From Candidatus Limnocylindrales bacterium (GTDB lineage Bacteria; Chloroflexota; Limnocylindria; Limnocylindrales; CSP1-4): a stretch of 64,000 nucleotides of DNA. The stretch is taken from the NCBI GenBank assembly GCA_049514315.1, contig JBEKVD010000001.1, forward strand, positions 4,380 through 68,379, written 5' to 3'. A program made the translations under genes and the position numbers. Below, one piece after another: positions 1 through 64,000 of this stretch. The notes beneath the pieces are model-generated. The model had not been told where the DNA came from. It ran no database searches and worked only from the letters and a program-made list of their open reading frames with translations. Numbering within the stretch: the stretch's first letter is position 1; the number at the start of each line of letters is the position of its first letter.

Positions 1-367
1 CCATCGCCCTCATCTTGAGCGGGTTGGCGCCCTCCGGGACGGCGATTACTGCGCGCACGCCGAAGAGCTGCGCCGAGCGCGCCACGGACTGGCCATGGTT
101 GCCGGTGGAGGCGGTGACGATGCCGGCCCGGCGCTCCTCGTCGGTGAGCTGCGACACGAGGTTGATCCCGCCGCGGATCTTGAAGACGCCGATCGGCTGG
201 TGGTTCTCGTGCTTGACCCAGGCGTCGGTGCCCAGCAGCTCGCAGACGGCGGGGTGGCGATAGAGCGGCGTCGGCCGCAGATACGGCGCGATCCGGCGCC
301 GGGCCTGGTAGACGTCCCCGATCGTCGGGACCTGCAGTTCGCTCTTCGTCCGGGCGAGATCGGTCAC
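1..367 (-). CDS. PLP-dependent threonine/serine dehydratase (threonine ammonia-lyase family), N-terminal portion; gene runs off the left edge
   Basis: The minus-strand translation from a GTG start at ~367 reads VTDLARTKSELQVPTIGDVYQARRRIAPYLRPTPLYRHP...WVKHENHQPIGVFKIRGGINLV...TASTGNHGQSVA. It contains the PLP-lysine motif (FKIRG) and the glycine-rich TASTGNHG loop typical of this family. GC3 is high. Confidence 0.6.
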   Translation of the reverse strand, partial: MTDLARTKSELQVPTIGDVYQARRRIAPYLRPTPLYRHPAVCELLGTDAWVKHENHQPIGVFKIRGGINLVSQLTDEERRAGIVTASTGNHGQSVARSAQLFGVRAVIAVPEGANPLKMRAM

Positions 368-490
368 GCACGGGCCTCCATTCGGGCCGGCTATCGGCCA
401 TTCGGCCGGCCGGGTGGATGTGTTGAAGATCCCCGCTCCAGCCGGAGGAGGAGCATTGACAGTTACCGGCCCGGGTGACGCCCGCCCGGG

Positions 491-871
491 TCAGACGCCG
501 AGGGTGCGCTTGAGGAGGGCCGCGTCGCTCGCTCCGAACCCCATCTGGACTCGGTCGCCGCTCATGCCGACCGGGACGGCGATATGCAGGTCCACTCCGG
601 CGGCGGCAAGCTTGCGTGTGACCTCGGCGCCCGTCCCGGGCCGGTTCTCCAGTTCCACGACCACCATCTCGATCGCCGTGGCGGTGTAGCCGGCGTCGTC
701 GATGGCCGCCCGCAGGCCGGCCTCGTCGTCGGAGCCGAGTGCGATCAGGCCCCTCGCTCCGTCGGACAGTCCATAGGCGGGTGCGACGTTGACGTGGCGC
801 CTCGCGGCGGCCTCAAGGAGCTCCGCCAGCACCCCGGGTCGATTGTCCACCGTGATGAGATACGAGTTCAT
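491..871 (-). CDS. ACT-domain regulatory protein (~126 aa)
   Basis: Only the 3' third of the 598-aa antisense ORF 491..2287 looks protein-like: MNSYLITVDNRPGVLAELLEAAARRHVNV...GLIALGSDDEAGLRAAIDDAGY...VVVELENRPGTGAEVTRKLAAAGVDL. This is a duplicated ACT fold signature (DxPGxL...I). It sits just upstream of the dehydratase gene. Confidence 0.5.
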   Translation of the reverse strand: MNSYLITVDNRPGVLAELLEAAARRHVNVAPAYGLSDGARGLIALGSDDEAGLRAAIDDAGYTATAIEMVVVELENRPGTGAEVTRKLAAAGVDLHIAVPVGMSGDRVQMGFGASDAALLKRTLGV

Positions 872-1261
872 CCTGGTCTCTCCTTGCTGCGATCGATGGC
901 GCGATCTTAGCCCGTACTTCCAGGACCACACCATAGCTTGACGTTCCGGCGCGGGGCACATGGGCGACTCCGTCCGCCTGCGTTGCCGGGTCGGCTGTGA
1001 ATTCGAGGCGCAAGCCTTCGGTTCTGCGCGAGAGACGCGACCCGACGGTCGAGCCGCCACGAGTGGTCCCAAGCAGGCCCGGGGCGGCATGCATAGACTT
1101 GGCTCTTCGCGCGCCCGGCAGCGGCTCAGCGTTTCCAGGTTGCGCTGATTGCAGATCCCCGGCCTGGTCGGTGTCGCTGGCCGGAAGCCGCCGGCCGGGG
1201 ACGCCGCAGGTGCGGATCGCTTGGAAGCCGGCCCTTCATCACCGCCACCAAGGACAGTTGC

Positions 1262-3061
1262 ATGACCCAGAACCACTCGGGCAGGGACACTGGAGGGGCC
1301 GCCGCCGGCGGCCTGGCCGCCGATCAGGTCACCGGCGGGCCTCGGTCGCGGAAGCACGACCCGAACTACAAGTGGGTCGCCCTCTCGAACACGACACTCG
1401 GGGTCCTGATGTCGGCGATCGACGGTTCGATCGTCATCATCTCGCTGCCCGCGATCTTCAACGGCATCAAGCTGAACCCGCTCGACCCCGGCAGTACGAG
1501 CTACCTGCTCTGGATCATGATGGGTTACCTGCTCGTGACCGCCGTGCTCGTCGTGGCGTTCGGGCGCCTGGGCGACATGTTCGGGCGAGTCCGCATGTAC
1601 AACGCGGGCTTCGTGATCTTCACAGTCGGATCGCTGCTTCTCGCCTTGACTCCGTTCACCGGACCCGCCGGGGCGATCTGGATCATCGGCATGCGCTTCG
1701 TTCAGGGAATCGGGGGTGCGTTCCTGTTCGCGAACTCGCAAGCCATCCTGACGGACGCCTTCCCGCCCGAGCAGCGGGGCCTGGCCTTCGGCGTCAACGG
1801 CATCTCCTTCCTTGCCGGTCAGTTCGTCGGGCTCGTGGTTGGTGGCATCCTGGCCGCCATCAACTGGCGGCTGGTGTTCTTCGTCAGCGTGCCCTTTGGC
1901 CTCGCCGGCACGATCTGGGCGTATATGCGACTCGAGGAGCTCGGCACGGTGACGCAGTCGAAGATCGACTGGCCCGGCAACCTGACCTTCGGGATCGGGC
2001 TCACGGCGCTGCTCATCGGCATCACCTATGGCATCCAGCCCTACGGCGGCCAGACGATGGGCTGGACCAACCCGTTCGTGATCGGCATGATCGTGGGCGG
2101 CCTGGTGCTGCTGGGACTGTTCGTGTGGGTCGAACGCCGGGTCGCTGAGCCACTGTTCGATCTTGCCCTCTTCCGCATCCGCGCCTTCAGCGCGGGCAAC
2201 CTGGCGGGGTTCCTCTCCGCGCTCGGCCGGGGCGGGCTGTCCTTCATGCTGGTGATCTGGCTGCAGGGGGTCTGGCTGCCGCTGCACGGGTACAACTACT
2301 CAGACACCCCGCTGTGGGCGGGCATATACATGCTGCCGCTCACGGTCGGCTCGCTCGTGTTCGGGCCCCTGTCCGGGTACCTGTCCGACAGGTTCGGGGC
2401 GCGACCGTTTGCCACAGGGGGCATGCTAATCGCCGCGGCCTCGTTCTTCGGTTTGATCCTGCTGCCGGTGAACTTCGAGTACTGGCAGTTCGGGGGCCTG
2501 TTGCTGGTGAGCGGACTGGGCGGCGGCCTGTTCTTCTCGCCCAACATGGCCGGCATCATGAACAGTGTCCCCGCCCGGCAGCGCGGCGCGGCGGCCGGCA
2601 TGCGGGCCACCTTCCAGAACTCCGCGACGGTCGTGTCGATTGGCGTGTTCTTCTCGCTCATGATCGCTGGCCTGTCGGCCACGCTTCCGGGCGCCCTGTA
2701 CGGCGGACTCACGGCTCACGGCGTCCCGGCGGCGGATGCTTCCCAGGTCTCACATCTTCCTCCGGTGGCCAGCCTGTTCGCCGCCCTGCTCGGCTTCAAC
2801 CCCATGGCCGCTCTGCTCCCCGCCGGGGTGCTCCACGCCCTGCCGGCGTCCCAGGCGGCGATCCTCACCAGCAAGGAGTTCTTCCCGCAGCTGATCGCGG
2901 TCCCGCTCGAGCGGGGGCTCGAGATCGTATTCTTTGCGGCGGCCGTGATGGCGCTCGTCGCGGCCTGGGCGTCATGGCTCCGAGGCGGCCTCTATGTCCA
3001 TGACGAGTCCGCCCCGGTGCCGCGGTCGACCCCTGCGTCGGCTCTTGAGCGCAAGCTCTAG
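1262..3061 (+). CDS. MFS transporter, DHA2 (EmrB/QacA-like) drug:H+ antiporter family, ~14 TM
   Basis: 599-aa ORF with many hydrophobic helices. It carries the MFS signature stretch [37 protein letters not shown] (motif A-like) and repeated G-rich helices. Confidence 0.85.
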
Positions 3062-3231
3062 GCTTAGCTCGGCCGCAGCGATCTGAGAGCCCGGCCTAAC
3101 TCGCGAGCGCGCTCCGGCTCGAGCCCTCGCGACCGGCTGCCAGATCGCCGAGCCTCCGGCCACCGGATCGAAGTGGTGAACCCGGCTCCAAACGTGCGTC
3201 GGCCTGTCAGACTTCGAAAGGAGGACCCGCA

Positions 3232-3849
3232 TTGCCTTTGTTCGGACAGCCAAACGTCGAGAAGCTCTCGGCCAGGGAAGACACCCTGGAGCTGATCAAA
3301 GCGCTGGCGTATCCGAAGCACTGGCGTGTCCGTCGGGACGCTGCCGAGGCTCTCGGGCAGCTCGGCAATCCCGACGCCGTTGGGCCCCTGATTGTCGCCC
3401 TCAAAGATGACACCTCGAGCGTGCGCCGGGCGGCTGCCGAGGCTCTCGGCCGGCTCCGCGACGCCCGTGCCGTGGAGCCGCTCATCACCGCGCTGAGGAG
3501 TCCCGCCGCGGATGTCCGACAGGCGGCTGCCGAGGCCCTCGGCGAGATTCGGGATGCCCGGGCCGTCCCATCGCTCGAAGCCGCTCTCAGGGTCGAGAGC
3601 TGGAGCATGCGCCGGGCTGCTGCCGAGGCTCTCGGCCGGATCGGCGATGCCGGCGCACTCGAGGCGCTCACGGCCACTCTCGAAGATCCCGACTCGAACG
3701 TGCGCCGGGCCGCCGCCGATGCGCTTGCGGCTCTCGGCCGGCAGCCCGGTGCAGCAGGGGCCCGAAGTCAGCCTCGAACGGCCGCTGCGAAGGCCCGGCG
3801 AGGGACCACCCAGGGTCCCCGCCGACGGGGATCTACCGAGCTCCGGTAG
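3232..3849 (+). CDS. HEAT-repeat (PBS-lyase HEAT-like repeat) protein
   Basis: A ~31-aa unit is repeated 5-6 times (VRRAAAEALGRLRDARAVEPLITALRS / VRQAAAEALGEIRDARAVPSLEAALR ...). An AAGGAGG RBS lies ~8 nt upstream of a TTG start at 3232. Confidence 0.7.
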   Translation: MPLFGQPNVEKLSAREDTLELIKALAYPKHWRVRRDAAEALGQLGNPDAVGPLIVALKDDTSSVRRAAAEALGRLRDARAVEPLITALRSPAADVRQAAAEALGEIRDARAVPSLEAALRVESWSMRRAAAEALGRIGDAGALEALTATLEDPDSNVRRAAADALAALGRQPGAAGARSQPRTAAAKARRGTTQGPRRRGSTELR

Positions 3850-3915
3850 GCGGGCGCCCTCCGGCCCGGTCCGCGTGGCGTCAGCTCGTGCCGGGGCAGT
3901 CGACGCTGCCCGCGT

Positions 3916-5439
3916 CTATTCGAGAAGCCCAACCTCGGCCTCGACGGCGTCGAGAATCTCGCCCGACCGGACGAGCTCCTTCATCAGGTTGTGATCGGGG
4001 TACAGCGGCCGATCCTCGTCGAGGTGGGCGACGTGCCGCCGCACGACGTCGCGCGCAACCGACACCCCCCGGCCGAAGGCGAAGTCGCGGAAGTCGAGCG
4101 CCTGGGCCGCGGCCATGAACTCGATGCCCAGCACCCCGTACGCGTTGTCGAGGATCTGGCCGTTCTTGATGGCAGTGTTCATGCCCATCGAGACGAAGTC
4201 CTCCTGGTCGGCCGCGGCCGGGATGGACTGGATCGAGGCGGGGGCCGACAGGATTCGCTGCTCGACGATCAGGTGGTCGGCGGTGTACTGGCTCAGCATC
4301 ATGCCGGAGAACATGCCGGCGCCCTTCGTCAGGAAGTCCGGCAGGCCCACGCTGAGGGCCGGGTTCGTCAGCCGGTTCAAGCGCCGCTCGGAGAGGACGC
4401 ACACCATCGTCACGGCGACGCCCACCATGTCCATCGGCAGAGCCACGGGGCTCCCCTGGAAGTTGGCCCCGGTAAGGGTCAGCCGGGCCTCGGGCAGGAA
4501 GATCGGGTTGTCCCCGACCCCGTTCAGCTCGATCTCGACCTGCCGACGCGCCCACTCGACTGCGTCGATTGCCGCCCCGATGACCTGGGGCGAGGAGCGC
4601 ATCGAGTAGGCGTCCTGGACCTTTGTCTTCATCTTCCCGGTGGCGAGGTCGCTGCCCTCGATGCAGCGCATGATCGCCTGCGCCGACTTGACGGCTCCCG
4701 GGAATCCCCGCAGCTCGTGGAGGCGCGTGTCGTAGGGCTTGAGGTTCGCGACTAGCGCCTCGAGCGACATCGCGCAGGCAATCTCGGCCTGCTTGAGCCA
4801 GCGCGAAATGTCGTAGAGATGGATCGCGCTCATGGCCGTGAGGAGATTCGAGCCGTTGATCGTGGCCAGGCCGTCGCGAGCATGCAGCCCCGGCACGGGG
4901 ATCCCCGCGCGCTCCATCGCCTCCCGCCCAGGCAGCCGTTCGCCGCGATAGAACGCCTCGCCCTCGCCCATCAGCAGGAGCGCGGCCTGGGCCATCGGGG
5001 CGAGGTCGCCGCTGGCGCCCACCGAACCCTTCTGGCAGACGACCGGTGTGACTCCGCGGTTCAGCATCTCCACGAGCGTGAGCGTGATCTCCGGCCGGCA
5101 TGCCGAGTGCCCCCGGGCATGGACGTTGATCCGACCCGCCAGCGCGCCGCGCACCGCCTCGACCGGCGCCGGGTCCCCTATCCCCGCCGCGTGGTTGTAA
5201 ATGAGGTACCGCTGGAACTCGCGGACCTGCTCGTCGGACAGGACGATCTCGGAGAACTCGCCGATGCCGGTATTCGTCCCGTACATGATCTCGTGGGCCG
5301 CGAGCTTCTCCTCGAGCATGCTACGGCAGACGAGGATTCGCTCGAGCGCGGTCGGATCGAGCGCAGCCTCCTCGCCGTCCCTGGCGATTCGGACGAGGCG
5401 GTCGATGGTCAGCGACGATCCGTCGAGGACGATGGTCAT
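3916..5439 (-). CDS. MIO-dependent ammonia-lyase (histidine ammonia-lyase / aromatic amino-acid lyase family, PF00221), 507 aa
   Basis: Full-length match to the HAL architecture. The Ala-Ser-Gly triad that autocatalytically forms the MIO cofactor is present (GSVGASGDLAPM). The N-terminus is HAL-like (MTIVLDGSSLTIDRLVRIARDGEEAALDP). The gene is on the same strand as the BMC operon and 103 bp downstream of it. Confidence 0.85.
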   Translation of the reverse strand: MTIVLDGSSLTIDRLVRIARDGEEAALDPTALERILVCRSMLEEKLAAHEIMYGTNTGIGEFSEIVLSDEQVREFQRYLIYNHAAGIGDPAPVEAVRGALAGRINVHARGHSACRPEITLTLVEMLNRGVTPVVCQKGSVGASGDLAPMAQAALLLMGEGEAFYRGERLPGREAMERAGIPVPGLHARDGLATINGSNLLTAMSAIHLYDISRWLKQAEIACAMSLEALVANLKPYDTRLHELRGFPGAVKSAQAIMRCIEGSDLATGKMKTKVQDAYSMRSSPQVIGAAIDAVEWARRQVEIELNGVGDNPIFLPEARLTLTGANFQGSPVALPMDMVGVAVTMVCVLSERRLNRLTNPALSVGLPDFLTKGAGMFSGMMLSQYTADHLIVEQRILSAPASIQSIPAAADQEDFVSMGMNTAIKNGQILDNAYGVLGIEFMAAAQALDFRDFAFGRGVSVARDVVRRHVAHLDEDRPLYPDHNLMKELVRSGEILDAVEAEVGLLE

Positions 5440-5542
5440 GGCCGATCACTCCTGTCGGTTCGAACCGCCCTGAGAATCGTGGCGACCCCCGATCAGTCGT
5501 TTGGGCGGCATCGGTGTTGTCAGTTGACGATGGTAGGCCTCC

Positions 5543-5845
5543 TCAGGCCGGGCCGCCTGGCTGGGCCTGAGGCGCCGGCTCTTCCTCGACTGCGTCGACG
5601 ATCCCGACCACGAGCGTCCGGATCGGCGCTCCGGGAGCGCTCAGCACCTGGCGGGCGGAGTTGCCCTCGTCGAGGAGCAGGACGGTTTCCCCGGCACCGG
5701 CGCCTACCGTGTCGACCGCGATCGTGTAGCCCCCGGTGGGCCGGCCGTCCGGGTCGAGGAGGTCGCACAGGAGCAGCGTCCGCTCGTCGAAGGCGGGGGC
5801 GTTGATCGTTGAGACGACCGTGCCGACGACGCGGCCGAGCTTCAT
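5543..5845 (-). CDS. BMC vertex pentamer protein (BMC-P; EutN/PduN/CcmL family)
   Basis: 100 aa. MKLGRVVGTVVST...LLLCDLLD...GGYTIAVDTVGAGAGETVLLLDEG is the PF03319 hallmark. It overlaps the upstream BMC-P stop by 4 bp. Confidence 0.8.
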   Translation of the reverse strand: MKLGRVVGTVVSTINAPAFDERTLLLCDLLDPDGRPTGGYTIAVDTVGAGAGETVLLLDEGNSARQVLSAPGAPIRTLVVGIVDAVEEEPAPQAQPGGPA

Positions 5846-6126
5846 GGCTCGACCTCCGGCGCTACCGTCAACGCGTCCACGATCCCAACGATCGCGTGGT
5901 CCACCGGGACGAACGGATCGGGCATCGCCTGGGCGGCCTCGCGAGCGGCGACGAAGTAGACGAGCTCGCCCGGGCCTGCCATGTGGATCGCATCGGCCGC
6001 GACCAGCTGGCCGCCGGCCGGCTTCAACGACCGGTCGAGCGGCTGGATGACCAGGAGCTTCACGCCCTCGAGACCCGGCGCCTTGACGGTGGCGACCACG
6101 GTCCCGGTCACGCGCGCGAGTTGCAT
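5842..6126 (-). CDS. BMC vertex pentamer protein (BMC-P), second paralog
   Basis: 94 aa. [30 protein letters not shown]...GGQLVAADAIHMAGPGELVYFVAAREA matches the EutN/PduN fold pattern. Confidence 0.8.
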   Translation of the reverse strand: MQLARVTGTVVATVKAPGLEGVKLLVIQPLDRSLKPAGGQLVAADAIHMAGPGELVYFVAAREAAQAMPDPFVPVDHAIVGIVDALTVAPEVEP

Positions 6127-6129
6127 CGC

Positions 6130-6759
6130 CTACCCTCCCGCCCCGGGAGGTGCGAGGGTGGCTCGGATCCGCGCCGCGAAGCGCGGGTCCGCGGCCAGGT
6201 TGTCGGCCATCTCGGGGTGGAGCTGAGGTATGACCCGAGCCAGGACGCCCACGATCCCGGCCAGGCGCCCCGTCCCGATCTCGACAGCTGCCTCAACATC
6301 CGAGACCGAACCATCGAACAGGAGATAGCCCTTCCCCCCGAGGTCGTCGGCGAGGCGCAGCTCGATCAGGCGGACCCGGGCGCCCTTCAGCCCGGCATCG
6401 GCGGCCTCGATGATCGCAGCCACCGTGCGCGTCTCGATGATCCCGATGGCCTCGCCGGCCGGCTCTCCGCGCCGCCCACGGATAGCGGCAACCACGTCGG
6501 GATGAACGTTCGGGAGGAAGAGGTCGCCGATCACGCACGCCCCGCCTGCCTCGCGACCGGCGGCCAGCGCCTCCTCGACGTCGCCGACCGAGCCACCGAC
6601 CAGGACCAGGTACTTGCCGGGGTGGACGGTGCCGGCGCGCAGGACCTCGATCGGGGCGCGTTTGGCCATCGCGTCGCCGGCCTCGATACCCGCGGCAATG
6701 GACTCGAGCTCGAGCAGCGCGACGGCCGGTTCGAGGGCAGGGCCGGTGTCCATCGTCAC
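6130..6759 (-). CDS. BMC-T shell protein with tandem BMC (PF00936) domains, PduT-like
   Basis: 209 aa with two BMC-domain cores: ALLELESIAAGIEAGDAMAKRAPIEVL... and AIGIIETRTVAAIIEAADAGLKGARVRLIEL...GYLLFDGSVSDVEAAVEIG. Confidence 0.75.
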   Translation of the reverse strand: MTMDTGPALEPAVALLELESIAAGIEAGDAMAKRAPIEVLRAGTVHPGKYLVLVGGSVGDVEEALAAGREAGGACVIGDLFLPNVHPDVVAAIRGRRGEPAGEAIGIIETRTVAAIIEAADAGLKGARVRLIELRLADDLGGKGYLLFDGSVSDVEAAVEIGTGRLAGIVGVLARVIPQLHPEMADNLAADPRFAARIRATLAPPGAGG

Positions 6760-8219
6760 ACGATCCGCAACGCGCCGACGACGGTGATCCTCCGCTCGCG
6801 CGAGAAGGTCCGCGGCCGGGTCAGGCCATCACCCGAGGGGCTGGCGATAGAGAACGAGGTGAAGCCCTCGCCGCCCTCGCCGAGGCCGGCGAAGTTGGGC
6901 CCGTTCGTCACGAAGATGCTGCAGTTCATTGCTCGGGCCATCTTCGTGATCGTGTCGACGTTCGTGGAGTGGATGGAGGCAGTGTGGCGGAAACCGTGCT
7001 CGACGCGGACGGCCAGGTCGATGGCCGCCTCGACGGTGCCCACCCGCACGATCGGGAGCAGAGGCATCATCTGTTCGGTCCAGACCAGGCTGTGGTCGCG
7101 CGGCACGTCCGCGATGAGTAAGCGGGGCTCGGGATCGGCCTGGACGCCGATCTCGGCGAGCATCTTCGCCGCGTCCTGGCCGATCCAGGCCGGGTTCATG
7201 ACGCCGGGCTTCCCGGGCTGGCCGGGCTCCGCGAAGACCACTCGTTCGAGCCGGCGCAACTCGTGTTCCTTGAGCAGGTAGGCGCCGTTCCGGGTCATCG
7301 CCCGGATCAGCCGATCGGCGACGGTGTCGACGACGATGACGACCTTCTCGTCGATGCAGACGAGGTTGTTGTCGAACGAGGCGCCGCGGACGATATCGCG
7401 GCCCGCGCGCTCGAGATCTGCGGTCCCGTCCACGACGGCCGGCGGGTTGCCGGGACCCGCCGTTACCGCTCGTTTGTCGGTCTTGAGCGCCTCGCGGACG
7501 ACCGCGCCCCCGCCGGTGACCAGCAGGACGCGGACGCCCGGGTGCGACATAAGGGCGCGTGCGCTCTCGAGAGTCGGGTTGGCGGCGGCCGAGGCCAGAT
7601 TCGGAGGCCCGCCGGCACCGACGATCGCCCGATTGATGAGCCGCACGGTCTCCGCTGAGCAGCGCCTTGCGCTCGGGTGGGCGTTGAAGACGACGGCGTT
7701 GCCGGCCGAGACGATGCTGATCGTGTTGTTGATGATCGTGGAGGTCGGGTTCGTTACCGGCGTGAGCGCGGCGACGACGCCAAACGGGGCGAACTCGGTG
7801 ACCATCATGCCCGCGTCGCCGGTGACGGCCTGGACTTCCAGGTCCTCCGGGCCCGGTGCCTTTGAGGCGACCAGCCGGTTCTTCACGACCTTGTCCTCGA
7901 CCCGACCGAGGTGCGTTTCCTGGTGGGCCATCCGGGCCAGCTGTTCGGCGTGGTCCAGCATTGAACGGCGAACTGCCTCGATGATGACCTTGCGACCGGC
8001 CAGGCCCTGGACCTGGAACTCGTTGAAGGCACGTGTGGCCGCGGCCACGGCATCGTCGATCGTGGCGTGGATGCCGTCGCCCAGCTCGACGGCCGCGGCA
8101 GTCGCCAGCTCCGCCTCGGCCCGGAGGCCCTCACCCGGCCGCGCGTCCCCGGCCGCCGCCACTCGGCGGCGGACCCGCTCGATGATCTCGGAGATCTCGC
8201 GCTCGTCTAGCTCGCTCAT
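6756..8219 (-). CDS. CoA-acylating aldehyde dehydrogenase (PduP/EutE-like) with N-terminal encapsulation peptide
   Basis: 487 aa. The aldehyde-dehydrogenase core contains the catalytic Cys (FDNNLVCIDEK) and a Rossmann GxGxxG-like segment. The N-terminal amphipathic helix EREISEIIERVRRRV followed by an Ala/Gly linker is a classic BMC encapsulation peptide. Confidence 0.85.
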   Translation of the reverse strand: MSELDEREISEIIERVRRRVAAAGDARPGEGLRAEAELATAAAVELGDGIHATIDDAVAAATRAFNEFQVQGLAGRKVIIEAVRRSMLDHAEQLARMAHQETHLGRVEDKVVKNRLVASKAPGPEDLEVQAVTGDAGMMVTEFAPFGVVAALTPVTNPTSTIINNTISIVSAGNAVVFNAHPSARRCSAETVRLINRAIVGAGGPPNLASAAANPTLESARALMSHPGVRVLLVTGGGAVVREALKTDKRAVTAGPGNPPAVVDGTADLERAGRDIVRGASFDNNLVCIDEKVVIVVDTVADRLIRAMTRNGAYLLKEHELRRLERVVFAEPGQPGKPGVMNPAWIGQDAAKMLAEIGVQADPEPRLLIADVPRDHSLVWTEQMMPLLPIVRVGTVEAAIDLAVRVEHGFRHTASIHSTNVDTITKMARAMNCSIFVTNGPNFAGLGEGGEGFTSFSIASPSGDGLTRPRTFSRERRITVVGALRIV

Positions 8220-8231
8220 CGCCCTGGCCCG

Positions 8232-8519
8232 CTACTTGCGGTAAACCTCCGTCCCGCCGATCTCCCATGTGTCCACGATCGCCATGATCACGGCGTCGCA
8301 GGGCCGGTCGCGCGTCGTCTCCGTCTGGCGAGCGGAGCTGCCGGTGGCGTAGAGGACGACCTCGCCGACACCCGCACCGACCACGTCGGCGGCCACCACG
8401 TAACCTCCGGCCTCGCGGTTCTCTGCGTCGAGCTGGCGCACGACAAGGAGCTTCCAGCCTTCCATCAGCGGCTCTTTGCGGCTCGCGACCACGGTTCCGG
8501 TCACCCGTCCAAGGAGCAT
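8232..8519 (-). CDS. BMC vertex pentamer protein (BMC-P), third paralog
   Basis: The likely start is the internal ATG giving [31 protein letters not shown]...[23 protein letters not shown] (EutN/PduN). The longer 115-aa ORF has an Arg-rich leader that is unlikely to be translated. Confidence 0.75.
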
Positions 8520-8583
8520 CTCGTCACCGCCTGCTTCAGGGGAGCGCGCGCGCCGGCAATACGCCGGCGCGCGCCACAAGCTG

Positions 8584-8892
8584 CTAGTCCTGCTTGCTCT
8601 CGGCCTTGGCCTCCTTGAGTCGCCCGAGCGGCAGAACGAGGTCGACGTTGACGTGCGGCCGGGCGATCACGTGGCTGGCGACGACCTCGCCCACCTTCGC
8701 GGCGTTTCGGACGCCGGCATCGACCGCGGCCTTGACGGCGGCAACGTCGCCGCGAACCACGGCGGTCACGTACCCGCCGCCGGTCTTCTCGTAGCTGACC
8801 AGCTCCACCTTCGCCGCCTTGACCATCGCGTCGGCGGCCTCGACCACCGCCGCGAACCCGCGGGCTTCGATCATCCCAAGCGCTTCTGCCAT
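8584..8892 (-). CDS. BMC-H hexamer shell protein (PduA/EutM/CcmK-like)
   Basis: 102 aa. [60 protein letters not shown] is the canonical single BMC domain. Confidence 0.85.
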
Positions 8893-8962
8893 CGACCGTG
8901 TCTCCTTCTCGTGCGGCTACTCGACCCCGCGGTCGCCGCCGCCGCTGCACTGAGTCCTGCGC

Positions 8963-9578
8963 CTAAGCCTTCGCTTCGCGTCCTTCGAGTCCCTCGATCG
9001 CCGCCAGCGCAGCGCGCCAGCCGACGTCGATGTCACGCTCCTCGCCACCGAGGTAGATGCGGCCCATCGAGCCGAAGGCCCGCACTTCGAGGATGTTGAT
9101 GTGAGCTGCCTTCTCCGCCTCGTTGGCCGCGAGCGCGGCGTAGGCGGCGGGTTCGAGCTCCAGCACGTAGAGCGTCTGGCCGGGGATCAGCATCTGGCCG
9201 TGACGCGTCCGGTTGATGAGCTGGGCCTGGTGGTCGTCGATCCGGCGGATGATCTGCGAGGACAGGACGCGCGGCTTGATCCGGTCGGTTTCGGCCAGGC
9301 CAATCTCGGCGAGGATCGCGCCGCCGGCGGCGCGGACCTCGGCCTGCGACGGCGAGTGGATCTCGAGCATGCCGTAGTAACGCTCGATGATCTGCATGCC
9401 GGGCTTGACGGTCGTCGACTTGAGGGCGATATCGGTCAGCCGGTTGATCTCGATGCCGGGCGAGACCTCGACCGAGAGCGAGGCGTCGCCGGCGAGCGGC
9501 AGGAATCCCTGCGCGACCGTCCCCAGGAAGGCGGCGTACTGGGCCTGGAGGCTATCCAGGAAGACGTAGGCTCGAAGG

Positions 9579-9592
<14 letters not shown>
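8963..9592 (-). CDS. BMC-T shell protein, circularly permuted tandem BMC domains (EutL/PduB-like)
   Basis: 209 aa. The C-terminal segment [45 protein letters not shown] parallels the EutL permuted-domain stretch (AYLVAPPLEATYGIDAALK...). The length and position inside the shell-gene block support the call. Confidence 0.6.
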
Positions 9593-10462
<870 letters not shown>

Positions 10463-10466
<4 letters not shown>

Positions 10467-11095
10467 CCTCGAACCTCTCCGGCCGGAGCCATGTAACGGC
10501 GCTCGATCGCCGTGATCTTCTCGACCCGCGCGGCGTGGCGCCCCGGGGCCCAGTCCGTGCCGAGCCAGGCTCGCACGATCTCGATGGCCAGGCCCTCACC
10601 GACGAAGCGGGCGCCGAGGGTGAGGACGTTGGCGTGGTTGTGCTCGCGGCTGTTGCGGGCGCTCGAGAGGTCGTGGCAGAGGGCGGCCCGGACGCCCGGC
10701 ACCTTGTTGGCGACCATGCACGAACCGATACCGGCGCCGTCCAGGATGATTCCCCAGCGGCAGGTCCCGTCGGCCACGAGGCGGGCAACGGCGTGGGCGA
10801 TGTCGGGATAGTCCACGGGATCGCTGCCGTGCGTGCCGCAGTCGCGGACCTCGAAGCCGGTCTCGGTCAGCATCTGGCCGATCCGATCCTTGAGTGCGGA
10901 GCCGCCGTGGTCGGCGCCGATGGCAATGGCGACGCGTTCCGAACCGGCCGGGGCGACTCCAGCGGCCGCAACCGCCCCCGGCATGTTCGCCGGGGATGCA
11001 GTCGCGTCGGCGGCGAGCGTGGCGTCGACGATCCGGCGCACGATGTCGCGGACCTCGTTTTCGGACGGTGAAGCGGGACCGCGCATGTCACGCAT
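10463..11095 (-). CDS. rpiB: Ribose-5-phosphate isomerase B (RpiB/LacAB family) with ~60-aa N-terminal extension (encapsulation-peptide-like)
   Basis: Core [12 protein letters not shown]...[15 protein letters not shown]...[18 protein letters not shown] matches RpiB. The N-terminal helix [17 protein letters not shown] is followed by an Ala/Pro linker. The gene overlaps deoC by 4 bp. Confidence 0.85.
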
Positions 11096-12083
11096 GGTCG
11101 AGAACCCAGTCCGCGGTCGCCTCGTCGGTCACCATCACGTTGACGCAGCCCGACCGCAGGGCGGCAAGCGCAATCGGGCCCCTTCCCGGGCCGGCGGCGA
11201 CGCCCACCGCAAGAGCCTTCGCGCCGAGCTCCTCCAGCGGCAGGCCGATCGTCCGGCGGTCGAGCGACGGGAGGGCGATGCGACCGTCCAACGATAGGAA
11301 CCGCCCCAGGACGTCGCCCACCGCACCGGCCTCAGCGAGCGCGGCGAGCTCCGGGTCGCCGATGAAGCCGGACGCGACGTGGACGCTGTCCGGACCCATG
11401 ACGCCCATGCCGAAGACGGCGGTCTGGGCAGAGCGCGCGGCCGCGAGCGTCTGCCCGACGGACGGGTCTTTCTCGAGCGCCTCTCGAAGCTCGGGCGAGC
11501 CGACGATCGCGGGCGCCGCCATCATGCGGATCGCGGCTCCGGTCGTGAGCCCGAACTGCTCCACGACCTCCTGGGCCCGGGTCGGGCGGGCCGAGCGGGA
11601 CATCGCGCCGTTCAGCTGCACGATCTCGGACGCGGCCGTCCAGCCCGGGCGAAGATGTGCGGCGAGCTGGAGCATCGTGCGCCCCCACGAAACGCCTATC
11701 GCGCCCGCCGGCCGAAGCGAGGTCAGGTGGGCGGCGGCGGCACCGCCGACCCGCTCGCGGGCGAGGAGTTCCTGGTCGACGGCCGAAGCGGTCGGCGGCA
11801 CGTCGACGACGACCGCGCTCCGCAGGCCAAAGCGGCCGACCAGGCTGTCCTCGAGCTGTACCAGCCGGGCCGCGGGATGGACGATTTCGATGCGGACGGC
11901 CGACTCGCGCAGGGCGCGGTCCAGGAGGCGGCCGACCTTGAACCTGCTGACACCAAGGCGCTCGCCGACCTGATCCTGGGTCAGATTGAGCCGGTAATAG
12001 AGCTGGGCGGCGCGAAGCATCAGCCGGGTTTCCAGCCCGAGCTCGTCCTGGCGAAGGATAGCGGCGCCGGCGGGCATGCTCAA
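11088..12083 (-). CDS. SorC/DeoR-family sugar-phosphate-binding transcriptional regulator
   Basis: N-terminal HTH (LRAAQLYYRLNLTQDQVGERLGVSRFKVGRLLDRA), followed by a CggR/SorC-type sugar-binding domain. It is the first gene of the BMC operon and overlaps rpiB by 8 bp. Confidence 0.8.
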   Translation of the reverse strand: MSMPAGAAILRQDELGLETRLMLRAAQLYYRLNLTQDQVGERLGVSRFKVGRLLDRALRESAVRIEIVHPAARLVQLEDSLVGRFGLRSAVVVDVPPTASAVDQELLARERVGGAAAAHLTSLRPAGAIGVSWGRTMLQLAAHLRPGWTAASEIVQLNGAMSRSARPTRAQEVVEQFGLTTGAAIRMMAAPAIVGSPELREALEKDPSVGQTLAAARSAQTAVFGMGVMGPDSVHVASGFIGDPELAALAEAGAVGDVLGRFLSLDGRIALPSLDRRTIGLPLEELGAKALAVGVAAGPGRGPIALAALRSGCVNVMVTDEATADWVLDHA

Positions 12084-12243
12084 ATGTGCATATCTCTGCT
12101 CATATGTACAAGGCTACGCGCCCGACGACGGAGCTGTCAAGATACCTGGACTTGCCGTATTAACGGGCGTGCCGGTGCTCACGAGAGGGCCGGGCACGAG
12201 CGGTGCCGCTCCACCCGGCGACGCTTCCGGGCGGCGCCCGTTG

Positions 12244-13263
12244 TCAGACGGGTTCGACTCGCCGTCGCCCGCCGGATTCGACGACCGTCGTCGGCGCATT
12301 GTGCACCGCGGTGGTGGCGGGGATCGTGCCGAGCCGGCCGGCCTGGTAGTCGGCGAATGCCTGGACGACCTCGTCGCGCGTGTTCATCACGAACGGTCCC
12401 ATCCATGCGACGGGCTCTCGTATCGGTCGGCCGCCGAGGATGAGCAGATCGAGGTTCGGGCTGCGACTGTCCTGTGGCTGCAGCGCCGCGACCGTGAGCG
12501 CGTCGCCGGGTCCAAGGACTGCGAGCTGTCCGGTCCCGATCGGTCGTGCCTCCGCGCCGACGTTCCCATGGCCGGCCATTGCGTAGACGAGCGCGTTGTA
12601 GTCGGCCCGCCAGGGCAGCGACATGCGCGCCCCTGGGCTGAGGGTCGCGTGGACGAGCGTCATCGGCGTGTAGGTCGAGCCGGGCCCCCTGTGCCCGGCG
12701 ACCTCACCGGCGATGATCCGGACGAGCGCTCCGCCATCGGCTGAGCATGCGACCTCCACTTCCCGGGCCCGCAGGTCCTGGTAGCGCGGTGCAGCCCACT
12801 TCTGGGCGCGCGGAAGGTTCACCCAGAGCTGGAAGCCGTGGAAGAGCCCGCCGCTCACGACGAGCCATTCCGGCGGCTTCTCGATGTGCAGGATGCCGGA
12901 ACCCGCGGTCATCCACTGCGTGTCGCCGTTGGTGATCACTCCGCCGCCGCCGTTCGAGTCCGAATGCTCGAACGTCCCGTCGATCATGTACGTCACCGTC
13001 TCGAAGCCCCGGTGCGGGTGCCAGGGTGTCCCCTTCGGTTCGCCCGGGGCGTACTCGACTTCGCCCATCTGGTCCAGGTGAACGAAGGGGTCCAGGTCGC
13101 CGAGATCGACGCCGGCGAATGCTCGCCGGACGGGAAAGCCCTCCCCCTCGAGCCCACGCGGTGCGGTCGTCACGCTGCGCACGGCGCGCACCCGGGCGAT
13201 CGTTGAGTCGGGCTCCGGGATTCGGGGCAGGACGGTGATGTCTGGGACCGTGATCGCGGGCAT
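12244..13263 (-). CDS. Pirin-family bicupin protein
   Basis: Contains ...VEYAPGEPKGTPWHPHRGFETVTYMIDGTFEHSDSNGGGG...GDTQWMTAGSGILHIE (pirin metal-binding HxH...H...E region). The likely start is MPAITVP. The Arg-rich 5' part of the ORF is unlikely to be coding. Confidence 0.8.
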   Translation of the reverse strand: MPAITVPDITVLPRIPEPDSTIARVRAVRSVTTAPRGLEGEGFPVRRAFAGVDLGDLDPFVHLDQMGEVEYAPGEPKGTPWHPHRGFETVTYMIDGTFEHSDSNGGGGVITNGDTQWMTAGSGILHIEKPPEWLVVSGGLFHGFQLWVNLPRAQKWAAPRYQDLRAREVEVACSADGGALVRIIAGEVAGHRGPGSTYTPMTLVHATLSPGARMSLPWRADYNALVYAMAGHGNVGAEARPIGTGQLAVLGPGDALTVAALQPQDSRSPNLDLLILGGRPIREPVAWMGPFVMNTRDEVVQAFADYQAGRLGTIPATTAVHNAPTTVVESGGRRRVEPV

Positions 13264-13506
13264 GGAAACGTTCCTCGTCGGCCTGGCGCCGGGCTCTTCA
13301 AGGCGCTCGGCTACCCGATGATGGCGTCGTTTCCGGGGAAGCGGGCTGCGCGCGCGGCCAGCACCGCCTGGTGGTGCGGGGGCACGCACGAGATCAGCGA
13401 GCCGGCGCTGCCGGCCACCGGTCTGCCGGCGGGCCATCTGAGGCAGTCGGCCAGTCGACGCGAGTGGGACGGGGATCATCGCCTCCAATGCCCCGGGCGC
13501 TCGGTG

Positions 13507-13707
13507 TTACTCGTTCGCGTTCGGCGGCTTGGGCGCCCGGCCGGAGGGCACTCTTCTGGCGCGCTTGACCTGCGTATCGAGAACCTGCTTGAACTGCTTG
13601 GCCAGGCCGGTCTTCATGCCGGCACGCGCCGCGGCGTCCGCATCTCGATCGCGGCGCTTTGAACGCGCCGCCTCCGCGGGCCGAAGTTCGTCTTCGTGGT
13701 CGTCCAT
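13507..13707 (-). CDS. small basic hypothetical protein (~66 aa)
   Basis: MDDHEDELRPAEAARSKRRDRDADAAARAGMKTGLAKQFKQVLDTQVKRARRVPSGRAPKPPNANE. Codon usage is reasonable. No family is recognised. Confidence 0.3.
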   Translation of the reverse strand: MDDHEDELRPAEAARSKRRDRDADAAARAGMKTGLAKQFKQVLDTQVKRARRVPSGRAPKPPNANE

Positions 13708-13758
13708 GGATCGTCCGTTCCCTCCTTGATACCGGCGACCTGCTACGATCCGGCGGCG

Positions 13759-14136
13759 ATGGAACTCTACGGCGTCCGGATCCCGACGATCGTCTCCGAC
13801 AACATAGCAACCCGGTGCTCCGGTTGTGGCGAGGTCATCAAGGGCCGGCCGTGGCGGGTAAGCATCCTCGATATCGTGGCTCCAGAGGCGCCGGTCGGCT
13901 GGACTGAAGCCGCGGCGATCAACCCTGGCCCGTTCGAGTTCCACTCCGACCCGCGCCATGTGCTGGCCTGGATGGCCAGCCGGGGGATGCTCTTCTGCCG
14001 GCGCTCGCAAGTTCGCCAGATCATGAGGCCGGTCTGGGTGCCGACCGACCCCCGCCGACTGGGGTTGTGCGACGGCATCCACCACGACACTCACGAGTTC
14101 GTCGATCCGGCCGCCCACGCCGCCGACCGGAGCTGA
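13759..14136 (+). CDS. hypothetical protein with CxxC motif
   Basis: MELYGVRIPTIVSDNIATRCSGCGEVIKGRPW... has high GC3 and ends 6 bp before galU. No family is recognised. Confidence 0.4.
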   Translation: MELYGVRIPTIVSDNIATRCSGCGEVIKGRPWRVSILDIVAPEAPVGWTEAAAINPGPFEFHSDPRHVLAWMASRGMLFCRRSQVRQIMRPVWVPTDPRRLGLCDGIHHDTHEFVDPAAHAADRS

Positions 14137-14142
14137 GGGCAG

Positions 14143-15018
14143 ATGCGAGTACGTAAGGCGGTCTTCCCGGCCGCGGGATGGGGGACCCGCTTCCTCCCCG
14201 CCACCAAGGCACAACCGAAGGAGATGCTCCCGCTCGTTGACAAGCCGGTCATCCAGTACGCTGTCGAAGAGGCGGTCGAGGCCGGCATCGAGCAGGTCAT
14301 CATCGTTACCAGCAGCCAGAAGCGGGCGATCGAGGATCACTTCGATCTGAGCCTCGAGTTGGAGCAGCTCCTGGAGTCGCGCGGCGAGATCGAAAAGCTG
14401 CGCCAGATACGAGCCATCTCAGATCTGGCCCAGGTCTCTTACGTCCGCCAGAAGGAACAGCTGGGCCTCGGCCACGCCGTCCTTGTGGCCAAGGAACTGG
14501 TGGGCCACGAGCCTTTCGCGGTCATCCTCTCCGACGACGTGGTCATCGGCGAGCGGCCCTGCATCGGGCAGCTGATCCATGCCTACGAACGGACCCATTC
14601 GTCGATCGTGGCGGTCATGGAGGTGCCCCCCGAGGACACCAGTCGATACGGCGTCATAGCCGGTGAGGTTGCAGGCCCGGACGATCCGCGGCTCTACAGG
14701 CTCTCGGGCCTGGTCGAGAAGCCGGAGCCGGGGGCGGCACCGTCGAATCTGGCCATCATCGGCCGCTACGTCCTCACTCCGAAGATCTTCGAGAAGCTCG
14801 AGCAGACCCAGCGCGGAGCCGGCGGTGAGATTCAGCTGACGGACGCGATCGAGGCCCTGATGCAGGAGCAGGACGTCTACGGCTATGCCTTCGATGGGGT
14901 GAGATACGATGCCGGGACCACGATGGGCTGGCTCAAAGCGTCTGTAGAGCTGGCTCTCCAGAGAGAGGACATCGGAGGTCAGTTCCGACGGTACTTGCAG
15001 ACGCTCGACCTGAGCTGA
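14143..15018 (+). CDS. galU: UTP--glucose-1-phosphate uridylyltransferase
   Basis: The N-terminal nucleotidyltransferase motif AVFPAAGWGTRFLPATKAQPKEMLPLVDKPVIQY is diagnostic of GalU. 291 aa. Confidence 0.9.
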   Translation: MRVRKAVFPAAGWGTRFLPATKAQPKEMLPLVDKPVIQYAVEEAVEAGIEQVIIVTSSQKRAIEDHFDLSLELEQLLESRGEIEKLRQIRAISDLAQVSYVRQKEQLGLGHAVLVAKELVGHEPFAVILSDDVVIGERPCIGQLIHAYERTHSSIVAVMEVPPEDTSRYGVIAGEVAGPDDPRLYRLSGLVEKPEPGAAPSNLAIIGRYVLTPKIFEKLEQTQRGAGGEIQLTDAIEALMQEQDVYGYAFDGVRYDAGTTMGWLKASVELALQREDIGGQFRRYLQTLDLS

Positions 15019-15104
15019 CGCCGGGGTAGATCGGTGAAGGCTCGGCAGGCGGATGGCAGGTTGCATCAGAGGGCGTTCCTGCGCCGCAGCTAAGAGGATC
15101 AAGC

Positions 15105-17030
<1,926 letters not shown>

Positions 17031-17044
17031 AGTCCTACCGCGCC

Positions 17045-17533
17045 CTAACCCTTACGCGTCACCGACTTGAGTCCTCGGCGCCAGGCGAGCGCTTCTCGAT
17101 GACCCGGTACCGGGCCCCACGGTCGCGATCGATTAGAACTTCCGTGCTGGAGTCGTCTGCCACCTTGAGCCGGGATCGAGTCCGGCTCCCTCCACATGCC
17201 GTGGCCGTCGGCGGCCCGGTCCGGCGGCTCCTCCATGGCAGCGAGCGTCCCCCACAGTCCACGGCCGCTTTCGGCGGTCGGCACGGTTGACGCGCCGAAC
17301 GTGGAGTCGACCGTGTCGGCGGTCTCTTCCGACGATCGTTCCCAGCAGGCCCTTTCCTCTTCGCCCGTGAGGGGAGCGCGACCCCTGTCCAGGGCGCAGT
17401 AACCCAGGCGGATGGCGACGGCCTTGCGGAAGTTCCGGCACGATGCGCATGTAATCGTCGAGCGTTGACAATCCCAACACTGCGCGGCTTCCAGTTGTTG
17501 TGCTCCACAGTGCGGACAACGCCAGGCGGCCAT
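17045..17533 (-). CDS. hypothetical Cys-rich zinc-ribbon protein
   Basis: MAAWRCPHCGAQQLEAAQCWDCQRSTITCASCRNFRK has three CxxC pairs. The rest of the protein is low complexity. It is convergent with the kinase, and several Cys are encoded as TGT (atypical for this genome). Confidence 0.4.
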   Translation of the reverse strand: MAAWRCPHCGAQQLEAAQCWDCQRSTITCASCRNFRKAVAIRLGYCALDRGRAPLTGEEERACWERSSEETADTVDSTFGASTVPTAESGRGLWGTLAAMEEPPDRAADGHGMWREPDSIPAQGGRRLQHGSSNRSRPWGPVPGHREALAWRRGLKSVTRKG

Positions 17534-17604
17534 AGTCCGATTGTAGCTGCGATGACTCGGGCCGACCAGCAGGCGTGCGCCGGGCGAATCGATCGTGCCG
17601 CCGC

Positions 17605-18810
17605 TCAAGTCGTTGTGATGCCCGCCGTCCCGGCGACCTGGTCTCCCGCGGGCGAGGTCACGAGCACGCTGGCCTGACCGCTGCCCGCCAACGCACCCGA
17701 GATGTCCACCTGCCAGGTCGCTGTCCCGGTTGCGTCCGTCGAAAGCTCGGGCGACACTATCGGGCCGAGCCCCGCGATCGTGACTGTGAAGGTCACATCG
17801 GCGTCGGCCAGCGGCCCGCCGTTCAGCGAAGTGGCGTGGAGTGTCAGCTTCAGCGTGGTCGGTGACGACGACGCGAACTTGCTCGGAGTGACCTCGAGAT
17901 GGGCCGCCAGCTGACCGTAGTCGCGGTTGACCGTGAGACTGGCCGAGGACGAGTTGCCCGCCAGGTCGGTTGCCGACAGGTCGATGTTGTTCGGACCGGC
18001 GACGACCGGAACGGACAGCTTGAACTTGCCGTCAGCGCCGACGACCTGGCTGCTGAAGGCGCCGCCCGGCGCCTCCTCGTTGCGAATTGAGATCGTGGAT
18101 CCGGCGTCGCACGTTCCGGAAACGGCGACCGTTGAGACCGTCACCTTCGCCCCCTGGGCCGGGGCTGCGATCGAGATCTTGGGCGGCACGGTGTCGAGGA
18201 CGTAGGTAATCACCGGCGACCGCCCTCCCTCGCCGTTGGGCGTCGCCAACGTGGCTACGAAGTTGTTGTTGCCCTCGGTCAGGGTTATCGGCGGGGTGAT
18301 GAAGCGGGTCGTGGCTCCAACCGTCACGCTCGCCACCTGCCGCTGCGCACCATTCTTGCCGAGCAGGTAGACACGGACCGAGTAGCCGGTCTTCCCAACA
18401 GCCCCCGCCGGCACGCTGCCCTGGATCGGAGTCGAGGGCTGGTTCGTGTAGCCGTTGTTGGGCGGTGGATCGAGAAGGGGCGTGTCGAGAGCCACTCCGG
18501 AGGGCGGTACCGTTGCCGGAGCCCCTGACTCGAGGCGGCTGACCGCGTTGCCGAAGGCTGAGGCTATCTGGCCGATGATGTCGGTCATCAGTCCGGAACC
18601 GACCGTGAGCGTCAGCAGACCCAGCACGAGACAGCCGCTGACTATGACCGCGGCCATCGGCGGCGGGATCCTGGCGGCGGTCGAGAGGGGCCGGTACCGG
18701 CGCATGACGCCCGGAGGTGGTGCCGGGGCCTTGATCGACTGTGTCGACATCCGGTCGCTCGACGGCGGCCGGGGCCGAACATGAGCGGCTCGACGTTCTC
18801 GCATCGGCAT
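17605..18810 (-). CDS. membrane-anchored protein with bacterial Ig-like (Big) domains
   Basis: N-terminal TM helix MAAVIVSGCLVLGLLTLTVGSGL. Beta-rich repeats follow (TVPPKISIAAPAQGAKVTVSTVAVSGTCDAGSTISI...; DADVTFTVTIAGLGPIVSPELSTDATGTATWQV) that resemble Big/invasin-type folds. The exact start is uncertain (18750-18810). Confidence 0.55.
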   Translation of the reverse strand: MPMRERRAAHVRPRPPSSDRMSTQSIKAPAPPPGVMRRYRPLSTAARIPPPMAAVIVSGCLVLGLLTLTVGSGLMTDIIGQIASAFGNAVSRLESGAPATVPPSGVALDTPLLDPPPNNGYTNQPSTPIQGSVPAGAVGKTGYSVRVYLLGKNGAQRQVASVTVGATTRFITPPITLTEGNNNFVATLATPNGEGGRSPVITYVLDTVPPKISIAAPAQGAKVTVSTVAVSGTCDAGSTISIRNEEAPGGAFSSQVVGADGKFKLSVPVVAGPNNIDLSATDLAGNSSSASLTVNRDYGQLAAHLEVTPSKFASSSPTTLKLTLHATSLNGGPLADADVTFTVTIAGLGPIVSPELSTDATGTATWQVDISGALAGSGQASVLVTSPAGDQVAGTAGITTT

Positions 18811-19294
18811 GCTCGCTATTGTCTCATCACAGGAAGGTCGTCCTGTGCTATTGATCGCTCCGGTCCATCCAAACGCGGCCGGTTGCCGATCCGCGGGGCG
18901 GAACCCGGTGACCCGCGCTGGATGTGCGCGTGACGACGGGATGGATGTAGTCTGATATACAGAGCGTGCGTTCAGTTGCGTGCGTTCAGGTTCGAGGCAG
19001 CAGTGCAGGCTCGCGACCCAAAGCCCAATCGGCCCCGAGACCCCGATGCCGGTTTCGCCCATCCGGTGGCTGGCTTCGGGGGCCGAGTCGCGCCGATCGG
19101 TCGCCTGCAGCCCGGACCCGGTTCAGCCGGCGGGCCGCCCGGCAGTCGAACCGCCATCCGAACGGCGCCGCCACCCGGGACCTTCCCTCATGCAGGCCCC
19201 GGCCGGCCGGGACGCTACCCATTTCCGGCAACGGCTCGCGGAGGCATCGGCCTGCCGAACCTGCGCCGCAACGTGTGCCCGCATTTCTACATGA

Positions 19295-19485
19295 CCGGCA
19301 GCCGGGGGGCGATCCCGATCCAGGCGGCGCACCTGCTCAAGAATCTGATTCGCCAGGAGCAGAACGTCTCACGCTGCCAGCTCCGCGGCGGCGTCCACCT
19401 GGAGCAGGGATTCGTGAACGACGTCTGCCTGACGCCTCGGTGCAACCAGTGCGTCTTCTACGAAGACGGACTGCCGAAGGATTGA
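19295..19485 (+). CDS. small Cys-containing hypothetical protein (63 aa)
   Basis: MTGSRGAIPIQAAHLLKNLIRQEQNVSRCQLRGGVHLEQGFVNDVCLTPRCNQCVFYEDGLPKD. GC3 is high. It ends where folC begins. Confidence 0.3.
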
Positions 19486-20909
19486 CGGCACACCGCCTCA
19501 GCTATTCGGAGGCGCTATTCGCGCTCCAGTCCCGGGGCCGATTCGGCATTCACCTTGGATTGACCCGAACGAGAGCGCTGCTGGCCGAGCTCGGCCACCC
19601 CGAACGGAAGCTCCGTGGCGCGCTCATCGGCGGTACGAACGGCAAGGGGAGCGTCCTCGCTCTCGTGGGGTCCGCCCTGACCGAAGCCGGCTACAGGGTG
19701 GGGCAGACGCCGAAGCCGCATCTGGTCACGTACCGTGAGCGGCTCCAGATCGGAGGCTGCCCGGTCGAGCCGGAGACGTTCGCGCGACTGGCAGGTGAGG
19801 TCATGGCCAGGGCCGACCGGGTCGCCCGCCGGCACGGCGATCCGACCGAGTTCGAGCTGTTGACTGCCATCACCTTCCTGTGGTTCGCCGAGGCCGGCAT
19901 CGATCTGGCGGTCGTCGAGGTTGGCCTGGGCGGCCGGCTCGACGCGACGCACGCCTGGGATGGAGGTGTGGCGGTCATCACCAACGTTACGCTCGACCAT
20001 ACCGACCGACTCGGCGCGACCGTAGAGGCGATCGCCAGGGATAAGGCGGGGATCATCCTCAGAGGCGATCGGGCGGTGACAGGCGCCTGGGGCTCGGCGC
20101 TCGAAGTGATCGAGCGCCGAAGCCGGCGGGTGGCGGCTCCGCTGACGGTGACGACGCCCGCACCGATCCGCGGCTTCGACCTCGCCGGCATCGAGGTCGA
20201 GCTGGGGCGGCTGGGCACGGTTCGTGTCGGGCTGCGGGGGCGCCACCAGGCGGCGAACGTGGCCGTCGCAGATGCGACTTTGGACGCCCTCGAATCGGCG
20301 GGGATGGCCCGCGTTCCGGCCGAGGCGCGCCGCGCCGGCTACGCGACCGTTCGCTGGCCGGGGCGGCTGGAGTTGATCGAGGTCGAAGGCCGCCAGGTCC
20401 TGCTGGACGGCGCTCACAACCCGGCCGGGGCGGCGGCACTCGCCGAGGCGCTCGACGAAATGGCGCCGCTTCTGCGCCGGGGTCGGGCGACGCTGCTGCT
20501 GGCGATCATGGCCGACAAGGATGTAGACGGAATCATTCAGGCGCTGGCCGGCGCGACGATGCTTCGTGAGGCGCGGGTCATATGCACCGCGCCGGCCGGT
20601 GGCCGGGCGCTGCGTGCGGATCGCCTGGCGGCCCGCTGGAGCGCACTGGCGGGGCAGGCCGCCGAAGCCATCAGGGAGCCGCGAGATGCCCTTGACGCGG
20701 CCCTCGACGCAGGAAGGGGTGCAGGCGGCGGCGTCGGGCTTGCAGGCCGCGCCGCCGGCCGCGTTGCCGGCCGCTCCGGCGCTTCTGAGGCCGGCCCCCT
20801 CATCGTGGCCGGCTCGCTCTATCTCGTCGGCGCCGCCCGGGCGCTTCTCGTGGAGGATCCGGTTCTCGTCCCCGATCCGTCGCTGCCGCATCCGGAGGGC
20901 GAGCCGTGA
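19482..20909 (+). CDS. folC: Dihydrofolate synthase / folylpolyglutamate synthase
   Basis: Mur-ligase-family P-loop GGTNGKGSV. The FolC-type sequence is LTAHRLSYSEALFALQSRGRFGIHLGLTRTRALLAELGHPE...VITNVTLDHTDRLG. The probable start is TTG at 19482, since there is no in-frame ATG nearby. Confidence 0.8.
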   Translation: MTAHRLSYSEALFALQSRGRFGIHLGLTRTRALLAELGHPERKLRGALIGGTNGKGSVLALVGSALTEAGYRVGQTPKPHLVTYRERLQIGGCPVEPETFARLAGEVMARADRVARRHGDPTEFELLTAITFLWFAEAGIDLAVVEVGLGGRLDATHAWDGGVAVITNVTLDHTDRLGATVEAIARDKAGIILRGDRAVTGAWGSALEVIERRSRRVAAPLTVTTPAPIRGFDLAGIEVELGRLGTVRVGLRGRHQAANVAVADATLDALESAGMARVPAEARRAGYATVRWPGRLELIEVEGRQVLLDGAHNPAGAAALAEALDEMAPLLRRGRATLLLAIMADKDVDGIIQALAGATMLREARVICTAPAGGRALRADRLAARWSALAGQAAEAIREPRDALDAALDAGRGAGGGVGLAGRAAGRVAGRSGASEAGPLIVAGSLYLVGAARALLVEDPVLVPDPSLPHPEGEP

Positions 20910-21868
20910 CGCAGGTCGACCGCACCCAGCCGCTCGATCCCGGCACCCAGCCGCTCGATCCCGGCACCCAGCCGCTCGATCCCGCCCCCCGGCCGCTCGA
21001 GCCCACCCAGATCGGGTCGCGCATCTTCGAGTGGGGCAGCCGGACGTACATCATGGGCATCATCAACGTGACCCCGGACTCGTTCTCCGGCGACGGCCTC
21101 CTGGCGGCAGAAGCCGGAGCGGCCGGAATCGCCGGTCACCGCGACGCGGCAGTGGAGGCGGCCGTGGCTCAGGCCCGCCGCATGGTGGACGCGGGCGCCG
21201 ACATCCTGGACGTCGGCGGGGAATCCACGCGTCCCGGTCACGAACCGACGGCCGCGGACGAGGAGGAAGCCCGCGTCGTCCCGGTCATCTCCGCCATTTG
21301 CGCCGCCCTGCCCGGCGTCCCGGTCAGCGTCGACACATCCAAGCCCGCCGTGGCGTCGGCGGCTTTGGACGCCGGGGCATCGCTTCTCAACGACGTCTGG
21401 GGTGTATCGTCGGACGACGCCATGGCCCGCCTCGCCGCCGCTCGCGGCGTGCCCCTCGTGCTGATGCACAACCGGCTCCGGCCACACTATCGGGACTTGA
21501 TCGAGGAGTTGACGGCCGACCTGCGTGCGGCGCTGGATCGAGCCGGGACCGCGGGTGTGCCGCGCCGGAACCTGATAGTCGACCCGGGCTTCGGCTTTGG
21601 CAAGACACCCGAGCACAACCTCACGGTCATGCGCGAGCTGGCGAGCCTGCGGAGACTCGGTCAGCCGATCCTGCTGGGCGCATCCCGCAAGTCGACGATA
21701 GGGTGGTTGCTTGGAGGCCTGCCCACTGATCAGCGGCTCGAAGGCACTCTCGCCACGACCGTAGTCGCGATCGCGGCCGGCGTGGACATGATCCGAGTTC
21801 ACGACGTTCGGGCAAACGCTCGAGCTGCCCTGGTCGCCGACGCGATCTACCGGGAGAAACCCCAATGA
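20906..21868 (+). CDS. folP: Dihydropteroate synthase
   Basis: Pterin-binding domain YIMGIINVTPDSFSGDG...ILDVGGESTRPG...LNDVWG...DPGFGFGKT. It overlaps folC by 4 bp and carries an N-terminal 7-aa tandem repeat. Confidence 0.9.
   Translation: MTQVDRTQPLDPGTQPLDPGTQPLDPAPRPLEPTQIGSRIFEWGSRTYIMGIINVTPDSFSGDGLLAAEAGAAGIAGHRDAAVEAAVAQARRMVDAGADILDVGGESTRPGHEPTAADEEEARVVPVISAICAALPGVPVSVDTSKPAVASAALDAGASLLNDVWGVSSDDAMARLAAARGVPLVLMHNRLRPHYRDLIEELTADLRAALDRAGTAGVPRRNLIVDPGFGFGKTPEHNLTVMRELASLRRLGQPILLGASRKSTIGWLLGGLPTDQRLEGTLATTVVAIAAGVDMIRVHDVRANARAALVADAIYREKPQ
20920..21003 (+). repeat. 21-bp tandem repeat (3 perfect units plus 1 degenerate) inside the folP 5' end
   Basis: cggcacccagccgctcgatcc is repeated three times and encodes (PGTQPLD)n. 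Confidence 0.85.
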
Positions 21869-22248
21869 CGGACCGGGTCGGGCTCGTGAACATGCGCTTC
21901 GAGGGCCGGCACGGAGTGCTGGATGAAGAGCGGATGCGGGCCCAACCGTTCGAGGTCGACGCCGAACTGCACCTGGATCTCGGCCCCGCGGGCCTCGCCG
22001 ACGACCTTGCGCTGACCGCCGACTATCGCGACGTCTTCGAGATCTGCCGCGAGGTCGTCGAGGGCCCGAGCATGAAGCTTATCGAGGCCCTCGCGGAAAG
22101 CATCGCGGCGCGTCTTCTCGCAAGTTTCGAGGCCGTGGGAGTGTCGGAGGTTGTTGTCCGGGTCCGAAAACCAACGGTTCCGCTGCCGGGCGAGCTCGAC
22201 TGCGCCGCGGTCGAGATCAGGCGCCGACGCCCCGAAGGCCCGTTCTAG
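21865..22248 (+). CDS. folB: Dihydroneopterin aldolase
   Basis: 127 aa. GLVNMRFEGRHGVLDEERMRAQPFEVDAELHLD is the FolB signature. The gene overlaps folP by 4 bp. Confidence 0.85.
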   Translation: MTDRVGLVNMRFEGRHGVLDEERMRAQPFEVDAELHLDLGPAGLADDLALTADYRDVFEICREVVEGPSMKLIEALAESIAARLLASFEAVGVSEVVVRVRKPTVPLPGELDCAAVEIRRRRPEGPF

Positions 22249-23561
22249 CTCGTCGACGCCGGCCGGGTCCCGAGCGTCACCCTGATCGTCATGTAGGTTC
22301 CGCCCCGGTAGATCTCAACGCTGACCGTCCGGCCGGGTGCGTACTGGACGAGAACGTCCTCCAGCCGGTGCGAAGGGTTGATCGCCTGGCCCTCGACGCT
22401 GGTGATGATGTCGCCGGTCTTGATGCCGGCCTGGGCGCCGGGGCTGCCGGCCACGACGGCTTCGACCGAGTTCCCGGCGGCGTCCTCCTTGTGGACCCAC
22501 GCGCCCTGGCCAAGGGGCAGGCTGTACCGCTGCTGCACGCCCGCATCGATCGAATCGTATGTGACGCCGATGAACGGCCTGGACAGCTTCTCGCCGGCCA
22601 GTGCCTGCTGCATGATCGGCTTGGCGATGTCAATGGGGATCGCGAAGCCGATTCCCTGGGCAACCTGAGCTTGCGCCGTCGTGACGCCAATCACCCGCCC
22701 GGACGCGTCGACGAGCGGTCCGCCGCTGTCGCCGGGGTTGATGGCCGCGTCGGTCTGGATCAGGCCGTGGAGGCTGGTCGAGGCCGTGGAGGCGGCGCTG
22801 TCGCCGGCGATCGAGACGTCCCGGTCGAGTGCCGAAACGATCCCGGATGTGACGCTGTTCGGGTACTGGAGGCCGAGTGGGCTGCCGATCGCGATGGCAA
22901 GCTGGCCGACCTGCAGCGACGACGAGTCGCCCATCGCGGCGGCCGTAAGGCCAGATGGGCTGCCGATCTTGACGATGGCCAGGTCGGTCAGGGTATCGAG
23001 GCCGTAGGTCGTGCCCGGGAACTGGCGGTCGTCTGCCAGCCGGACTGAGATCGCCTGCGCCCCGGCCACGACGTGCTTGTTGGTGAGAATCCAACCTCGT
23101 GAGTCGAAAATGATCCCCGAACCCACAGACGTGGTGCCGCCGCCGTCGTCGGCCACGATCTGGACCACGGCTGGGCCGACCCGGCTCGCCGCCGCGATCA
23201 CGGTCGAAGCGTCCGATATGACGGGCGCCCTGGGGCCGCTGGTCGCGGCCGGCGGCATCGTCGCCGGATCCAGCGCGCCGGACGCTCGCAAGGCCGCGTA
23301 GGTCCCGCCGGCACCCAGGATCGACCCGATCAACGACGCCGCGAGCAAGGGGACGACAAGCCTTTGGCCGGGGCCGTGACTCGAAGATGGCGGTCCGGCT
23401 GGCTCGGGACTCTGCTCGGAGCCAGGTTCGAACCACCGCTCCGGCGTCATCTGGTCCGAGCCTTCTGCGGCTCCGCCGCCGAAGGACGCCTTCCAGTAGT
23501 GGCGCCCGTCGGGCGGGAGCTCGAACCGTTGGATCTCGGGTGGGCTTGGGTCGGACATCAC
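22245..23561 (-). CDS. HtrA/DegP-family membrane-anchored serine protease with PDZ domain
   Basis: Catalytic triad contexts are TNKHVV (His), LTDLAIVKI (Asp) and GDSGGPLVD (Ser). A C-terminal PDZ domain and an N-terminal TM helix (VVPLLAASLIGSILGAGG) are present. Confidence 0.85.
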   Translation of the reverse strand: MMSDPSPPEIQRFELPPDGRHYWKASFGGGAAEGSDQMTPERWFEPGSEQSPEPAGPPSSSHGPGQRLVVPLLAASLIGSILGAGGTYAALRASGALDPATMPPAATSGPRAPVISDASTVIAAASRVGPAVVQIVADDGGGTTSVGSGIIFDSRGWILTNKHVVAGAQAISVRLADDRQFPGTTYGLDTLTDLAIVKIGSPSGLTAAAMGDSSSLQVGQLAIAIGSPLGLQYPNSVTSGIVSALDRDVSIAGDSAASTASTSLHGLIQTDAAINPGDSGGPLVDASGRVIGVTTAQAQVAQGIGFAIPIDIAKPIMQQALAGEKLSRPFIGVTYDSIDAGVQQRYSLPLGQGAWVHKEDAAGNSVEAVVAGSPGAQAGIKTGDIITSVEGQAINPSHRLEDVLVQYAPGRTVSVEIYRGGTYMTIRVTLGTRPASTS

Positions 23562-23734
23562 GCGGCCATTTCCGGCGTAGGAGAGGTGACGAGCGCGAAT
23601 GCTATCCGCGAGGGCGAATTGGCGCCCGAATGTTGATCCACGGCAGCGGACGCCGCGCAGGCCGAAGCTTGCCCCGGTTCGCGTTCAGGTACCAGATCGC
23701 GGATGGTGAAGATTCAAGCACAGACCCGGCCCGC

Positions 23735-25627
23735 TCAGCCGGACCGGGTGCGATCGTGCTCGCTGGCGGCCGTGGCGGCCGTGGCGGCCGTGGCGACGGG
23801 CGCTAATTCCGCCGGTGCGGGAGACCGGCCGGATGCCGCCCCTGGCTCCACCGATGGCGGTGGGCTCACCGCCGGTCTCGATGGCGCGAGCCCCGATCGC
23901 GAGACTCCGGTCTGGCCGCTCCCGGCGGCCGGCACCGCGCCGGTGGCGATGGCATCGGGCGACATCCGTGGATCGGCCGGCAGGGTGACGGTGAACGTGG
24001 ATCCGGCTGCCACCCGGCTCTCGACCATGATCCGGCCACCGTGCATCTCAACGACCGACCGGACTATCGCCAGGCCGAGGCCGCTGCCGCTGCCGCGAGC
24101 CTCGTTGGCCCTCGAGCCGCGGTAGAAGCGGTCGAAGATATGCGGCAGCTCATCGGCGGCGATCCCGACACCGGTGTCGATTACCTGGATGCGCGCCCCG
24201 CGGTTGTGCGGGCTCAACACAACTCGAACCGATCCGCCACGCGGCGTGAACTTCAACGCGTTGCCGATCAGGTTGGCAAGCGCCTGTCCCAGGCGCTGGG
24301 GGTCGTGCCGTGTCACCAGCGAGGTGTCCGGCAGCTCGGTCGTCAGGCTGACGCCTCGTCGCCGGGCTGAGACCTGGGCCTGTTCGACCGAGGAAAGGAT
24401 CGTCGCCCGAAGGTCGTCGGGTCGAAGGTCCAGACGAATCAACCCGGAATCGAGCTTGGACAGTTCGAGGAGATTCTGAGCCAGCCAGTCGAGCCGTTCG
24501 ATCTGCTGGGCGCTCGCCTCGAGAAACTCGGTCCGGGCGGCAACGTCGCTGCCGGCCTTCTCCTGGAGCAACTCGTTGAACGTGCGCAGCGCAGCGAGGG
24601 GCGTGCGGAGCTCGTGCGAGACGTCGGCTAGGAACTCCCGGCTCGTATCCCGGTCGTGCCGGATGACCTCCATGGTTTCTTCGACCTGGTCCGCCATGGC
24701 GTTGAACTGGTGCGACAGCTCTGCTATCTCGGCCCCGCCCGTCCGCGCCCGGTCGACGGGGACTCGCCTGGCCAGGTCGCCCTCGGCAAGCGCCCCCGCC
24801 GCCTCTGTAAGCCGGCGCAGCGGCGTCGTGAAGCGGCGGGCCAGCAGAGCGGAGACGACGATGGCCAGCAGGAGAGCACCGACGGCGCTCAACAGCAAGA
24901 ACCCCACTACGCTGGCGATCGTGCTGCCGCGGGTCGTGTACGGCGCAGAGAGGCTGACCTCCAGGCACCACGTTGGCTCGACACCCTCGGGGTCTGCGAA
25001 TTTGAAGGTTTCGGTGAATGCGATCGAGTCGCGCGCCTGGCCGAGCCCCGGCGCGGCCGTGAGCGGCGCGCTGAATGTGGACACCGGCGTCGCCGGAATG
25101 AACACGGTGCCGCCCGGCGTGTCGGAGCCGAGCCCGAATCTGAGCCGCAGGTCGGCCTGGGCGACGTTGTTGGCGTAGTCGGTCAGTGTGGCCGGATCGC
25201 CGATGGCAGCGCTGACCTCGTCGTTGAGCACTCCACCCGCCGACACGACGGTGGCGTTCGCGGGGTCCTGTGCGGCCGCGGCCTCGGCCTTGACCTTCAC
25301 CACTGCGGCCACGGCGTTGGCCCGCGCCTCGAGGTTGGTGACCTCCTGCTGGCGGAGGTCGGTGTCGAGGACGAAGACGGTGACCGCGGACACGATGCCG
25401 AGGGCCACGGCGAAGACCATGACGAAGGCGATCGAAAGGCGGCCTTGAAGCGTTCTCGGCAGGGCTCGAGAGACCGGCACAGAGAGGCCGTGGCTGGCCC
25501 TTGGGGACCGCGTGCGCGCCTTCGGCTCCACCGAGTGCACGGCCACGGCCGGCTCTCTCCCGGCCGTCGCACCGGCGTCGAGAGACGTCGAAGGCGCCTC
25601 TGGCTTCTTCCGGCGCCCTCGTGCCAC
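23735..25627 (-). CDS. Sensor histidine kinase (HisKA + HATPase_c) with two TM helices and a ~90-aa low-complexity C-terminal tail
   Basis: H-box SHELRTPLAALRTFNELL. N/G-box regions ...GNALKFTPRGGSVRV... and GSGLGLAIVRSVVEMHGG. The start is 2 bp after the response-regulator stop. Confidence 0.85.
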   Translation of the reverse strand: MARGRRKKPEAPSTSLDAGATAGREPAVAVHSVEPKARTRSPRASHGLSVPVSRALPRTLQGRLSIAFVMVFAVALGIVSAVTVFVLDTDLRQQEVTNLEARANAVAAVVKVKAEAAAAQDPANATVVSAGGVLNDEVSAAIGDPATLTDYANNVAQADLRLRFGLGSDTPGGTVFIPATPVSTFSAPLTAAPGLGQARDSIAFTETFKFADPEGVEPTWCLEVSLSAPYTTRGSTIASVVGFLLLSAVGALLLAIVVSALLARRFTTPLRRLTEAAGALAEGDLARRVPVDRARTGGAEIAELSHQFNAMADQVEETMEVIRHDRDTSREFLADVSHELRTPLAALRTFNELLQEKAGSDVAARTEFLEASAQQIERLDWLAQNLLELSKLDSGLIRLDLRPDDLRATILSSVEQAQVSARRRGVSLTTELPDTSLVTRHDPQRLGQALANLIGNALKFTPRGGSVRVVLSPHNRGARIQVIDTGVGIAADELPHIFDRFYRGSRANEARGSGSGLGLAIVRSVVEMHGGRIMVESRVAAGSTFTVTLPADPRMSPDAIATGAVPAAGSGQTGVSRSGLAPSRPAVSPPPSVEPGAASGRSPAPAELAPVATAATAATAASEHDRTRSG

Positions 25628-25628
25628 C

Positions 25629-26327
25629 TCAGCGCTCCGCGAAGGCGTACCCCGCGCCGCGGACCGTCAAGACGAACCGCGGGCTGGACGGATCGTCTTC
25701 CAGCTTCTCGCGAAGGTGACTGACGTGGACGTTGATGGTCTTCTCGTCCTGGTCCAAGGCCTCGTAGTCGCGGATCAGCTCGAGCAGCTCCCGACGCGAG
25801 AAGACGCGGCCGGGCCGGCTGGCAAGATGGCGCAGGATCTCGAACTCGGTGGCGGTCAGGGATATCCGCCGTTCGCCGCGCTGGACACGCCGCCGCTCCA
25901 GGTCTATGAGCAGGTCGCCGTGGCGCAGCAGCCGGCCGCCTCCGGCATCGGCCAGGTCGCCGTAGGCCCGGCGGAGCAGGGCCTTGACTCGGCTCATGAG
26001 CTCGCGCAGCCCGAAAGGCTTGGTCACGTAGTCGTCAGCGCCGAGCTCCAGCCCGATCACCTTGTCCATCTCCTCGTCGCGGGCCGTCAGGATCAGGACG
26101 GGCGCCTTCGAGCCGCTCGTGCGCAGGCGGCGCAGGACCTCGAATCCATCGATGCCGGGCAGGCGGACGTCGAGGACGATGAGATCCGGGCCCTCGCGCA
26201 GCGCGAATTCCAGCCCTTCTTCGCCCGATCGCGAGACCGCGACCTGGTAGCCCTCCTGTTGAAGGGCGTACTGGATCCCCCGGGCGACGGCGTATTCGTC
26301 CTCGACGATAAGGATCGTGGCAGCCAC
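25629..26327 (-). CDS. OmpR/PhoB-family response regulator
   Basis: Receiver domain (ILIVEDE...DLIVLDVRLPGIDG...KPF) plus a winged-helix trans_reg_C domain (...TVRGAGYAF). Confidence 0.9.
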   Translation of the reverse strand: MAATILIVEDEYAVARGIQYALQQEGYQVAVSRSGEEGLEFALREGPDLIVLDVRLPGIDGFEVLRRLRTSGSKAPVLILTARDEEMDKVIGLELGADDYVTKPFGLRELMSRVKALLRRAYGDLADAGGGRLLRHGDLLIDLERRRVQRGERRISLTATEFEILRHLASRPGRVFSRRELLELIRDYEALDQDEKTINVHVSHLREKLEDDPSSPRFVLTVRGAGYAFAER

Positions 26328-26589
26328 CGTTCGATGCTACACCCGGGCCGCGGCCTGGTAATGGCCCCCGTATCGTTCCGGGCAGCCGTGGCAGACGTCC
26401 GGCGGCACGGACATCGGCGCCATCGGGCCGGATTCGGCCGATCCCCCTGGGGCAAGGTGGAGGTTGGCGGCGAGGGGTCTGCCGGTGCGTCACCGGCATG
26501 ACCACTCGGCCCGTGGTAGGCTCGTAGGCCGAAGCGCCTCCGCAACGGTCAGTGCGCTCGATCGACCCGCGCAGGGAGGTTCCAATTCC

Positions 26590-27228
26590 GTGCCATCCCC
26601 GACAGTGCTCACCGCGACACGCCGGACCGAGACCGGCAAGTCGGTCGCTCACCTGCGCAAGGCAGGGCTCCTGCCGGCCGTCGTCTTCGGCCATGGCCTC
26701 GACTCGATCTCCGTTTCGCTGGACGCCCACGAATTCGACCACCTTCGCCGGACGGTCCACTCCAACACGATCATCGAGCTCAAGGTCGACGGCAAGGACA
26801 CGCACCGCGTGCTGGTTCACGGCGTCCAGATGGATCCGAGAACCCGCAGCCTGCTCCACGTCGATCTCTTCGAAGTGAAGTCGGGCGAGGAAGTCACGGT
26901 CGAGATCCCGCTTCACACGGTGGGAGAGTCCTACGCCGTCGAGCGCCTGGGCGGCACGCTCCTGCACAACATCGATCGGGTCAAGGTTCGCGCGTTGCCG
27001 GAGAAGTTGCCGGAGGCGCTCGAGTACTCCATCGAGCCGCTCAAGGATTTCGATGTCGCGATCCACCTTCGGGACCTCTCGCTGCCGGGCGGGATAACAC
27101 TCCTGTCCGATCCGGATGAGGTCGTGGCGAAGGTGGCCGCTCCGCACGTCATCGAGGAGCCGGTCGCCGCTGAGGTCGCCGTCGAGGAGCCGGCCGAGGC
27201 CCCAGCCGAGCCCAAGACCGAGGAGTAA
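26590..27228 (+). CDS. rplY: 50S ribosomal protein L25 / general stress protein Ctc
   Basis: ATRRTETGKSVAHLRKAGLLPAVVFGHG...VHGVQMDPRTRSLLHVDLFEV is the L25/Ctc fold. A GGGAGG RBS lies before a GTG start. The acidic C-terminal tail is typical of Ctc-form L25. Confidence 0.8.
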   Translation: MPSPTVLTATRRTETGKSVAHLRKAGLLPAVVFGHGLDSISVSLDAHEFDHLRRTVHSNTIIELKVDGKDTHRVLVHGVQMDPRTRSLLHVDLFEVKSGEEVTVEIPLHTVGESYAVERLGGTLLHNIDRVKVRALPEKLPEALEYSIEPLKDFDVAIHLRDLSLPGGITLLSDPDEVVAKVAAPHVIEEPVAAEVAVEEPAEAPAEPKTEE

Positions 27229-27320
27229 TCGCTCCCAGTGCGGGCGCCGAAACGCCCGGGGGACTGCGGTCCCTGCGCTCCTGATAGCTCGGGTCCGCGG
27301 CGAGCACCTACGATGGGCAC

Positions 27321-28697
27321 GTGCCTGGCCTGAGATCTTCTCGTGACGGTTTGGGTCGATCCGTGCCGGTCCTGGCCGCTTTCGTCGTGGGTGCGGTCGC
27401 CTACGCGCCGCTCTATTGCTACCCGCTCCTGGCACCACAGTTCGAGAGCACGTTCCACACTTCCCGCGAGCTGGGCCAGATGCCGTGGACGGTGTTCCTG
27501 CTCGTCTCGGCGCTCTGCTCACCGCTACTCGGGCGCGCCTACGACGTGATCGAGGACCGCATCCTGCTCCTGGTCGGGGCGGCCCTGCTGGCAGCCGGCT
27601 GGCTGGTCGCATCGGCCGCCTCAGACGTGGCTCTCTTGATCGCCGCCTACGGCATCCTCCTCGCGATAGGCCTCCAGCTCGTATTCGTCGGTACGAGCAC
27701 TGCCATCGCCAGGCGGTACGCCGGCGTGGCGGGGTTGGCCCTGGGTGTGGCCTACGCGGGGCCGGGCATTGGAGTTGCGCTGGCTCTTCCGGTGGCCGCG
27801 GGCGTGATCCCGGACATCGGTTGGCGGTCGACCGCGGGCGTCTTCGGCCTGCTTTCGCTCGTGGCGCTGCCGTTCGTCTGGTTGATGACGGCCGGCTCGG
27901 CCGTCGTGGTGCCGGCCGAAGAGAGCGGCCGGAGTGTGAAGGGGATAGCCGGTGTAGAGCCGCCGCCCCGAACCTCGGGAGCGCCGTCCGGACGGGGTCT
28001 GCATGAGACTTCGGGCCCGGGCGTGGTGGCCGCCTCTCAGGAACCGGTGCCGCCGGGCAGTCGCTCGCGCCCCGATGCACTGCGCCGGACGATCCGGACA
28101 CGTCGATTCCTGATCCTGCTGATCGGCGCGGTCGGCATCGGCTGCATTGACGAGGGCATATTCCAGACTTCGTCGCGCCACGCCGTCAATCGGGGCATTG
28201 ACCCTGGATTCGCCGCCTCGCTGCTCGCACTCCAGTGCTACGCGTATGTCGTGGGGCAGATCGTAGGCGGCTGGCTGTCCGACAGGTTCGGGCGGCGCTA
28301 CATCGGGATGATCTGCGCCGGATTGATCGCCGTCGGGGCGACCGCGCTATTCACTGCCACGGGCTCACTGCTCGCCCTCGCCGTCGCCGGCAATGCGATC
28401 TACGGTTTCGGCATCGGCGCGACCATCGCCATTCGCTCGGCCGCCTTCTCGGACGTGTTCGGGGGCCACAACTTCGGAGCGATATTCGGGATCATCGCCG
28501 TCGCGTACCCGGCCGGCGGAATCGTCGTCATGAACGCCGGCGGCATCCTGTACGACCGCATCGGTAACTACTGGCCGGTGTATGCGATTGCCATGGTGTC
28601 GCTCGCCGCCTGGACGACTGCCCTGGTGGCCGCCGGCCCGCGCCGCCACGGATTCCGAAAGCGAATGCGGAGCGTCCGGGCCCGGATTCCGGTCTGA
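27321..28697 (+). CDS. MFS transporter (12 TM, long central loop)
   Basis: Hydrophobic helix pattern with MFS-like motifs (LLGRAYDVIEDRILLL; GWLSDRFGRRYIGM). Confidence 0.75.
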   Translation: MPGLRSSRDGLGRSVPVLAAFVVGAVAYAPLYCYPLLAPQFESTFHTSRELGQMPWTVFLLVSALCSPLLGRAYDVIEDRILLLVGAALLAAGWLVASAASDVALLIAAYGILLAIGLQLVFVGTSTAIARRYAGVAGLALGVAYAGPGIGVALALPVAAGVIPDIGWRSTAGVFGLLSLVALPFVWLMTAGSAVVVPAEESGRSVKGIAGVEPPPRTSGAPSGRGLHETSGPGVVAASQEPVPPGSRSRPDALRRTIRTRRFLILLIGAVGIGCIDEGIFQTSSRHAVNRGIDPGFAASLLALQCYAYVVGQIVGGWLSDRFGRRYIGMICAGLIAVGATALFTATGSLLALAVAGNAIYGFGIGATIAIRSAAFSDVFGGHNFGAIFGIIAVAYPAGGIVVMNAGGILYDRIGNYWPVYAIAMVSLAAWTTALVAAGPRRHGFRKRMRSVRARIPV

Positions 28698-28718
28698 TCG
28701 GCGCCCGGTCCGCCGAAG

Positions 28719-29870
28719 CTAGGCCACTTCCCGTCGGATCGTGGCAGCTGCGAGGGCCATGAAGACGGCGGCGATGCCGATGAGCACGCCCAGGTCCAGC
28801 AGAACCTGGGGCGAGGACAGATCGGAGCCGGCGATCATCACCTGGCGCAGGCCGTCGATGGCGTAGGTGACCGGCAGGATCCGGGCCACCGGCTGCAACA
28901 GATTCGGCAGCTGCTCGATCGGCCAGAAGAAGCCGCCGAGGAGGCCCTGCGGCACGATCACGATCGGGATGAACTGCAGGATCTGCAACTCCGTCCGGGC
29001 GAAGGTCGATAGGAAGATGCCCAGCGAGACCGCACCGAGACCGAGCACGAGAACGAGCAGGTAGGCGATCAACGGGTTGCCGGCCGTCCGGACGCCGAGC
29101 CCGATCGCGAACGCCGGGACGGGTCCGAGCGCCGGGATCTCGAGGCGGCCGAGCACGAATGCCAGCACGACCGCCACCTGGAGCGTCGCGAAGAAGCCGA
29201 AGCCCAGGCTGTAACCGAGCACGATCTCGGCTCGGCTGACCGGGGTCGCCAGCAGACGTTCGAGCGTCCCACCTATCCGCTCGCGCAGGAAGCTGATGCC
29301 GGTCAGGATGAAGACGAAGAAGTAGGCGAAGAAGCCGACGACGACCGGGGCAAGCGAGTCCAGCTGGGTCGCGTCGGGCGACCCGTAGACGGTCGCTCGC
29401 TCGATCGTCGGGAGGGCAACTCCTGCCTCCTGGGCGACGGAGCTCAGCAGCGCCTTCTGGACCGCGGGCACGACGGACGCCTCGCCGGCCGGGTTGAGGC
29501 CGAGAGTGAGCAGCTCGATCTGCCGGTTCTGGAGGCTGAAGTCGGGCGGGAGGACGACGACCAGGTCGAGCCGCTTGTCCTTGAGCATCTGGCGCGCGGT
29601 GGAGTCGTCGGCGACCGAACGGTCGAGGACGATCCCCGGTTGACCATCGAGGGCGGCCTCGAGTCGGGTCGCGACGGCCGCACCGGCCGGCAGGCCCGAC
29701 TCATTCACCACGGCGACGTTCGAGGTGGTCGACTGCGCGCTGCTGAGCACCCAGCCGAGCAGGGCGATGATCGCCAGCGGCGCGATGTACAGCAGCGCCA
29801 GCGATCGGGGGTCGCGGCGGAACTGGGCGACGATTCGGCGAAAGACGGCGGCGACTCGGAGGGGGTTCAT
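28719..29870 (-). CDS. ABC-2 type transporter permease
   Basis: Six predicted TM helices at the C-terminus, with the ABC-2 family arrangement. The likely start is MNPLRVAAV. It overlaps the ATPase gene by 4 bp. Confidence 0.75.
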   Translation of the reverse strand: MNPLRVAAVFRRIVAQFRRDPRSLALLYIAPLAIIALLGWVLSSAQSTTSNVAVVNESGLPAGAAVATRLEAALDGQPGIVLDRSVADDSTARQMLKDKRLDLVVVLPPDFSLQNRQIELLTLGLNPAGEASVVPAVQKALLSSVAQEAGVALPTIERATVYGSPDATQLDSLAPVVVGFFAYFFVFILTGISFLRERIGGTLERLLATPVSRAEIVLGYSLGFGFFATLQVAVVLAFVLGRLEIPALGPVPAFAIGLGVRTAGNPLIAYLLVLVLGLGAVSLGIFLSTFARTELQILQFIPIVIVPQGLLGGFFWPIEQLPNLLQPVARILPVTYAIDGLRQVMIAGSDLSSPQVLLDLGVLIGIAAVFMALAAATIRREVA

Positions 29871-30694
29871 CGGTCCGTTTCCTCCGGGCCTGCCGCGTCG
29901 GGGACGGTCGCGGTGCCGGCTGCAGACGAGCCCGAGTCCGCGGCCGTCCAACCCGTCGCGAACTTCAGGAAGGCGGTCTCGAGGTTGGCGGTGCCCGCGC
30001 GCGCCCGAAGATCGTCGGGCGCCCCCTGCGCGAGGACGTGCCCGTCGCGGATGAACAGCAGCTCGTCGCAGCGATCGGCCTCGTCCATGACGTGGCTCGA
30101 GACGACGAGCGTGGCTCCGTCTGCGGCCAGTCGGTGGAAGTGGTCCCAGAACTGGACTCGCAGGGCCGGGTCCACTCCGACCGTCGGCTCGTCCAGGAAG
30201 AGCACGGCCGGGTGGTGGGCCAGGGCGCAGGCCATCGACAGGCGGCGCCTCATGCCACCCGAAAGCTGCATCGCGGGCGTCCCGGTTCGCGTCTCCAGCT
30301 CGACGAATTCGAGTGACTTGAGCAGGTCGGCCCTGTCGGTCTGGCCGTAGAGCGCGGCGAAGAAGGTCAGGTTCTCCCAGACCGAGAGTTCGGGGTAGAT
30401 GCCGTCCGCCTGCGTCATGTATCCGATCCGGGCAAGGTTGGCGCGCGACGGCATGTCCACCCCGAGGACGCGGGCCCGGCCGCGGGTGGCGGACGCGAGG
30501 CCGGTCAGGAGGCGGATCAGCGTCGTCTTGCCGGACCCGTTCGGGCCCAGGAGGCCGTAGATGCGACCCGGGGGCAGGGCGATGTCGACGCCGTCCACGG
30601 CATGGATCGGCCCGAAGTCCTTGTGCAGCCCGAGCGCCTCGACCGCAGGCGAGGGCAGGGGCTCGGGCGCGGGGGGATTGGGTCCGATGGTCAT
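29867..30694 (-). CDS. ABC transporter ATP-binding protein (ABC-2/DrrA-like)
   Basis: Walker A (GPNGSGKTT), ABC signature (LSGGMRRRL) and Walker B (LFLDEPTVGVD). Confidence 0.85.
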   Translation of the reverse strand: MTIGPNPPAPEPLPSPAVEALGLHKDFGPIHAVDGVDIALPPGRIYGLLGPNGSGKTTLIRLLTGLASATRGRARVLGVDMPSRANLARIGYMTQADGIYPELSVWENLTFFAALYGQTDRADLLKSLEFVELETRTGTPAMQLSGGMRRRLSMACALAHHPAVLFLDEPTVGVDPALRVQFWDHFHRLAADGATLVVSSHVMDEADRCDELLFIRDGHVLAQGAPDDLRARAGTANLETAFLKFATGWTAADSGSSAAGTATVPDAAGPEETDR

Positions 30695-31545
30695 CTATCG
30701 ACCTCCTGAGAGCCTTTCGGCTGTACGGCTCCGTGGAGTAGCAGGTCCACGTACGCCTCGACGTCGTCGATGGCAGGATGAACTCCGACTCTGGCCAGCT
30801 CGTCGAAGACGGCCGGCCCGAGCACGATCAGAAGGAAGACCGGCCCGAACAGGCCTTGCAGCAGCAAAGCCGGTTCGATCGGGCGCAGGGCTCCCTTTTC
30901 GACTTGAAGCGCAAACCAGGCCAGCATCAGCGGAGCGCCCTGTCCGATGATCTCGGTCATCACGGCCCGCGCAAGCTCGGGATCCTGGGACGAGTTGGCG
31001 GCCAGGTTGCGGACGAGATCAGCTCGGGTGCGCATGGCCTTGTAGTAAGCACGGGCGATGGTGATCAGTCCTTCACGGGCGCTCAGCTCGACTGCCGCCT
31101 CGATTTGAGTCCGCATCTCCTCGACCGGGCTGACTCGACGGGCCACGGCTCGCAGCAACTCGGCCCGATCCGCGAAGTGGTGGTAGAAGGCGCCCTTGGT
31201 CAGTCCCGCTCCGGCGGAAATCGCATCGATGGAGATCAGGCCGCTCCCGGGGCGGGAGAGAAGCCCGACCGCGGCATCGACCAGCCGTTCGCGCGTCGGC
31301 TCGTCGGCTGCCGTCGAGACAGCCAGGCCTTCGGCGGAGAGGGTGGCTCGAAGGCCGCGCAGGCCTCCGAAATAGCGATGAACGGTCTGTCGCGAGACAC
31401 GGGCCTCAACTGCGACGGCCTTGATCGAGAGGTTCGCCCCATGCTCGATCTGACCTCGGGCTGCGGCCAGGATTGCGTCCCTGACGGAGACGACAGGACG
31501 CGGCGTCTCGCGTTGCGGGCCGACGCCGTGGCGAGTGACTGACAT
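30691..31545 (-). CDS. TetR/AcrR-family transcriptional regulator, apparently with two tandem TetR-type HTH modules
   Basis: HTH 1 is ILAAARGQIEHGANLSIKAVAVEARVSRQTVHRYF. HTH 2 is RLVDAAVGLLSRPGSGLISIDAISAGAGLTKGAFYHHF. The gene heads the ABC-2 operon. Confidence 0.7.
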   Translation of the reverse strand: MSVTRHGVGPQRETPRPVVSVRDAILAAARGQIEHGANLSIKAVAVEARVSRQTVHRYFGGLRGLRATLSAEGLAVSTAADEPTRERLVDAAVGLLSRPGSGLISIDAISAGAGLTKGAFYHHFADRAELLRAVARRVSPVEEMRTQIEAAVELSAREGLITIARAYYKAMRTRADLVRNLAANSSQDPELARAVMTEIIGQGAPLMLAWFALQVEKGALRPIEPALLLQGLFGPVFLLIVLGPAVFDELARVGVHPAIDDVEAYVDLLLHGAVQPKGSQEVDR

Positions 31546-31614
31546 GCATACGAGTATGTATGTTCTGTCAAGTTGATCGCTTCGCTGCCCGAGGACGGTG
31601 GCAAGGGGGCGTGA

Positions 31615-32402
31615 CTACGGGGCGCTGGCGGTCGACGAAATCGGCCGGCGCAGGAGCCGCAGCGACACCGACTGCACCGCCGCCACGGCCAGAAGCGCGC
31701 CGGCGAAGGCAGCCGCAATCCCCAGCGGCTCGATCGCGGTCGTGACCACGAGGAAGAAGACCGTCGTGCCGAAGAGTCCTACCTGCAACCCTCGCACCAC
31801 TCCGAGGGCCTGATCGGGCCCCTCCAGGTGGTGGGCGAAGACTGCCAGCACCGACACGTAAACCGGCACGGCCGCGAGAAGGCCGCTGGCCTGCGCCCCG
31901 AGGAACCCGGCGGCCTCCGTAACCGCAAGGACGACCGCGGTTCCAACGACCATTCGGGCGGGGATGTCCCAGGAGGGGAGTGGCCGAGGGTCACGCGCTC
32001 GGGTGGCCGGGGGCGCGAGGCGCAGCAGCACGGCCATGGCGACGTCGACCGCGACGAAGACGACCAGCGCGGGCGCTCCGAGGATGGGCGTGGTGGCCAG
32101 GGCCGCGACCACGAAGGCGGCGCCACCTCCGAGGAGCGATGCCGGCCAGTCGAGCCTCCGCGCCAGCCAGCCGTAAGCGAGTGCGAAGGCTGCGTCCCCC
32201 AGCAGCCCGCCGATCGACCCCCGGGCTGCCCCGGCGGCGAAAGCCGGTCCGCGATCCAGGGCCAGGTAGAGAGCCACCGGTCCGGACGTGAGCGGCAGCG
32301 CCACGAGCCAGCCTCCGATCGAGGGCCCCCACCGTCGGGCGGCCAGGCTTGCGCAGCCGATCAGGATCGGTGTCAGGGTCAGCTTGAGGAGAAGCAGGGC
32401 CA
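31615..32402 (-). CDS. polytopic membrane protein of unknown function (~7 TM)
   Basis: The likely GTG start gives VALLLLKLTLTPILIGCASLAARRW... The upstream half of the 410-aa ORF is Arg/Pro-rich and non-coding-like. It lies downstream of the hydrogenase protease on the same strand. Confidence 0.5.
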
Positions 32403-32515
32403 CGCCCGAAGGGTATAGCGGCGGCCCGGACGGGGCGGACCGGTTCAGACGACGCGGTGTGGCGGCGGACAGGCAGCGCCTCGGCCGGCAGGCGGCCGCG
32501 CCTGGATTGGGGGGC

Positions 32516-33010
32516 TCAGCCCGTCGGAGTGGCGGCGAGCCGGCGGATCTCGGCGGCGATGGCGGCTGCAAACGCGGGCATTGCCGCGAGCACGTCCTCC
32601 GAGGGCGTCTCCCCGAACCCGAACTCGCTTGCGCCGATGCCCACGAAGGTGCCCCGCGCAGGCGAGCCGCGCAGCTCGGCGGCGAGGGCCAGGACCTGGT
32701 GCGGCGGCAGCGCGTGCGAGGAAGCGGGGCTCGCTCCTCTCCCCGCCGACCGCACCACTGCCTCGAGCGGCAGAACCACGATCCGTCCCGCGGGAATGCC
32801 AACGGCCGCATCCGCCACGACCACGGCCGCCTCTGCGGGCACGTCAAGCAATGCCTCGATGCCCAGCTGGGTCAACTCAATGACGGTGGCCAGCGCCAGG
32901 ACGTCCGCCGGCAACATGCCCGCGGCGAGTGGGGCAGCAGCATCGTCTCCGCGGAGCCGCTCCCCGCAGAGCAGGACGTGGACGCGGCCGGGTTTCGGGC
33001 GCTCGCTCAT
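32516..33010 (-). CDS. [NiFe]-hydrogenase maturation endopeptidase (HyaD/HybD/HycI family)
   Basis: 164 aa. RVHVLLCGERLRGDDAAAPLAAGML...VVVADAAVGIPAGRIVVLPLE is the characteristic metal-binding D/E/H layout of these proteases. Confidence 0.7.
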   Translation of the reverse strand: MSERPKPGRVHVLLCGERLRGDDAAAPLAAGMLPADVLALATVIELTQLGIEALLDVPAEAAVVVADAAVGIPAGRIVVLPLEAVVRSAGRGASPASSHALPPHQVLALAAELRGSPARGTFVGIGASEFGFGETPSEDVLAAMPAFAAAIAAEIRRLAATPTG

Positions 33011-33259
33011 GGGCTCAGCGGATTCTACGGCCCGAGTACGGCCATAGCGAAGGCATTCCAGCCAGCCGCGGATCGGGTGGCCGGTTGTTCGATCTCAACA
33101 GACGGACGTCCACGAGCCCTCTGGACAGGCCCAACTCCCATCCCGGTGAAGTTGGGCAAGACGCTCCCGCCCCGGTTCTCCCACCCGGTCGGACGCCAGG
33201 ACGCCGCCGCCTGCGCTCGTCGGACCGAAGATCCGCGGCGCTCGACCGCGAATCCGGGC

Positions 33260-34573
33260 TCAGTCGCGGTCGATCTCGAGCTTGAGGAAGTGCGTCGCGC
33301 AGCTGATGCAGGGATCGTAGGAGCGGATCAGCTGCTCGAGCCGGACGGTGGCCTTGGCATGCGGCAGAGACAGCACCCGCGGCGCGAACTCGGCCAGGTC
33401 CTGCTCGATCATGCCCTGGTTCTGGCCGGTGGGAGCGATGATCTGGGCGGCTGCGACCCGGCCGGCCTCATCGACGTCGTAGTGGTGCCAGCAGATGCCG
33501 CGCGGTGCCTCCGTGCCCCAACCTGTCTCGCCGGGGCGCGGGGTCCAGGGCGTGAACGCCCGAACCGGCTCTTCGTAGGTGTTGACGATATCCAGGGCGG
33601 AAGCCGACGCGTGGATCAACTCCACGGACCGGGCCGCGATAGCCCAGTACGGGTTGCTGGCGATCTGCCCGGCCAGTCCGCTGGTCTTGAGTGCCTCCCG
33701 CGCCAGCGGGTGGAGCTGGTCGGCGTTGAGGGTCACGCGCGCCGATGGGCCGAGCATGTAGGTGCGACCGTCGGTCGTTCGGGCGTGGAGCGCGTTCGTG
33801 CCCTCGTGCTGCTCCTCGTGGAACGCCTCGCGCCAGCCCCAGAGCGGCACGTCGATTCCATCGCTCGACACGATTCGGCCCTCGTTGAGGCCGTATTCGA
33901 CCGGGTGCTTGATCGCGACGTAGAGAGGATCGCGCTCGAACTTGGGGGCCTTGAAGGTGGCGACGAGCTTGAGGGTCGCCTGCGACAGGGCCAGGGCCTC
34001 CCCCAGCGGCTCCCGCATCGCCGCGATCTGCTCCCGTGTCGGCGTCCGCGAGAGCCCGCCCACCCGCATCGCCACGGGGTGGATGGCCCGGCCGCCGATC
34101 AGCTTCATGATCTCGTTGCCGGTCCGCTTCAGGCGCAACGCCTGCTCGACCACCGGCTTGTGGTCGCGGGCCATGGCTATGGCGCTCTCGTAGCCCAGGA
34201 AGTCCGGTGCGTGGAGCATGTAGACGTGGAGGGCATGGCTCTCGATCCACTCGCCCCAGTAGAGGAGCTTGCGAAGAGCTCGAACCTGGGGGTCGATCTC
34301 GACCTCGAACAGGTGCTCGAAAGCCATCGAAGCACCCATCTGGTAGGCGATGGGGCAGATGCCGCAGATGCGGGCGACGATGTCGACGACCTCGTTGGGC
34401 GTCCGACCCACGACCAGCTTCTCGAAGTAACGTGGCGCCTCGAAGATCGAAAGGCGCGCCTCGCGCACCTCACCATCGGTGATGCGGAGCCGAAGCGTGC
34501 CCTCGCCTTCAACTCGCGCGATCCCCACGACCTCGAAGTTGTGCTGGCCGGTCGCGACTTCTACCTTGGCCAT
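33260..34573 (-). CDS. [NiFe]-hydrogenase large subunit, group-3-like, 437 aa
   Basis: The N-terminal L1 motif is RICGICP, with an upstream RVEGEG in place of RIEGH[AG]. The C-terminal L2 motif is DPCISCATH followed by a 9-aa cleavable extension. A PCxSCxxH motif is typical of cytoplasmic group 3 enzymes. An AGGTGA RBS is present. Confidence 0.85.
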   Translation of the reverse strand: MAKVEVATGQHNFEVVGIARVEGEGTLRLRITDGEVREARLSIFEAPRYFEKLVVGRTPNEVVDIVARICGICPIAYQMGASMAFEHLFEVEIDPQVRALRKLLYWGEWIESHALHVYMLHAPDFLGYESAIAMARDHKPVVEQALRLKRTGNEIMKLIGGRAIHPVAMRVGGLSRTPTREQIAAMREPLGEALALSQATLKLVATFKAPKFERDPLYVAIKHPVEYGLNEGRIVSSDGIDVPLWGWREAFHEEQHEGTNALHARTTDGRTYMLGPSARVTLNADQLHPLAREALKTSGLAGQIASNPYWAIAARSVELIHASASALDIVNTYEEPVRAFTPWTPRPGETGWGTEAPRGICWHHYDVDEAGRVAAAQIIAPTGQNQGMIEQDLAEFAPRVLSLPHAKATVRLEQLIRSYDPCISCATHFLKLEIDRD

Positions 34574-34858
34574 TGGTCTGTCACCTGGTTGTATGCCTGC
34601 TTAGCTGGACCCGAGCCCTCCGAGGGTGCCCGATTCTCAGCCGTGCGGCATAGGGCCGTTTGTCGTCCTTGACCGTGCCCGTCGTTCCCTGCCAGGATGC
34701 CGTGGGGGGTACCCGGAGGGCGCCCCGGCCGCGCGGGCTGCGCGACAGCCGGCCGAGTCTGCCCGTGGCTACAATCCGGGCTGGTCCCGCGGCCGTGCCG
34801 GCGGGCCCGATTGGGAGCGACGAGATGGCAGCCCCGAAGCGGCCTTGATGGAACGACT

Positions 34859-36616
34859 GTGAGCGCCCTGGACCGCGATTGGTGGAAGCGCGCTGTCTTC
34901 TACCAGGTCTACCCGCGCAGCTTCGCCGACTCGAACGGCGACGGCGTCGGCGATCTTCCCGGAATCACCGCCCATCTCGACCACCTCAACGACGGCACGC
35001 CCGACTCGCTGGGCGTGGACGCGATCTGGATCTCGCCGTTCTACCGCTCGCCGATGGCCGACTTCGGTTACGACGTGGCCGACTACCGCGACGTCGACCC
35101 GGTCTTCGGCAGCCTCGCCGACTTCGACGAGCTCGTGGCTCGGGCGCACGGCCGCGACATTCGGGTCGTCGTCGATTTCGTGCCCAACCACACCTCGGAT
35201 CGTCATCCCTGGTTCCGGGAGTCTCGGTCGTCGCGGACGAACCCCAGGCGCGACTGGTACGTCTGGGCCGATCCGGCACCGGACGGTGGGCCTCCGAACA
35301 ACTGGCAGAGCCGCTTCCGGATCGGCAGGGCATGGACGTTCGACGAACGGACCGGCCAGTACTACCTGCATTCGTTCCTGCCCGACCAGCCCGACCTGAA
35401 CTGGTGGAATCCGGCTGTTCGGGAGGAATTCGAGGCGATCCTTCGCTTCTGGCTCGATCGGGGCGTGGACGGCTTCCGCGTCGACGTGGCGCACATGATG
35501 CTCCAGGACCCGGAGCTGCGGGACAACCCGAAGTCGCTCATCGCCCGGTCGCGTCGGATGGACGAAGACTGGCCGGAGGTCCACGAGATTCACCGCTCCT
35601 GGCGGCGGCTGCTCGATAGCTACGGCGACAGGATGGCGGTCGGCGAGGTGTTCGTTCCCGACCCGAAACGGATGGCCGCCTACTACGGCGCGGCGAACGA
35701 CGAGCTCCACCTGGTCTTCAACTTCACCTTCCTGCGCCAGCCCTGGGTCGCTTCGGCGTTTCGCGAGGCGACCGAATCATTCGAGCGGGTGCTGCCGGCG
35801 GGCGCCTGGCCCGACTACACGCTCTCGAACCACGATGTCGGTCGTGCTCGCAGCCGGTATGACTCAGGCGCGGGCGGCGGGCGCGGCCCGGTGGGTCTGG
35901 GCCGGGCCCGGGTCGCGGCGATGATGCTCCTGACCCTGCGCGGGACGCCGTTCATCTACTACGGCGAGGAAATAGGCCAGGCCGACGCCGAGGTGCCGCC
36001 GGAGCGGGCGGTGGACGTTGACGGCCGCGATCCGGAGCGGGCCCCGATGCAGTGGGCGCCGGGCCGCGGCGCCGGCTTCACGACCGGCGAACCGTGGCTG
36101 CCGATCGGGTCTGAAGCGGATCGCGTCAACGTGGCGGCGCAGCGGGGCGACCAGGGGTCGATGCTGAGCCTCTACCGCCGGCTGATCTGGTACCGGAAGC
36201 GATCGGCGCCGCTCCTCCACGGTATCTACCGCTCGCTCGATGCGCCGGAGGGCGTCTTCGCATTCGTGCGTGAGGCGGCCGGCGAGGCGCTGCTGGTGGC
36301 CCTGAACTTCACGAACCGGGAGGTCCGGTTCGACGCGGCGGCATTGTCCCCGGCGCGTTCGGAGGGAGTCGATGGCGATGGGTCGGCGGCCGGCGCCGAG
36401 CCGCGGCTTGGGGCCGGCCGTCCGGCTGCGGCTGAGCTGAGGGCCGTGGCCCAGCCACCGGCCGCGCCCAGGTCGCCCGCGCACGGCATTCTCGAGCTCT
36501 CCACCGTCGCCGACAGGCCCACGGGCCTCCCGGTTTCACTCCGGCCGCTGAGCCTCGGCCCGATCGAAGGCGTCGTTGTGCAGTTGGGACGACCCGAGCC
36601 GGCGCCGACCGTCTAA
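34859..36616 (+). CDS. GH13 alpha-amylase-family glycosidase (alpha-glucosidase / oligo-1,6-glucosidase / trehalose-synthase-like)
   Basis: GH13 conserved regions are DAIWISPFY, VVVDFVPNHTSD, GFRVDVAHM and the C-terminal FIYYGEEIG. The GTG start is chosen because the upstream part of the ORF is Arg-rich. Confidence 0.8.
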   Translation: MSALDRDWWKRAVFYQVYPRSFADSNGDGVGDLPGITAHLDHLNDGTPDSLGVDAIWISPFYRSPMADFGYDVADYRDVDPVFGSLADFDELVARAHGRDIRVVVDFVPNHTSDRHPWFRESRSSRTNPRRDWYVWADPAPDGGPPNNWQSRFRIGRAWTFDERTGQYYLHSFLPDQPDLNWWNPAVREEFEAILRFWLDRGVDGFRVDVAHMMLQDPELRDNPKSLIARSRRMDEDWPEVHEIHRSWRRLLDSYGDRMAVGEVFVPDPKRMAAYYGAANDELHLVFNFTFLRQPWVASAFREATESFERVLPAGAWPDYTLSNHDVGRARSRYDSGAGGGRGPVGLGRARVAAMMLLTLRGTPFIYYGEEIGQADAEVPPERAVDVDGRDPERAPMQWAPGRGAGFTTGEPWLPIGSEADRVNVAAQRGDQGSMLSLYRRLIWYRKRSAPLLHGIYRSLDAPEGVFAFVREAAGEALLVALNFTNREVRFDAAALSPARSEGVDGDGSAAGAEPRLGAGRPAAAELRAVAQPPAAPRSPAHGILELSTVADRPTGLPVSLRPLSLGPIEGVVVQLGRPEPAPTV

Positions 36617-36670
36617 CGCGGGCCGCGATCCGTCCGCGATGGGCGCGCGCGGTCCCGCTATAGTCGGCGA

Positions 36671-37753
36671 ATGAATCTGCCGTTTCGGCCGCCGATCGAA
36701 CCCATGCTCGCCAGGCTCACCGACGCTATCCCGACCGGCGAGGGCTGGAGCTACGAGCCCAAGTGGGACGGGTTCCGGGCCCTGGTCTTCCGTGACGGCG
36801 ACGACACGTACCTCCAGAGCCGCGACCTCAGGCCGCTTGATCGCTACTTCCCGGAGTTGCCGCCGGCGCTCAGGTCCGCGCTGCCTGAACGGTGCGTCCT
36901 CGACGGTGAGGTGGTCATCGCCGGGCCGCACGGCCTGGACTTCGACTCGCTGCTGCTCCGCATCCACCCGGCCGAATCCCGGGTCAAGCTGCTGGCGGCC
37001 CGGACGCCCGCCAGTTACGTGGCCTGGGATCTCCTGGCCGTCGACGATCACGATCTCCGCGCCACTCCCCAGGGAGAGCGGCGCGCGCTGCTTGAGGCGG
37101 CGCTGGCGGGCGCGGCGGCACCGGTCCATCTGACGCCGGCGACCCGCGATCCATCGGTCGCGGCCGACTGGTTCGGGCGATTCGAGGGCGCCGGTCTCGA
37201 TGGTGTCGTCGCGAAGCGGCTGTCCGACCCGTACATGCCCGGCAAGCGGGGCTGGGCCAAGATCAAGCACTCTCGCACGGCAGATTGCCTCGTGGCCGGG
37301 TTCCGATGGCACAAGAACGGACCGGGAACGCTGGTCGGCTCCCTCCTTCTCGGGCTGTTCGATGAGACCGGCCGATTGAACCACGTCGGGATCACCGCCA
37401 GCTTCACCACCGATGAACGGCGCCGGCTTGTCGACGAGCTGGCCCCCCTCCGCGAGAACGCCCTGGTCCGTCATCCGTGGGCGGAGTGGGCCGAGTGGGA
37501 GGAGGCGGCGCGGGCCGGCGGCCAGCGGATGCCCGGGGCGACGAGCCGCTGGAACCGCGACCGCGATCTTTCCTGGGAGCCGCTGCGGGCCGAGCGGGTG
37601 TGCGAAGTTGGGTACGACCATCTCCAGGGCGACCGGTTCCGCCATGCCACGACCTTCCTGCGCTGGCGCCCGGACAAGCGCCCTTCCGACTGCCGCTACG
37701 ATCAGCTTGAGTCGACGACCCCGTTCGAACTCAAGGCAATCTTCGGCCGGTAG
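36671..37753 (+). CDS. ATP-dependent DNA ligase, LigC-type (adenylation + OB domains only)
   Basis: Motif I EPKWDGFRAL, motif III VLDGEVV, motif V DGVVAKRLSDPYMPGKR. 360 aa. Confidence 0.85.
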   Translation: MNLPFRPPIEPMLARLTDAIPTGEGWSYEPKWDGFRALVFRDGDDTYLQSRDLRPLDRYFPELPPALRSALPERCVLDGEVVIAGPHGLDFDSLLLRIHPAESRVKLLAARTPASYVAWDLLAVDDHDLRATPQGERRALLEAALAGAAAPVHLTPATRDPSVAADWFGRFEGAGLDGVVAKRLSDPYMPGKRGWAKIKHSRTADCLVAGFRWHKNGPGTLVGSLLLGLFDETGRLNHVGITASFTTDERRRLVDELAPLRENALVRHPWAEWAEWEEAARAGGQRMPGATSRWNRDRDLSWEPLRAERVCEVGYDHLQGDRFRHATTFLRWRPDKRPSDCRYDQLESTTPFELKAIFGR

Positions 37754-39101
37754 AGGTTGCCGGGCTGAGCCTCCGGTTGCTCGGCGATACGTCGCGCCAG
37801 GGGTCGTAGTCGACCTCGAGGGACTCCTGCGGCGGCCGCTCAGCCTCCGGCACGTGCTCGAGGTTGACTCGGATCCGGTACCACAGCGTGAAGCGGCCCC
37901 GCATGCCGTCGACCAGGATGTCGGCCGGCTCGAGGTGCGCCGCGACTTGCACGTGGCGAACCTTCCAGCGCTCGAAGCCGGCCAGGGCCTCTTCCTTCGT
38001 GGCGGCGCGGGCGATCTCCAGGAGCGGCTTGGCCGAGACGCGCCGGCCGGTCGGCAAGGCTGCAGCGCCGGCTGGGGCGCCTGCGCCTCCGTCGCCGGCC
38101 GCCTTTCGGGCCCGAGACGGCATGACTCGCGGGGGTTCTCCGGGCGCCTTGGCGTAGTGCGGCGGCCACGGCGCATCGCCCTGCCCGCCCCGCTCTTGAA
38201 GCGCCGAGAGTTCGAGCAGCCGCTCCAGCGACCCCACGGCCTCGTCTATGCCGGACCCCGGGTCGCCGCTCGTGCGGAATCGCCCCGGAACCGTTGCCAG
38301 CGTGAAGTCGCCGAGTTCGCAATCGGGCAGCTCGTCCCAGGTCACGGGCGCGGAGACTCGCGCGTCGGGCACGGGCCGAACCGAGTACGCCGACGCGACC
38401 GTTCGATCCTTGGCGTTCTGGTTGTAGTCGATGAAGACGCCGTGGCGCTCCTCCTTCCACCACTTGCTCGACGCGATCGAAGGCGCGCGCCTTTCCACCT
38501 CGCGAGCGAGCGCCAGCGCAGCGCCCCGGACTTCGTCAAACGACCAGCGCCGCTCGATCCGAACGTTGACGTGGATGCCGCGCGAGCCAGACGTCTTCGG
38601 CCATCCGACCAGCCCGTGATCCGTCAGCACCTCGCGGACCACCAGGGCCACGCGGCGGATGTCGTCCCAGGGCACCCCGGGCATCGGATCCAGGTCGACG
38701 CGCAGCTCGTCGGGGTGGTCGAGATCGTCGGCCCGGATCGCGTGCGGGTTGAGGTCGAGGCAGCCCAGGTTGGCCACCCACGCCAGGCCGGCGGTGTCGT
38801 CCAGGACGATCTCGTGTGCGGTCCGGCCGGATGGGAACGACAGCTCCACCGTGCGAAGCCACTCCGGCCGCGACTCGGGGGCTCGCTTCTGAAAGAAGTA
38901 CTCTCCCTCGGCGCCGTTGACGTACCGCTTCAGGGCCATCGGACGTCCGCCGGCGCCACGGAGCGCTCCATCGGCCACGGCCAGGTAGTAGCCGACCAGA
39001 TCGCGCTTGGTGTAGCCCGGCCCGGGGAAGTAGATCTTGTCGGGGTTGGTGATCGCGACGCGCCTGCCGGCGACATCGACGACCTCGCTTCGCGTTGGCA
39101 T
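37731..39101 (-). CDS. NHEJ primase-polymerase (LigD polymerase domain, PolDom) with ~120-aa C-terminal extension
   Basis: AEP-family motifs (KIYFPGPGYTKRDLVGYY; ...SGSRGIHVNVRI; FIDYNQN). The likely start is MPTRSEV at ~39101. Its 3' end overlaps the ligase 3' end convergently by ~22 bp. Confidence 0.8.
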   Translation of the reverse strand: MPTRSEVVDVAGRRVAITNPDKIYFPGPGYTKRDLVGYYLAVADGALRGAGGRPMALKRYVNGAEGEYFFQKRAPESRPEWLRTVELSFPSGRTAHEIVLDDTAGLAWVANLGCLDLNPHAIRADDLDHPDELRVDLDPMPGVPWDDIRRVALVVREVLTDHGLVGWPKTSGSRGIHVNVRIERRWSFDEVRGAALALAREVERRAPSIASSKWWKEERHGVFIDYNQNAKDRTVASAYSVRPVPDARVSAPVTWDELPDCELGDFTLATVPGRFRTSGDPGSGIDEAVGSLERLLELSALQERGGQGDAPWPPHYAKAPGEPPRVMPSRARKAAGDGGAGAPAGAAALPTGRRVSAKPLLEIARAATKEEALAGFERWKVRHVQVAAHLEPADILVDGMRGRFTLWYRIRVNLEHVPEAERPPQESLEVDYDPWRDVSPSNRRLSPATSTGRRLP

Positions 39102-39382
39102 GACCGAACGATAGCGCCCAGGCCGCCGGAGGCCCACCGACCGGCACGGCTCGATCGCACGCCGGGTCCACCCATCGTGGTCGGTCACCGACCGGGTCGG
39201 CGCCGGAACGAGCTCACTCCGCTGGGATGCTGCGGCCGATCGATCTCGACCTGTGCTGACCGGCGCCGTGCCGAGAGGTGCGCCATCGCCTGATCCGCGG
39301 CCGCCTCAAGAAACGGACATACGGAACGGCCGCCGGGGCTCCGACGGCCGTCCGAATCCGTTGAGCGTTGGTGTGGCTGCCG

Positions 39383-40090
39383 CTAATCGTCCGTTGGCAT
39401 GTGCAGGTACATGCTCTGGATGCCGATCCGGCCGGGACCGGTGAAGCGGTTGAACACGAGATTGCCTGACCCGCCCAGGATGCCCATTCGCAGGCCGACC
39501 ACCTTGATCTCCATGCCCACGCCGGGATCCTTGTATACCCAGCCGCCCGGCTCGACGTCGAAGACCTCACCCGGGCCGAGAACCTTCTCGAAGACGTTGC
39601 CGAAGCCGTGAAGCCAGAGCATGCCCCCGCCCTGGCCGCCGGTGAACGTATCGATGAAGAAGCCAGTGCCGCCGAAGAGCATGTTCGCGACGCCCTTGAG
39701 CCGGCGGAAGCTGTATTCGACGTTCGCGGTCGCGGCCAGGAACTGGTGCTCGCGAACCTCGATCGTCTGGCCCGGAGCGAGGGCCATGTGGAAGACGTGC
39801 CCGACGCCGTCACGGCTGAACGCGATCTGCCCGGCGCCCTTGGTCTCGGTCATGAAGATCGGCATCCCGGCTACGGCGCGCTTGAAAGCACCCTTCATCT
39901 GGTGGATGCCGATATCGACCGACGGCGTCTTCCACAGCAGGATGTGGTGCTCGAAGTAGACCGGCATGGTGCCGTCTAGCTCCATCGTGAGTGCTGGCAC
40001 CAGCTGTCCGTCGGTTCGGAACTGGACGCCCGGTCCCTGCCCTTCGTCGATCGAGGTAGGCAGCAGCTTGGGGAGATACTCGGTGTGCAT
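39383..40090 (-). CDS. AIM24/DUF124 (TIGR00266) family protein
   Basis: From the MHTEYLPKLL start there is a repetitive beta-rich G-rich pattern (GGQGGGMLWLHGFGNVF...; GGSGNLVFNRFTGPG) typical of AIM24-family proteins. Confidence 0.6.
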   Translation of the reverse strand: MHTEYLPKLLPTSIDEGQGPGVQFRTDGQLVPALTMELDGTMPVYFEHHILLWKTPSVDIGIHQMKGAFKRAVAGMPIFMTETKGAGQIAFSRDGVGHVFHMALAPGQTIEVREHQFLAATANVEYSFRRLKGVANMLFGGTGFFIDTFTGGQGGGMLWLHGFGNVFEKVLGPGEVFDVEPGGWVYKDPGVGMEIKVVGLRMGILGGSGNLVFNRFTGPGRIGIQSMYLHMPTDD

Positions 40091-40479
40091 CGGTCCCTCC
40101 ATCTGCCCGCTCTGCAGCGGGCGGTGCTCACACTCTAAGGCAGCCGGGACGCCCTGGATACCGGACCACCGGACCCGTGGGCTTGTCGCGCTCCGTGATG
40201 TGCCGCTCGAAACACCCGGGCGCCGACCTGCGTTCACCTGGCGCTGTGCGGCTTCGGCCCACCTGGATCAGGAAGCCGACCAGAGCGGCGCGGCGTTCGG
40301 CGCCGGGGCCGAGGCGGACGGAATCGAACTCGATCGGGCGCAGCGGCTCGCGGGCGAACCCAGTCCCGCCAGCCGTCGTGCCGGGCGAGCTTCGAGCGCC
40401 TGGCCCGGCCAGTCGGCGCTCGGAGCAGGTTCCGGGCGCCGGCCCGTGAAGGCCGGGGATCTGACCCGCGAACTGCCCC

Positions 40480-41190
40480 CTACTTCGCCTTCAAGGCGGC
40501 CAGTCGGGCATCGACCTCAGTCGCATCCTGCTCGCCCTGAAGCGCGGAGAACTGGTCATCGAGCGAGGTGGCGTTGACCTCGGCCATGCCGCGAGCCATC
40601 GCCTCCTGGCGGCGGATCTTCTCCTCGTACTGGCTTAGCTCGCTCGTGGGATCCATGACCGAGACGTTCTTCAGGGTCTGCTGAACCTGCGTCTGGGCCT
40701 GCGCCATCTTCGCCCGGGCCACCAGCTCGTCGCGCTTCTGGACCAGCTCGTCGCGGCGGATCCGCATCTTGGTAAGACCGTCCTTGAGCTGATTGACCAG
40801 ATCGGTCTGCTGGGCAATCTGCGTCTGGAACGTCTTGACCTGGTTCTCGAAGCTGATCTGCCGCCCCAACGCCAGCTTGGCCAGGTCGTCGAACTTATCC
40901 GCGCCCGCGGTGTCGCCCGTGGCCCGAACCTCGTCGGCCTTCTTGGAGGCGGCGGCCGCCTTGGCGCCCCAGTCGGCCGCGGCGTCCTGCACCTCCTTGG
41001 CGTCGTCCTCGACCATGCGGAGGTTGCCGATCGTCTGGGCGACGGCGTCCTCGGCCTCGCTCATGTTGTTGGTGAAGTCCCTAACGAGCTGGTCGAGCAT
41101 CTTCTCCGGATCCTCGGCGCCGTCGAGAAGCGAGTTGATGTTTGCCCGGAGCAGCTGGCCGACACGCCCCAGGATCGTCGTCTGAGCCAT
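40480..41190 (-). CDS. pspA: PspA/IM30 (phage-shock protein A) family coiled-coil protein
   Basis: MAQTTILGRVGQLLRANINSLLDGAEDPEKMLDQLVRDFTNNMSEAEDAVAQTIGNL is the conserved PspA N-terminal helix. The rest is coiled-coil. Confidence 0.8.
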   Translation of the reverse strand: MAQTTILGRVGQLLRANINSLLDGAEDPEKMLDQLVRDFTNNMSEAEDAVAQTIGNLRMVEDDAKEVQDAAADWGAKAAAASKKADEVRATGDTAGADKFDDLAKLALGRQISFENQVKTFQTQIAQQTDLVNQLKDGLTKMRIRRDELVQKRDELVARAKMAQAQTQVQQTLKNVSVMDPTSELSQYEEKIRRQEAMARGMAEVNATSLDDQFSALQGEQDATEVDARLAALKAK

Positions 41191-41264
41191 GAATGCGATC
41201 TCCCTTCTTGATGTCCTGTTGTTCTGACCGTCGAAATCCGTAGAAGGTTCGCGTCCCGGCTGGC

Positions 41265-43370
41265 CTACCAGCCGCCGCCACCGCCGTGGCCGCCTCCTCC
41301 GCCGCCCCAACCGCCACCACCACCGTGGCCGCCGCCGAAGCCGCCGCCACCCCAGCCTCCGCCCGAGCCCCAGCGAGTGCCGCCGAATCCACCGCCGAAG
41401 CCACCGCGTTTGCCGCCGCCGAGCAGCATGCCGCCGATCATGCCGCCCAGGATCGCGCCGCCGATCGACCCGCCCATACCGCCCGTGCCGGGACCGCCGC
41501 GGCCGTCGTAGTTGGTGAAATCCGTTGCGGCCAGGTCGCGGGCCTCATCGGCCATCTGGTGCGCCTGGCGTGCTTCCTGGGCCGCGGCGTCCGGGTCGGT
41601 GGCCGCCAGGGCCTGGGCCTGCGCGTAGTGCCGTTCCGCCTCAGAAAGCCGGGTCCGGGCCTGGGTGCCCACGCCGTCGCGACGCGACGAAACGAAGGAC
41701 CGAGCCTGGGTGATGCTGGTGCCGGCGGACTGGAGGGCCGAGGCATAGGCGGCCCTGGCCCGCGCTTGCTGGGCCGCCGCTTCGCGGATGCCGCTCAATA
41801 CCTGGTCGGCGCTCGCGTGAGCGGTCTGGGCGGCCTTCAACCCTGCGATCGGGTCGGGTGCGGCGGCCTCGGCGTCCTGCCGGGCGGTCTGCAGGAGTGC
41901 CTCGGCCTTGGCGAGGTCGGCGGGCGGAGTGGTGGCCCCTCCCGAGGCGGTAGATGCCGCCCCGGCCGCTGCCTTCGCTGCCGCCAGGTCTGCCTCTGCG
42001 GCCGCGATCTCGTCCTTCAGCTGGGCCTGGGCCTGGTCCAGCGCCGCCGCGAGGTGCTCCACGGCGTCGAGAAGCTGGTTGGCGCCTGCTACTGCCTCCT
42101 GCGCGGCGCGGGTGGCATGGGCGGCGGCATTGGTGTCGGGCGGCGTCGCGGCCAGGGCTGCCTTGCCCGTCTCGATCTGCTTCTCCGCGAAGTCGCCTCG
42201 TTTGTCGGCCTCCTCCGCGTTGCCCTTCACGGCCGCCCAGGCGGAGGGCGCATAGCCGGATAGCGTCGTGGTGGCCGCCTGGATCGCGGGTAGTCGAGCT
42301 TTAAGTGCGTCGATCGCCTTTGGCAGCGCCGCCAGGGCATCCGGGGCGGTCTTCTCCAGGTCGCGCAGGGCGTCCAGGCGCTTGGCCTGCTCGGCCACTC
42401 CCGCGGCCGCGGCCTGGCATAAGGAGATGATCTGGCCGTACATCTTCTCCTTGGTCGGCTGGTCTTCCGGGATCGAGTCGTCGAGCTGTTGCCGGATCGC
42501 GAAGGCCTGCTTGAGCTGATCCTGCGCGGCGGCGACCGCATCGCGGTAGGGTTTGACGTCGCTATCGTCGAACTCGGCCTCCGCGAACCCGACCTCCTGG
42601 TTCGCCTCGTGTAGCGCGTCGTCCGTGTCGACGAGGGCCTTGTTGGCCTGGCGGGCAAGGTCTCCCGTCTGCTTGTCGCGCTCCTCGGCGCTGAGGCGCG
42701 ACCGGCGCCACGATCGGAACCACCCGGCTGCGAGGGCAATGCCGCAGCCGACCAGGATGACCGCGATCACGACCCACAGGAGGGCTGAAAGACCGGAGCC
42801 GCCGGAGGAGGTCGACCCGCCTCCGGGGGCGGGTGTGCCGGCGGGCTGGTTGGCCGTCAGCGTCGAAACGGGAGCCCGGGCCGCGTCGATCTGCTGACCC
42901 AGGGCGGTAGCGAACGCGACGATGCCGCCCGCGTAGTCTCCGGCCTCGAAGCTGGGCTCCATCTGCGAGCTGAGGAGGTCGTCGATCTCGGCCGTCGACA
43001 GCCCGGTCGCCGAGTCTTCCCACCAGCCATAGCGGTGGTCGTTGACCGCAACGAGGAGGACCATGTCGTTTCCGCCGAACCCGTTCGCCTGGAACGTCTC
43101 CTCCGCGAGATCCGGTGCCGTCGCGCCGTCCGTGGTCGGGATGAGCACGACCCACAGCTGAACGTTCTGGTCTCTCAGCAGGTTGGCCAGCGCGGTCTGC
43201 ACGCCGGCCTGGCCCGAGCCCAGGACCCCCGTCTGGTCCGTGATCTGGCTCGTAAGGTGCGGCGTGGACTGGGCTGCCGCCCATGGCGCCAGAGCCAGCG
43301 ACAGCCCGACGGCCAGGAGCACTGGCTTTAGAGCCGCGCGCGCTCGAGCGACGATACTCATGTCATACAT
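41265..43370 (-). CDS. TPM-domain (TLP18.3/Psb32/MOLO-1, DUF477) membrane protein with long Ala-rich coiled-coil and Gly-rich C-terminal tail
   Basis: Signal peptide then the TPM domain (LTSQITDQTGVLG...LWVVLIPTTDG...GNDMVLLVAVNDHRYGWW). A TM helix follows, then ~350 aa of A/Q/E-rich helix, then GGFGGGFGGTRWGSGGGWGGGGFGGGHGGGGGWGGG. Confidence 0.7.
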   Translation of the reverse strand: MYDMSIVARARAALKPVLLAVGLSLALAPWAAAQSTPHLTSQITDQTGVLGSGQAGVQTALANLLRDQNVQLWVVLIPTTDGATAPDLAEETFQANGFGGNDMVLLVAVNDHRYGWWEDSATGLSTAEIDDLLSSQMEPSFEAGDYAGGIVAFATALGQQIDAARAPVSTLTANQPAGTPAPGGGSTSSGGSGLSALLWVVIAVILVGCGIALAAGWFRSWRRSRLSAEERDKQTGDLARQANKALVDTDDALHEANQEVGFAEAEFDDSDVKPYRDAVAAAQDQLKQAFAIRQQLDDSIPEDQPTKEKMYGQIISLCQAAAAGVAEQAKRLDALRDLEKTAPDALAALPKAIDALKARLPAIQAATTTLSGYAPSAWAAVKGNAEEADKRGDFAEKQIETGKAALAATPPDTNAAAHATRAAQEAVAGANQLLDAVEHLAAALDQAQAQLKDEIAAAEADLAAAKAAAGAASTASGGATTPPADLAKAEALLQTARQDAEAAAPDPIAGLKAAQTAHASADQVLSGIREAAAQQARARAAYASALQSAGTSITQARSFVSSRRDGVGTQARTRLSEAERHYAQAQALAATDPDAAAQEARQAHQMADEARDLAATDFTNYDGRGGPGTGGMGGSIGGAILGGMIGGMLLGGGKRGGFGGGFGGTRWGSGGGWGGGGFGGGHGGGGGWGGGGGGHGGGGGW

Positions 43371-43495
43371 CCTACCCATGCGGCGGGCGGAGATTCTATC
43401 CGCGTGACAGTCGGTTGGGCCGGATTGCCCGACGTCCAGGCGGCCGCCGGCCCGACCGCGATCCGTCGGTCCACGCCCGTGATACCATCCCGGTC

Positions 43496-43570
43496 GCGCC
43501 GACATAGCTCAGCGGTAGAGCAGTTGTTTCGTAAACAACAGGTCCTCGGTTCGAATCCGAGTGTCGGCTC
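43496..43570 (+). tRNA. tRNA-Thr (anticodon CGU)
   Basis: Cloverleaf by hand: acceptor GCCGACA/TGTCGGC, D-arm GCTC-AGCGGTA-GAGC, anticodon arm GTTGT-TTCGTAA-ACAAC, T-arm CTCGG-TTCGAAT-CCGAG. The CCA end is encoded. Confidence 0.85.
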
Positions 43571-43886
43571 CACTGCTCCTCAAGCTGTCTATCCCAGCAA
43601 GCCGGCAGGGCGGCGGCAGCCTCGCAATGCGGGTGTCGCGTTCGGTTGCGGTTGCGGAGAGACCACCCCGGGCAAGAACCTGTTCGACCGCGCCTTCCGC
43701 TCGAATGAGATCGTCCAGTCGGCGATGCTGAGCTCTCTAGGCAGTCTGTCCGGCGCGTTGGCCGCCGTGTTGTCTGCGAACGCCGCCTGGCTCGCGCATT
43801 TCGCGCGGTCGCCGTTGGCGGAGGTGGAGATGCGGGAGTCGACGACCTGGTGGCGCGGTTTGGGTGGCCACGGCTCCGCTTGGAGC

Positions 43887-45931
43887 TCAGCCCGCGATTG
43901 GTAGCCGTCGGCCGTCGCGGATGAAGACCGTCGGCCGCCCCAGTGGGGCTTCGGCCGTCACCGCCCGGCCCCCGGGATGCCGCTCGCCGGTCCACGGGTC
44001 CGTCCACTCGGCGCCACGCGGCAGGTACACCTCCCGGGAGCGCAGACCGGGCTCCACTACCGGGGCGACGAGCAGGTCCGGTCCGAGCAGAAACTCGTCT
44101 TCGATCCCCCAGGCCTCGTCATCCGTTGGGAAGTCGACGAAGAGCGGCCGCATCGGTGGCAGCCCGGTTCGGGCCGCTACCGCGACCTGTTCGCGCACGT
44201 ACGGCAGCAGACGCTCGCGCAACCGAAGGATGGATGCCAGCATGCGGTAGACGGGCTCCCCGAACGACCACACCTCGTTCGGCGCGCCCGTGTCGTCGGC
44301 AAAGGGGGCGCGAACACCGTGGAGGCGAAAGATCGGGCAGAAGACGCCGAACTCGAACCAGCGGACAAGCAGCTCACGGAAGCCCTCGTCGGCCGCGAAG
44401 CCGCCGAAGAATCCGCCGACGTCCGTCGTCCACCACGGCATGCCGCTCAGTCCGACGTTCAGTCCGGCCCGAACCTGCCGTTTCAGCGAATCCCACGTCG
44501 AGTCGATGTCGCCGGACCACAGCGCTGCCCCGAGCCGTTGCGTCCCGGCCCAGGCCGATCTCGTGAGCAGGACGAACTCCTCGACGCCTGCCGCCCTGAA
44601 GCCGTGGAAGAAGGTCTGGGCGTGGTCGTGGGGGTATCGGCGCCGACCTCGAGGCCGGAGCCGGCAGCGAGGATGAGCGACTCGTGCGTCGGCGGGACGA
44701 GCTCGGGCTCCGCGGCATCGAGCCAGAACGCACGGATCCCGATGGAGGCGTAGCCGCGCTCGATCCGCGCCCAGACGTCCGCCCGCGCCGCAGAGTTGGT
44801 CGCGTCGTAGATTGCCAGCGGGCGGAACTGGGGCGAGTCGACGTCGCGGAACGTGGTGGTCGCGGGGCCGCCACTCTTCGCCATGACCAGCTCGCCTCGG
44901 TCGAGCAGCTCCGCGTGCGTGCCCGAGAGAGGGTTGACGGTCGGCCAGATGGACACGAGCGTCTCAACTCCCAGGCCGCGAAGCTCGGCGACCATGGTGG
45001 TCGGGTCGGGCCAGAAGCGCGGATCGAAGCGCCACTCGCCCATCAGCGGCCAGTGCCAGGCGTCGATGGCGATGACCGAGAGTGGAAGCCCGCGCTCGCG
45101 GTACTCGCGGGCCACTTCCGGTACCTCGGCCTGCGTGCGGTAGCGAAGCCGGCTCTGCCAGAACCCGAGTGCCCAGTCTGGCAGCGGCCGGGGATGGCCG
45201 GTGGCGTCGGCGTAGGCGGCGAGGATCTCGCGGGTGTCACCGGCGACCACCCAGTAGTCGCAGACGTCGGTGGCCTCGGCGGTCCAGCGGGTCTCGGCGG
45301 CCGCCAGGTGAACCTGTCCGATGGCAGGGTTGTTCCACAGAAAGCCATAGCCGCGTGAGGAGAGCGCGAACGGGATCGCCACCCAGGCGTCGCGCTGGAA
45401 GAGATCGAGGAGCTGGCCTTTCTGGTCGAGGCGGCCGTTGGGGTGCTGGCCAAGGCCGTAGATACGCTCGGCCAAATCAGACTCGAAGCTCACGGTCAAC
45501 CGGTGCAGGCCATCACCTCGGGCGGCGAAGTGGCGGGCGGGCCTGTCGACTGCTCGCCCGGGCGGCTCCGCGAGGAGGGGTGCTCGTGTCCCGGCGTCGA
45601 GGAACGTCAGGCGGCCATCGGTCGACAGCTGAACGCGAAGGCGGCCGTTGACGAGGACGCCTTGCCCGCGGGAAACCGATGCCACTGCTTCGGACGCGAC
45701 TTGAGGCCCCGGCCCGAGCGGCAGCAGGGCCCCCGGGCGGTCGGGGATGGGCCAGCCGCCCGTCGCTCGGACGCGGACAGCGTGAGGTCCCCAGACCTCC
45801 ACCCGAAGCCGGCTCGTGGGACCGCTCCAGGTCAACGACCTCTCGTCGGCCACGAGGCTCCCGCCGGCGGCGACCGCGCCGTCTGCGCCGCGGCGGGAAC
45901 TTCCGAAGGCTGCATGCGAGAACGCTAGCAT
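43887..45931 (-). pseudogene. GH31 alpha-glucosidase/alpha-xylosidase split by a frameshift
   Basis: The N-terminal ORF (45931..44483) carries the GH31 nucleophile region IRAFWLDAAEPE. The downstream part, in another frame, carries AALWSGDIDSTWDSLKRQVRAGLNVGLSGMPWWTTDVGGF, which holds the GH31 acid/base Asp. The frames switch somewhere between ~44630 and 44700. A G5 homopolymer at 44631-44635 is a candidate site. Confidence 0.6.
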
Positions 45932-46157
45932 GACCGGACCACGGGACCGCCCCGTCCCGGCGGGCCAGGGGTGTCAGGGCGACCCGGCTGAGCCTGCGAT
46001 CGGCGTATGGAAGGGGGCCCCTATGATGCCGTGAGTGCCGAGTGGTGCGCGCGTTCACCATCGGTACTTACGTGGGAGTGGCTCGCCAGTCGGACGGAGG
46101 TAACTTCTCCGCGTTCGTTCCGGCCAGCCGGCCCCCACCTGTCGCTCAGGAGGCTGC

Positions 46158-46673
46158 GTGCTCATCCCGTTCATCGGGTATGCCCTCGGTCGCCGTTTCA
46201 TCGGCTACCTCGAGTCCGAGGACGAACGGTTCGCCGAGACTATGAATCGATCCGAGTCGGTCATCGTGCGCGAGGCCTTCGTCGAGAGCTTCGACGACGA
46301 CACGGTCGTGAACCTCGGCGACGGAGAAATCGATCGCTCGATTCTCTACGCGGTCGAAGCCGGCAGCGGTCGCGACGAGGACGCTCGCCGCATCCACGCC
46401 ATTCGCCACCGCCTGCAGATCCAGCTCGGGCCGTACAGCGTCCTCGGCCTGCTCCACACGCTGCCGGGGCAGATGCCTCTGCCGTACCTGCACTCCGGCG
46501 GGCCGATGATCCCACTCTCCGACGCAACGATCGGCTTCGTCAGCCACGGCTCCGTGCAACTCCGGGACGTGGGCTCGCTCATCGTCAACCGCGACATGCT
46601 CGACTGGGTCCGGGCCAACGAGGATGAAGCCCGCGCATTCCCGGGCGTGCCGGTCCTGACCGACCGAGCCTGA
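46158..46673 (+). CDS. hypothetical protein (171 aa)
   Basis: Coding-like composition and high GC3. No family is recognised. Confidence 0.4.
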   Translation: MLIPFIGYALGRRFIGYLESEDERFAETMNRSESVIVREAFVESFDDDTVVNLGDGEIDRSILYAVEAGSGRDEDARRIHAIRHRLQIQLGPYSVLGLLHTLPGQMPLPYLHSGGPMIPLSDATIGFVSHGSVQLRDVGSLIVNRDMLDWVRANEDEARAFPGVPVLTDRA

Positions 46674-46767
46674 TCGGCCGGCAATTCGCCGGGCCTCGGC
46701 CGCCCGGCGGCAAACCAGGAGCCCGGCTCGTCCGCCGCCCGGCCCGTCCGTCGGCCGCCCAGCGGGG

Positions 46768-47334
46768 CTAGAGGCCCAGGACTCCGCGGATCGTCTTGAG
46801 CCCTTCGATGACGTTCGCGACGTGCTCTTCGAACGGCACCCCCAGCTCGTCGGCGCCCCTGGTCAGCTGTTCGCGTGGCACCTGCCGAGCGAAGCCCCTG
46901 TCCTTCATCTTCTTGACGACGGCGTGCGGGTCCACCTCGTCCAGGCTCCGGTTAGGGCGAACGTACGCCACCGCGATGACGAAGCCGCTGAGCTCATCGC
47001 AGGCATAGACGGTCTTTGCGAGAAGGCCGACCCGTGGCACGCCGGTGTGGTCGCCGTGGCCGAGGACCGCTTCGACGACCTCCTCCGGGTAGCCGAGGCG
47101 CCGTAGCTCTTCAGCCCCTCGCATGGGATGGGTCTCCGGGTAGCGCTCGTAGTCGAAATCGTGCAGCAGGCCGGCCGCGCACCACGTCTCGAGATCCGGC
47201 TCGACGATCCCAAAGCGGTGCTCCGCGTACCAGCGGACGGTCGCCTCCACAGCCAGGCCGTGCTTGCGGAGCGCTTCGCTCGGCGTCCATTCGGTCAGGA
47301 GTTGCCAGGCGTCCTCACGGGTCGGTGTTTTCAT
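46768..47334 (-). CDS. HD-domain phosphohydrolase
   Basis: From the MKTPTREDAWQLL start, the HD motif is present (...AAGLLHDFDYERYPETH...). The 5' extension of the 314-aa ORF is non-coding-like. Confidence 0.65.
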   Translation of the reverse strand: MKTPTREDAWQLLTEWTPSEALRKHGLAVEATVRWYAEHRFGIVEPDLETWCAAGLLHDFDYERYPETHPMRGAEELRRLGYPEEVVEAVLGHGDHTGVPRVGLLAKTVYACDELSGFVIAVAYVRPNRSLDEVDPHAVVKKMKDRGFARQVPREQLTRGADELGVPFEEHVANVIEGLKTIRGVLGL

Positions 47335-47419
47335 GGAAGCCTCCTGCTCTGGAGCGTACCATCGACCGGGTATGGCAGGCGGCCGTCTTGCGCAAGCTTG
47401 TACTCGGAAGGGCACACAT

Positions 47420-48235
47420 ATGAGCAGACTCAAGGTAGCCCTCGTCCAGCTGGCCGCCGACGGGGACGCAGGCGCCAACGTGGACCGCGCCGCCGCGCTG
47501 ATCCGGAAAGCCGGCGCGAGCAAGCCCGGCCTGATCGCCCTGCCGGAGATGTTCCAGTACCGGGGCCCCGTTGCAGGGTTTCGGGAGTCGGCCACGACGC
47601 TGCCCGGCCCGCTGACGGAGGAGTTCTCCGAGCTGGCTCGCAATCTCGGCTCGTGGATCCTGTTGGGTAGTCTGGCCGAACTCTCGACCGACCCCATGAG
47701 ACCCTTCAACACCTCGGTCCTGCTCGATCCTGTCGGTCGAATTGCGGCGACCTACCGCAAGCGTCACCTCTTCGATGTGGTCATCGAGAACGGCCCGTCC
47801 GACCGCGAGTCGGCTCGGATCACGCCCGGCTACTCGAGTGTCGTCGCGGTCCTGGAAGGTGCGGCCGAAGGAGCCGACGTGTGCCTCGGCCTGAGCATCT
47901 GCTTCGACCTGCGGTTCCCGGAGTTGTACCGGGAGCTGACGGCCGCCGGAGCGGTAGTCATGGCCGTACCGGCCAATTTCACTGAGGCCACCGGCCGCGA
48001 CCACTGGGAGGTGCTGCTGCGTGCCCGGGCCATCGAGAATGGAGCCTTCGTCATCGCGCCGGCCCAGTGCGGCATCGGGGCGGGCGTGCCGGCGCATGGC
48101 CGCAGCATGGTGGTCGACCCATGGGGCATCGTCATCGCCCAGGCGCCGGACGGGCCTGGCGTCGTCGTCGCGGACCTCGACCTCGAGCGCGTCGTGGCGG
48201 TGCGCCGCGGGTTGCCGACGCGGCCGTCTCGCTGA
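47420..48235 (+). CDS. Carbon-nitrogen hydrolase (nitrilase superfamily)
   Basis: Glu-Lys-Cys triad contexts are LIALPEMF (E), YRKRHLFD (K) and LGLSICFDLRFPE (C). The start is MSRLKVALVQLA. Confidence 0.85.
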   Translation: MSRLKVALVQLAADGDAGANVDRAAALIRKAGASKPGLIALPEMFQYRGPVAGFRESATTLPGPLTEEFSELARNLGSWILLGSLAELSTDPMRPFNTSVLLDPVGRIAATYRKRHLFDVVIENGPSDRESARITPGYSSVVAVLEGAAEGADVCLGLSICFDLRFPELYRELTAAGAVVMAVPANFTEATGRDHWEVLLRARAIENGAFVIAPAQCGIGAGVPAHGRSMVVDPWGIVIAQAPDGPGVVVADLDLERVVAVRRGLPTRPSR

Positions 48236-48294
48236 CACGGCTCCCTGCCGGCACACCATAGCCTCGCCCGAACGCGCTCGGGCTCCGCGGGAAC

Positions 48295-49851
48295 TCAGTC
48301 CTCGTCGCCGGGCGGCTCGCCCGGGAGTGAGAGCGTGAACGCGGCTCCACGCCCCTCGCGGGGCGGCTCCAGCCAAAGCATCCCGCTCATGGTTCGGAGC
48401 AGCTCTCTCGAAACGTACAGGCCGAGGCCCGTGCCGTCGCCTCCGGCCCCGGTCGCGCCGCGCGTGAAGCGAGTGAACAGTCGCTCCCGATCGGCCTCGG
48501 CGACGCCGGGGCCGTGGTCCGAGATGGTGATGTGAAGGCGGTGGATCGTGTCGTCGGCCCGTATCGCCACTTCAACCCGACCGTCGCGGCCGCCGTACTT
48601 CACGGCATTGTCCAGGAGGGCCCACAGGACCTGGTCGAGCTGGTCCGGGTCTGCCACCGCGAGCCAGCCTCCGGCCTCGTCGCGTAGCTCGAAGTCGACG
48701 TCCGGGGCGTTGAGCGCCTCCCAGGCGCGACGAACCCGCGGCCCCAGGGCGATCACCTCGACCTCGGGCCGCAGCGCGCCGGCCTCCAGCCGGGTCACGG
48801 TCAGCAACTGGCGGACGAGTCGGGTAAGGCGATCCGTCTGCTCGCCGACGATCTGGAGGCGCCGGTCGGTGGCGGCCTCATCCGAGGCGGCCAGTAGCTG
48901 GTCCACGTAGGCTCGGATGCTGGTCAGGGGCGTCTGCAGGTTGTGGCTCACGCTTCGAAGGAACTCGTCTTTGGCCGCATCGAGCTCGAGCAGCCTTTCG
49001 TTCTGGCGATCGATCTGGCCGAACAGATCAGCGTTACGCAGGGCCACGCCGACCTCGCTGGCAAAGAGGTCGAGCAGGTCCTGGTCGGCCCGCTCCCAGT
49101 TCCTGGTTGCTGGAAGATGGCCTGTCAGGACCCCAAGCGTCTCATTGCCTGCTCGAACCCCGGCCCGCACCGGCCTCGGGTCGCCGGGGACTGTCTCCTC
49201 GACCGGAACGGTGGCGGGGTCCGCAAGTCGGAGGCGGCAGTCGATCAGGCTGTAGATGGTGCACGCGTCCAACTCGGCTCGCGTCGCGAGCGCCTCCAGG
49301 CCATCGGCCGGGTTGTAGCCCGCGATGGCGACGAGCAGCGCGCCCAGCTCTCGATTCCGTCGCGCAACCTCGGCGGCGATGCGGTTGTGACTGTCCGCCA
49401 GTCGAGCCAGCTCGTCATCGCCGGTCAGAAGGATCGGCGGGCTGGATTCGCCTGCGGCCACCCGCTCAACGCCCGCTGTGATGCGTCGCAGGGGCGCGGT
49501 CAGGCCGGAGATGGTCACGGCCGCTGCCAGCAGGCCGAAGAACGCTGCTGCGACGACGACCGCGATGAGGAGGGGGAACATCACCCTCGCGTCGGCGGAC
49601 AGCCCCGCCGCCAGGACGACGCCGCCGAAGACGGCCACCGGCAGGACGGAGGACGCGATCAGCCCGACCGTGAGAAGAGCGCGGAAGGAAGGGCCGGTCG
49701 CCGCGGCCGTGGCGCCCGCGGCGGTGGGCTCCGTGGGCGCCGTCGAGGCGGGCACGGTCGAGGCGATGACGCCGGCCGGCCGCGCGCCGTCTTCGGTCGG
49801 GGCCACGGTCGGCCGGTCCATGGCTTGGGGGTCGGTCCCGCGTTCAGGCAT
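48295..49851 (-). CDS. Sensor histidine kinase with TM segments and GAF domain
   Basis: GAF-like region then H-box SHNLQTPLTSIRAYVDQL. HATPase region NAVKYGGRDGRVEV...GLGLYVSRELLRTMSG. Confidence 0.8.
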   Translation of the reverse strand: MPERGTDPQAMDRPTVAPTEDGARPAGVIASTVPASTAPTEPTAAGATAAATGPSFRALLTVGLIASSVLPVAVFGGVVLAAGLSADARVMFPLLIAVVVAAAFFGLLAAAVTISGLTAPLRRITAGVERVAAGESSPPILLTGDDELARLADSHNRIAAEVARRNRELGALLVAIAGYNPADGLEALATRAELDACTIYSLIDCRLRLADPATVPVEETVPGDPRPVRAGVRAGNETLGVLTGHLPATRNWERADQDLLDLFASEVGVALRNADLFGQIDRQNERLLELDAAKDEFLRSVSHNLQTPLTSIRAYVDQLLAASDEAATDRRLQIVGEQTDRLTRLVRQLLTVTRLEAGALRPEVEVIALGPRVRRAWEALNAPDVDFELRDEAGGWLAVADPDQLDQVLWALLDNAVKYGGRDGRVEVAIRADDTIHRLHITISDHGPGVAEADRERLFTRFTRGATGAGGDGTGLGLYVSRELLRTMSGMLWLEPPREGRGAAFTLSLPGEPPGDED

Positions 49852-50551
49852 CAGGGTGCGTCGCCACGAGCCGATAGCCGACGCCTCGAACGGTCAGCAG
49901 GTGGGCCGGCCGGTCAGCATCGAGCTCGATCTTCTGACGGAGCCGACGCATGGAGACCCAGACGTACGAAGGGTCGGCCTCTTCCGTTGCGGCCCAGCCG
50001 CGAGCCAGGAGCGTGTCGGTCGTGACTGTCTCGCCCAGGTGCGCGGCGAGAGCGTGGAGCAGCCTGGATTCGGTCGGCGTCAGCTGGACCTCCACCCCCG
50101 CGACTGTCGCTGCCCGGCGATGCAGGTCGAGTGTGAGGTCCGGTCCGAGCACCAGCGACCGGCGTGGAACTCGGTCTCCCAGACGCCTCAGGACGCGCTG
50201 GATTCGAGCCCGCAACTCCGGGTAGTGGTACGGCTTGGATACGTAGTCTTCGGCAACTTCGTCGACGAGGCGGGCCTTGCTGTCGGCCGTGTCGATAGCC
50301 GACAGGACGATGATGGGCAGGTCCGCCTCGGCCTTGATCCGGCGGGCCAGGGCCAGGCCGTCGACCGAGGGCATCATCAGGTCCAGGATGATCAGATCGG
50401 GCCAGCCGACCTCGAGCCTGCGGAGCGCTTCAAGGCCGTCGCGGGCGGTGGCGACCTCATAGCCGTCGTCGCGCAGCTGCTCGGCCAGGACGATGAGCAG
50501 TCTCGGGTCGTCGTCGACCAGCAGGATCCGTTGCGGCCGAGAATCGATCAT
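49844..50551 (-). CDS. OmpR-family response regulator
   Basis: Receiver domain (RILLVDDDPRLL...DLIILDLMMPSVDG) plus winged-helix (LLTVRGVGYRLV). It overlaps the kinase gene by 8 bp. Confidence 0.85.
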   Translation of the reverse strand: MIDSRPQRILLVDDDPRLLIVLAEQLRDDGYEVATARDGLEALRRLEVGWPDLIILDLMMPSVDGLALARRIKAEADLPIIVLSAIDTADSKARLVDEVAEDYVSKPYHYPELRARIQRVLRRLGDRVPRRSLVLGPDLTLDLHRRAATVAGVEVQLTPTESRLLHALAAHLGETVTTDTLLARGWAATEEADPSYVWVSMRRLRQKIELDADRPAHLLTVRGVGYRLVATHPDA

Positions 50552-50682
50552 CTCCTGGCTCGCCTCCCCGAAGGCCCGGTGACTCCGGCGTCGCCCCGAG
50601 TATAGGTGGGCCACGGATGGTGCGGCTCGGGCCTTTCAGCCCCCGGGCCGACGCGGGGGGACCGCGGTGCGGCGGCGCTTTG

Positions 50683-51507
50683 CTAGGGCGCCTTCGGGTC
50701 GAAGTACCGGCAGCGCGGAGCGATCGGACAGCCCTCGCAATCGGGTCGCTGAGCGTGGCAGGTTCGGCGGCCGTGGCCGATCAGCGAGACGTGCGTCTCG
50801 TACATCTGATCGGGCCGCAGCATGGCAAGGTAGTACTCGTGGGCGCCGTCGGCGTCGGCTTGCGGCGGTATCAGGCCGATCCGAGAGCCCACCCGATGGA
50901 CGTGCCTGTCTACCGGCATGAGCGGCGTGCCGAAGCTGAAGAGGAGCACCACCGAGGCGGTCTTCTTCCCGATGCCGGGGATCGCAGATAACCATGCGCG
51001 CGCCTCCAGGGGCGGCATCGAGGACAGGAATTCGAGTGAGTAGCCCCCACCGTTTGCCAGCAGCGCCCGAAGGGCGGCCTGGATGCGCGGCGCCTTCTGG
51101 TTGGCCAGGCCGCCGGGCCTGATGACGTCGGTCAGCTCGGCGACGGGCGCGGTTTCGACGGCGGCCCAGTCCGGCGGGGGCAGGTCCGGCAGGCCTCGAC
51201 CGCCCCAGCCTGCGAAGGGGCGAGGCTCGGCGGTCGCTCCTCGGGGCGGCGGCGCGGATGGATAGGCGGCCCGGAGCGCGCCGAATGCCGCCTCGGCGTT
51301 CGTGTCGGCGCTGTTCTGCGAGAGGATCGTCAGGACCAGCTCGCTCGTCGGATCCAGGCGGCGCTTCCAGACCGGCCTGCCGGTGGTCTCGGCGAGGCGA
51401 TCGAGGACGAACGAAACAAGGCTCGGCCGCTCGGCTTCCAGCCGCGCCGCCCAGGCTCGGGCGACCTCGGAAGGATCGGGGCGGGACTCGCCGGACGGAG
51501 ACGTCAC
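50683..51507 (-). CDS. nth: Endonuclease III-family DNA glycosylase (HhH-GPD with 4Fe-4S)
   Basis: HhH motif LSAIPGIGKKTASVVL. The C-terminal cluster CHAQRPDCEGCPIAPRC is present, with a ~40-aa Pro-rich insertion. Confidence 0.75.
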   Translation of the reverse strand: MTSPSGESRPDPSEVARAWAARLEAERPSLVSFVLDRLAETTGRPVWKRRLDPTSELVLTILSQNSADTNAEAAFGALRAAYPSAPPPRGATAEPRPFAGWGGRGLPDLPPPDWAAVETAPVAELTDVIRPGGLANQKAPRIQAALRALLANGGGYSLEFLSSMPPLEARAWLSAIPGIGKKTASVVLLFSFGTPLMPVDRHVHRVGSRIGLIPPQADADGAHEYYLAMLRPDQMYETHVSLIGHGRRTCHAQRPDCEGCPIAPRCRYFDPKAP

Positions 51508-52805
51508 GACGCCGGTTTGCGGGAGCCGGAGCGGGTCTCCGTTTCGCGACCGACGGTCCCGCGACCAACGGTCCCGCGACCAACGGTCCCGCCGATTTCG
51601 GCATCCCCGGCAACGAGGCGCACCGTCCTCCGTTCCCCAACGATGGTCCCCAGTTCCACGAGACGCGCCAGCCGCTCGCCGGCCTGGGCGACCAGGTCCG
51701 CAGCCTGGCTCATCGCATCCTCCAGCGTCATCGGCCGGTCCAGCACCGGGACCGCCAGCGTCCCGGCCGCGGCCAGCACGGCGGCGCCCTCAGGCATGAC
51801 GCCACCGCCGACGGCCAGACAGGGAACCCCGGCCGCGGCGGCTCGCCTGGCCACTCCCAACGCCGTCTTCCCGTACGCGGTCTGCTCGTCGATCCTGCCC
51901 TCGCCGGTGATCACCAGGTCGGCGGACGCCAGTCGTTCGTCGAAGCCAGTCTCCTGCATGACCACATCGATTCCCGGGACCAGCTCGAGCGACCGCATCC
52001 GCGGGGCCAGGCACAGCAGGCCAAAGCTGGTCCCACCGGCCGCTCCGGCCCCCGGAACGTCACGGGCCCGCGTTCCGGCCGCCTTCTCGAGCAGGTCGGC
52101 GTAGCGGGCCAGCCATTCCTCGAGGACCGCCACGTCTTCCGGCCATGCCCCCTTCTGCGGCCCGTAAACCGCCGCCGCGCCCTGCTCGCCGAGGAGCGGG
52201 TTGGTCACGTCGCAGGCGATGCGCATCTCCATCTCATGGAGCCGCGGGTCCAGCGAAGCAAGGTCCACTGCTGCCAGGTCCGGAACCGGCCCCCGCAGCC
52301 GGCCGTCCGAGCCGCTTCGATACCAGACGCCCAGGGCGTGGAGCAGGCCGGAGCCACCGTCCGTGGTGGCGCTGCCGCCCACGCCCATCAGGACGTGGCG
52401 AACGCCCGCGTCGAGGACCGCCCGCAGGACCTCGCCCGTGCCCTCGGTTGTAGCTGCGATCGGGCTGCGAGGCTCCCCTGCGGGCAGGCGCGACAGGCCG
52501 GAGGCCTCGGCCAGCTCAACTGCGGCGCGCGCGCCGTCGGCCGAGAGCAGCCATCGCGCCGTGAGAGGGCGACCCAGCGGGTCGTGAGCCGGGCATTCCT
52601 GCCACTCCCAACCGCCCGTTTCGGCGATGGCGGCCAGCGTGCCCTCCCCTCCGTCGGCGAGGGGGGCCCGAATCAACTCGTCCTGCGGGCGGGCCCTCGC
52701 CCAGCCCTCCGCCAGGGCCCGCGCCACTTCGACCGACGAGAGGGACCCCTTGAAGGAGTCGGGCGCGAGCAGTACCCGCAGCCCATCGCGCCGGTGCTCG
52801 CTCAC
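51504..52805 (-). CDS. Glycerate kinase (GlxK/GarK family) with C-terminal (TVGRG)3 repeat tail
   Basis: The core RVLLAPDSFKGSLSS...VTNPLLGEQGAAAVYGPQKG...DLVITGEGRIDEQT matches the glycerate kinase family. The probable start is GTG at ~52805. The rest of the 696-aa ORF is Arg-rich and not coding. Confidence 0.7.
   Translation of the reverse strand: MSEHRRDGLRVLLAPDSFKGSLSSVEVARALAEGWARARPQDELIRAPLADGGEGTLAAIAETGGWEWQECPAHDPLGRPLTARWLLSADGARAAVELAEASGLSRLPAGEPRSPIAATTEGTGEVLRAVLDAGVRHVLMGVGGSATTDGGSGLLHALGVWYRSGSDGRLRGPVPDLAAVDLASLDPRLHEMEMRIACDVTNPLLGEQGAAAVYGPQKGAWPEDVAVLEEWLARYADLLEKAAGTRARDVPGAGAAGGTSFGLLCLAPRMRSLELVPGIDVVMQETGFDERLASADLVITGEGRIDEQTAYGKTALGVARRAAAAGVPCLAVGGGVMPEGAAVLAAAGTLAVPVLDRPMTLEDAMSQAADLVAQAGERLARLVELGTIVGERRTVRLVAGDAEIGGTVGRGTVGRGTVGRETETRSGSRKPAS
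51547..51591 (-). repeat. 15-bp tandem repeat x3 within the glycerate kinase 3' end
   Basis: The plus-strand sequence is cgaccgacggtcccg cgaccaacggtcccg cgaccaacggtcccg. Confidence 0.8.
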
Positions 52806-54856
52806 GCCTCCGTCCCCATCGAGGCGCCGGAGGCTGCCGAATCCATCCCAGCCGAGCCCACGCTCGGCGTCTCCGACACGGCCGGGCCGATGCTCGACGG
52901 CAAGGCGGTCGCGGCGCGACCGCCTTGGCCGTCGAGCATCACTGCCGCGGCGTCGCGATGGCGCTTCTCGAGATACTCGGGGATGCGAATCATGGGCGGC
53001 CTCTCGTGGTCGGCAAGCTCGATAACCTCCAACCCCAGTCGTGCGCGGCCCGATCGCGGCAGCTTCATCGTCGAGCCCAGCTCGGCGAAGAGCCGGGTCT
53101 TGCTCCTTTCCTCGACTCGTTTCATGACGGCCTGCAGGATCACGAAGCTCATCCGAGAGAGGCCCTCGAGCTCCTGGTTGCGATGCACCCTTCGCTCCAG
53201 GTCCACCTGGCCCAGCCCTTCGAGGCCGCATCGGTCGGCCACGTCTATGAGGTGCCCGATCTCGACCGCGTAGCCGGTGAAGAAGGGCAACGTCTCGAGC
53301 AGTTCCCGCCGTCCGGCGTACTCGCCCGCCAGGGGCTGGATGAGACCCGACAGCTCCGGAAAGAAGAGGTTCAGCAGCGGCCTGGCGACGAGTTCGGTGA
53401 CCCGGCCGCCGCCGCCCTCCTTGAGGACGCCGCCCTCGACGATCGGCCGCCGGTAGTAGCCTTTGACATACTGGATACGTTCCTCGGCGATGAGGGGTCC
53501 CACCGTCCCGTAGACCATCCGCGGATGCCAGTTCCGGACGTCGGTGTCGGCCCAGGCGACCAGGTCGCCGCTCGTCTCGAAGAGGCTCTTCCACAGAGCC
53601 TCGCCCTTGCCCGAGTAGCTTCCGTATCGTGTCAGGACCTGCTGGTGGACGACGACGCGGGCGCCCTCCGTCTCGGCCACCGCGCGGGTTCGATCGGTCG
53701 AATCGGAATCGATTACGAGCAGCTCGTCGACCAGCGCATGGCGTTCCATCAGGTCGCGCCGCGCCCTCTGGACGATGCTCCCGATCGTCTCCTCTTCGTT
53801 GAGAGTGGGCAGCACCAGGCTGACAGTCAGTCCCTGTTTGCGCTTCAAGTCGACCAGGCGGTCCAGGTCGCCGAACTCGCGGTGATGGAAGTTGGATTCT
53901 CCGAACCAGCGCTCCACCCGCAGTGGAATCGATCGAGCCTCGATGGCGGCGCGGTCGGCCGCCGCCAGCGTCTCGGCCCGCGCCTCGAGCTTCTCGAAAG
54001 TGGCCTTGCCGATCGCCTCGCGCGTCTTGACGACGATGACCGTAGTGCGCGACCTCGTTGCAACTGCCTCGGGCAGCGCCCCGAACAGGAAGGCCTCGCC
54101 GTGGCCGGCGGCCGGCATGGCCGACGCCCCCATGACGACGAGGTCCGCGGCTTCGGACTCACGCAGGATCGCGTTGCGCACGTTGGCGGCCTCTCGGACG
54201 GCCCCCTCCACCTGGCCGTCGGCGTGCTGGCGGATGAAGTGCGCCAGGGCACGTTCCGACTGCGTTCGTATGCTCTCGGCGACACCCCGTGGCACGAAGT
54301 GCAGGGCCACAACCTTCGCCTCGTTGCGATGGGCCAGGGCACCGGCAACGCGCAGGGCAAGCTCGGCGTGGGGGCCGCCGCGGATCGGCACGAGAATGCG
54401 GCGGATCTCGGAAGGGCCGCGCTGCTTGATCACGGCGATGTCGCACGGCGCGTCCCGAACGACCTCGTCGATGGTCGGCGAGAAGACCGACGCCCGGGCA
54501 CCGGGCCTCGCCGTCGTGGGCTTCCCGCCCCAGCCGAAGACAATCAGGTCGGCGTCCAGCTCAGTAGCTGCCTCGATGACTCCCTCTGCGGCCCGCCGCC
54601 CGATTCGAACGATGGGGTGGATCGTGACGCCTTCGGGGGCGTAGTCGAGGACCCGCTGCAGCAGCCGGCGAGCCTGGCGCGCCCGGGTCGCGCCCTCGCT
54701 CAGTGGGGTTTCCTCCGGGACCTCTACTATCCCGAGGACGGTCAGCACACCCGTCCGGCGATCCATCAGCGACGCGCCGATGCGCACCAGCTCCTGGGCG
54801 GTGAGGGGGTTGGCGACGGGAATCAAGATCCGCGATGGCAGCGGGGCCCTGGTCAT
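52802..54856 (-). CDS. Fusion protein: tandem universal-stress-protein (UspA) domains + glucosyl-3-phosphoglycerate synthase-like GT81 glycosyltransferase
   Basis: N-terminal USP-like halves (ILIPVANPLTAQ...LIVFGWGG; ILVPIRGGPHAE...LVVMGAS). The C-terminal GpgS-type GT-A domain has SLVLPTLNEEETIGSIV...LVIDSDSTDRT (DxD). Confidence 0.7.
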   Translation of the reverse strand: MTRAPLPSRILIPVANPLTAQELVRIGASLMDRRTGVLTVLGIVEVPEETPLSEGATRARQARRLLQRVLDYAPEGVTIHPIVRIGRRAAEGVIEAATELDADLIVFGWGGKPTTARPGARASVFSPTIDEVVRDAPCDIAVIKQRGPSEIRRILVPIRGGPHAELALRVAGALAHRNEAKVVALHFVPRGVAESIRTQSERALAHFIRQHADGQVEGAVREAANVRNAILRESEAADLVVMGASAMPAAGHGEAFLFGALPEAVATRSRTTVIVVKTREAIGKATFEKLEARAETLAAADRAAIEARSIPLRVERWFGESNFHHREFGDLDRLVDLKRKQGLTVSLVLPTLNEEETIGSIVQRARRDLMERHALVDELLVIDSDSTDRTRAVAETEGARVVVHQQVLTRYGSYSGKGEALWKSLFETSGDLVAWADTDVRNWHPRMVYGTVGPLIAEERIQYVKGYYRRPIVEGGVLKEGGGGRVTELVARPLLNLFFPELSGLIQPLAGEYAGRRELLETLPFFTGYAVEIGHLIDVADRCGLEGLGQVDLERRVHRNQELEGLSRMSFVILQAVMKRVEERSKTRLFAELGSTMKLPRSGRARLGLEVIELADHERPPMIRIPEYLEKRHRDAAAVMLDGQGGRAATALPSSIGPAVSETPSVGSAGMDSAASGASMGTEA

Positions 54857-56368
54857 CGGTCCGCCTCCACGACTCCCACGGCCGGCGCGGTCTCGGCAGG
54901 CTCCGCGGTGTCGAGGGGCTCGGTGACCGCAGTGGCCCGCGCCGGGGCAACCCTGGCGGCTTCCGCGGCCTCCGCCGCAGCGCCATCGGCCGCCTGCCGC
55001 CATCGCTCGACCAGGTAGGGCTTCAGGACCTCGAACTCCCGGGCCTGCCGCTCAACGTGGTCCTCGGCCTGCTCCTCGGACAGCCAGCGGTTCTCGATGA
55101 CAAGGCTCCCGACCCGGCCGAAGTAGATCGGCACGAACCCGGCGACGAGCCGCTCGACCTCCACGCTTCCAAAGCTTGCCGAGACCAGCAGGTCGTAGAC
55201 GACGCGGGCCCACAGGTCATCTGGGAAGTAGAACGTGGCCACGGCGTCGGATAGCTCGTCCGTGGACGGCATCGCCCGCCCGGCCGTGCCCTCGCCGGAC
55301 TGGCGGCTCAACCCGAGCCGGTGCGCCGCGGCCTCGGCCAGCTTTCCTGCCTCAGCCGCAAGGTCAAGGACGTGGCTGCAGTCGGCCGGCGTGACGAACC
55401 CGCGCCAGGTTTCGGCGAGGGTCAGCGAGCCCGAGTGGAATTGTGCCAGCAGGCGGAGTGTGTCGACCTGGAGCGGAATCGGCTCGACGACCCGCTCGAA
55501 ACCATAGGCTGGAACGTCGTGACTGCCTGTGATGGCAAGCCACCGGTCGGCGTTGTCGCGGGCCATGGTGAGCATCGTGCCGACGACCTGCCGGAACATC
55601 GGGCCGAGGTCCGAGCCGGGATCCTTGGGGTCGTGGATCTTGGCCCCGAGGCGCGTCTGGCAGACGGCGAACCCGCCCGTCAGCGCCGTGGTGGTCATCC
55701 AGATGTCGATGCCGAACCGGGAAACGTCGGCGGTCCAGCTCTCCTGCTCGAGGTAGTAGCGGATCAGGTCGCCGCTCACGCCGAAGTCCCCGCCGATCGG
55801 CTGGCGGATGCGGTGCCCGTACAGAGCCCGCGTCAGCGGATAGGTGACGGTGTTGGTAATCGTGCCGTCGTACTTGTGGCGGGCATAGAGTGGTGCCACG
55901 AAGTCGTAGCCGCCCTTCAGGATCGGTCCCGCCAGCAGCTCGATCCACTCGGGCACGATCGACCGCAGGTCGGAGTCCACGACAACCAGGGCTTCGACCT
56001 GGAGCGCGGCGGCCATCTCGAAGAGGGTCCGCAGGGCCGCGCCCTTGCCGCCGATGCCGTCCACCTCGGGGTAGGTAAGGCTGACGCGATCGAGGCGGTT
56101 GGTCGGTTTGACCAGCAGAATCTGCTCGACGTAGCCGGGCGGCTCGGTCTCGACGACCACACGCTGGGTGCCGTCCGGGGAGCCGGCGTCGGCATTCACC
56201 AGGACCGGGCGCAGGTCTGGGAAGTACTGGACCAGGCCGGCCTGGGCCGCCCGGACGACGTGCCCGATGGTGGCCGCGTTCCGGTAGCTCGGGATTCCGA
56301 CCATTATGTCGGCGCAACCGAGCCTGGCAATCTCGTCCTTGATTGCTGGGGTGAGCGCGCTCGACGGC
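54853..56368 (-). CDS. GT-A fold glycosyltransferase (possible glycosyl-glycerate/phosphoglycerate synthase family)
   Basis: IMVGIPSYRNAATIGHVV...LVVVDSDLRSI (DxD-like) ...GGDFGVSGDL. It overlaps the USP-GT81 gene by 4 bp. The Arg-rich upstream part of the ORF is excluded. Confidence 0.55.
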
Positions 56369-56423
56369 ATCGCGGTCACCGTACCACGCCGGACGCACTC
56401 GGAACAGTTCGATGCCGGCCTGC

Positions 56424-57110
56424 CTACCGAAGCGGTATCGAAACGACCGACCAGTCGTCGTTGCGGACGTCGGGCTCGTAACGGCTGTTGGCATCCTTGT
56501 AGGCGATGGCGTTGAAACCGGCGCCGCGCCACGTGGCGGCGAAGCTGCCAACCGGCGGCCGAACGAACGGCGTTACTCGAACCAGGGCGGACGGTTCGAG
56601 CGATCCGTCGAGGAGTCGCTTGCGCTCGAGCAGCGGGACGCTGAGCAAGGGCGAGCCGTCGATCCGCAGGAGGTCCACCGCGACAAACGCGATCGGACGG
56701 TCGGGGTCGAGGTTGCGGTGGGGTGCGGACGGCCTTGCGATGCGATTGCCCACGATCCACTGGGTCATCATCTGGCCGGTCGTCGGCGCCTGAATCTCTC
56801 GAGGCGGGACGCCGGCGACGATCTGCGTCGGTTCGACGGTCAGGAAGCCATCGAGGATCAGCTCACCCGCCAGGGCCGCGACCGAGATGGCATTTGCGAC
56901 GTCAGAGAACTCGGCGGTGCAGTCGATGCCCTCTTCGTCGATCAGCCGCGTGTCGTTGCCCTCGAACCGGGCCAGGACGCGAACTCCGCTCCAGCAGGGT
57001 TCGACGATTGCGTCGCGCATGACGCGGCCCCCTCGGCCGAAACGCTGCGGCCTCCATTCGTCCGGGTTCGCCGGCGGATCCGGTGGGTGGGCGCGTCGGA
57101 GAAGCGGCAT
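56424..57110 (-). CDS. ATP-dependent DNA-ligase-like protein with degenerate motif I (Lys replaced by Cys)
   Basis: This is a paralog of the LigC N-terminus. It reads RDAIVEPCWSGVRVLARFEGNDTRLIDEEG where LigC reads TDAIPTGEGWSYEPKWDGFRALVFRDGDDTYLQSRDL. Motif III (LILDGFLTV) and motif V-like (NAIAYKDANSRYEPDVRND) are conserved. Confidence 0.45.
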   Translation of the reverse strand: MPLLRRAHPPDPPANPDEWRPQRFGRGGRVMRDAIVEPCWSGVRVLARFEGNDTRLIDEEGIDCTAEFSDVANAISVAALAGELILDGFLTVEPTQIVAGVPPREIQAPTTGQMMTQWIVGNRIARPSAPHRNLDPDRPIAFVAVDLLRIDGSPLLSVPLLERKRLLDGSLEPSALVRVTPFVRPPVGSFAATWRGAGFNAIAYKDANSRYEPDVRNDDWSVVSIPLR

Positions 57111-57138
57111 GGGCGGATTCTAGCCCTCGCCCGCGCTC

Positions 57139-58149
57139 TTACCCGACGTACCCGGCAGGGTGAGCGCGGCGCCACTTCCAGGCCGAGCCGATGATCTCCT
57201 CGATCGTGCCGTGGCGCGGCTTCCAGCCGAGCTCGGCCGCGGCCCGGTCGGCGCTCGCCACGAGGACCGCCGGGTCGCCGTCGCGGCGCGGTCCGATCTT
57301 CACGGGGATTGCGTGGCCGACCACTCGCTCGGCGGCGGCTACTACCTCGCGGTTGCTGAAGCCCGTGCCGCTACCCAGGTTGCAGATGAGCGGCTGACAG
57401 GGCCCGCTGGCCCGGCCGGTCCGTGGATTGGCAGGGTCCGTCGCTTCGATGGCCGCGAGGTGGGCCGCGGCCAGGTCCTCGACGTGGACGTAGTCGCGGA
57501 CGCAGGTCCCGTCGGGAGTCGGGTAGTCGTCGCCGAAGACGGTCACGGCTCGTCCGTCTGCGGCCGCCGACAGGACGACCGGGACCAGGTGCGTCTCGGG
57601 CTCGTGGAGCTCACCGTACTGGCTGGTGGCGCCGGCGGCATTGAAGTAGCGCAGGATAACGCTGCGGAAGCCGTAGCCCCTGCCGTACCAGGCGATCGCG
57701 GCCTCGACGCATCGTTTCGTCTCACCGTAGGCGCTGATCGGCCGGATAGGATCCGACTCAACGATGGGAGTCCTGTCCGGCATGCCGTAAGTGGCCGCGG
57801 TCGAACTGAAGACGATGCGCCTCACGCCGGCGTCTCGCATCGCTTCGAGCAAGGCGATGCCGCCGGAAACGTTCTCGCGGAAGTACTTGGCCGGATCGGT
57901 CATCGACTCACCGACGATCGACTTGGCTGCGCAGTGCAGGACTGCCTCGATCCGCCGACGCTTCAGCAGGACGGTCAGCGCGGCGGTGTCGCCGTAGGTG
58001 CCGATCTCGAGGGCCGCTCCGGGCGAAACAGCACCGCGGTGTCCGGTCGACAGGTCGTCCAGCACGGTGACCTCATGACCGGCGTCGAGGAAAGCCTCGA
58101 CCGAGACTGATCCGATGTATCCAGCTCCGCCGGTCACGAGAATGCGCAT
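57139..58149 (-). CDS. galE: UDP-glucose 4-epimerase
   Basis: Rossmann GGAGYIGS and catalytic SAYGETK (YxxxK). 336 aa. Confidence 0.9.
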   Translation of the reverse strand: MRILVTGGAGYIGSVSVEAFLDAGHEVTVLDDLSTGHRGAVSPGAALEIGTYGDTAALTVLLKRRRIEAVLHCAAKSIVGESMTDPAKYFRENVSGGIALLEAMRDAGVRRIVFSSTAATYGMPDRTPIVESDPIRPISAYGETKRCVEAAIAWYGRGYGFRSVILRYFNAAGATSQYGELHEPETHLVPVVLSAAADGRAVTVFGDDYPTPDGTCVRDYVHVEDLAAAHLAAIEATDPANPRTGRASGPCQPLICNLGSGTGFSNREVVAAAERVVGHAIPVKIGPRRDGDPAVLVASADRAAAELGWKPRHGTIEEIIGSAWKWRRAHPAGYVG

Positions 58150-59094
58150 TCAATTGCCCCTGAAGCGTTGGAACCAGCCGCGCTTGCGGGACGGGGCAAC
58201 GGCGCCCCGCTCAGTCGCTGCGGTCTCGTTCGATTGCGGCCCCGGTGAAGTCCCTGCGGTGACACCGTGGGGCTCCTCAGCAGCGTCGCTCGCCTCGGCG
58301 CCGGCGGCTACCGCCGCCACTTTGCCGTCCCCTGCGGCGGCCTGGGCGTCGGTCTCTCGAAGAGCGTCGCCAGGGCCACGGAGCTCACCAGCCTCGGCCG
58401 GAACGGTGTCCGGCGCGCCCGCGGCTTCATTCGCGCCGGAATCGCCCATCGCACCGATGGCCTCGACGGCTGCCGCCATCTCCGCTTCGGCAAACGCGTC
58501 GGGTGGCTGCGCCCGCGACCCGTCCGGCTCAACCGATTGCCAGCCGATCGGCATGGCGTGATGCCGCTTGTTTCGGGGGCGGCTGGGCTCACGCGCACGG
58601 GCAGATCTTGGGCCGACCCGGCCGGGCACGGTTCGAGCGAGCGACTCCCTGTCCGGCGCCGACCCTGTCGACCACGCCTCGCCCGCTTCGTCATCCTCTA
58701 CCGTCTCGGCCGCGGCGGCTTCGCCGCTGCGAGGTCGTCCGTTGCGGCGTTGCCGGCCTATGGCCTCCAGCCGTTCGGCGGCGCGCAGTGGCAGCTCCGG
58801 CAGCTCGTGCCCGGCGGGTTCCGGCGGCACCGAGCCGGCGGGTGCTCCCGCTCGACGCTCCAGCGTCTCGATAACCTGCCTGGCGAAGACGCAACCCGGA
58901 TCGAGGTCGATGGCCTGGCTGGCGAATTTGCTGGCGAGCCGCTCGTCGCCGCGCTCCAGGAAGACGCGCGCGAGACCGCCGATCGCGATTGCATTCGTCG
59001 GGTCGCTTTCGATCAGCTGCCAGTAGGTCCGTTCGGCCTCGTCGAGCAGGCCATCCGCCAGCGCCCTGTCCGCCTGGAGCAACAGCTCGAACAT
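58150..59094 (-). CDS. TPR-repeat protein with long disordered acidic C-terminus
   Basis: The N-terminal 100 aa are TPR-like (AERTYWQLIESDPTNAIAIGGLARVFLERGDERLASKFASQAIDLDPG). The stop abuts the galE start. Confidence 0.5.
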   Translation of the reverse strand: MFELLLQADRALADGLLDEAERTYWQLIESDPTNAIAIGGLARVFLERGDERLASKFASQAIDLDPGCVFARQVIETLERRAGAPAGSVPPEPAGHELPELPLRAAERLEAIGRQRRNGRPRSGEAAAAETVEDDEAGEAWSTGSAPDRESLARTVPGRVGPRSARAREPSRPRNKRHHAMPIGWQSVEPDGSRAQPPDAFAEAEMAAAVEAIGAMGDSGANEAAGAPDTVPAEAGELRGPGDALRETDAQAAAGDGKVAAVAAGAEASDAAEEPHGVTAGTSPGPQSNETAATERGAVAPSRKRGWFQRFRGN

Positions 59095-59116
59095 CAGGCC
59101 GCCCCGTGCATCGCTT

Positions 59117-60436
59117 TCACGACCCCGGATTCTGCATCAATCCGCGATCCGACATCTCGTCTCGCGCCAGGTCGAGCAGGGTTGCCCGATCGTTGAGTGC
59201 CGGCTCGGCCACGACTCGCTCGGTCAGATCGTCGAGAAGCTGGCCGAGGACTGGGCCCTGGGGTATGCCCAGCTCCGCCATCAGGTCCTTGCCGTCGATC
59301 GCCAGCTGGTTCCGGCTCAGCACGATGTTCTCAGCCAGCTCCGCCTGCACTCGCGCCGCGAGCTCGGCGAGGTGGCCGGAGTCGGCCGGCAGACCGCTGC
59401 CCACGTTGTCGGCCGCTCGCAGCGCGAGGAGGTCGCCGATGCAGCCCGGGCCTACCTTTCGGATGAAGCGCCGCACTGCTGCGTCGGTCCAGTTCGGCTC
59501 GTACGCGAACATGTGGTGGAGGACGAGATGTGCCACTCGCTCCTGGAGCGCGCGAGGCGCGTGGAGGTCGGCCAGGAAGTCTCTCGCCATCCTCGAACCG
59601 ACCGACTCGTGGCCGTGGAAATGGCCGTCGGCGAGGGTGTCGGGTTTGCCGGCGTCGTGGAGCAGCGACGCGAGGCGCACCACCTGCCCGTTGGGGGCCG
59701 CGTCGACCGTGCGGAGCGTGTGATCCCAGAGATCCTCTCGTTCGATCTTGTTCTGGGTCACGCCGCGCTGGAGGGCAAGCCCGGGGGCAATCACGGACAG
59801 CAGGCCGGTATCCGCCATCAGTCTCAGGCCGATGGACGGCTCGCCGGCCGCGAGCAGCTTCAGCAGCTCGGCGAGCAGACGCTCGCGGGATAGGTGACGC
59901 GCCAGCTCGGCGTTTCGGCAGATCGCCGCGAGCGTCTCGGGCTCGACCTCGAACCGGAGCGTCGCCGCCAGCCTGACGGCCCGGACCATTCGCAGGGCAT
60001 CCTCCCGGAACCGCTCATCCGGATCGCCGACCGCCCGTAGAAGACGGTGTGCCAGGTCGGTCCGGCCACGGTGAGGATCGACGAAAAGGAGTTCGTCGTC
60101 CGGTCGTGCGCCCCAGGCCATCGCGTTGACGGTGAAGTCGCGCCGGGCCAGGTCCTCCTCGATCGAATCCCCGAACTCGACCGCATCGGGATGGCGGAAG
60201 TCGGAGTAGGAGACGTCGCGCCGGAACGCCGTGATCTCGTACTGGGCCTCGTCACGCCGGACAACTACGGTGCCGAACCGATTCTCGTAGACGGAGCCGG
60301 GGAAGAGGGCCTGAACCCGCTCAGGCGGCGCATCGGTCGTGAGGTCCCAGTCGGCCGGCTCGCGGCCCAGCAGCGCATCGCGCAGACAGCCACCGACCAC
60401 GTACGCAGCCTGGCCGCCGTGCCACAGAGTCGCCAT
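59117..60436 (-). CDS. cca: CCA-adding tRNA nucleotidyltransferase (PolyA_pol head + HD domain)
   Basis: AYVVGGCLRDALLGREPADWDLTTDA (GGxxRD...DxD nucleotidyltransferase motif). The C-terminal HD region is ...LLHDAGKP...HGHESVG. Confidence 0.8.
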   Translation of the reverse strand: MATLWHGGQAAYVVGGCLRDALLGREPADWDLTTDAPPERVQALFPGSVYENRFGTVVVRRDEAQYEITAFRRDVSYSDFRHPDAVEFGDSIEEDLARRDFTVNAMAWGARPDDELLFVDPHRGRTDLAHRLLRAVGDPDERFREDALRMVRAVRLAATLRFEVEPETLAAICRNAELARHLSRERLLAELLKLLAAGEPSIGLRLMADTGLLSVIAPGLALQRGVTQNKIEREDLWDHTLRTVDAAPNGQVVRLASLLHDAGKPDTLADGHFHGHESVGSRMARDFLADLHAPRALQERVAHLVLHHMFAYEPNWTDAAVRRFIRKVGPGCIGDLLALRAADNVGSGLPADSGHLAELAARVQAELAENIVLSRNQLAIDGKDLMAELGIPQGPVLGQLLDDLTERVVAEPALNDRATLLDLARDEMSDRGLMQNPGS

Positions 60437-60503
60437 CAGGTCGGCGACTGGGGCCGAGATATCGGGCCGTGGGCTGCCACCCGGCTTCGACCCCCGACCC
60501 GGC

Positions 60504-61016
60504 TCAGTGGCCAAGGAAGAGGTACGAGCGCCAGGTCTCGTTGCGATCGTCGCGCAGGTACGGGGTGAAAAGCGAATACACGTCGCAGCGAGGCTCGATC
60601 GGCCGGCGGGCCAGCCGCAGCTTGGCGTCGTCGAGGAGTTTGCCACCCTTACGGTGGTTGCAGGCCTTGCAGGCCGTGACCAGGTTGTCCCAGCTGTGAG
60701 AGCCGCCACGGTGACGCGGCACGACGTGGTCGAGAGTCAGGTCGTTCGTCTGACGACCGCAGTACTGGCAGGTGTAGGCGTCTCGAACGAAGACTTCCCG
60801 GCGCGTCAGCTTCACGCGGGGCCGCGGCCGGCGGATCTGGTGCTGAAGCCGGATCACGGCGGGCGCACGGAAGTCGGCCCGCGGCGTCCGGATCACCTGG
60901 TGGTCGTATTCGAGCACCTCGGCCCGCTCGCCGAACACCAGCCGGAAGGCGCGTGGCAGGTTGCACACGTTGAGTGGCTCATAGTTCTGATTGAGGACCA
61001 GGACCACGCCCTCCAT
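60504..61016 (-). CDS. HNH endonuclease-family protein
   Basis: CQYCGRQTNDLTLDHVVPRHRGGSHSWDNLVTACKACNHRKG is a complete HNH motif with a Cys4 Zn site. Confidence 0.8.
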   Translation of the reverse strand: MEGVVLVLNQNYEPLNVCNLPRAFRLVFGERAEVLEYDHQVIRTPRADFRAPAVIRLQHQIRRPRPRVKLTRREVFVRDAYTCQYCGRQTNDLTLDHVVPRHRGGSHSWDNLVTACKACNHRKGGKLLDDAKLRLARRPIEPRCDVYSLFTPYLRDDRNETWRSYLFLGH

Positions 61017-61283
61017 GGGCGCATCCTACCAGAGCAAGGCCTTACCCCCGGCCCCATGAAGGGAGGCTGCCGGGGGGCACGTTTCAGCCTTCCGGGCGGC
61101 TCGCATCGTGCACAGCCTGGCAGGCTGGCCGGTGCGACCGAGAACGGCTCTCGCTATTCGCGGCAATCCGTTCGCACTGGACGGAACATCCGGCGCCCCA
61201 GGCCGTCAAAGGAGGGTTTGGCGGTTTGCCAATAAGATTGGCGCCGGCTCCCCCCTCCGCTGTAAGGAAGAGGACCTGACCCG

Positions 61284-62819
61284 ATGCGTCCCAAGTCATG
61301 GCTGCAGTCACCGACCGGGGCTGCGCTGCTGTCGTTCTTGTTCCCCGGTCTCGGTCAGGCCGCCGCCGGGGATCCCGAGCGTGGCGTGATCGTCGCGGTC
61401 CCGATGATCGCCACCCTGGGCGCGGGCGCGATCGTGTTCGTCTTCGACCGCAAGGCGATCTTCGACGCCCTCATCCAGCCCTCCGCCCTGATGACCCTCC
61501 TCCTCCTCGACGGGGTGGTCCTGGCCTATCGCATCTGGGCCATCATCGACGCGTACCTCCTTGCTCGGGGTGAGCAGCGCAGGCAGCGATCCCCTCGCCG
61601 GCCCTCGGGTTCGACCGCGGCGGTGCCGCTCGCGATTCTGTTGATTGCCACGGTCGGCACCCACGCGGCCTTTGGCGCCGTCGACGTGCAGGCCCAGACC
61701 GCCATCTCCTGTGTCTTCAACAGCGACGCGCCGTGCTTCTTCGCCGGCGGTGGCGATCTTGCTCCCGGCGAAACCGTCCCGATCTACACCGATGCGCCGA
61801 CGGACACTCCGTTCGGGTCGGCCGCGGGCTCGGCCGCTTCCGCCACGCCGGTGCCGAAGGTCCCCGTGTACGCAGTCCCGACCCTTGAGGCCATCACCGG
61901 CGGGAACACCGACTGGGCGTCGGATGGCAAACTCGTGCTGCTGCTCGTCGGCGCCGACCAGGGTGTGGGCCGGTGGAGCCTTCGTCCCGACACGATGATC
62001 CTGCTCGAGGTGGACATCGCCACCGGTCGGGCGGCCATGTACGGCATTCCGCGAAACCTGGAGAACGTGCCTCTGGGAGCCGCGGCGGCGAACGCCTATC
62101 CCTGCCACTGCTTCCCGTACCCAAACTTGCTAAACGCGCTCTGGCTTGACGCGGTCAGCAAGCCAGGGCTCTACCCATACCCCGGCAGCGACTTCGTGCG
62201 TGGCTTCAAGGCCCTCGAGGATGCAGTCGGGACCCTGGCCGGGCTTCACGTCGACGGCGCGGTCGTGCTCAACCTGATGGGCTTTGTTCGGCTGATCGAC
62301 GCCCTGTTCCCGCAAGGGCTGACCGTCAACGTCCCCACCGAGTTGAAGGACAACCAGTACTCCGAACCGCAGGATGGCAAGGACATCACCATCGACATCA
62401 AGCCCGGGGTCCAGCAAATGGACGGGTTGGTAGCCCTCGAATACGCACGCAGCCGCCACCAGGACTCAGACTACGGCCGCATGGTGCGCCAGCAGCTGGT
62501 CTTGAAGGCGATCCGTGCGCAGATCAATCCCTGCTCGCTGGTGACGCAGATTCCGTCGATTCTGGGCGCCGTGGGCCAGACGTTCTGGACCGACATGTCG
62601 CTCAACGACGCCCCGGAAATGCTGGCGCTGATGGAACACATCGGAGTGAGCAACCTGCAGGGCTACGAACTCACGCCCGATGTCACGGGCGCGACGGATG
62701 ACTTCCTGACCGCCGCGTCCGTCGCCAAGATACAGAGCATCGTGGCGCACGGCCTCGACGGGGTACCGGCCGGGATCACGGGCGGCGGTGGCGGAGGCGG
62801 CGGCGGGCTGAGCTGCTAG
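61284..62819 (+). CDS. LytR-CpsA-Psr (LCP) family cell-envelope phosphotransferase
   Basis: N-terminal TM helices. The LCP core has LLLVGADQGVGRWSLRPDTMILLEVD...MDGLVALEYARSRH. The C-terminus ends in a Gly9 run. Confidence 0.8.
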   Translation: MRPKSWLQSPTGAALLSFLFPGLGQAAAGDPERGVIVAVPMIATLGAGAIVFVFDRKAIFDALIQPSALMTLLLLDGVVLAYRIWAIIDAYLLARGEQRRQRSPRRPSGSTAAVPLAILLIATVGTHAAFGAVDVQAQTAISCVFNSDAPCFFAGGGDLAPGETVPIYTDAPTDTPFGSAAGSAASATPVPKVPVYAVPTLEAITGGNTDWASDGKLVLLLVGADQGVGRWSLRPDTMILLEVDIATGRAAMYGIPRNLENVPLGAAAANAYPCHCFPYPNLLNALWLDAVSKPGLYPYPGSDFVRGFKALEDAVGTLAGLHVDGAVVLNLMGFVRLIDALFPQGLTVNVPTELKDNQYSEPQDGKDITIDIKPGVQQMDGLVALEYARSRHQDSDYGRMVRQQLVLKAIRAQINPCSLVTQIPSILGAVGQTFWTDMSLNDAPEMLALMEHIGVSNLQGYELTPDVTGATDDFLTAASVAKIQSIVAHGLDGVPAGITGGGGGGGGGLSC

Positions 62820-63081
62820 TGTCCCGATTCGCTGATGGCCGACCGCTTGCGGACCGCTGTGGCCAGGATCTGGTCGGCTGTCTTTGTCCAGACCAACGGC
62901 GTGGGACCCTGCTTCACGTTCTTCCGGACAAGCCACCAGGGGAGCAACTGCATGGTTTGCCGTAAGCCGAATCCTGGTGCGAACGCATTCACGGTCTAGC
63001 GTTCTTCGAAGCGGGACACTAGCAGGTCAGGAGTGTCTGGCCGGTGTCCACCAAAGATTGAGGCTTCCCAGCCAACAACAT

Positions 63082-64000
63082 TCAGTCGACCGGCACCAGG
63101 TGGACGGGTTGGCCGTTCACGTTGACCTCCCAGGTCGTCGTGTCGTTGCCACCGGTAACGTTGTACTGCACCTGCCACCAGCCGCCCTGCCACAAGCCGT
63201 TGGCGCCGTAGTTGGCAGACAGCGGAATAGTGATCTCGATCCAGGTGTTGTTGAAGCTGCTTTTGTTGCTGCCGTTGGCGACTGTGATGCTGCTGCGGCC
63301 GCTGGCCGAGCAGACATCCGACGTCCCGGAGACGCAGTTACCCGGACTCACTCGTGCCAGGCTCGAGTTGTAGTTGTAGGTGCTGTATGAGAAGTTAGTG
63401 ACCAGCACCGGGCTCGACCCGGATGTGTCCGGGCTCAGGACTTGGAGGGTACCTCCCGTGGAGTCTCCGACGTCGAACAGGTCGATGGTCAGCGTCTTGC
63501 CAGCGCCCGTCTTCTGGTCGACCTTGGACAGGTAGAACTTCTGCACGCCGCCGACCAGGTTGTTGTAGACGGCCATGTCCTGGTAGCCGTAGACCTGCGG
63601 GGAATTGCCGCTGGAGTCGTTGAGACCGACCGCCATGATGGCGAACATGTTCTCCGCGTTGGTACTGGCGTTGACGGTCCCGGAAATCGAGTCACTGGTC
63701 GAGACCTGGACCTCGTAGGTCCCGGCGCTTAAACCGCTTGCGAGCGTCCACCACTGGTTGTGGTAGGCGTCGCATAAACCGGAGCCGTGAGCTCCGCCGT
63801 CCGTGCCGCGCTCGTTTAGGAACAGCCCGCCATCGGTGTTGCCCGTCTTGGTCCACTCGCCTGGATCGATAGGAATGCCGTTCGTGTTCCAGAGGGTGTA
63901 GTACGTGGAGACGCTGTTGTAGGTACTGCCATTGCTACCCGTGCCAGCGATCCAGTGGTCGCCGGTTCCGTAGTAGCCATTTCCGTTCACCTTGTTCTCG
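63082..64000 (-). CDS. Asn/Ser/Thr/Gly-rich probable secreted beta-rich protein, C-terminal part (gene continues beyond the right edge)
   Basis: Translation is strongly N/S/T/G/Y-rich and lacks charged residues (…GNGYYGTGDHWIAGTGSNGSTYNSVSTYYTLWNTNG…). Local GC is visibly lower than the rest of the window. Confidence 0.45.
   Translation of the reverse strand, partial: ENKVNGNGYYGTGDHWIAGTGSNGSTYNSVSTYYTLWNTNGIPIDPGEWTKTGNTDGGLFLNERGTDGGAHGSGLCDAYHNQWWTLASGLSAGTYEVQVSTSDSISGTVNASTNAENMFAIMAVGLNDSSGNSPQVYGYQDMAVYNNLVGGVQKFYLSKVDQKTGAGKTLTIDLFDVGDSTGGTLQVLSPDTSGSSPVLVTNFSYSTYNYNSSLARVSPGNCVSGTSDVCSASGRSSITVANGSNKSSFNNTWIEITIPLSANYGANGLWQGGWWQVQYNVTGGNDTTTWEVNVNGQPVHLVPVD

Follow-up and report, generated by a model that had tools for sequence, protein, structure and literature searches.

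Bacterial microcompartment loci of the sugar-phosphate-utilisation (SPU) type include the SPU3 subtype, catalogued in 2021, and SPU6, whose deoxyribose-5-phosphate aldolase (DERA) and RPI were purified, assayed in vitro and found to form a complex by Dwyer, Sutter & Kerfeld in 2024 (PMC11585597). The SPU6 DERA is active on deoxyribose-5-phosphate (dR5P) and binds RPI, while RPI displays little or no ribose-5-phosphate (R5P) isomerase activity and its complexing leaves the kinetics of DERA unchanged (PMC11585597). SPU-type shells have since been reconstituted, with GFP cargo recruited via encapsulation peptides (2025 preprint, PMC12747264). The SPU6 assays and these shells make outdated the statement, in a first-pass annotation of the DNA described here, that no SPU compartment had been biochemically characterised; isolation of a native bacterial SPU compartment is not known from published SPU work so far.

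The window, i.e. the whole 64-kb stretch of DNA that was analysed, carries on its minus strand, at 5543-12140, what is very probably a self-contained SPU3 microcompartment operon, predicted to break down dR5P derived from DNA. The host is an uncultured member of the Chloroflexota, probably of the class Limnocylindria.

Gene content and organization of the locus

Profile, PDB and NCBIfam searches delimit an intact ten-gene cassette on the minus strand (5543-12077), listed here in cassette order.

11088..12077, minus strand: SorC/DeoR-family transcriptional regulator, 329 aa from the ATG at 12077 (PF04198, Sugar-bind, E 2.5e-50)
10463..11095, minus strand: RpiB-like protein, 210 aa (PF02502, E 3.8e-52, residues 57-194)
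9579..10466, minus strand: DERA, the signature enzyme, 295 aa (TIGR00126, 277 bits, cut-off 117)
8963..9592, minus strand: BMC-Tdp, permuted tandem-domain double-stacking trimer of the CcmP type (PDB matches)
8584..8892, minus strand: BMC-H hexamer shell protein, 102 aa, the sole one in the locus (PF00936, E 1.5e-29)
8232..8519, minus strand: BMC-P paralogue 1, 95 aa from MLLGR (PF03319, E 2e-29)
6756..8219, minus strand: CoA-acylating aldehyde dehydrogenase (AldDH), 487 aa (PRK15398, 614 bits, cut-off 403)
6130..6759, minus strand: BMC-Ts, tandem-domain trimer of the PduT type (PduT 3vcd, E 4e-38; 3vcd, 3n79 and 3pac, about 1e-38)
5842..6126, minus strand: BMC-P paralogue 2, 94 aa (PF03319, E 3e-25)
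5543..5845, minus strand: BMC-P paralogue 3, 100 aa, last gene of the cassette (PF03319, E 7e-24)

All ten genes match their own families with very strong scores in Pfam, PDB or NCBIfam, and all are intact ORFs with a coding-type GC3 of 0.83-0.92. These matches bear out the earlier reading of a SorC/DeoR regulator followed by RpiB and DeoC, and of a shell block ordered as permuted BMC-T, BMC-H, BMC-P, AldDH, tandem BMC-T and two BMC-P. The successive junctions measure -8, -4, -14, +70, +64, +12, -4, +3 and -4 bp, so the overlapping stops and starts described before occur at five of the nine and not at the other four.

Point by point, the composition of the cassette corresponds to the written definition of SPU3, and not to SPU6; the SPU-type architecture first proposed thus holds, with the subtype now specified. 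Among 81 related loci drawn from GTDB species representatives, the order RpiB-DERA-Tdp-H-P-AldDH-Ts-P-P is kept in 63, belonging to Chloroflexota, Actinomycetota, Acidobacteriota and Myxococcota; the groups below phylum rank are Acidimicrobiia, Gaiellales, Thermoanaerobaculia and Ca. Multivoradales. RpiB invariably neighbours DERA, with the two sometimes fused, and BMC-P paralogue 3 ends the cassette in every related locus extending that far. To call the operon 'complete' was generous, as a Pfam scan of the locus and of the larger ORFs predicted in the window turned up neither PTAC nor an alcohol dehydrogenase nor PduS.

Shell proteins

Six shell genes are present (one BMC-H, three BMC-P, one BMC-Tdp and one BMC-Ts) and not the seven previously counted, and searching the entire window by tblastn with each shell protein returned no further ones. 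Every shell ORF matches a BMC or EutN profile or a shell protein of solved structure, in agreement with the three BMC-P paralogues and two BMC-T types recognized at first. BMC-Tdp reaches only E 0.003 against the Pfam BMC profile and is recognized through structures, namely CcmP (5lsr and 4ht5, E 9e-87), HO BMC-T (5v76, E 2e-72) and CsoS1D (3f56, E 3e-51); its JGI record lists PF27545 CsoS1D_N. Its Glu70-Arg71 aligns with E69-R70 of CcmP, a pair that we take to be the pore gate.

Of the BMC-H pore motif K-T-G-G-G-Y, 62/62 loci keep the GGG and 51 of these keep K36. In BMC-Ts, His46 presumably occupies the position of PduT Cys38, an assignment made by motif (ICPGKF vs VHPGKY); across 53 loci this residue is His in 46, Gln in 7 and Cys in none, so that, unlike PduT, this BMC-Ts has no pore cysteine and its pore is His-lined. 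BMC-P paralogue 1 shares 41-45% identity with the other two, which are adjacent and overlap by 4 bp. It lies in a longer ORF (8232-8579) with which PF03319 aligns from residue 21, and its true start is probably 8519, giving the 95-aa protein also found in public gene calls.

Candidate cargo proteins and their N-terminal extensions

The assignment of AldDH as a CoA-acylating cargo enzyme is upheld by its PRK15398 score and by its similarity to microcompartment aldehyde dehydrogenases (PduP 5jfl, E 1e-126; 4c3s, E 1e-111); 57/57 loci have Cys288, which falls within an FDNNLVC motif. In DERA, D161, K196 and K225, equated by motif with D102, K167 and K201 of Escherichia coli, are invariant in 81/81 loci. 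All three candidate cargo proteins carry N-terminal extensions, in which the following elements are recognized.

8160..8204, minus strand: AldDH encapsulation-peptide helix, residues 6-20, EREISEIIERVRRRV (conservation and hydrophobic moment)
11012..11062, minus strand: RpiB encapsulation-peptide helix, residues 12-28 (conservation; targeting predicted)
10395..10445, minus strand: DERA N-terminal targeting helix, residues 8-24 (conservation; targeting predicted)
10326..10361, minus strand: four-cysteine motif C36-x2-C39-x3-C43-x3-C47 in the DERA extension (alignment)

The three peptides are present exactly as first quoted. The extensions, given as 60-70 aa for DeoC and RpiB, are not uniform: 73 aa in DERA, where PDB DERAs align from residue 74, about 56 aa in the RpiB-like protein and about 35-48 aa in AldDH. 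The peptides of AldDH (Eisenberg hydrophobic moment 0.77 vs a shuffle mean of 0.37) and RpiB (0.54 vs 0.30) are amphipathic, but not that of DERA, whose 16 residues as quoted give 0.26 vs 0.28, even though the sequence is strongly conserved. The AldDH N-terminus (D/E)xEIxxIIxRVRxR(V/L) is kept in 23 orthologues from several phyla, and orthologues from Chloroflexota, Acidimicrobiia, Gaiellales, Thermoanaerobaculia and Myxococcota share the RpiB motif xxE(V/I)RxxVxR(I/V)(V/L)D, behind which comes a Pro/Ala linker of variable sequence.

In 22 close orthologues of DERA, the starting Met-Thr, the helix residues R8, L11, I15, T16 and V19 and the four-cysteine motif are all invariant, and the helix is conserved across the 81 loci of several phyla. 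AF2 places a helix at residues 8-24 with low confidence, as over the whole extension; over the four-cysteine segment its pLDDT is 32-41 and the model is uninformative. This motif varies between lineages, with cysteine kept at the four positions in 46 to 68 of 82 aligned DERAs (window included) and the segment deleted in most Acidimicrobiia. Relatives also hold a separate DeoC paralogue without an extension, which marks the extended copy as a distinct form.

Predicted promoter, putative operators and the regulator

12135..12140, minus strand: predicted -35 hexamer TTGACA of the operon promoter, read from the sequence
12111..12116, minus strand: predicted -10-like hexamer TAGCCT, 18 nt after the -35, a weak consensus match
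12097..12109, minus strand: operator-like imperfect palindrome 1, GTACATATGAGCA (pattern search and conservation)
12077..12089, minus strand: operator-like imperfect palindrome 2, GCACATTTGAGCA (pattern search and conservation)

Apart from CTTGACA, which is strongly conserved (22/23 Chloroflexota loci), the upstream regions cannot be aligned, and related loci have a TAG/TAC element at the same spacing from the -35. A generic promoter scan did not call this promoter because its -10 is weak, and at a genomic GC content of 69% such silence carries no information. The palindrome pattern, expected 0.06 times per window, was found three times; the two exact copies here lie 20 bp apart, the double palindrome and promoter are kept in 22 of 23 Chloroflexota loci, and one related locus, L019, carries the perfect palindrome GCACATATGTGC. 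Palindrome 2 adjoins the probable ATG of the regulator (12075-12077), sharing its first base; the ORF also allows a TTG start at 12083 (11088-12083). The last 8 bp of the regulator gene, stop codon included, are shared with the beginning of the RpiB gene.

Among the loci compared, the regulator gene is confined to Chloroflexota versions of the cassette. Among characterised proteins it comes closest to DeoR of Bacillus subtilis, which responds to dR5P (PDB 8r7y, E 8e-38; NF053881, 210 bits, below the cut-off of 420). In 22/22 loci, an Asn stands at the position of a DeoR Lys that we take to form the Schiff base with dR5P, so the effector may differ from dR5P. The SorC-family regulator would bind the putative operator palindromes, and palindrome 2, lying beyond the -10, is placed as expected for a repressor of the roadblock kind. 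For B. subtilis DeoR and CggR, a tetramer has been shown to occupy two half-sites (PMC11229326), a model with which the two half-operators here agree.

Proposed function and alternative readings

In the SPU3 operon as we read it, the repressor would sit on two palindromes downstream of its own promoter until released by a sugar phosphate, possibly dR5P. By homology to solved shells, BMC-H, the PduT-like BMC-Ts, the CcmP-like gated BMC-Tdp and the three BMC-P would assemble into a shell, into which DERA, the RpiB-like protein and AldDH may be drawn by their conserved N-terminal helices, a mode of targeting with experimental precedent in SPU6 and archaeal SPU-type shells. There, dR5P from deoxynucleoside breakdown would be cleaved by DERA into glyceraldehyde-3-phosphate and acetaldehyde, and AldDH would convert the trapped acetaldehyde into acetyl-CoA and NADH; the catalytic residues of both enzymes are intact. 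Since PTAC, alcohol dehydrogenase and PduS are not encoded, NAD+/NADH and CoA/acetyl-CoA would have to cross the shell, plausibly via the BMC-Tdp pore. Nucleoside-catabolism genes lie beside the cassette in seven of the related loci, all from Chloroflexota: in three, the upstream side carries a Bmp/ABC nucleoside transporter together with two PNP/UDP phosphorylases and a cytidine deaminase, and four have only a phosphorylase downstream, three of them also with a cytidine deaminase. No nucleoside transporter, phosphorylase or phosphopentomutase gene occurs within the 64-kb window, so the route of dR5P supply is not visible in this organism.

The part played by the RpiB-like protein, first listed as a third cargo enzyme, is doubtful as regards catalysis. 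The position of E. coli RpiB Cys66, the catalytic residue, is Asp119 and that of Thr68 is Ala in 76/76 loci, the Cys-to-Asp change being present in all SPU RPIs (PMC11585597), and the SPU6 RPI has little or no R5P isomerase activity. The protein probably partners DERA as cargo or scaffold, and is most likely a DERA-binding core organiser and not an R5P isomerase, despite its conserved ligand site. This site is under strong purifying selection, which a pure scaffold role does not predict: over some 76 loci, every residue aligned to the E. coli sugar-phosphate site shows little or no variation (D9, H10, H99, N100, R133 and R137 invariant; H134 His in 72/75 and Tyr in three; E. coli numbering by alignment).

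Such constraint, together with two substitutions that are fixed in all loci and look like selection for a modified active site and not decay, lends some weight to an unlikely alternative, in which the same compartment handles a substrate other than, or in addition to, dR5P. The RpiB-like protein would then be a working isomerase with Asp119 as its base in a two-enzyme pathway, either making the aldolase substrate from another (deoxy)pentose or tetrose phosphate or processing an aldolase product. The constant adjacency of RpiB and DERA, with occasional fusions, and the lack of the presumed Schiff-base Lys in the regulator favour it, as do NCBIfam members related to RpiB that act on erythrulose-4-P and galactose-6-P and the Mycobacterium tuberculosis RpiB, which works with Glu as its base (cited in PMC11585597). 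It is countered by the SPU6 RPI, with its little or no R5P isomerase activity, and the unaltered kinetics of DERA in the complex, by the absence of a known pathway joining the RpiB reaction directly to DERA (PMC11585597), by the deoC-equivalog score of DERA and the integrity of its active site, and by the nucleoside-catabolism genes flanking several related loci.

The first-pass annotation counted eleven co-oriented genes; the ten of the cassette stand, and the eleventh, which it left unnamed, is a neighbour.

3916-5439, minus strand: aromatic-amino-acid/histidine ammonia-lyase family gene (PF00221, E 1.5e-156)

That this gene is co-transcribed with the operon and functionally tied to the compartment is very improbable. 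It is co-oriented and follows the last BMC-P after a gap of just 103 bp, in which no terminator-like hairpin is predicted, but it is absent from 81/81 related loci of other genomes, occurring only in contigs of the same organism, and has its own GGAG ribosome-binding site. Its product matches HutH models over their whole length (residues 2-501 vs 3-503 of 505), leaving no encapsulation extension, and ammonia-lyase chemistry does not yield an aldehyde.

Lastly, the idea that the extensions are start-site artefacts, or that the locus is a decaying relic with housekeeping DeoC, RpiB and AldDH beside shell genes by chance, found no support and is effectively refuted by the conservation of all three extensions from Met1 in orthologues of several phyla, the intact ORFs with their GC3, the invariant catalytic residues and the distinctness of the extended DeoC from the extension-less paralogue of relatives.

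Comparison with known SPU systems

As it matches the SPU3 subtype already catalogued, the locus is an ordinary example and not a discovery. The small additions made here are a conserved predicted promoter with two palindromic operator-like sites, an RpiB-like protein in which Asp replaces Cys66 while the binding site is otherwise unvarying, a four-cysteine motif that differs between lineages within the extension of DERA, and a His-lined BMC-Ts pore.

A ten-gene microcompartment cassette

On the minus strand of the window, between 5543 and 12077, ten genes form the cassette of a sugar-phosphate-utilising (SPU) bacterial microcompartment (BMC), comprising a regulator, an RpiB-like protein, a DeoC-type aldolase (DERA), an aldehyde dehydrogenase (AldDH) and the shell proteins. 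An ORF listing combined with profile searches gave the following inventory.

11088-12083, minus strand: SorC/Sugar-bind regulator, 329-331 aa (PF04198, E 2.5e-50)
10463-11095, minus strand: RpiB-like protein, 210 aa, Pfam domain from residue 57
9579-10466, minus strand: DERA, 295 aa (TIGR00126 deoC, 277 bits; PF01791, E 9e-21)
8963-9592, minus strand: permuted tandem BMC-T (BMC-Tdp), 209 aa (Pfam BMC, E 0.003; CcmP, E 9e-87)
8584-8892, minus strand: BMC-H, 102 aa (PF00936, E 1.5e-29)
8232-8519, minus strand: BMC-P 1, 95 aa (PF03319, E 2e-29)
6756-8219, minus strand: AldDH, 487 aa (PRK15398, 614 bits; BMC PduP-type structures 5jfl, E 1e-126, and 4c3s, E 1e-111)
6130-6759, minus strand: PduT-like tandem BMC-T (BMC-Ts), 207-209 aa (E 4e-38)
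5842-6126, minus strand: BMC-P 2, 94 aa (PF03319, E 3e-25)
5543-5845, minus strand: BMC-P 3, 100 aa (PF03319, E 7e-24)

Chance cannot account for profile and structure matches of this strength, and the observation is therefore real; all ORFs of the cassette show a coding-type GC3 of 0.83-0.92, and the successive junctions measure -8, -4, -14, +70, +64, +12, -4, +3 and -4 bp, the 14-bp overlap being that of the DERA and BMC-Tdp genes. The first-pass annotation had placed DeoC and an acylating aldehyde dehydrogenase beside shell genes, and had described three pentamer paralogues with two types of BMC-T. Both readings hold, the former with 277 bits to TIGR00126, 614 bits to PRK15398 and Cys288 kept, the latter with three PF03319 genes, a CcmP-like Tdp and a PduT-like Ts. 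Its gene counts are revised downwards. Six shell genes are counted rather than seven, a tblastn search of the entire 64-kb window with each of these shell proteins recovered only those six, and BMC-H is the one single-domain PF00936 gene of the cassette.

The supposed eleven-gene span began at 3916 because an eleventh co-oriented gene (3916-5439, minus strand) had been silently included. This gene is a neighbour, and is rejected as a member of the locus: none of the 81 related loci from other genomes has it, contigs of the same organism being the only ones that do, and its alignment to the HutH model spans the full length, so that it carries no targeting extension. It follows the cassette after a 103-bp gap with its own GGAG site and encodes a protein of the aromatic-amino-acid/histidine ammonia-lyase family (PF00221, E 1.5e-156; MIO motif GASGD) that scores just under the HutH cut-offs (522 versus 524 bits). 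Its substrate is uncertain, since it has 'NH' before AAG instead of the 'SH' that we take to be typical of HutH; neither hutU nor hutI lies nearby.

Assignment to the SPU3 subtype

Seven SPU subtypes have been defined (Sutter et al. 2021, Nat Commun, Supplementary Data 2), and SPU3 has been curated again since (Dwyer et al. 2024, PMC11585597). The DeoC-type aldolase (pfam01791) is the enzyme that only SPU loci have. Judged from its sequence, the cassette is best assigned to SPU3, whose written definition it matches point for point. As in SPU3, the only enzymes are AldDH, pfam02502 and pfam01791, with pfam02502 upstream of pfam01791, and a Pfam scan that covered the locus and the larger predicted ORFs of the window found no PF06130 (PTAC), PF00121 (TPI) or PF00596 (class II aldolase). 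N-terminal encapsulation peptides are likewise present on AldDH and the pfam01791 enzyme, the amphipathic moment being significant only for AldDH. The shell also corresponds, with one BMC-H, a BMC-P triplet that has two adjacent members, a CcmP-like BMC-Tdp and a BMC-Ts with neither a PduS partner nor a pore cysteine; no PduS/RnfC-type gene occurs within ±10 kb (JGI Pfam annotation) or among the larger predicted ORFs of the window (Pfam scan). The hosts of SPU3 include Chloroflexi, Actinobacteria and Acidobacteria, as do those of the loci related to the window.

The individual shell proteins bear further marks of their families. In a ranking by similarity, which is not a phylogeny, the best PDB matches of BMC-Tdp are CcmP (293 bits), HO-T (247), CsoS1D (178) and RMM (169), and the protein keeps a Glu-Arg pair aligned with E69-R70 of CcmP. 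In BMC-Ts, His46 occupies the position of the [4Fe-4S]-binding Cys38 of PduT and would put three histidines at the trimer axis; this residue is His in 46, Gln in seven and Cys in none of 53 loci, in agreement with the SPU3 rule of 'no pore cysteine'. BMC-H, read from its sequence, carries K25 (KAAK) and ARPH motifs, which are presumably 'standard' BMC-H features. The three BMC-P genes are 39-45% identical to one another, those at 5842-6126 and 5543-5845 adjoining with a 4-bp overlap; the locus adds a data point on why three pentamer paralogues are kept.

Among the other subtypes, SPU6 would suit a Chloroflexota host and the lack of PduS. It is characterized by a C-terminal encapsulation peptide on an AldDH of the EUT2/GRM1 branch, by a EutQ-like protein of ~130 aa and by a BMC-Tdp from the 'blue' clade, which neighbours EUT3 (Sutter et al. 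2021). It is excluded because the AldDH peptide of the window is N-terminal, its Tdp is CcmP-like and a EutQ-like gene is lacking. The C-terminus of AldDH is the end of the family core, residues to 486-487 aligning to the ends of 5jfl and PRK15398; the Listeria EUT2-type structure 3k9d matches far lower (184 bits versus 427), and neither the ORF listing nor the JGI record shows an extra ORF of ~130 aa (EutQ-like) in the cassette. SPU2 has a fourth, green-clade BMC-P, a Ts usually with a pore Cys, and hosts among Bacteroidetes, Spirochaetes and candidate phyla, whereas the window has three BMC-P, the Ts pore residue is His or Gln in the window and related loci, and the hosts of these are Chloroflexota, Actinomycetota and Acidobacteriota. 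SPU5, which lacks pfam02502 and combines a CsoS1D-like Tdp with a Ts that has a pore Cys and is associated with PduS, is set aside by the RpiB, the CcmP-like Tdp and the lack of PduS and pore Cys, and SPU1, SPU4 and SPU7, which have PTAC (pfam06130) and lack BMC-Tdp, by the reverse of both.

The cassette is therefore best taken as SPU3, an ordinary and already catalogued system and no new kind of system; its identification as SPU in the first-pass annotation was correct. The residual novelty is in the details, namely the operator, the RpiB site, the cysteine motif and the occurrence in Limnocylindria. In the window RpiB and DERA are encoded separately, and in a subset of SPU3 loci they are fused; the window and the Chloroflexota versions have a SorC/DeoR-like regulator with a conserved operator, of which the SPU3 descriptions of 2021 and 2024 make no mention; and the RpiB extension is clearly encapsulation-peptide-like, whereas the SPU3 text of 2021 gives such peptides only for AldDH and DERA.

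Distribution and genomic neighbourhoods

A scan of GTDB species representatives gave 596 relatives, of which the best 80 were fetched and inspected; these 596 do not equate to 596 SPU loci, because the search peptides also occur in ordinary DERAs. Among the related loci from other genomes (L005-L085), 63 of 81 have the order RpiB-DERA-Tdp-H-P-AldDH-Ts-P-P, with the shell genes directly after DERA, and these syntenic loci are found in Chloroflexota, Acidimicrobiia, Gaiellales, Thermoanaerobaculia, Myxococcota and Ca. Multivoradales. An identical DERA is present on JGI metagenome contigs (3300043294 and others) in the same neighbourhood, and MAGs of Ca. Limnocylindrales and Limnocylindria are the closest relatives that bear a name. 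The host is probably of an uncultured soil or freshwater lineage of Chloroflexota, Limnocylindria, in which the cassette is a clean and compact ten-gene example of SPU3; no paper linking Limnocylindria to microcompartments was found in the literature searched.

Nucleoside-catabolism genes stand beside the cassette in seven Chloroflexota relatives. In three of the seven, the upstream genes encode a nucleoside transporter of Bmp/ABC type, two phosphorylases of the PNP/UDP family and a cytidine deaminase, and downstream, four have only a phosphorylase, accompanied in three of the four by cytidine deaminase; a DeoC paralogue without the extension lies downstream in four of the seven. None of the larger predicted ORFs scanned in the window is a nucleoside-catabolism, PduS, PTAC or alcohol dehydrogenase gene, and the remaining large ORFs are unrelated housekeeping genes.

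Two further observations concern the relatives. In the close relatives L005 (15073-16927), L006, L007 and L009, two genes come after the cassette that the window lacks: one for an unannotated protein of 354 aa, the other for a second DeoC paralogue of 260 aa, which has no extension and shares 46% identity with the BMC DERA. In the Acidobacteriota loci L068-L081 and L083-L085 (Blastocatellia, Pyrinomonadaceae, Vicinamibacterales), the RpiB-like protein and a DERA with a related extension occur together in most cases, four showing DERA alone, and a search of the surrounding ±10 kb at E<1e-8 revealed no shell genes, so any compartment of these loci must be encoded elsewhere or be very divergent.

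Predicted cargo-targeting extensions

The N-terminal extensions are real and not artefacts of start-site annotation, being kept in sequence across orthologues from several phyla. In DERA, which solved structures of the family match from residue 74 in a PDB comparison, Met1-Thr2, R8, L11, I15, T16 and V19 are invariant among 22 orthologues of 77-91% identity, and the helix and the subsequent VRxVVxxGAxR(V/I) segment are kept in 81 loci from several phyla. The RpiB-like protein has a conserved E(V/I)RxxVxR(I/V)(V/L)D motif, after which comes a Pro/Ala linker of variable sequence, in Chloroflexota, Acidimicrobiia, Gaiellales, Thermoanaerobaculia and Myxococcota, and in AldDH the motif (D/E)xEIxxIIxRVRxR forms the extreme N-terminus of all 23 orthologues examined. 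The first-pass annotation ascribed amphipathic helices to the DeoC and RpiB extensions. Compared with shuffled sequences, the hydrophobic moment is high for AldDH (0.77 versus 0.37), borderline for RpiB (0.54 versus 0.30) and not raised for the 16-residue DERA peptide originally proposed (0.26 versus 0.28). An AF2 model of DERA has a confident core and is helical over residues 8-24, the whole extension being of low confidence (pLDDT 32-56).

The DERA extension also contains a four-cysteine motif, C36-x2-C39-x3-C43-x3-C47 (window 10326-10361, minus strand; DERA residues 36-47), which is invariant in close Limnocylindria-type orthologues, common in several phyla and deleted in most Acidimicrobiia. 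By its spacing, C-x2-C-x3-C-x3-C, it would put all four cysteines along one face of a helix. The paper on the SPU6 enzymes contains no discussion of this motif (PMC11585597), and extensions with four cysteines have been recorded, without explanation, for MIC3 and MIC6 loci (Sutter et al. 2021, Supplementary Data 2).

Catalytic residues and the RpiB-like site

The catalytic residues D161, K196 and K225 of DERA are invariant in 81 of 81 loci, and Cys288 of AldDH is present in 57 of 57. In the RpiB-like protein, the position of E. coli Cys66 is Asp and that of Thr68 is Ala, each in 76 of 76 loci, while D9, H10, H99, N100, R133 and R137 do not vary and 72 of 75 loci keep His at H134. The numbering of the E. 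coli RpiB sequence in this alignment agrees with the published one for Cys66 and His99, and for His152 of the SPU protein (PMC11585597).

By these residues, the binding site of the RpiB-like protein appears too well conserved for a pure scaffold, and the locus is a data point on the role of a catalytically altered RpiB. We regard it as improbable that either the RpiB-like protein is a real enzyme whose re-tooled site (Asp for Cys66, Ala for Thr68) accepts a sugar phosphate other than R5P, or the four cysteines of DERA form a metal-binding, Fe-S or disulfide element coupling cargo aggregation to redox state. If the former were true, the organelle would house a two-step pathway; the element in DERA would resemble the four-cysteine extensions of MIC3 and MIC6. 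Either would, for the first time, assign a function to parts that current papers regard as inert packaging.

Regulator and predicted operator

The regions upstream of the regulator gene, aligned from 23 Chloroflexota loci (comparison set, the same region of related loci L005-L028), are nearly unalignable except for three elements, a -35, a -10 and a double palindrome. Comparative alignment places them in the window as follows.

12135-12140, minus strand: predicted -35, CTTGACA (TTGACA hexamer)
12111-12116, minus strand: predicted -10, TAG-type, 18 nt after the -35
12097-12109, minus strand: operator-like imperfect palindrome 1, GTACATATGAGCA
12077-12089, minus strand: operator-like imperfect palindrome 2, GCACATTTGAGCA, adjoining the probable ATG of the regulator

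The two 13-bp imperfect palindromes (GYACAWWTGAGCA), 20 bp apart, are kept together with the -35 TTGACA in 22 of 23 Chloroflexota SPU3 loci, and the palindrome pattern occurs three times in the window against 0.06 expected. A generic promoter/terminator scan called no promoter in the window, and what it called on the minus strand included nothing of relevance. The third copy of the palindrome is single and has one mismatch (ACACATATGAGCA, 47414-47426, plus strand); it lies inside or beside an HD-domain gene (46768-47712, minus strand) and could be a chance occurrence or a second target of the regulator.

The double palindrome fits a predicted SorC-family tetramer on two half-operators, which is the model for B. 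subtilis DeoR and CggR (PMC11229326). Among characterised homologues of the regulator, the best is the dR5P-responsive DeoR of B. subtilis (dR5P, deoxyribose-5-phosphate; 8r7y, E 8e-38), which controls a DERA gene and binds its two half-operators as a tetramer. The two differ in that identity is ~30%, the NCBIfam score of 210 bits is below the cut-off of 420, and the operator is GCACAnnTGAGC in the window and a TTCAA-based site in Bacillus. The effector-binding Schiff-base lysine of DeoR, which we take to be Lys141, aligns with an Asn of the regulator in 22 of 22 loci; support for dR5P as an effector through this lysine thus failed, and dR5P is no more than a candidate effector of the regulator. 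Effector binding by DeoR is covalent (PMC11229326). Among the related loci inspected, the SorC regulator accompanies only the Chloroflexota versions of the cassette.

Other genes of the window

Away from the cassette, a glycoside hydrolase family 31 gene appears split into two adjacent ORFs (43887-44441 and 44483-45931, minus strand), one with the N-terminal domain and TIM barrel positions 4-162 and the other with TIM 255-325 and the C-terminal domain; a frameshift or an assembly error could account for this, or the gene may be a pseudogene. A 641-aa ORF (15105-17030, plus strand), read from its translation only, has Ser/Thr-kinase motifs, several PASTA-like segments in succession and, at its C-terminus, a long (PT)n repeat, and has no Pfam match in the public record. 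Genes of NHEJ type include a convergent pair, in which an ATP-dependent DNA ligase (36671-37753, plus strand) faces a LigD primase-polymerase (37731-39188, minus strand). Another ORF, ligase-like and 228 aa long, lies at 56424-57110. A 437-aa ORF (33260-34573, minus strand) has only partial matches, in two stretches, to the NiFe-hydrogenase large-subunit profile PF00374.

Proposed function and comparison with known systems

The genes and catalytic residues of the cassette are intact, and its extensions and synteny are conserved. From knowledge of the families, the H, Ts, Tdp and P proteins would assemble into a shell into which the cargo would be drawn by its N-terminal helices; DERA would cleave dR5P to G3P and acetaldehyde, and AldDH would trap the acetaldehyde as acetyl-CoA. 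The locus is a data point on NAD+/CoA recycling in a metabolosome without PTAC, alcohol dehydrogenase or PduS, and passage of NAD+/CoA via the Tdp pore has been suggested by Dwyer et al. (PMC11585597). Its practical value is that of a well-delimited candidate for heterologous reconstitution, with six shell genes, three tagged cargo proteins and a regulator with a predicted operator.

The earlier view that no SPU compartment had been biochemically characterised is out of date, given the work on SPU6 enzymes (PMC11585597) and on archaeal SPU-type shells (PMC12747264); the SPU literature searched yielded no isolated native bacterial SPU organelle and no studied SPU3 protein. The BMC of Haliangium ochraceum (HO) shares with the window a BMC-P triplet, a BMC-Ts and a BMC-Tdp of CcmP/CsoS1D type, the window Tdp matching the HO shell proteins 5v76 and 5v74 (E 1e-72 to 1e-67) and the Ts matching 5dih (E 4e-25). 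The main HO locus lacks DERA and RpiB, whereas the window has both. Hodarchaeales SPU-type shells have been reconstituted and recruited GFP-tagged cargo in a peptide-dependent manner, according to a 2025 preprint (PMC12747264). These loci resemble the window in their DERA and AldDH core, predicted dR5P substrate and encapsulation peptides, but differ in three features that the window lacks, namely a DERA-flavoprotein domain fusion, a PTAC and, on one BMC-P, a disordered tail that binds DNA.

SPU6 is the only SPU subtype with purified enzymes (PMC11585597). In that work, 206 SPU loci were curated and the extensions of DERA and of the SPU RpiB homologue (RPI) described, including the problem of start-site annotation (Dwyer, Sutter & Kerfeld 2024, PMC11585597). 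The SPU6 DERA is active on dR5P and complexes with RPI, which has little or no R5P isomerase activity, Cys66 being replaced by Asp in all SPU RPIs (PMC11585597). The SPU6 locus of Chloroflexi bacterium GWB2_54_36 and the window have in common a DERA extension of ~70 aa with intact D/K/K catalytic residues, an RpiB homologue with an N-terminal encapsulation peptide, the Cys66→Asp replacement and a His numbered 152 in both, as well as the lack of PduS, a BMC-P triplet and a Chloroflexi host.

Follow-up and report, generated by a model that had tools for sequence, protein, structure and literature searches.

A hutH-type ammonia-lyase gene 103 bp from a microcompartment operon in a Limnocylindrales contig is probably a passenger neighbour

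We analyzed a window of 64,000 nucleotides from a Candidatus Limnocylindrales bacterium (the whole stretch of contig JBEKVD010000001.1 under study), in which a gene for an MIO-type ammonia-lyase lies next to a microcompartment (BMC) operon. Peat and fen samples, for example JGI 3300043294 and 3300043295, contain the contig. The lyase gene is of the hutH type, occupies positions 3916..5439 on the minus strand and encodes a protein of 507 aa. Upstream of it, separated by exactly 103 bp (5440-5542), lies the last gene of the BMC operon, which encodes a BMC-P pentamer of the EutN/CcmL family (5543..5845, minus strand; PF03319, E = 7e-24). Downstream, a convergent gene for a HEAT-repeat protein (3232..3849, plus strand), called as an open reading frame with HEAT-repeat lyase-like NCBIfam matches, delimits the hutH transcription unit. 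A sequence-only reading of this DNA had correctly given the shared strand, the 103-bp distance and the convergent gene. From these it had taken the lyase to be the attached, terminal gene of the operon.

The remaining genes of the operon are all encoded on the minus strand. Adjoining the last pentamer gene are a second BMC-P gene (5842..6126; PF03319, E = 3e-25) and a gene for a tandem-domain BMC-T shell protein (6130..6759), in which PF00936 matched two stretches corresponding to two domains (E = 1e-34). These are preceded by genes for an acylating aldehyde dehydrogenase (AldDH; 6756..8219; PF00171) with the N-terminal helix EISEIIERVRRRVAAA, which resembles an encapsulation peptide (EP), for a third BMC-P pentamer of 95 aa (8232..8519; gene call from JGI; PF03319, E = 2e-29) and for a BMC-H hexamer shell protein (8584..8892; PF00936, E = 1.5e-29). 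The BMC-T protein encoded at 8963..9592 is of the double-stacking, CsoS1D/CcmP-like kind according to a PF27545 (CsoS1D_N) assignment precomputed for an identical protein; our own Pfam scan of it gave no match. A DeoC-type aldolase (9579..10466) and an RpiB ribose-5-phosphate isomerase (10463..11095) follow, with EP-like helices in N-terminal extensions of about 75 and 56 aa, and the profiles PF01791 and PF02502 cover only residues 78-282 and 57-194 of these two proteins, respectively. The first gene of the locus encodes a sugar-binding regulator of the DeoR/SorC type (11088..12083; PF04198), which matched the NCBIfam DeoR repressor model with E = 6e-62, under the cut-off of that model.

By Pfam content, this set of AldDH, PF01791 and PF02502 proteins with a BMC-P triplet, BMC-H, BMC-Tdp and BMC-Ts matches the published description of SPU3 loci (Sutter et al, 2021; PMC8217296, Supplementary Data 2), with which it shares AldDH, the PF01791 DeoC and the PF02502 RpiB as well as N-terminal EP-like helices on AldDH and DeoC. 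The EP-like N-terminal extension of the window RpiB is, in contrast, absent from that description. The SPU3 type has been found in Chloroflexi, Actinobacteria and Acidobacteria (PMC8217296). Judged by its predicted proteins, the neighboring operon fits better with an SPU3-type locus than with the Chloroflexi-specific SPU6 type. The latter was ruled out, the EutQ-like 130-aa protein being absent and an additional tandem BMC-T present.

The lyase itself is full-length and carries an intact Ala-Ser-Gly triad, as the sequence-only reading had stated. PF00221 (Lyase_aromatic) covers residues 10-452 and profile positions 1-448 of 466 in a Pfam scan (E = 1.5e-156). The triad A142-S143-G144 lies within GSVGASGDLAP and aligns to the equal motif in the top PDB match, the Pseudomonas putida histidine ammonia-lyase (HAL) structure 1GKM (E = 1e-84). 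Residues Y53, H83, N195, Q275, Y278, R281, F327 and E413 of the lyase are identical to the aligned residues of 1GKM, and we take the P. putida residues Y53, H83, N195, Q277, Y280, R283, F329 and E414 to be HAL-specific or catalytic. Compared with HutH (P. putida HAL; PDB 1B8F and 1GKM; EC 4.3.1.3), the window lyase is likewise a full-length member of the PF00221 fold family, has the triad at the same positions 142-144 and retains Y53, H83, N195, the Q, Y and R of KVQDxYSxR, the F of GxNF and the E of NQED; it is of near-equal length and has no extra domains. It differs in having Asn instead of Ser at residue 82, just before His83. The fold and the MIO cofactor motif are also common to PAL, TAL and the tyrosine and phenylalanine aminomutases; however, PAL and TAL carry Leu and Gln where HAL has His83 and the Glu of NQED. 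These positions separate HAL from PAL/TAL, and the window lyase is HAL-like at both of them. The alignments establish the family and the conservation of catalytic and histidine-binding residues in the predicted protein, from which we infer that histidine is its substrate.

The scores against NCBIfam models call for some care in this respect. The top models for the lyase are HAL models, and it falls narrowly below the cut-offs of both the subfamily model NF006871 (522.2 vs 524) and the HAL equivalog TIGR01225 (490.7 vs 539.15). A score below the hutH equivalog cut-off would suit an enzyme of the PAL, TAL or TAM type, or a lyase acting on a derivative of histidine, in either case with a function outside hut. 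Asn82, the lack of hut neighbors at most orthologs and the database names of some close homologs (phenylalanine or aromatic ammonia-lyase) would suit it as well. We nevertheless consider such an enzyme quite unlikely here, given the conserved His83 and Glu of NQED. Furthermore, the PAL, TAL, TAM and PAM models reached 150-352 bits on the lyase against 491-522 for the HAL models, which places them 140-330 bits lower, and every PAL, TAL or aminomutase model stayed far under its cut-off (for example, 352 vs 501 for tyrosine 2,3-aminomutase and 194 vs 519 for PAL). An ortholog with 85% identity to the window HAL (L011) also speaks against it. This gene is flanked by hutU, ftcD and hutI, all three above their equivalog cut-offs, and its product scores 531.1 on NF006871, above the cut-off of 524. 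In the window, unlike in a hut cluster of this kind, hutU and hutI are unlinked to the lyase gene: tblastn searches with HutU, FtcD and HutI queries from a related genome found no match within the 64 kb, in agreement with the earlier statement that no other hut genes are nearby. Hut partner genes adjoined HAL in none of 80 metagenome loci.

The 103-bp gap contains AGGAG 9 nt before the ATG of hutH. Aligned with relatives, the gap (5440..5542, minus strand) proved to be a conserved block of about 100 nt, with around 80% column identity to the region upstream of HAL in seven relatives, BMC-adjacent and BMC-free alike. The similarity ends abruptly 5' of GGAGGCCTACCAT, and in the window lineage the C-terminal tail of the last pentamer abuts this block. 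Since the block is kept ahead of HAL also where no BMC genes are present, the gap would belong to HAL. In three relatives (L010/L173, L174 and L175) the gene upstream of HAL is on the opposite strand, so that HAL would need a promoter of its own in these divergent, BMC-free contexts. The block thus probably holds the promoter of hutH, followed by a 5' leader. A -10-like hexamer resembling TANNNT, TACCAT, is located at 5530-5535, with no conserved -35. A consensus scan of the gap detected neither a sigma-70-like promoter nor an intrinsic terminator, which bears out the claim that no obvious terminator separates the two genes. As the scan scored no terminator here, transcripts of the BMC operon may run on into hutH. 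An Rfam search of 3700-5800 gave no match at E up to 1, and in an RNAalifold analysis of the block in eight sequences the covariation term was only -0.44 kcal/mol, with compensatory changes in 2 of 25 pairs. A GCCGCCC/GGGCGGT helix picked by eye is broken in two relatives (L098 and L099), and no structure is claimed.

If hutH were part of the BMC operon, the two should occur together in related genomes, and the sequence-only reading had proposed synteny as a check. The comparison was made in both directions. For the BMC operon, 80 loci were collected from one-genome-per-species contigs, with AldDH 68-91% identical to that of the window. The gene order RpiB-DeoC-Tdp-H-P-AldDH-T-P-P was common to all of them, except where a short contig ended the locus. 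Among the 63 loci that were informative, i.e., that extended 1.7 kb or more past the final pentamer gene, none of these other species had a HAL homolog nearby, at any coverage. For the lyase, 80 metagenome loci were surveyed, with HAL 79-93% identical to that of the window; 60 of them had at least 800 bp of upstream sequence, and only two of these 60 (L093 and L094, both with HAL 93% identical) had BMC genes upstream. At least seven other relatives with 91-93% identity had none. The BMC-free close relatives include long contigs, namely L010 (92%, 2.03 Mb), L173 (91%, 539 kb), L174 (91%, 130 kb) and L175 (93%, 48 kb), and in addition L176. HAL did not track with SPU loci in this comparison. Attachment to the operon holds in the physical sense, and only within a genus-level lineage, but not at orthologous loci, where HAL was absent in 63 of 63 cases. 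Of the findings that had been named as evidence against attachment, the absence of HAL beside orthologous BMC loci was observed, and a putative promoter in the gap is implied by the conserved block.

That ammonia-lyases lie outside described SPU loci agrees with this survey (0/63) and with the published descriptions of SPU3-SPU7 loci, which, in the part available, make no mention of a PF00221 enzyme (PMC8217296). A search of the supplementary files of the same paper for PF00221, Lyase_aromatic or ammonia-lyase found ethanolamine ammonia-lyase only. In a literature search for histidine ammonia-lyase together with microcompartments, no paper linked the two, and the single co-mention was unrelated.

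The DNA between the conserved flanks of hutH and the BMC operon was compared in the close relative L175. Homology by blastn extended over 16993-16540 and 15580-13577 of the window and resumed at 5544-3927; between the matched stretches L175 has 5.6 kb of unrelated genes without BMC domains. The window and L175 have the HAL unit and the kinase/GalU flank in common, and pirin, the DeoR-type regulator and the BMC operon, a variable cassette at 5544..13577 (minus strand) between the GalU flank and the resident hutH, are replaced in L175. We infer a history of insertion or replacement for the BMC cassette. The boundaries at 5544 and 13577 show no direct or inverted repeats of note, no integrase was seen in a search for an integration signature, and the motif AGGCCTACCAT occurs only once in the window.

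HAL and BMC genes are adjacent in L093 and L094 as well as in the window. These are three distinct lineages, each with different DNA 3' of HAL, which is mild evidence, from gene order, that the pair can persist together. The distance from the last pentamer gene to hutH is 226 bp in L093 and 241 bp in L094, vs 103 bp in the window, and both have GC-rich hairpins after the pentamer gene. No conserved partner was found 3' of HAL, the downstream genes differing between the window, L093, L094, L010, L097, L098, L174 and L175; the HEAT-repeat gene is kept in no relative. In a neighbor-joining tree of the HALs, BMC-adjacent (L093, L094) and BMC-free (L097, L010) members grouped together, and the window HAL fell outside this group. 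Monophyly of the BMC-adjacent HALs was not retained, the differences of only 5-10% being too few to decide on a single origin.

Physical adjacency to the shell genes, and nothing else, favors the view that the lyase is encapsulated as a new signature enzyme, which would give the compartment a nitrogen-related function. The accepted cargo enzymes of this locus, AldDH, DeoC and RpiB, all have N-terminal EP-like helices, whereas HAL shows neither an N- or C-terminal extension nor an EP-like helix, its Pfam domain starting at residue 10. It has 507 aa with homologous termini in all contexts among relatives of at least 90% identity, BMC-adjacent and BMC-free. In addition, HAL is not conserved with the BMC locus, and the lyase reaction yields no aldehyde. 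We regard encapsulation as extremely improbable, and conclude from the predicted proteins that HAL is not a component of the compartment and is not encapsulated. A known ammonia-releasing lyase genetically tied to BMC shells is EutBC of EUT microcompartments, and an 'EUT module' with ethanolamine ammonia-lyase is an add-on to SPU3 and SPU6 loci (PMC8217296). EutBC is, however, an unrelated B12-dependent radical enzyme that supplies the AldDH core with acetaldehyde, has an EP on EutC and comes with a shell protein of its own, EutL; the window HAL would form urocanate instead of an aldehyde, and has no EP and no dedicated shell protein.

We put at roughly 0.83 the probability that the gene is an ordinary resident hutH under an upstream control region of its own, a passenger neighbor of an SPU3-type BMC cassette and not a part of the compartment. 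As the few relatives with HAL beside an SPU operon are all very close ones, HAL would be a neighbor of the compartment genes. The resident HutH would convert L-histidine to urocanate and NH3 by its autocatalytically formed MIO electrophile. The gene would be a self-contained unit, comprising the open reading frame and about 100 nt in front of it, which probably provide a promoter and a leader that includes the Shine-Dalgarno, in very variable surroundings. In the genus-level lineage of the window, a cassette of pirin, DeoR-type regulator, RpiB, DeoC, AldDH and six shell genes would fill a variable slot just upstream, and a small deletion would have reduced the distance between hutH and the final pentamer gene to 103 bp. 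The lyase reaction would feed nothing into the aldehyde-handling core, and any co-transcription would be incidental read-through. Of the two possibilities raised by the sequence-only reading, a passenger gene or a nitrogen link, the evidence favors the passenger; the link is disfavored by the missing HAL at all 63 BMC loci and by a gap block that travels with HAL.

The shared strand, the short gap with no scored terminator and the adjacency kept in L093 and L094 despite differing downstream flanks would also be compatible with functional recruitment, in which hutH is now the terminal, co-transcribed gene of the BMC operon in the window lineage and HAL remains cytosolic. Histidine deamination and deoxyribose-phosphate catabolism might then be co-induced while scavenging material from dead cells. 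Both the recruitment and this rationale appear unlikely. HAL is missing at 63 of 63 orthologous BMC loci and the adjacency at seven or more relatives with 91-93% HAL identity, the gap is the context-independent upstream block of HAL, the gaps in L093 and L094 are longer and contain hairpins, and urocanate and NH3 are chemically unlinked to the acetaldehyde/acetyl-CoA core. In a more specific form, the deletion in a genus-level lineage (probably of Limnocylindria) that put hutH 103 bp behind the last SPU3 shell gene would have made both one expression unit, an early stage of operon growth. We think this quite unlikely; if true, it would couple histidine catabolism and NH3 release to deoxyribose-phosphate catabolism during feeding on dead biomass. 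Recruitment, if true, would amount to operon accretion on a modest scale and not to new compartment chemistry.

With the passenger reading, the functional model in which SPU compartments take deoxyribose-phosphate via acetaldehyde to acetyl-CoA needs no change. The negative result is of use in that even an enzyme gene as close as 103 bp to the final shell gene may be unrelated to the compartment, which cautions against the 'guilt by association' readings common for microcompartment loci. Three checks were decisive here: synteny in both directions, a spacer that travels with the gene, and the search for an encapsulation peptide with the true cargo enzymes of the locus as reference.

The window lyase would belong to a strongly conserved clade of Chloroflexota. 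Compared with HutH, this clade is unusually conserved, with 79-85% identity across contigs of very different base composition. Its contigs include ones named Anaerolineae and Limnocylindrales.

Downstream of a DeoR/SorC-type regulator gene (12083–11088), the microcompartment (BMC) operon of the window (G+C ~69%) encodes, all on the minus strand, RpiB (11095–10463), a DeoC-type aldolase (10466–9579), a CsoS1D-like BMC-T (9592–8963), BMC-H (8892–8584), BMC-P (8519–8232), an aldehyde dehydrogenase (AldDH, 8219–6756), a tandem BMC-T (6759–6130) and two more BMC-P (6126–5842 and 5845–5543). A hutH-type ORF of 507 aa (HAL, 5439–3916, minus) starts 103 bp after the last pentamer gene and is convergent with a plus-strand HEAT-repeat protein gene (3232–3849). 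The sequence-only reading had described a full-length MIO-type lyase with an intact triad, starting 103 bp past the last pentamer gene with no obvious terminator in the gap, followed by a convergent gene and without other hut genes nearby. This description was accurate throughout: PF00221 matched over the full length (E = 1.5e-156), the Ala-Ser-Gly triad occupies residues 142–144, a simple scan scored neither a sigma-70-like promoter nor an intrinsic terminator in the gap, and tblastn with HutU, FtcD and HutI gave no matches within the 64-kb window. A GC hairpin without a T-run (GGGCAG-CGTCGA-CTGCCC, 3894–3911, minus) lies 5 nt past the hutH stop, in the 66-bp space between hutH and the convergent HEAT-repeat gene, and could be a bidirectional terminator.

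We conclude that the lyase is a hutH-type enzyme, because histidine ammonia-lyase models fit best, the corresponding residues are kept and a close ortholog lies among hut genes. The top two NCBIfam models were both histidine ammonia-lyase models; NF006871 fell narrowly under its cut-off (522.2 against 524 bits), as did TIGR01225 (hutH) by a margin also regarded as narrow (490.7 against 539 bits), and aminomutase, TAL and PAL models scored 140–330 bits below them. In alignment with the closest solved structure, Pseudomonas putida HAL (1GKM, E = 1e-84), Y53, H83, N195, the Q, Y and R of KVQDxYSxR, the F of GxNF and the E of NQED were kept, the sole notable difference being Asn82 in place of Ser. 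Of these residues, His83 and the Glu of NQED mark the positions at which HAL differs from PAL and TAL. In a Limnocylindrales MAG (L011, GCA_036392215.1), an ortholog of 85% identity is preceded by hutU, 2.6 kb away, and closely followed by ftcD and hutI, all three above their NCBIfam equivalog cut-offs. Histidine is thus the predicted substrate.

The neighbouring operon matches the SPU3 type of Sutter et al, 2021 (PMC8217296) in its AldDH, PF01791 and PF02502 enzymes, BMC-P triplet, BMC-H and BMC-Tdp, as well as in having BMC-Ts without PduS. SPU3 is described there as spanning a broad range of phyla; the Chloroflexi-specific SPU6 was considered, and its features did not match. The N-termini of AldDH (EISEIIERVRRRVAAA), DeoC and RpiB each carry an amphipathic helix-like motif and an Ala/Gly/Pro-rich linker ahead of Pfam domains starting at residues 51, 78 and 57, respectively, in agreement with SPU3 encapsulation peptides. 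The SPU3 description in that paper (Supplementary Data 2) gives such peptides on AldDH and the PF01791 aldolase only, and does not mention the ~56-aa RpiB extension (10928–11095, minus), whose helix resembles those of AldDH and DeoC. The HAL catalytic domain begins at residue 10, the protein keeps its length of 507 aa and homologous ends in BMC-adjacent and BMC-free relatives alike, and comparison of its termini with these relatives and with AldDH, DeoC and RpiB gave no encapsulation signal.

Searching one genome per species with AldDH retrieved 80 loci (identity 68–91%) in MAGs labelled Chloroflexota/Limnocylindria, Actinomycetota (Gaiellaceae, Acidimicrobiia) and Acidobacteriota, plus one Gammaproteobacteria- and one Deferrimicrobiaceae-labelled MAG. 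By tblastn with all window proteins, the order RpiB-DeoC-Tdp-H-P-AldDH-T-P-P was found in all 80, short-contig cut-offs aside, a pattern compatible with horizontal transfer of the nine-gene cassette as a unit across phyla. BMC-Tdp identity across these loci was 71–99%, and the DeoR-type regulator was restricted to Chloroflexota-like loci. HAL did not track with orthologous BMC loci: it was absent, at any coverage, from all 63 loci extending at least 1.7 kb past the last pentamer gene.

The HAL side gave a similar picture. Hundreds of homologs share 82–93% identity with the protein. Of 80 metagenome loci compared (79–93%), 60 extended 800 bp or more beyond the HAL start on the upstream side; BMC genes lay there in only two, L093 and L094 (HAL 93%, AldDH 93–95% identical to the window). 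No BMC occurred within 10 kb of HAL on the long contigs L010 (HAL 92%, 2.03 Mb), L173 (91%, 539 kb), L174 (91%, 130 kb), L175 (93%, 48 kb) and L176, and no pentamer genes lay upstream of HAL in L096 to L099 (91–92%). Seven JGI contigs encode a protein identical to that of the window; the six listed all share its gene arrangement and represent the same organism. Hence, the adjacency does not extend beyond a genus-level group, and even some members of that group lack it.

The 103-bp gap itself shares ~80% column identity with the DNA directly upstream of HAL in L093, L094, L095, L010, L097, L098 and L099, regardless of the presence of a BMC. This ~100-nt block has an abrupt 5' boundary before GGAGGCCTACCAT (window 5440–5542; L010 9887–10000; L097 1286–1397; L098 1299–1414; L175 9897–10000) and is kept in relatives of at least 90% identity in any genomic context. 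In L010/L173, L174 and L175 the upstream neighbour is on the opposite strand, so HAL must begin a transcript there; since the block is the sole upstream DNA common to them, it probably represents the hutH promoter and 5' leader. Within it, TACCAT fits the TANNNT -10 pattern; no conserved -35, Rfam match or convincing covariation was seen.

By blastn, L175 matched the window in three blocks: the Ser/Thr-kinase gene (16993–16540), the GalU region (15580–13577) and, after 5.6 kb of unrelated DNA, the HAL unit (5544–3927). Genes for an fn3 protein of 1303 aa and for a DUF5666 protein lie in the unrelated segment, which contains no BMC domains. Because L175 keeps the flank and the HAL unit around unrelated DNA, the pirin, regulator and BMC segment (13577–5544) is a variable cassette, bordered by this conserved flank on one side and by a resident hutH on the other. 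That flank, common to the window, L175, L093 and L094, comprises GalU (14143–15018) and the adjoining kinase-like gene (15105–17030, plus) with its long C-terminal (Pro-Thr)n tail. We found no repeats or integrase revealing cassette movement, and either insertion or loss and replacement would account for it. Homology to every relative also stops at the HAL 3' end; with breaks at both ends, the HAL unit sits between two rearrangement-prone junctions. L093 and L094 carry an extra 120–140 bp with GC-rich hairpins between the pentamer stop codon and the block, which is absent from the window, where the pentamer ORF abuts the block; a deletion of ~120–140 bp appears to have brought the last BMC-P ORF up to the hutH leader. 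The C-terminal tail of this BMC-P is lineage-specific (...EEEPAPQAQPGGPA in the window; 5543–5590 against L093 9740–9774, and L094), and homology to L174 reaches ~14 nt into it.

Two readings had been offered, a passenger gene or a nitrogen link to the compartment. The accessible SPU3–SPU7 descriptions and supplementary files of Sutter et al, 2021 (PMC8217296) contain no PF00221 enzyme, which bears out the remark that ammonia-lyases are not part of described SPU loci, and the literature searched gave no link between histidine ammonia-lyase and microcompartments. Chemistry also argues against a nitrogen link. The ammonia-lyase known from BMCs is EutBC, a B12 enzyme unrelated to HAL that yields acetaldehyde, whereas HAL yields urocanate, which cannot be used by DeoC/AldDH chemistry. 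The absence of HAL from all 63 informative BMC loci and the conservation of the gap block upstream of BMC-free HAL favor the passenger reading: this is most likely an ordinary hutH with its own upstream region, juxtaposed with an SPU3 cassette in one narrow lineage. Read-through from the BMC operon into hutH is possible from the gene arrangement; such co-expression would reflect a recent accident of gene order and would not point to a nitrogen-related function for the compartment.

The wider HAL clade (proteins P0017–P0120, loci L100–L172) was unusually conserved, at 79–85% identity across contigs differing greatly in base composition, from AT-rich Anaerolineae-like to ~70% GC Limnocylindria-like. 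The gene was nearly always solitary, without hut neighbours; strong constraint, horizontal transfer and a non-canonical role are candidate causes of this conservation.

Follow-up and report, generated by a model that had tools for sequence, protein, structure and literature searches.

The [NiFe]-hydrogenase large subunit encoded in the 64-kb stretch of Ca. Limnocylindrales DNA that was analysed (the window) belongs in all likelihood to a group 3b [NiFe] hydrogenase whose structural genes are split over two loci of the same genome. Since genes for a small subunit and an NAD(P)-binding subunit are present at a second, distant locus, the large subunit very probably does not work alone. Both loci are conserved in gene content, both are under purifying selection, and they occur together in the same metagenome-assembled genomes (MAGs). 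The novelty lies in the gene organisation; the enzyme itself is already known, and nothing unusual is expected of its chemistry. The literature searched contained no account of group 3b genes in Limnocylindria that are orphaned or split.

Table 1. Features of the hydrogenase locus in the window
Feature	Position	Strand	Basis
[NiFe]-hydrogenase large (alpha, catalytic) subunit, bacterial group 3b type, 437 aa	33260..34573	-	PF00374, NCBIfam ShyA/HydA
Hydrogenase maturation endopeptidase (HycI/HybD/HoxW family), 164 aa	32516..33010	-	TIGR00072
Tandem-DUF3147 polytopic membrane protein, 262 aa	31615..32403	-	homologues with PF11345
285-bp intergenic DNA 5' of large-subunit gene, then divergent GH13	34574..34858	-	synteny with L036
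Near-invariant 15-nt motif CGACAAACGGCCCTA, start 92 nt 5' of large-subunit ATG	34651..34665	-	
249-bp gap between large subunit and protease; second tandem-DUF3147 gene sits here in most relatives	33011..33259	-	

The gene content and coordinates given in an earlier sequence-only reading (large subunit, protease, membrane protein, 285 bp of intergenic DNA and GH13) were all correct. The small (delta) subunit gene that usually lies directly upstream in group 3b is missing. No similarity to a small subunit or to HydBG, the fused HydB/HydG protein, was detected by tblastn (E<=1) across the whole 64-kb window, including the upstream 285 bp, and no hyp genes were found in the window by Pfam searches of the remaining long high-GC3 ORFs and in the existing Pfam annotation of L033, which covers the central ~21 kb. 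The claim that small-subunit and hyp genes are lacking near the large subunit was thus borne out, and it extends to diaphorase genes. An Oxidored_q6 or small-subunit gene was also absent within 10 kb on either side of the large subunit in 27 related genomes. The description of the large subunit as stand-alone therefore holds for gene position but not for the genome, where partner genes lie at a distant locus, and the premise that the two subunit genes must be neighbours was too strong.

The large subunit matched PF00374 (E=2e-28). The NCBIfam models for sulfhydrogenase alpha ShyA and HydA ranked ahead of the others with full-length matches, at scores of 263 and 241 bits that are far under the archaeal equivalog cut-offs of 700 and 880. 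The nearest solved structure was the alpha subunit of Pyrococcus furiosus sulfhydrogenase I (SHI; E=5e-66, residues 17-432), followed by that of the Thermococcus kodakarensis cytosolic NiFe-hydrogenase (E=1e-63), and the Mvh, Frh and Hox large subunits scored far below group 3b in the PDB comparison. Both Ni-binding Cys pairs were confirmed, the N-terminal one in RICGICP (C70, C73) and the C-terminal one, with a His, in DPCISCATH (C422, C425, H428), and neither motif varies among the 27 orphan genomes or the full-operon relatives. His428 is followed in the window protein by the 9-aa tail FLKLEIDRD, which is kept as FL.LE[IV][ED]R[DS]; the proposed endopeptidase substrate is thus present and conserved, with a protease gene 249 bp downstream and cleavage predicted. 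Orphan large subunits conserve all Ni-Fe ligands, the proton-gate Glu, the APRG arginine, the PT motif and the tail. The N-terminal RVEGEG had been considered atypical, an idea that was dropped after comparison with full-operon relatives and SHI structure sequences: bacterial group 3b enzymes from full operons normally have it, along with RICGICPxAYQ, DPCISCATH and the 9-aa tail, and the corresponding motif of P. furiosus SHI alpha is RVEGKG.

The orphan arrangement is shared by 27 species-level Ca. Limnocylindrales genomes, in which every copy of the large subunit is 437 aa, uninterrupted and free of indels. Its median dN/dS in the orphan clade was 0.12 at a dS of 0.65, and that of the neighbouring ligase 0.118. 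Orphan and full-operon large subunits share 120 invariant positions and are separated by six clade-specific fixed substitutions only; three sites only are conserved in the full-operon enzymes and variable in the orphans, so that there is no sign of a lost interface. In the fragmentary MAG L023, tblastn recovered the large subunit in two pieces that overlap, and query residues ~302-322 had no match.

The protease scored above the curated cut-off of TIGR00072 (E=1.5e-17, 63.9 bits vs 47.45) and below that of Pfam HycI (17.5 bits vs 23), and is 49% identical to the L036 protease, which lies 3' of the large subunit in that full operon; the cognate protease was therefore correctly recognised. Its median dN/dS in the orphan clade was 0.25, and GDD, ADA and SSH, read from the sequence by eye, are candidate metal ligands.

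Full operons in related genomes suggest how the window locus arose. L036 (large subunit 67% identical) carries a cNMP gene followed by HydBG, small subunit, large subunit and protease, and L037 (71%) carries HydBG, small subunit, large subunit and protease. The L036 operon occupies the same syntenic site as the window large-protease pair, between DNA ligase and L25-RR-HK-trypsin, and the L037 neighbourhood is only partly common to the window, with Usp upstream and L25 downstream. The 285 bp in the window thus appear to stand where sister lineages have the cNMP-HydBG-small genes, and a full operon as in L036 and L037 would be the ancestral state. Among group 3b full operons of Limnocylindrales and Actinomycetota (L036, L037, L042, L043, L027, L029, L030 and L032) the large subunits are 41-71% identical with identical active-site motifs, and in those of Limnocylindrales (L036, L037, L042 and L043) the protease lies directly 3' of the large subunit, as in the window order. 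The full-operon loci have HydBG and a small subunit, both absent from the window locus, and the stop codon of their small-subunit gene touches or overlaps the start of the large-subunit gene, whereas in the window 285 bp without coding sequence, carrying a new conserved motif, precede the large subunit. This motif, CGACAAACGGCCCTA, was present with at most one mismatch in 31/31 orphan-clade copies (the window and 30 loci) and without mismatch in 27/31, in intergenic DNA that is otherwise diverged, and was absent from L036, L037, L038 and the large-less loci. It is presumed to be the promoter or operator of the relocated large-subunit gene. A scan for promoter and terminator consensus sequences was empty, such scans being uninformative in this high-GC phylum. 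An RNA element 5' of the large subunit was considered and dropped, as the upstream region gave neither an Rfam match nor a consensus RNA structure.

Loci that could supply the missing subunits were found by scanning metagenomes with a small-subunit profile. In 72 of the 80 loci obtained, the large subunit adjoins the small subunit, and four (L046, L047, L048 and L086) have none there, L048 extending downstream by no more than about 500 bp. L127-L131 came from look-ups and brought the cNMP-HydBG-small loci of the window-clade type to eight, L047 and L129 being the same contig; look-ups also gave L124-L126, which are large-less loci of the L038-lineage type. No group-3b large subunit lies beside the small subunit at the eight window-clade-type loci; at L131 an unrelated, convergent HoxH-like large-subunit fragment does. 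The large-less loci encode a cNMP-binding protein, a fused HydB/G of 659 aa with a diaphorase module (Fer4_22, NAD_binding_1 and DHODB_Fe-S_bind), and an Oxidored_q6-type small subunit of 265 aa with all 12 Fe-S cysteines. They carry the name Ca. Limnocylindrales and have a GC content of 0.68; in tetranucleotide distance the four longest ones (L047, L127, L129 and L130) fall within the orphan-clade range, and the composition of L124/L125 matches L038. Selection on them is strong, with dN/dS of 0.06-0.13 for the small subunit and 0.08-0.11 for HydBG. Among the close relatives examined each full operon has its own large subunit, which leaves the large-less loci without another obvious partner. 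A cluster of 44 small-subunit homologues was rejected as the orphan partner because it consists of full operons; the true partners (P0226, P0237 and P0238) are near the bottom of the top 120 small-subunit homologues. The NCBI small subunit P0370 was also set aside, as its MAG (JBTECU01) is outside the orphan list and an unrelated HoxH-like gene adjoins it. The PDE-lactamase pair upstream in L017 resembles the flank of a large-less locus at the paralogue level only (51-61% aa identity).

MAG GCA_021789435.1 has both halves on two contigs, the orphan large subunit and protease on JAJYJO010000041.1 (L038) and the cNMP-HydBG-small genes on JAJYJO010000109.1 (L125). Same-assembly pairing in five further MAGs, including that of the window, was inferred from sequential GenBank accessions or locus tags. 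In the window MAG, accession order pairs the large subunit MGA2512030.1 with the small subunit MGA2513168.1 (P0474, all 12 Cys); the window membrane protein is ABSG37_00190, which makes the large subunit about the 40th gene. DASWZK01 has a large subunit HEY1169210.1, a small subunit HEY1168575.1 (VGE81_06320) and a DUF3147 protein VGE81_06685. Further pairs by accession proximity are the large subunit MGD0409186.1 with the small subunit MGD0408730.1, and the large subunits HEX7496465.1 and MGZ6268155.1 with HydBG HEX7496329.1 and MGZ6267926.1, respectively. Accession-number proximity together with composition suggests that both halves are in the window's own genome. A search for a small subunit beyond the window thus placed a partner locus probably in the same MAG, and the earlier idea that the large subunit teams with a distant small subunit gained support from the large-less loci and their co-occurrence with the orphan in the same MAGs. 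In neighbour-joining trees the large-less small subunits (L125 and L047 type) form a single clade and the orphan large subunits adjoin L038/L037. The L038 large subunit is closest to that of the full operon L037 (83%), whereas in the same genome the small subunit is 76% identical to the window-clade type and 66% to L037, and HydBG 70% and 60%. As the large-subunit and small/HydBG trees are not fully congruent, the history is more complex than one translocation; in a rather unlikely reading, an ancestor with a full operon and an extra large-less HydBG-small locus would account for the disagreement.

The two loci would work together as follows. The window locus would express the large subunit, together with the protease for its C-terminal maturation, from its own conserved upstream element, and the cNMP-binding protein, the HydB/HydG Fe-S/FAD-NAD(P) fusion and the small delta subunit with its predicted three Fe-S clusters would come from the second locus. 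HypA-F, encoded elsewhere, would equip the pro-large subunit with Ni-Fe(CN)2CO, and the adjacent protease would then cut the 9-residue tail off after His428. The matured large subunit would dock on the trans-encoded small subunit/HydBG module, and the assembled enzyme would pass electrons between H2 and NAD(P)(H). We infer this physical assembly, and likewise the cofactor, activity and direction of the hydrogenase, from sequence.

The membrane protein had been described as a 7-TM protein. Judging from its homologues, it is instead a tandem-DUF3147 protein with two DUF3147-like halves, backed by an internal repeat (E=2e-6) that corresponds to a duplication of 2 x about 4 helices. The window protein reached only E=2.3 against the PF11345 profile; its 74%-identical homologue P0245 scored 26.2 bits vs the cut-off of 23.6, in two stretches, and the homologue P0266 is a 'DUF3147 family protein' at NCBI. 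Its AF2 model is all-helical (pLDDT 92.8) and had no fold match in the PDB. A suggested relationship to HupE/UreJ Ni permeases gave way to the DUF3147 assignment, as no Pfam match to PF04955/PF13795 was obtained even at E<=10. The family has a sole conserved His, H191, and shows no His/Asp/Cys signature of the HupE/UreJ type (HPxxGxDH). In most relatives (21 related loci) a 40%-identical paralogue (A) lies between large subunit and protease; this second gene has been lost in the window, with no remnant detectable in the 249-bp gap, and L003 keeps a 41-aa remnant of it. The tandem-DUF3147 copies are individually dispensable, as either may be missing, and both are missing in L018 and L038. Those present in the cluster are under purifying selection (dN/dS 0.16-0.20), and paralogues also sit in unrelated gene contexts. 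Most likely the protein is either unrelated to the adjacent hydrogenase or accessory to it. The occurrence of one or two such genes within the large-protease cluster of most relatives is unexplained by the split-locus model.

Other readings of the window locus were weighed against a split group 3b hydrogenase. A decaying relic, left by deletion of the electron-transfer genes, would fit a syntenic site without HydBG and small-subunit genes and the two-piece large subunit of L023, yet the intact reading frame in 27 species, the low dN/dS, the invariant positions common to full-operon proteins and the retained protease and tail make decay hardly conceivable. It is quite unlikely that the large subunit is truly stand-alone (an H2 sensor, a slow H2 activator or new Ni-Fe chemistry, possibly with DUF3147) and that HydBG-small serves otherwise. 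The large subunit does have its own near-invariant upstream element, DUF3147 genes under purifying selection are wedged between it and the protease in most relatives, and isolated large subunits, among them HoxG of Ralstonia eutropha, retain weak H2-activating activity. However, a large-less HydBG-small locus would then lack a catalytic partner despite equally strong selection, and this locus co-occurs with the orphan in six MAGs (five via accession or locus-tag proximity). The large subunit shows neither relaxation nor remodelling, which also speaks against use of the Ni-Fe fold outside hydrogenases, an earlier suggestion unsupported in view of the kept active-site motifs, tail and protease, and the DUF3147 proteins are individually dispensable and lack a conserved Cys/His pattern that could hold a metal or redox cofactor.

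All genomes compared are MAGs, in which binning may err, and no contig carrying both loci was found. The half-operons might accordingly come from different co-occurring Limnocylindrales populations merged by binning, with the orphan pairing elsewhere (e.g., with the small subunit of the HoxH-like enzyme at L131) or with none. The partly incongruent trees and a second, HoxH-like hydrogenase in at least one related MAG agree with this, but six independent MAGs, which represent at least four accession series (JAJYJO, MGA, HEY/MGD, HEX and MGZ), repeat the same pairing, the composition of the large-less loci lies inside the orphan-clade range or matches L038, and these loci have no other obvious partner, so that a binning artefact is very unlikely. 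It is doubtful, though conceivable, that the unlinked large subunit, given its own upstream element and the DUF3147 genes wedged between it and its protease in most relatives, is made independently of HydBG-small and has a second role, for example in DUF3147 membrane docking or with several electron-transfer modules.

Under the split group 3b arrangement, a soluble [NiFe] hydrogenase can lose the adjacency of its small and large subunit genes, and the separation persists clade-wide (dS about 0.65). By implication, the subunits assemble efficiently enough in trans, and separate transcriptional control is open to the catalytic subunit. The clade offers a natural system for the coordination of large-subunit maturation with small-subunit docking when the genes are not co-transcribed. 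HydDB-style surveys class hydrogenases by the large subunit alone, and such a classification mis-scores the window locus. A study of the Chloroflexi supergroup drops large subunits without an adjacent small subunit (10.1101/2021.08.23.457424), and this adjacency filter would remove an abundant peat/fen Ca. Limnocylindrales clade from counts of H2 metabolism.

Compared with known systems, the closest likeness is to the group 3b SHI HydBGDA of P. furiosus, whose alpha subunit aligns end to end with the window large subunit and shares its RVEG(K/E)G, CxxC and DPCxSCxxH motifs and short C-terminal tail. The partner set of P. furiosus SHI and T. kodakarensis Hyh, a beta/gamma diaphorase and a delta subunit, is that of the second locus, and bacterial homologues of SHI/Hyh occur in Actinomycetota and Chloroflexota. 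Unlike in P. furiosus, beta and gamma are fused here (659 aa), as in the bacterial relatives, the operon begins with a gene for a cNMP-binding protein, and alpha and protease are unlinked from beta, gamma and delta. The group 3d bidirectional hox genes of some Synechococcus are split into hoxEF and hoxUYH clusters and likewise encode a soluble multimeric [NiFe] hydrogenase from two loci with assembly in trans; there the break lies between diaphorase and hydrogenase, with hoxY and hoxH adjacent, whereas here it lies between small and large subunit. Isolated large subunits have been studied in vitro for R. eutropha HoxG and HoxC and T. kodakarensis HyhL, which likewise exist without a small subunit during maturation, before tail cleavage. 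Those are laboratory preparations from normal operons, whereas in the Ca. Limnocylindrales clade the genes are naturally unlinked.

A [NiFe]-hydrogenase large-subunit gene, a maturation protease gene and a membrane-protein gene lie together in the window (GC ~69%), followed by TetR, ABC-2 and MFS genes. The sequence-only reading was correct that small-subunit and hyp genes are missing here: queries with the small subunit and with HydBG (the fused HydB/HydG diaphorase module) gave no tblastn match over the whole 64 kb even at E<=1, and hyp genes turned up neither when the remaining long high-GC3 ORFs were scanned with Pfam nor in the precomputed Pfam annotation that covers the central ~21 kb (near-identical contig L033). 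The large subunit matches PF00374 and, over its whole length, the NCBIfam sulfhydrogenase alpha models ShyA/HydA, with scores below the archaeal equivalog cut-offs. Its nearest solved structures are Pyrococcus furiosus sulfhydrogenase I (SHI) alpha (E=5e-66, residues 17-432) and the cytosolic enzyme of T. kodakarensis. On the sequence evidence of these models and closest solved relatives, it is assigned to the bacterial group 3b enzymes. The motifs RVEGEG, RICGICP[IV]AYQ and DPCISCATH and the 9-residue tail are common to relatives with complete operons, including Streptomyces and other Actinomycetota; RVEGEG, earlier regarded as atypical, is therefore ordinary, and P. furiosus SHI alpha has RVEGKG at that position.

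Coordinates of features in the window and in compared loci (L-numbers)
Feature	Sequence	Positions	Strand	Remarks
[NiFe]-hydrogenase large subunit, 437 aa	window	33260-34573	-	PF00374, NCBIfam ShyA/HydA
Maturation endopeptidase, 164 aa	window	32516-33010	-	
Polytopic membrane protein, 262 aa	window	31615-32403	-	
GH13 gene	window	34859-36616	+	divergent; start 285 bp upstream of large subunit
Motif CGACAAACGGCCCTA, 15 nt	window	34651-34665	-	about 92 nt upstream of large-subunit ATG
ORF, 733 aa	window	52802-55003	-	two universal-stress-protein (Usp) stretches and a family-2 glycosyltransferase domain
Large subunit, fragmentary MAG fen_1046	L023	871-2053		matched by tblastn as two overlapping pieces, 871-1758 and 1709-2053, with no match for query residues ~302-322; suggests local rearrangement, deletion or assembly error
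Remnant of DUF3147 paralogue A, 41 aa	L003	11539-11661		in large subunit-protease gap
Tandem-DUF3147 gene with FdhD and oxidoreductase	L040	2714-6786		
Block GCAACGGGGCCGAATGGCCC...GACCTGATGGCACT	L130	1330-1502		upstream of cNMP gene
Same block	L127	7330-7501		
Same block	L131	2330-2501		
Same block	L125	560-728		
Large-subunit fragment, 202 aa	L131	5823-6431	-	MAG JBTECU01
Phosphodiesterase-metallo-beta-lactamase pair	L017	5-1086		about 9 kb upstream of orphan large subunit

Scanning species-representative genomes turned up 27 Candidatus Limnocylindrales or 'Chloroflexi' MAGs (peat, fen and soil) that share this orphan arrangement, in the order ligase (-), large subunit (+), usually a membrane-protein paralogue, protease, membrane protein, TetR ... 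L25. Only the window and the contigs nearly identical to it (L033-L035) have the GH13 gene between ligase and large subunit, and this gene is taken as a later insertion because the ligase lies 0.2-1.3 kb from the large subunit in the other orphan genomes. The gene might have been a relic, as was proposed earlier, or the fold might have been put to a non-hydrogenase use. The relic reading is out, since the gene is uninterrupted and exactly 437 codons long in 27/27 MAGs, with a median dN/dS of 0.12 (range 0.05-0.27; dN 0.08, dS 0.65; pairwise Nei-Gojobori, medians). The neighbouring DNA ligase gave 0.118 (dN 0.093, dS 0.758) and the protease 0.25 (dN 0.259, dS 1.046). Comparison with 44 sequences whose clades are verified or presumed to have full operons revealed only six fixed clade-specific changes (R139K, V169M, L221I, P228G, P380A, S383G), only three sites conserved elsewhere and variable in the orphans, and 120 positions invariant across both sets. 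Neither decay, nor a lost interface, nor the re-purposed active site that a non-hydrogenase use would imply was apparent in the 27 MAGs or in this site comparison.

A complete operon occupies the syntenic site in L036, whose large subunit is 67% identical to that of the window. It encodes a cNMP-binding protein, fused HydB/G (674 aa), small subunit (300 aa), large subunit and protease, and is flanked by the same DNA ligase and the same L25/response-regulator/histidine-kinase/trypsin-PDZ block as the window gene. From this shared site, the cNMP-HydBG-small segment is read as having departed in the window's lineage, while large subunit and protease stayed. Complete operons were also found in L037 (71%), L042 and L043 and in the more distant L027, L029, L030 and L032; in L028 small and large subunits are adjacent and HydBG has no match. 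A short protein consisting only of a cNMP-binding domain (154-170 aa), perhaps a regulator or a subunit, is the first operon gene in most Limnocylindrales loci (L036, L042, L043, L047, L125) and is missing from the L037 operon. Upstream of the orphan gene, CGACAAACGGCCCTA occurs at the same position in all orphan-clade loci (L001-L026, L031, L033-L035) with <=1 mismatch, and with none in 27 of 31 copies, in otherwise diverged intergenic DNA; a conserved GCA(A/C)CCTC block and a CCAGGTG(G/A) Shine-Dalgarno sequence lie downstream. It was absent upstream of the full operons and large-less loci compared, and neither an RNA fold nor an Rfam match was found for the region. The motif is probably a promoter or operator now used by the stranded gene.

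The membrane protein, for which a HupE/UreJ-type Ni-permease comparison had been suggested, shows no similarity to HupE/UreJ and lacks any conserved pattern of metal or heme ligands. It is of DUF3147 type, is duplicated internally and gave a confident, all-helical AF2 model (pLDDT 92.8) that matched no solved structure. Most relatives have a 40%-identical paralogue (A) between large subunit and protease. Either copy is dispensable, judging by absence, and both are gone in L018 and L038. Paralogue A is lost completely in the window, L006, L014, L018 and L024, and appears to be decaying in some lineages, as in L003, where the remnant is 80% identical to its N-terminus. Homologues with 52-54% identity have unrelated neighbourhoods, and the membrane protein is treated as a neighbour gene outside the enzyme. 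In L040 and L041 a tandem-DUF3147 gene with 54% identity comes immediately after FdhD and a stand-alone 778-aa molybdopterin oxidoreductase; here too such a membrane protein adjoins a redox catalytic subunit, which may be coincidence.

Metagenome contigs scanned with a profile of Limnocylindrales-type small subunits yielded 80 loci. The large subunit was immediately downstream in 72/80, no large subunit followed in 4/80, and the contig ended too early to judge in 4/80. Three of the four loci without it (L046, L047, L048) are close to each other, and look-ups added L127-L131. These large-less loci, named Candidatus Limnocylindrales at NCBI (GC 0.68), encode a cNMP-binding protein (154 aa), HydBG (659 aa) and small subunit (265 aa), then a convergent unrelated gene. 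The four longest (L047, L127, L129, L130) have tetranucleotide distances of 0.010-0.012 to the orphan-clade centroid, within that clade's own range and nearer than any full-operon locus. Purifying selection acts on both small subunit (dN/dS 0.06-0.13) and HydBG (0.08-0.11) at dS of about 0.45-0.6, a depth similar to that of the orphan large subunits, and 12/12 Fe-S cysteines are kept. The cNMP gene has its own conserved upstream block, GCAACGGGGCCGAATGGCCC...GACCTGATGGCACT, loosely like the large-subunit motif (CAAnCGG..CC..AT), and co-regulation through these similar blocks is possible. The gene that converges on the small subunit in L131 encodes the C-terminal part of another [NiFe] large subunit, which shares 30% identity with that of the window and has DPCFSCSSH and a longer tail (HoxH-like). 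Related genomes therefore contain a second hydrogenase, and hyp genes are presumably present in those that carry it. The L017 gene pair has the same order as the pair flanking the small subunit in L129/L130 (51-61% amino acid identity) and is probably paralogous to it.

Direct evidence for both halves in one MAG comes from GCA_021789435.1, in which contig JAJYJO010000041.1 (L038) encodes Usp(-) and, 361 bp away, large subunit and protease, and lacks a small subunit; on contig JAJYJO010000109.1 (L125) the cNMP-HydBG-small segment stands without a large subunit. Within a single genome submission, GenBank numbers protein accessions and locus tags in sequence, and same-MAG pairing in the window's clade was inferred from their proximity. 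Six MAGs appear to hold one orphan large subunit and one large-less locus each, five of the six by accession proximity. The window's membrane protein is ABSG37_00190, which places the large subunit at about gene 40 of its MAG.

Accession proximity of large subunits and HydBG-small loci
MAG or series	Large subunit	Partner	Accession gap	Other
Window's MAG	MGA2512030.1	small MGA2513168.1	1,138	
DASWZK01 (L002)	HEY1169210.1	small HEY1168575.1 = VGE81_06320	635	DUF3147 protein VGE81_06685
MGD04	MGD0409186.1	small MGD0408730.1	456	
HEX	HEX7496465.1	HydBG HEX7496329.1 / cNMP HEX7496330.1	136 / 135	
MGZ	MGZ6268155.1	HydBG MGZ6267926.1	229	

Very probably, the explanation is a group 3b hydrogenase whose genes are split into two pieces; gene content, conservation, selection and co-occurrence of the pieces are matters of observation. 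The earlier suggestion that the large subunit teams with a distant small subunit is supported by the large-less loci, the pairing in six MAGs and selection on both halves. By family knowledge, the large subunit would receive Ni-Fe through Hyp-dependent insertion, have its nine-residue tail cut off by the adjacent protease and dock to the trans-encoded small subunit/HydBG module, and the assembled enzyme would exchange electrons between H2 and NAD(P). In neighbour-joining trees the large-less small subunits (L125 and L047 type) form one clade, and the orphan large subunits adjoin L038/L037. The L038 large subunit is closest to that of the full-operon L037 (83% identity). For the other half of this MAG (L125), the nearest small subunit and HydBG are those of the window-clade type (76% and 70%), with L037 at only 66% and 60%. 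The 154-aa cNMP gene, absent from L037, is kept in both large-less types. The subunit phylogenies disagree, and a single simple translocation does not account for this pattern. This suggests two independent losses with a pre-existing separate HydBG-small locus, duplication with reciprocal loss, or module exchange.

The enzyme itself belongs to a known kind and is not new; its gene organisation is the unusual part. A survey of the Chloroflexi supergroup left out genomes whose large subunit had no nearby small subunit (10.1101/2021.08.23.457424). The literature searched contained no description of group 3b enzymes with unlinked small and large genes or of Limnocylindria with orphan large subunits. 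Such split genes are useful for annotation practice and offer a natural setting in which to test assembly in trans. In some cyanobacteria hoxEF is split from hoxUYH. This is probably the nearest known precedent, and there, unlike in the window's clade, the small- and large-subunit genes stay adjacent.
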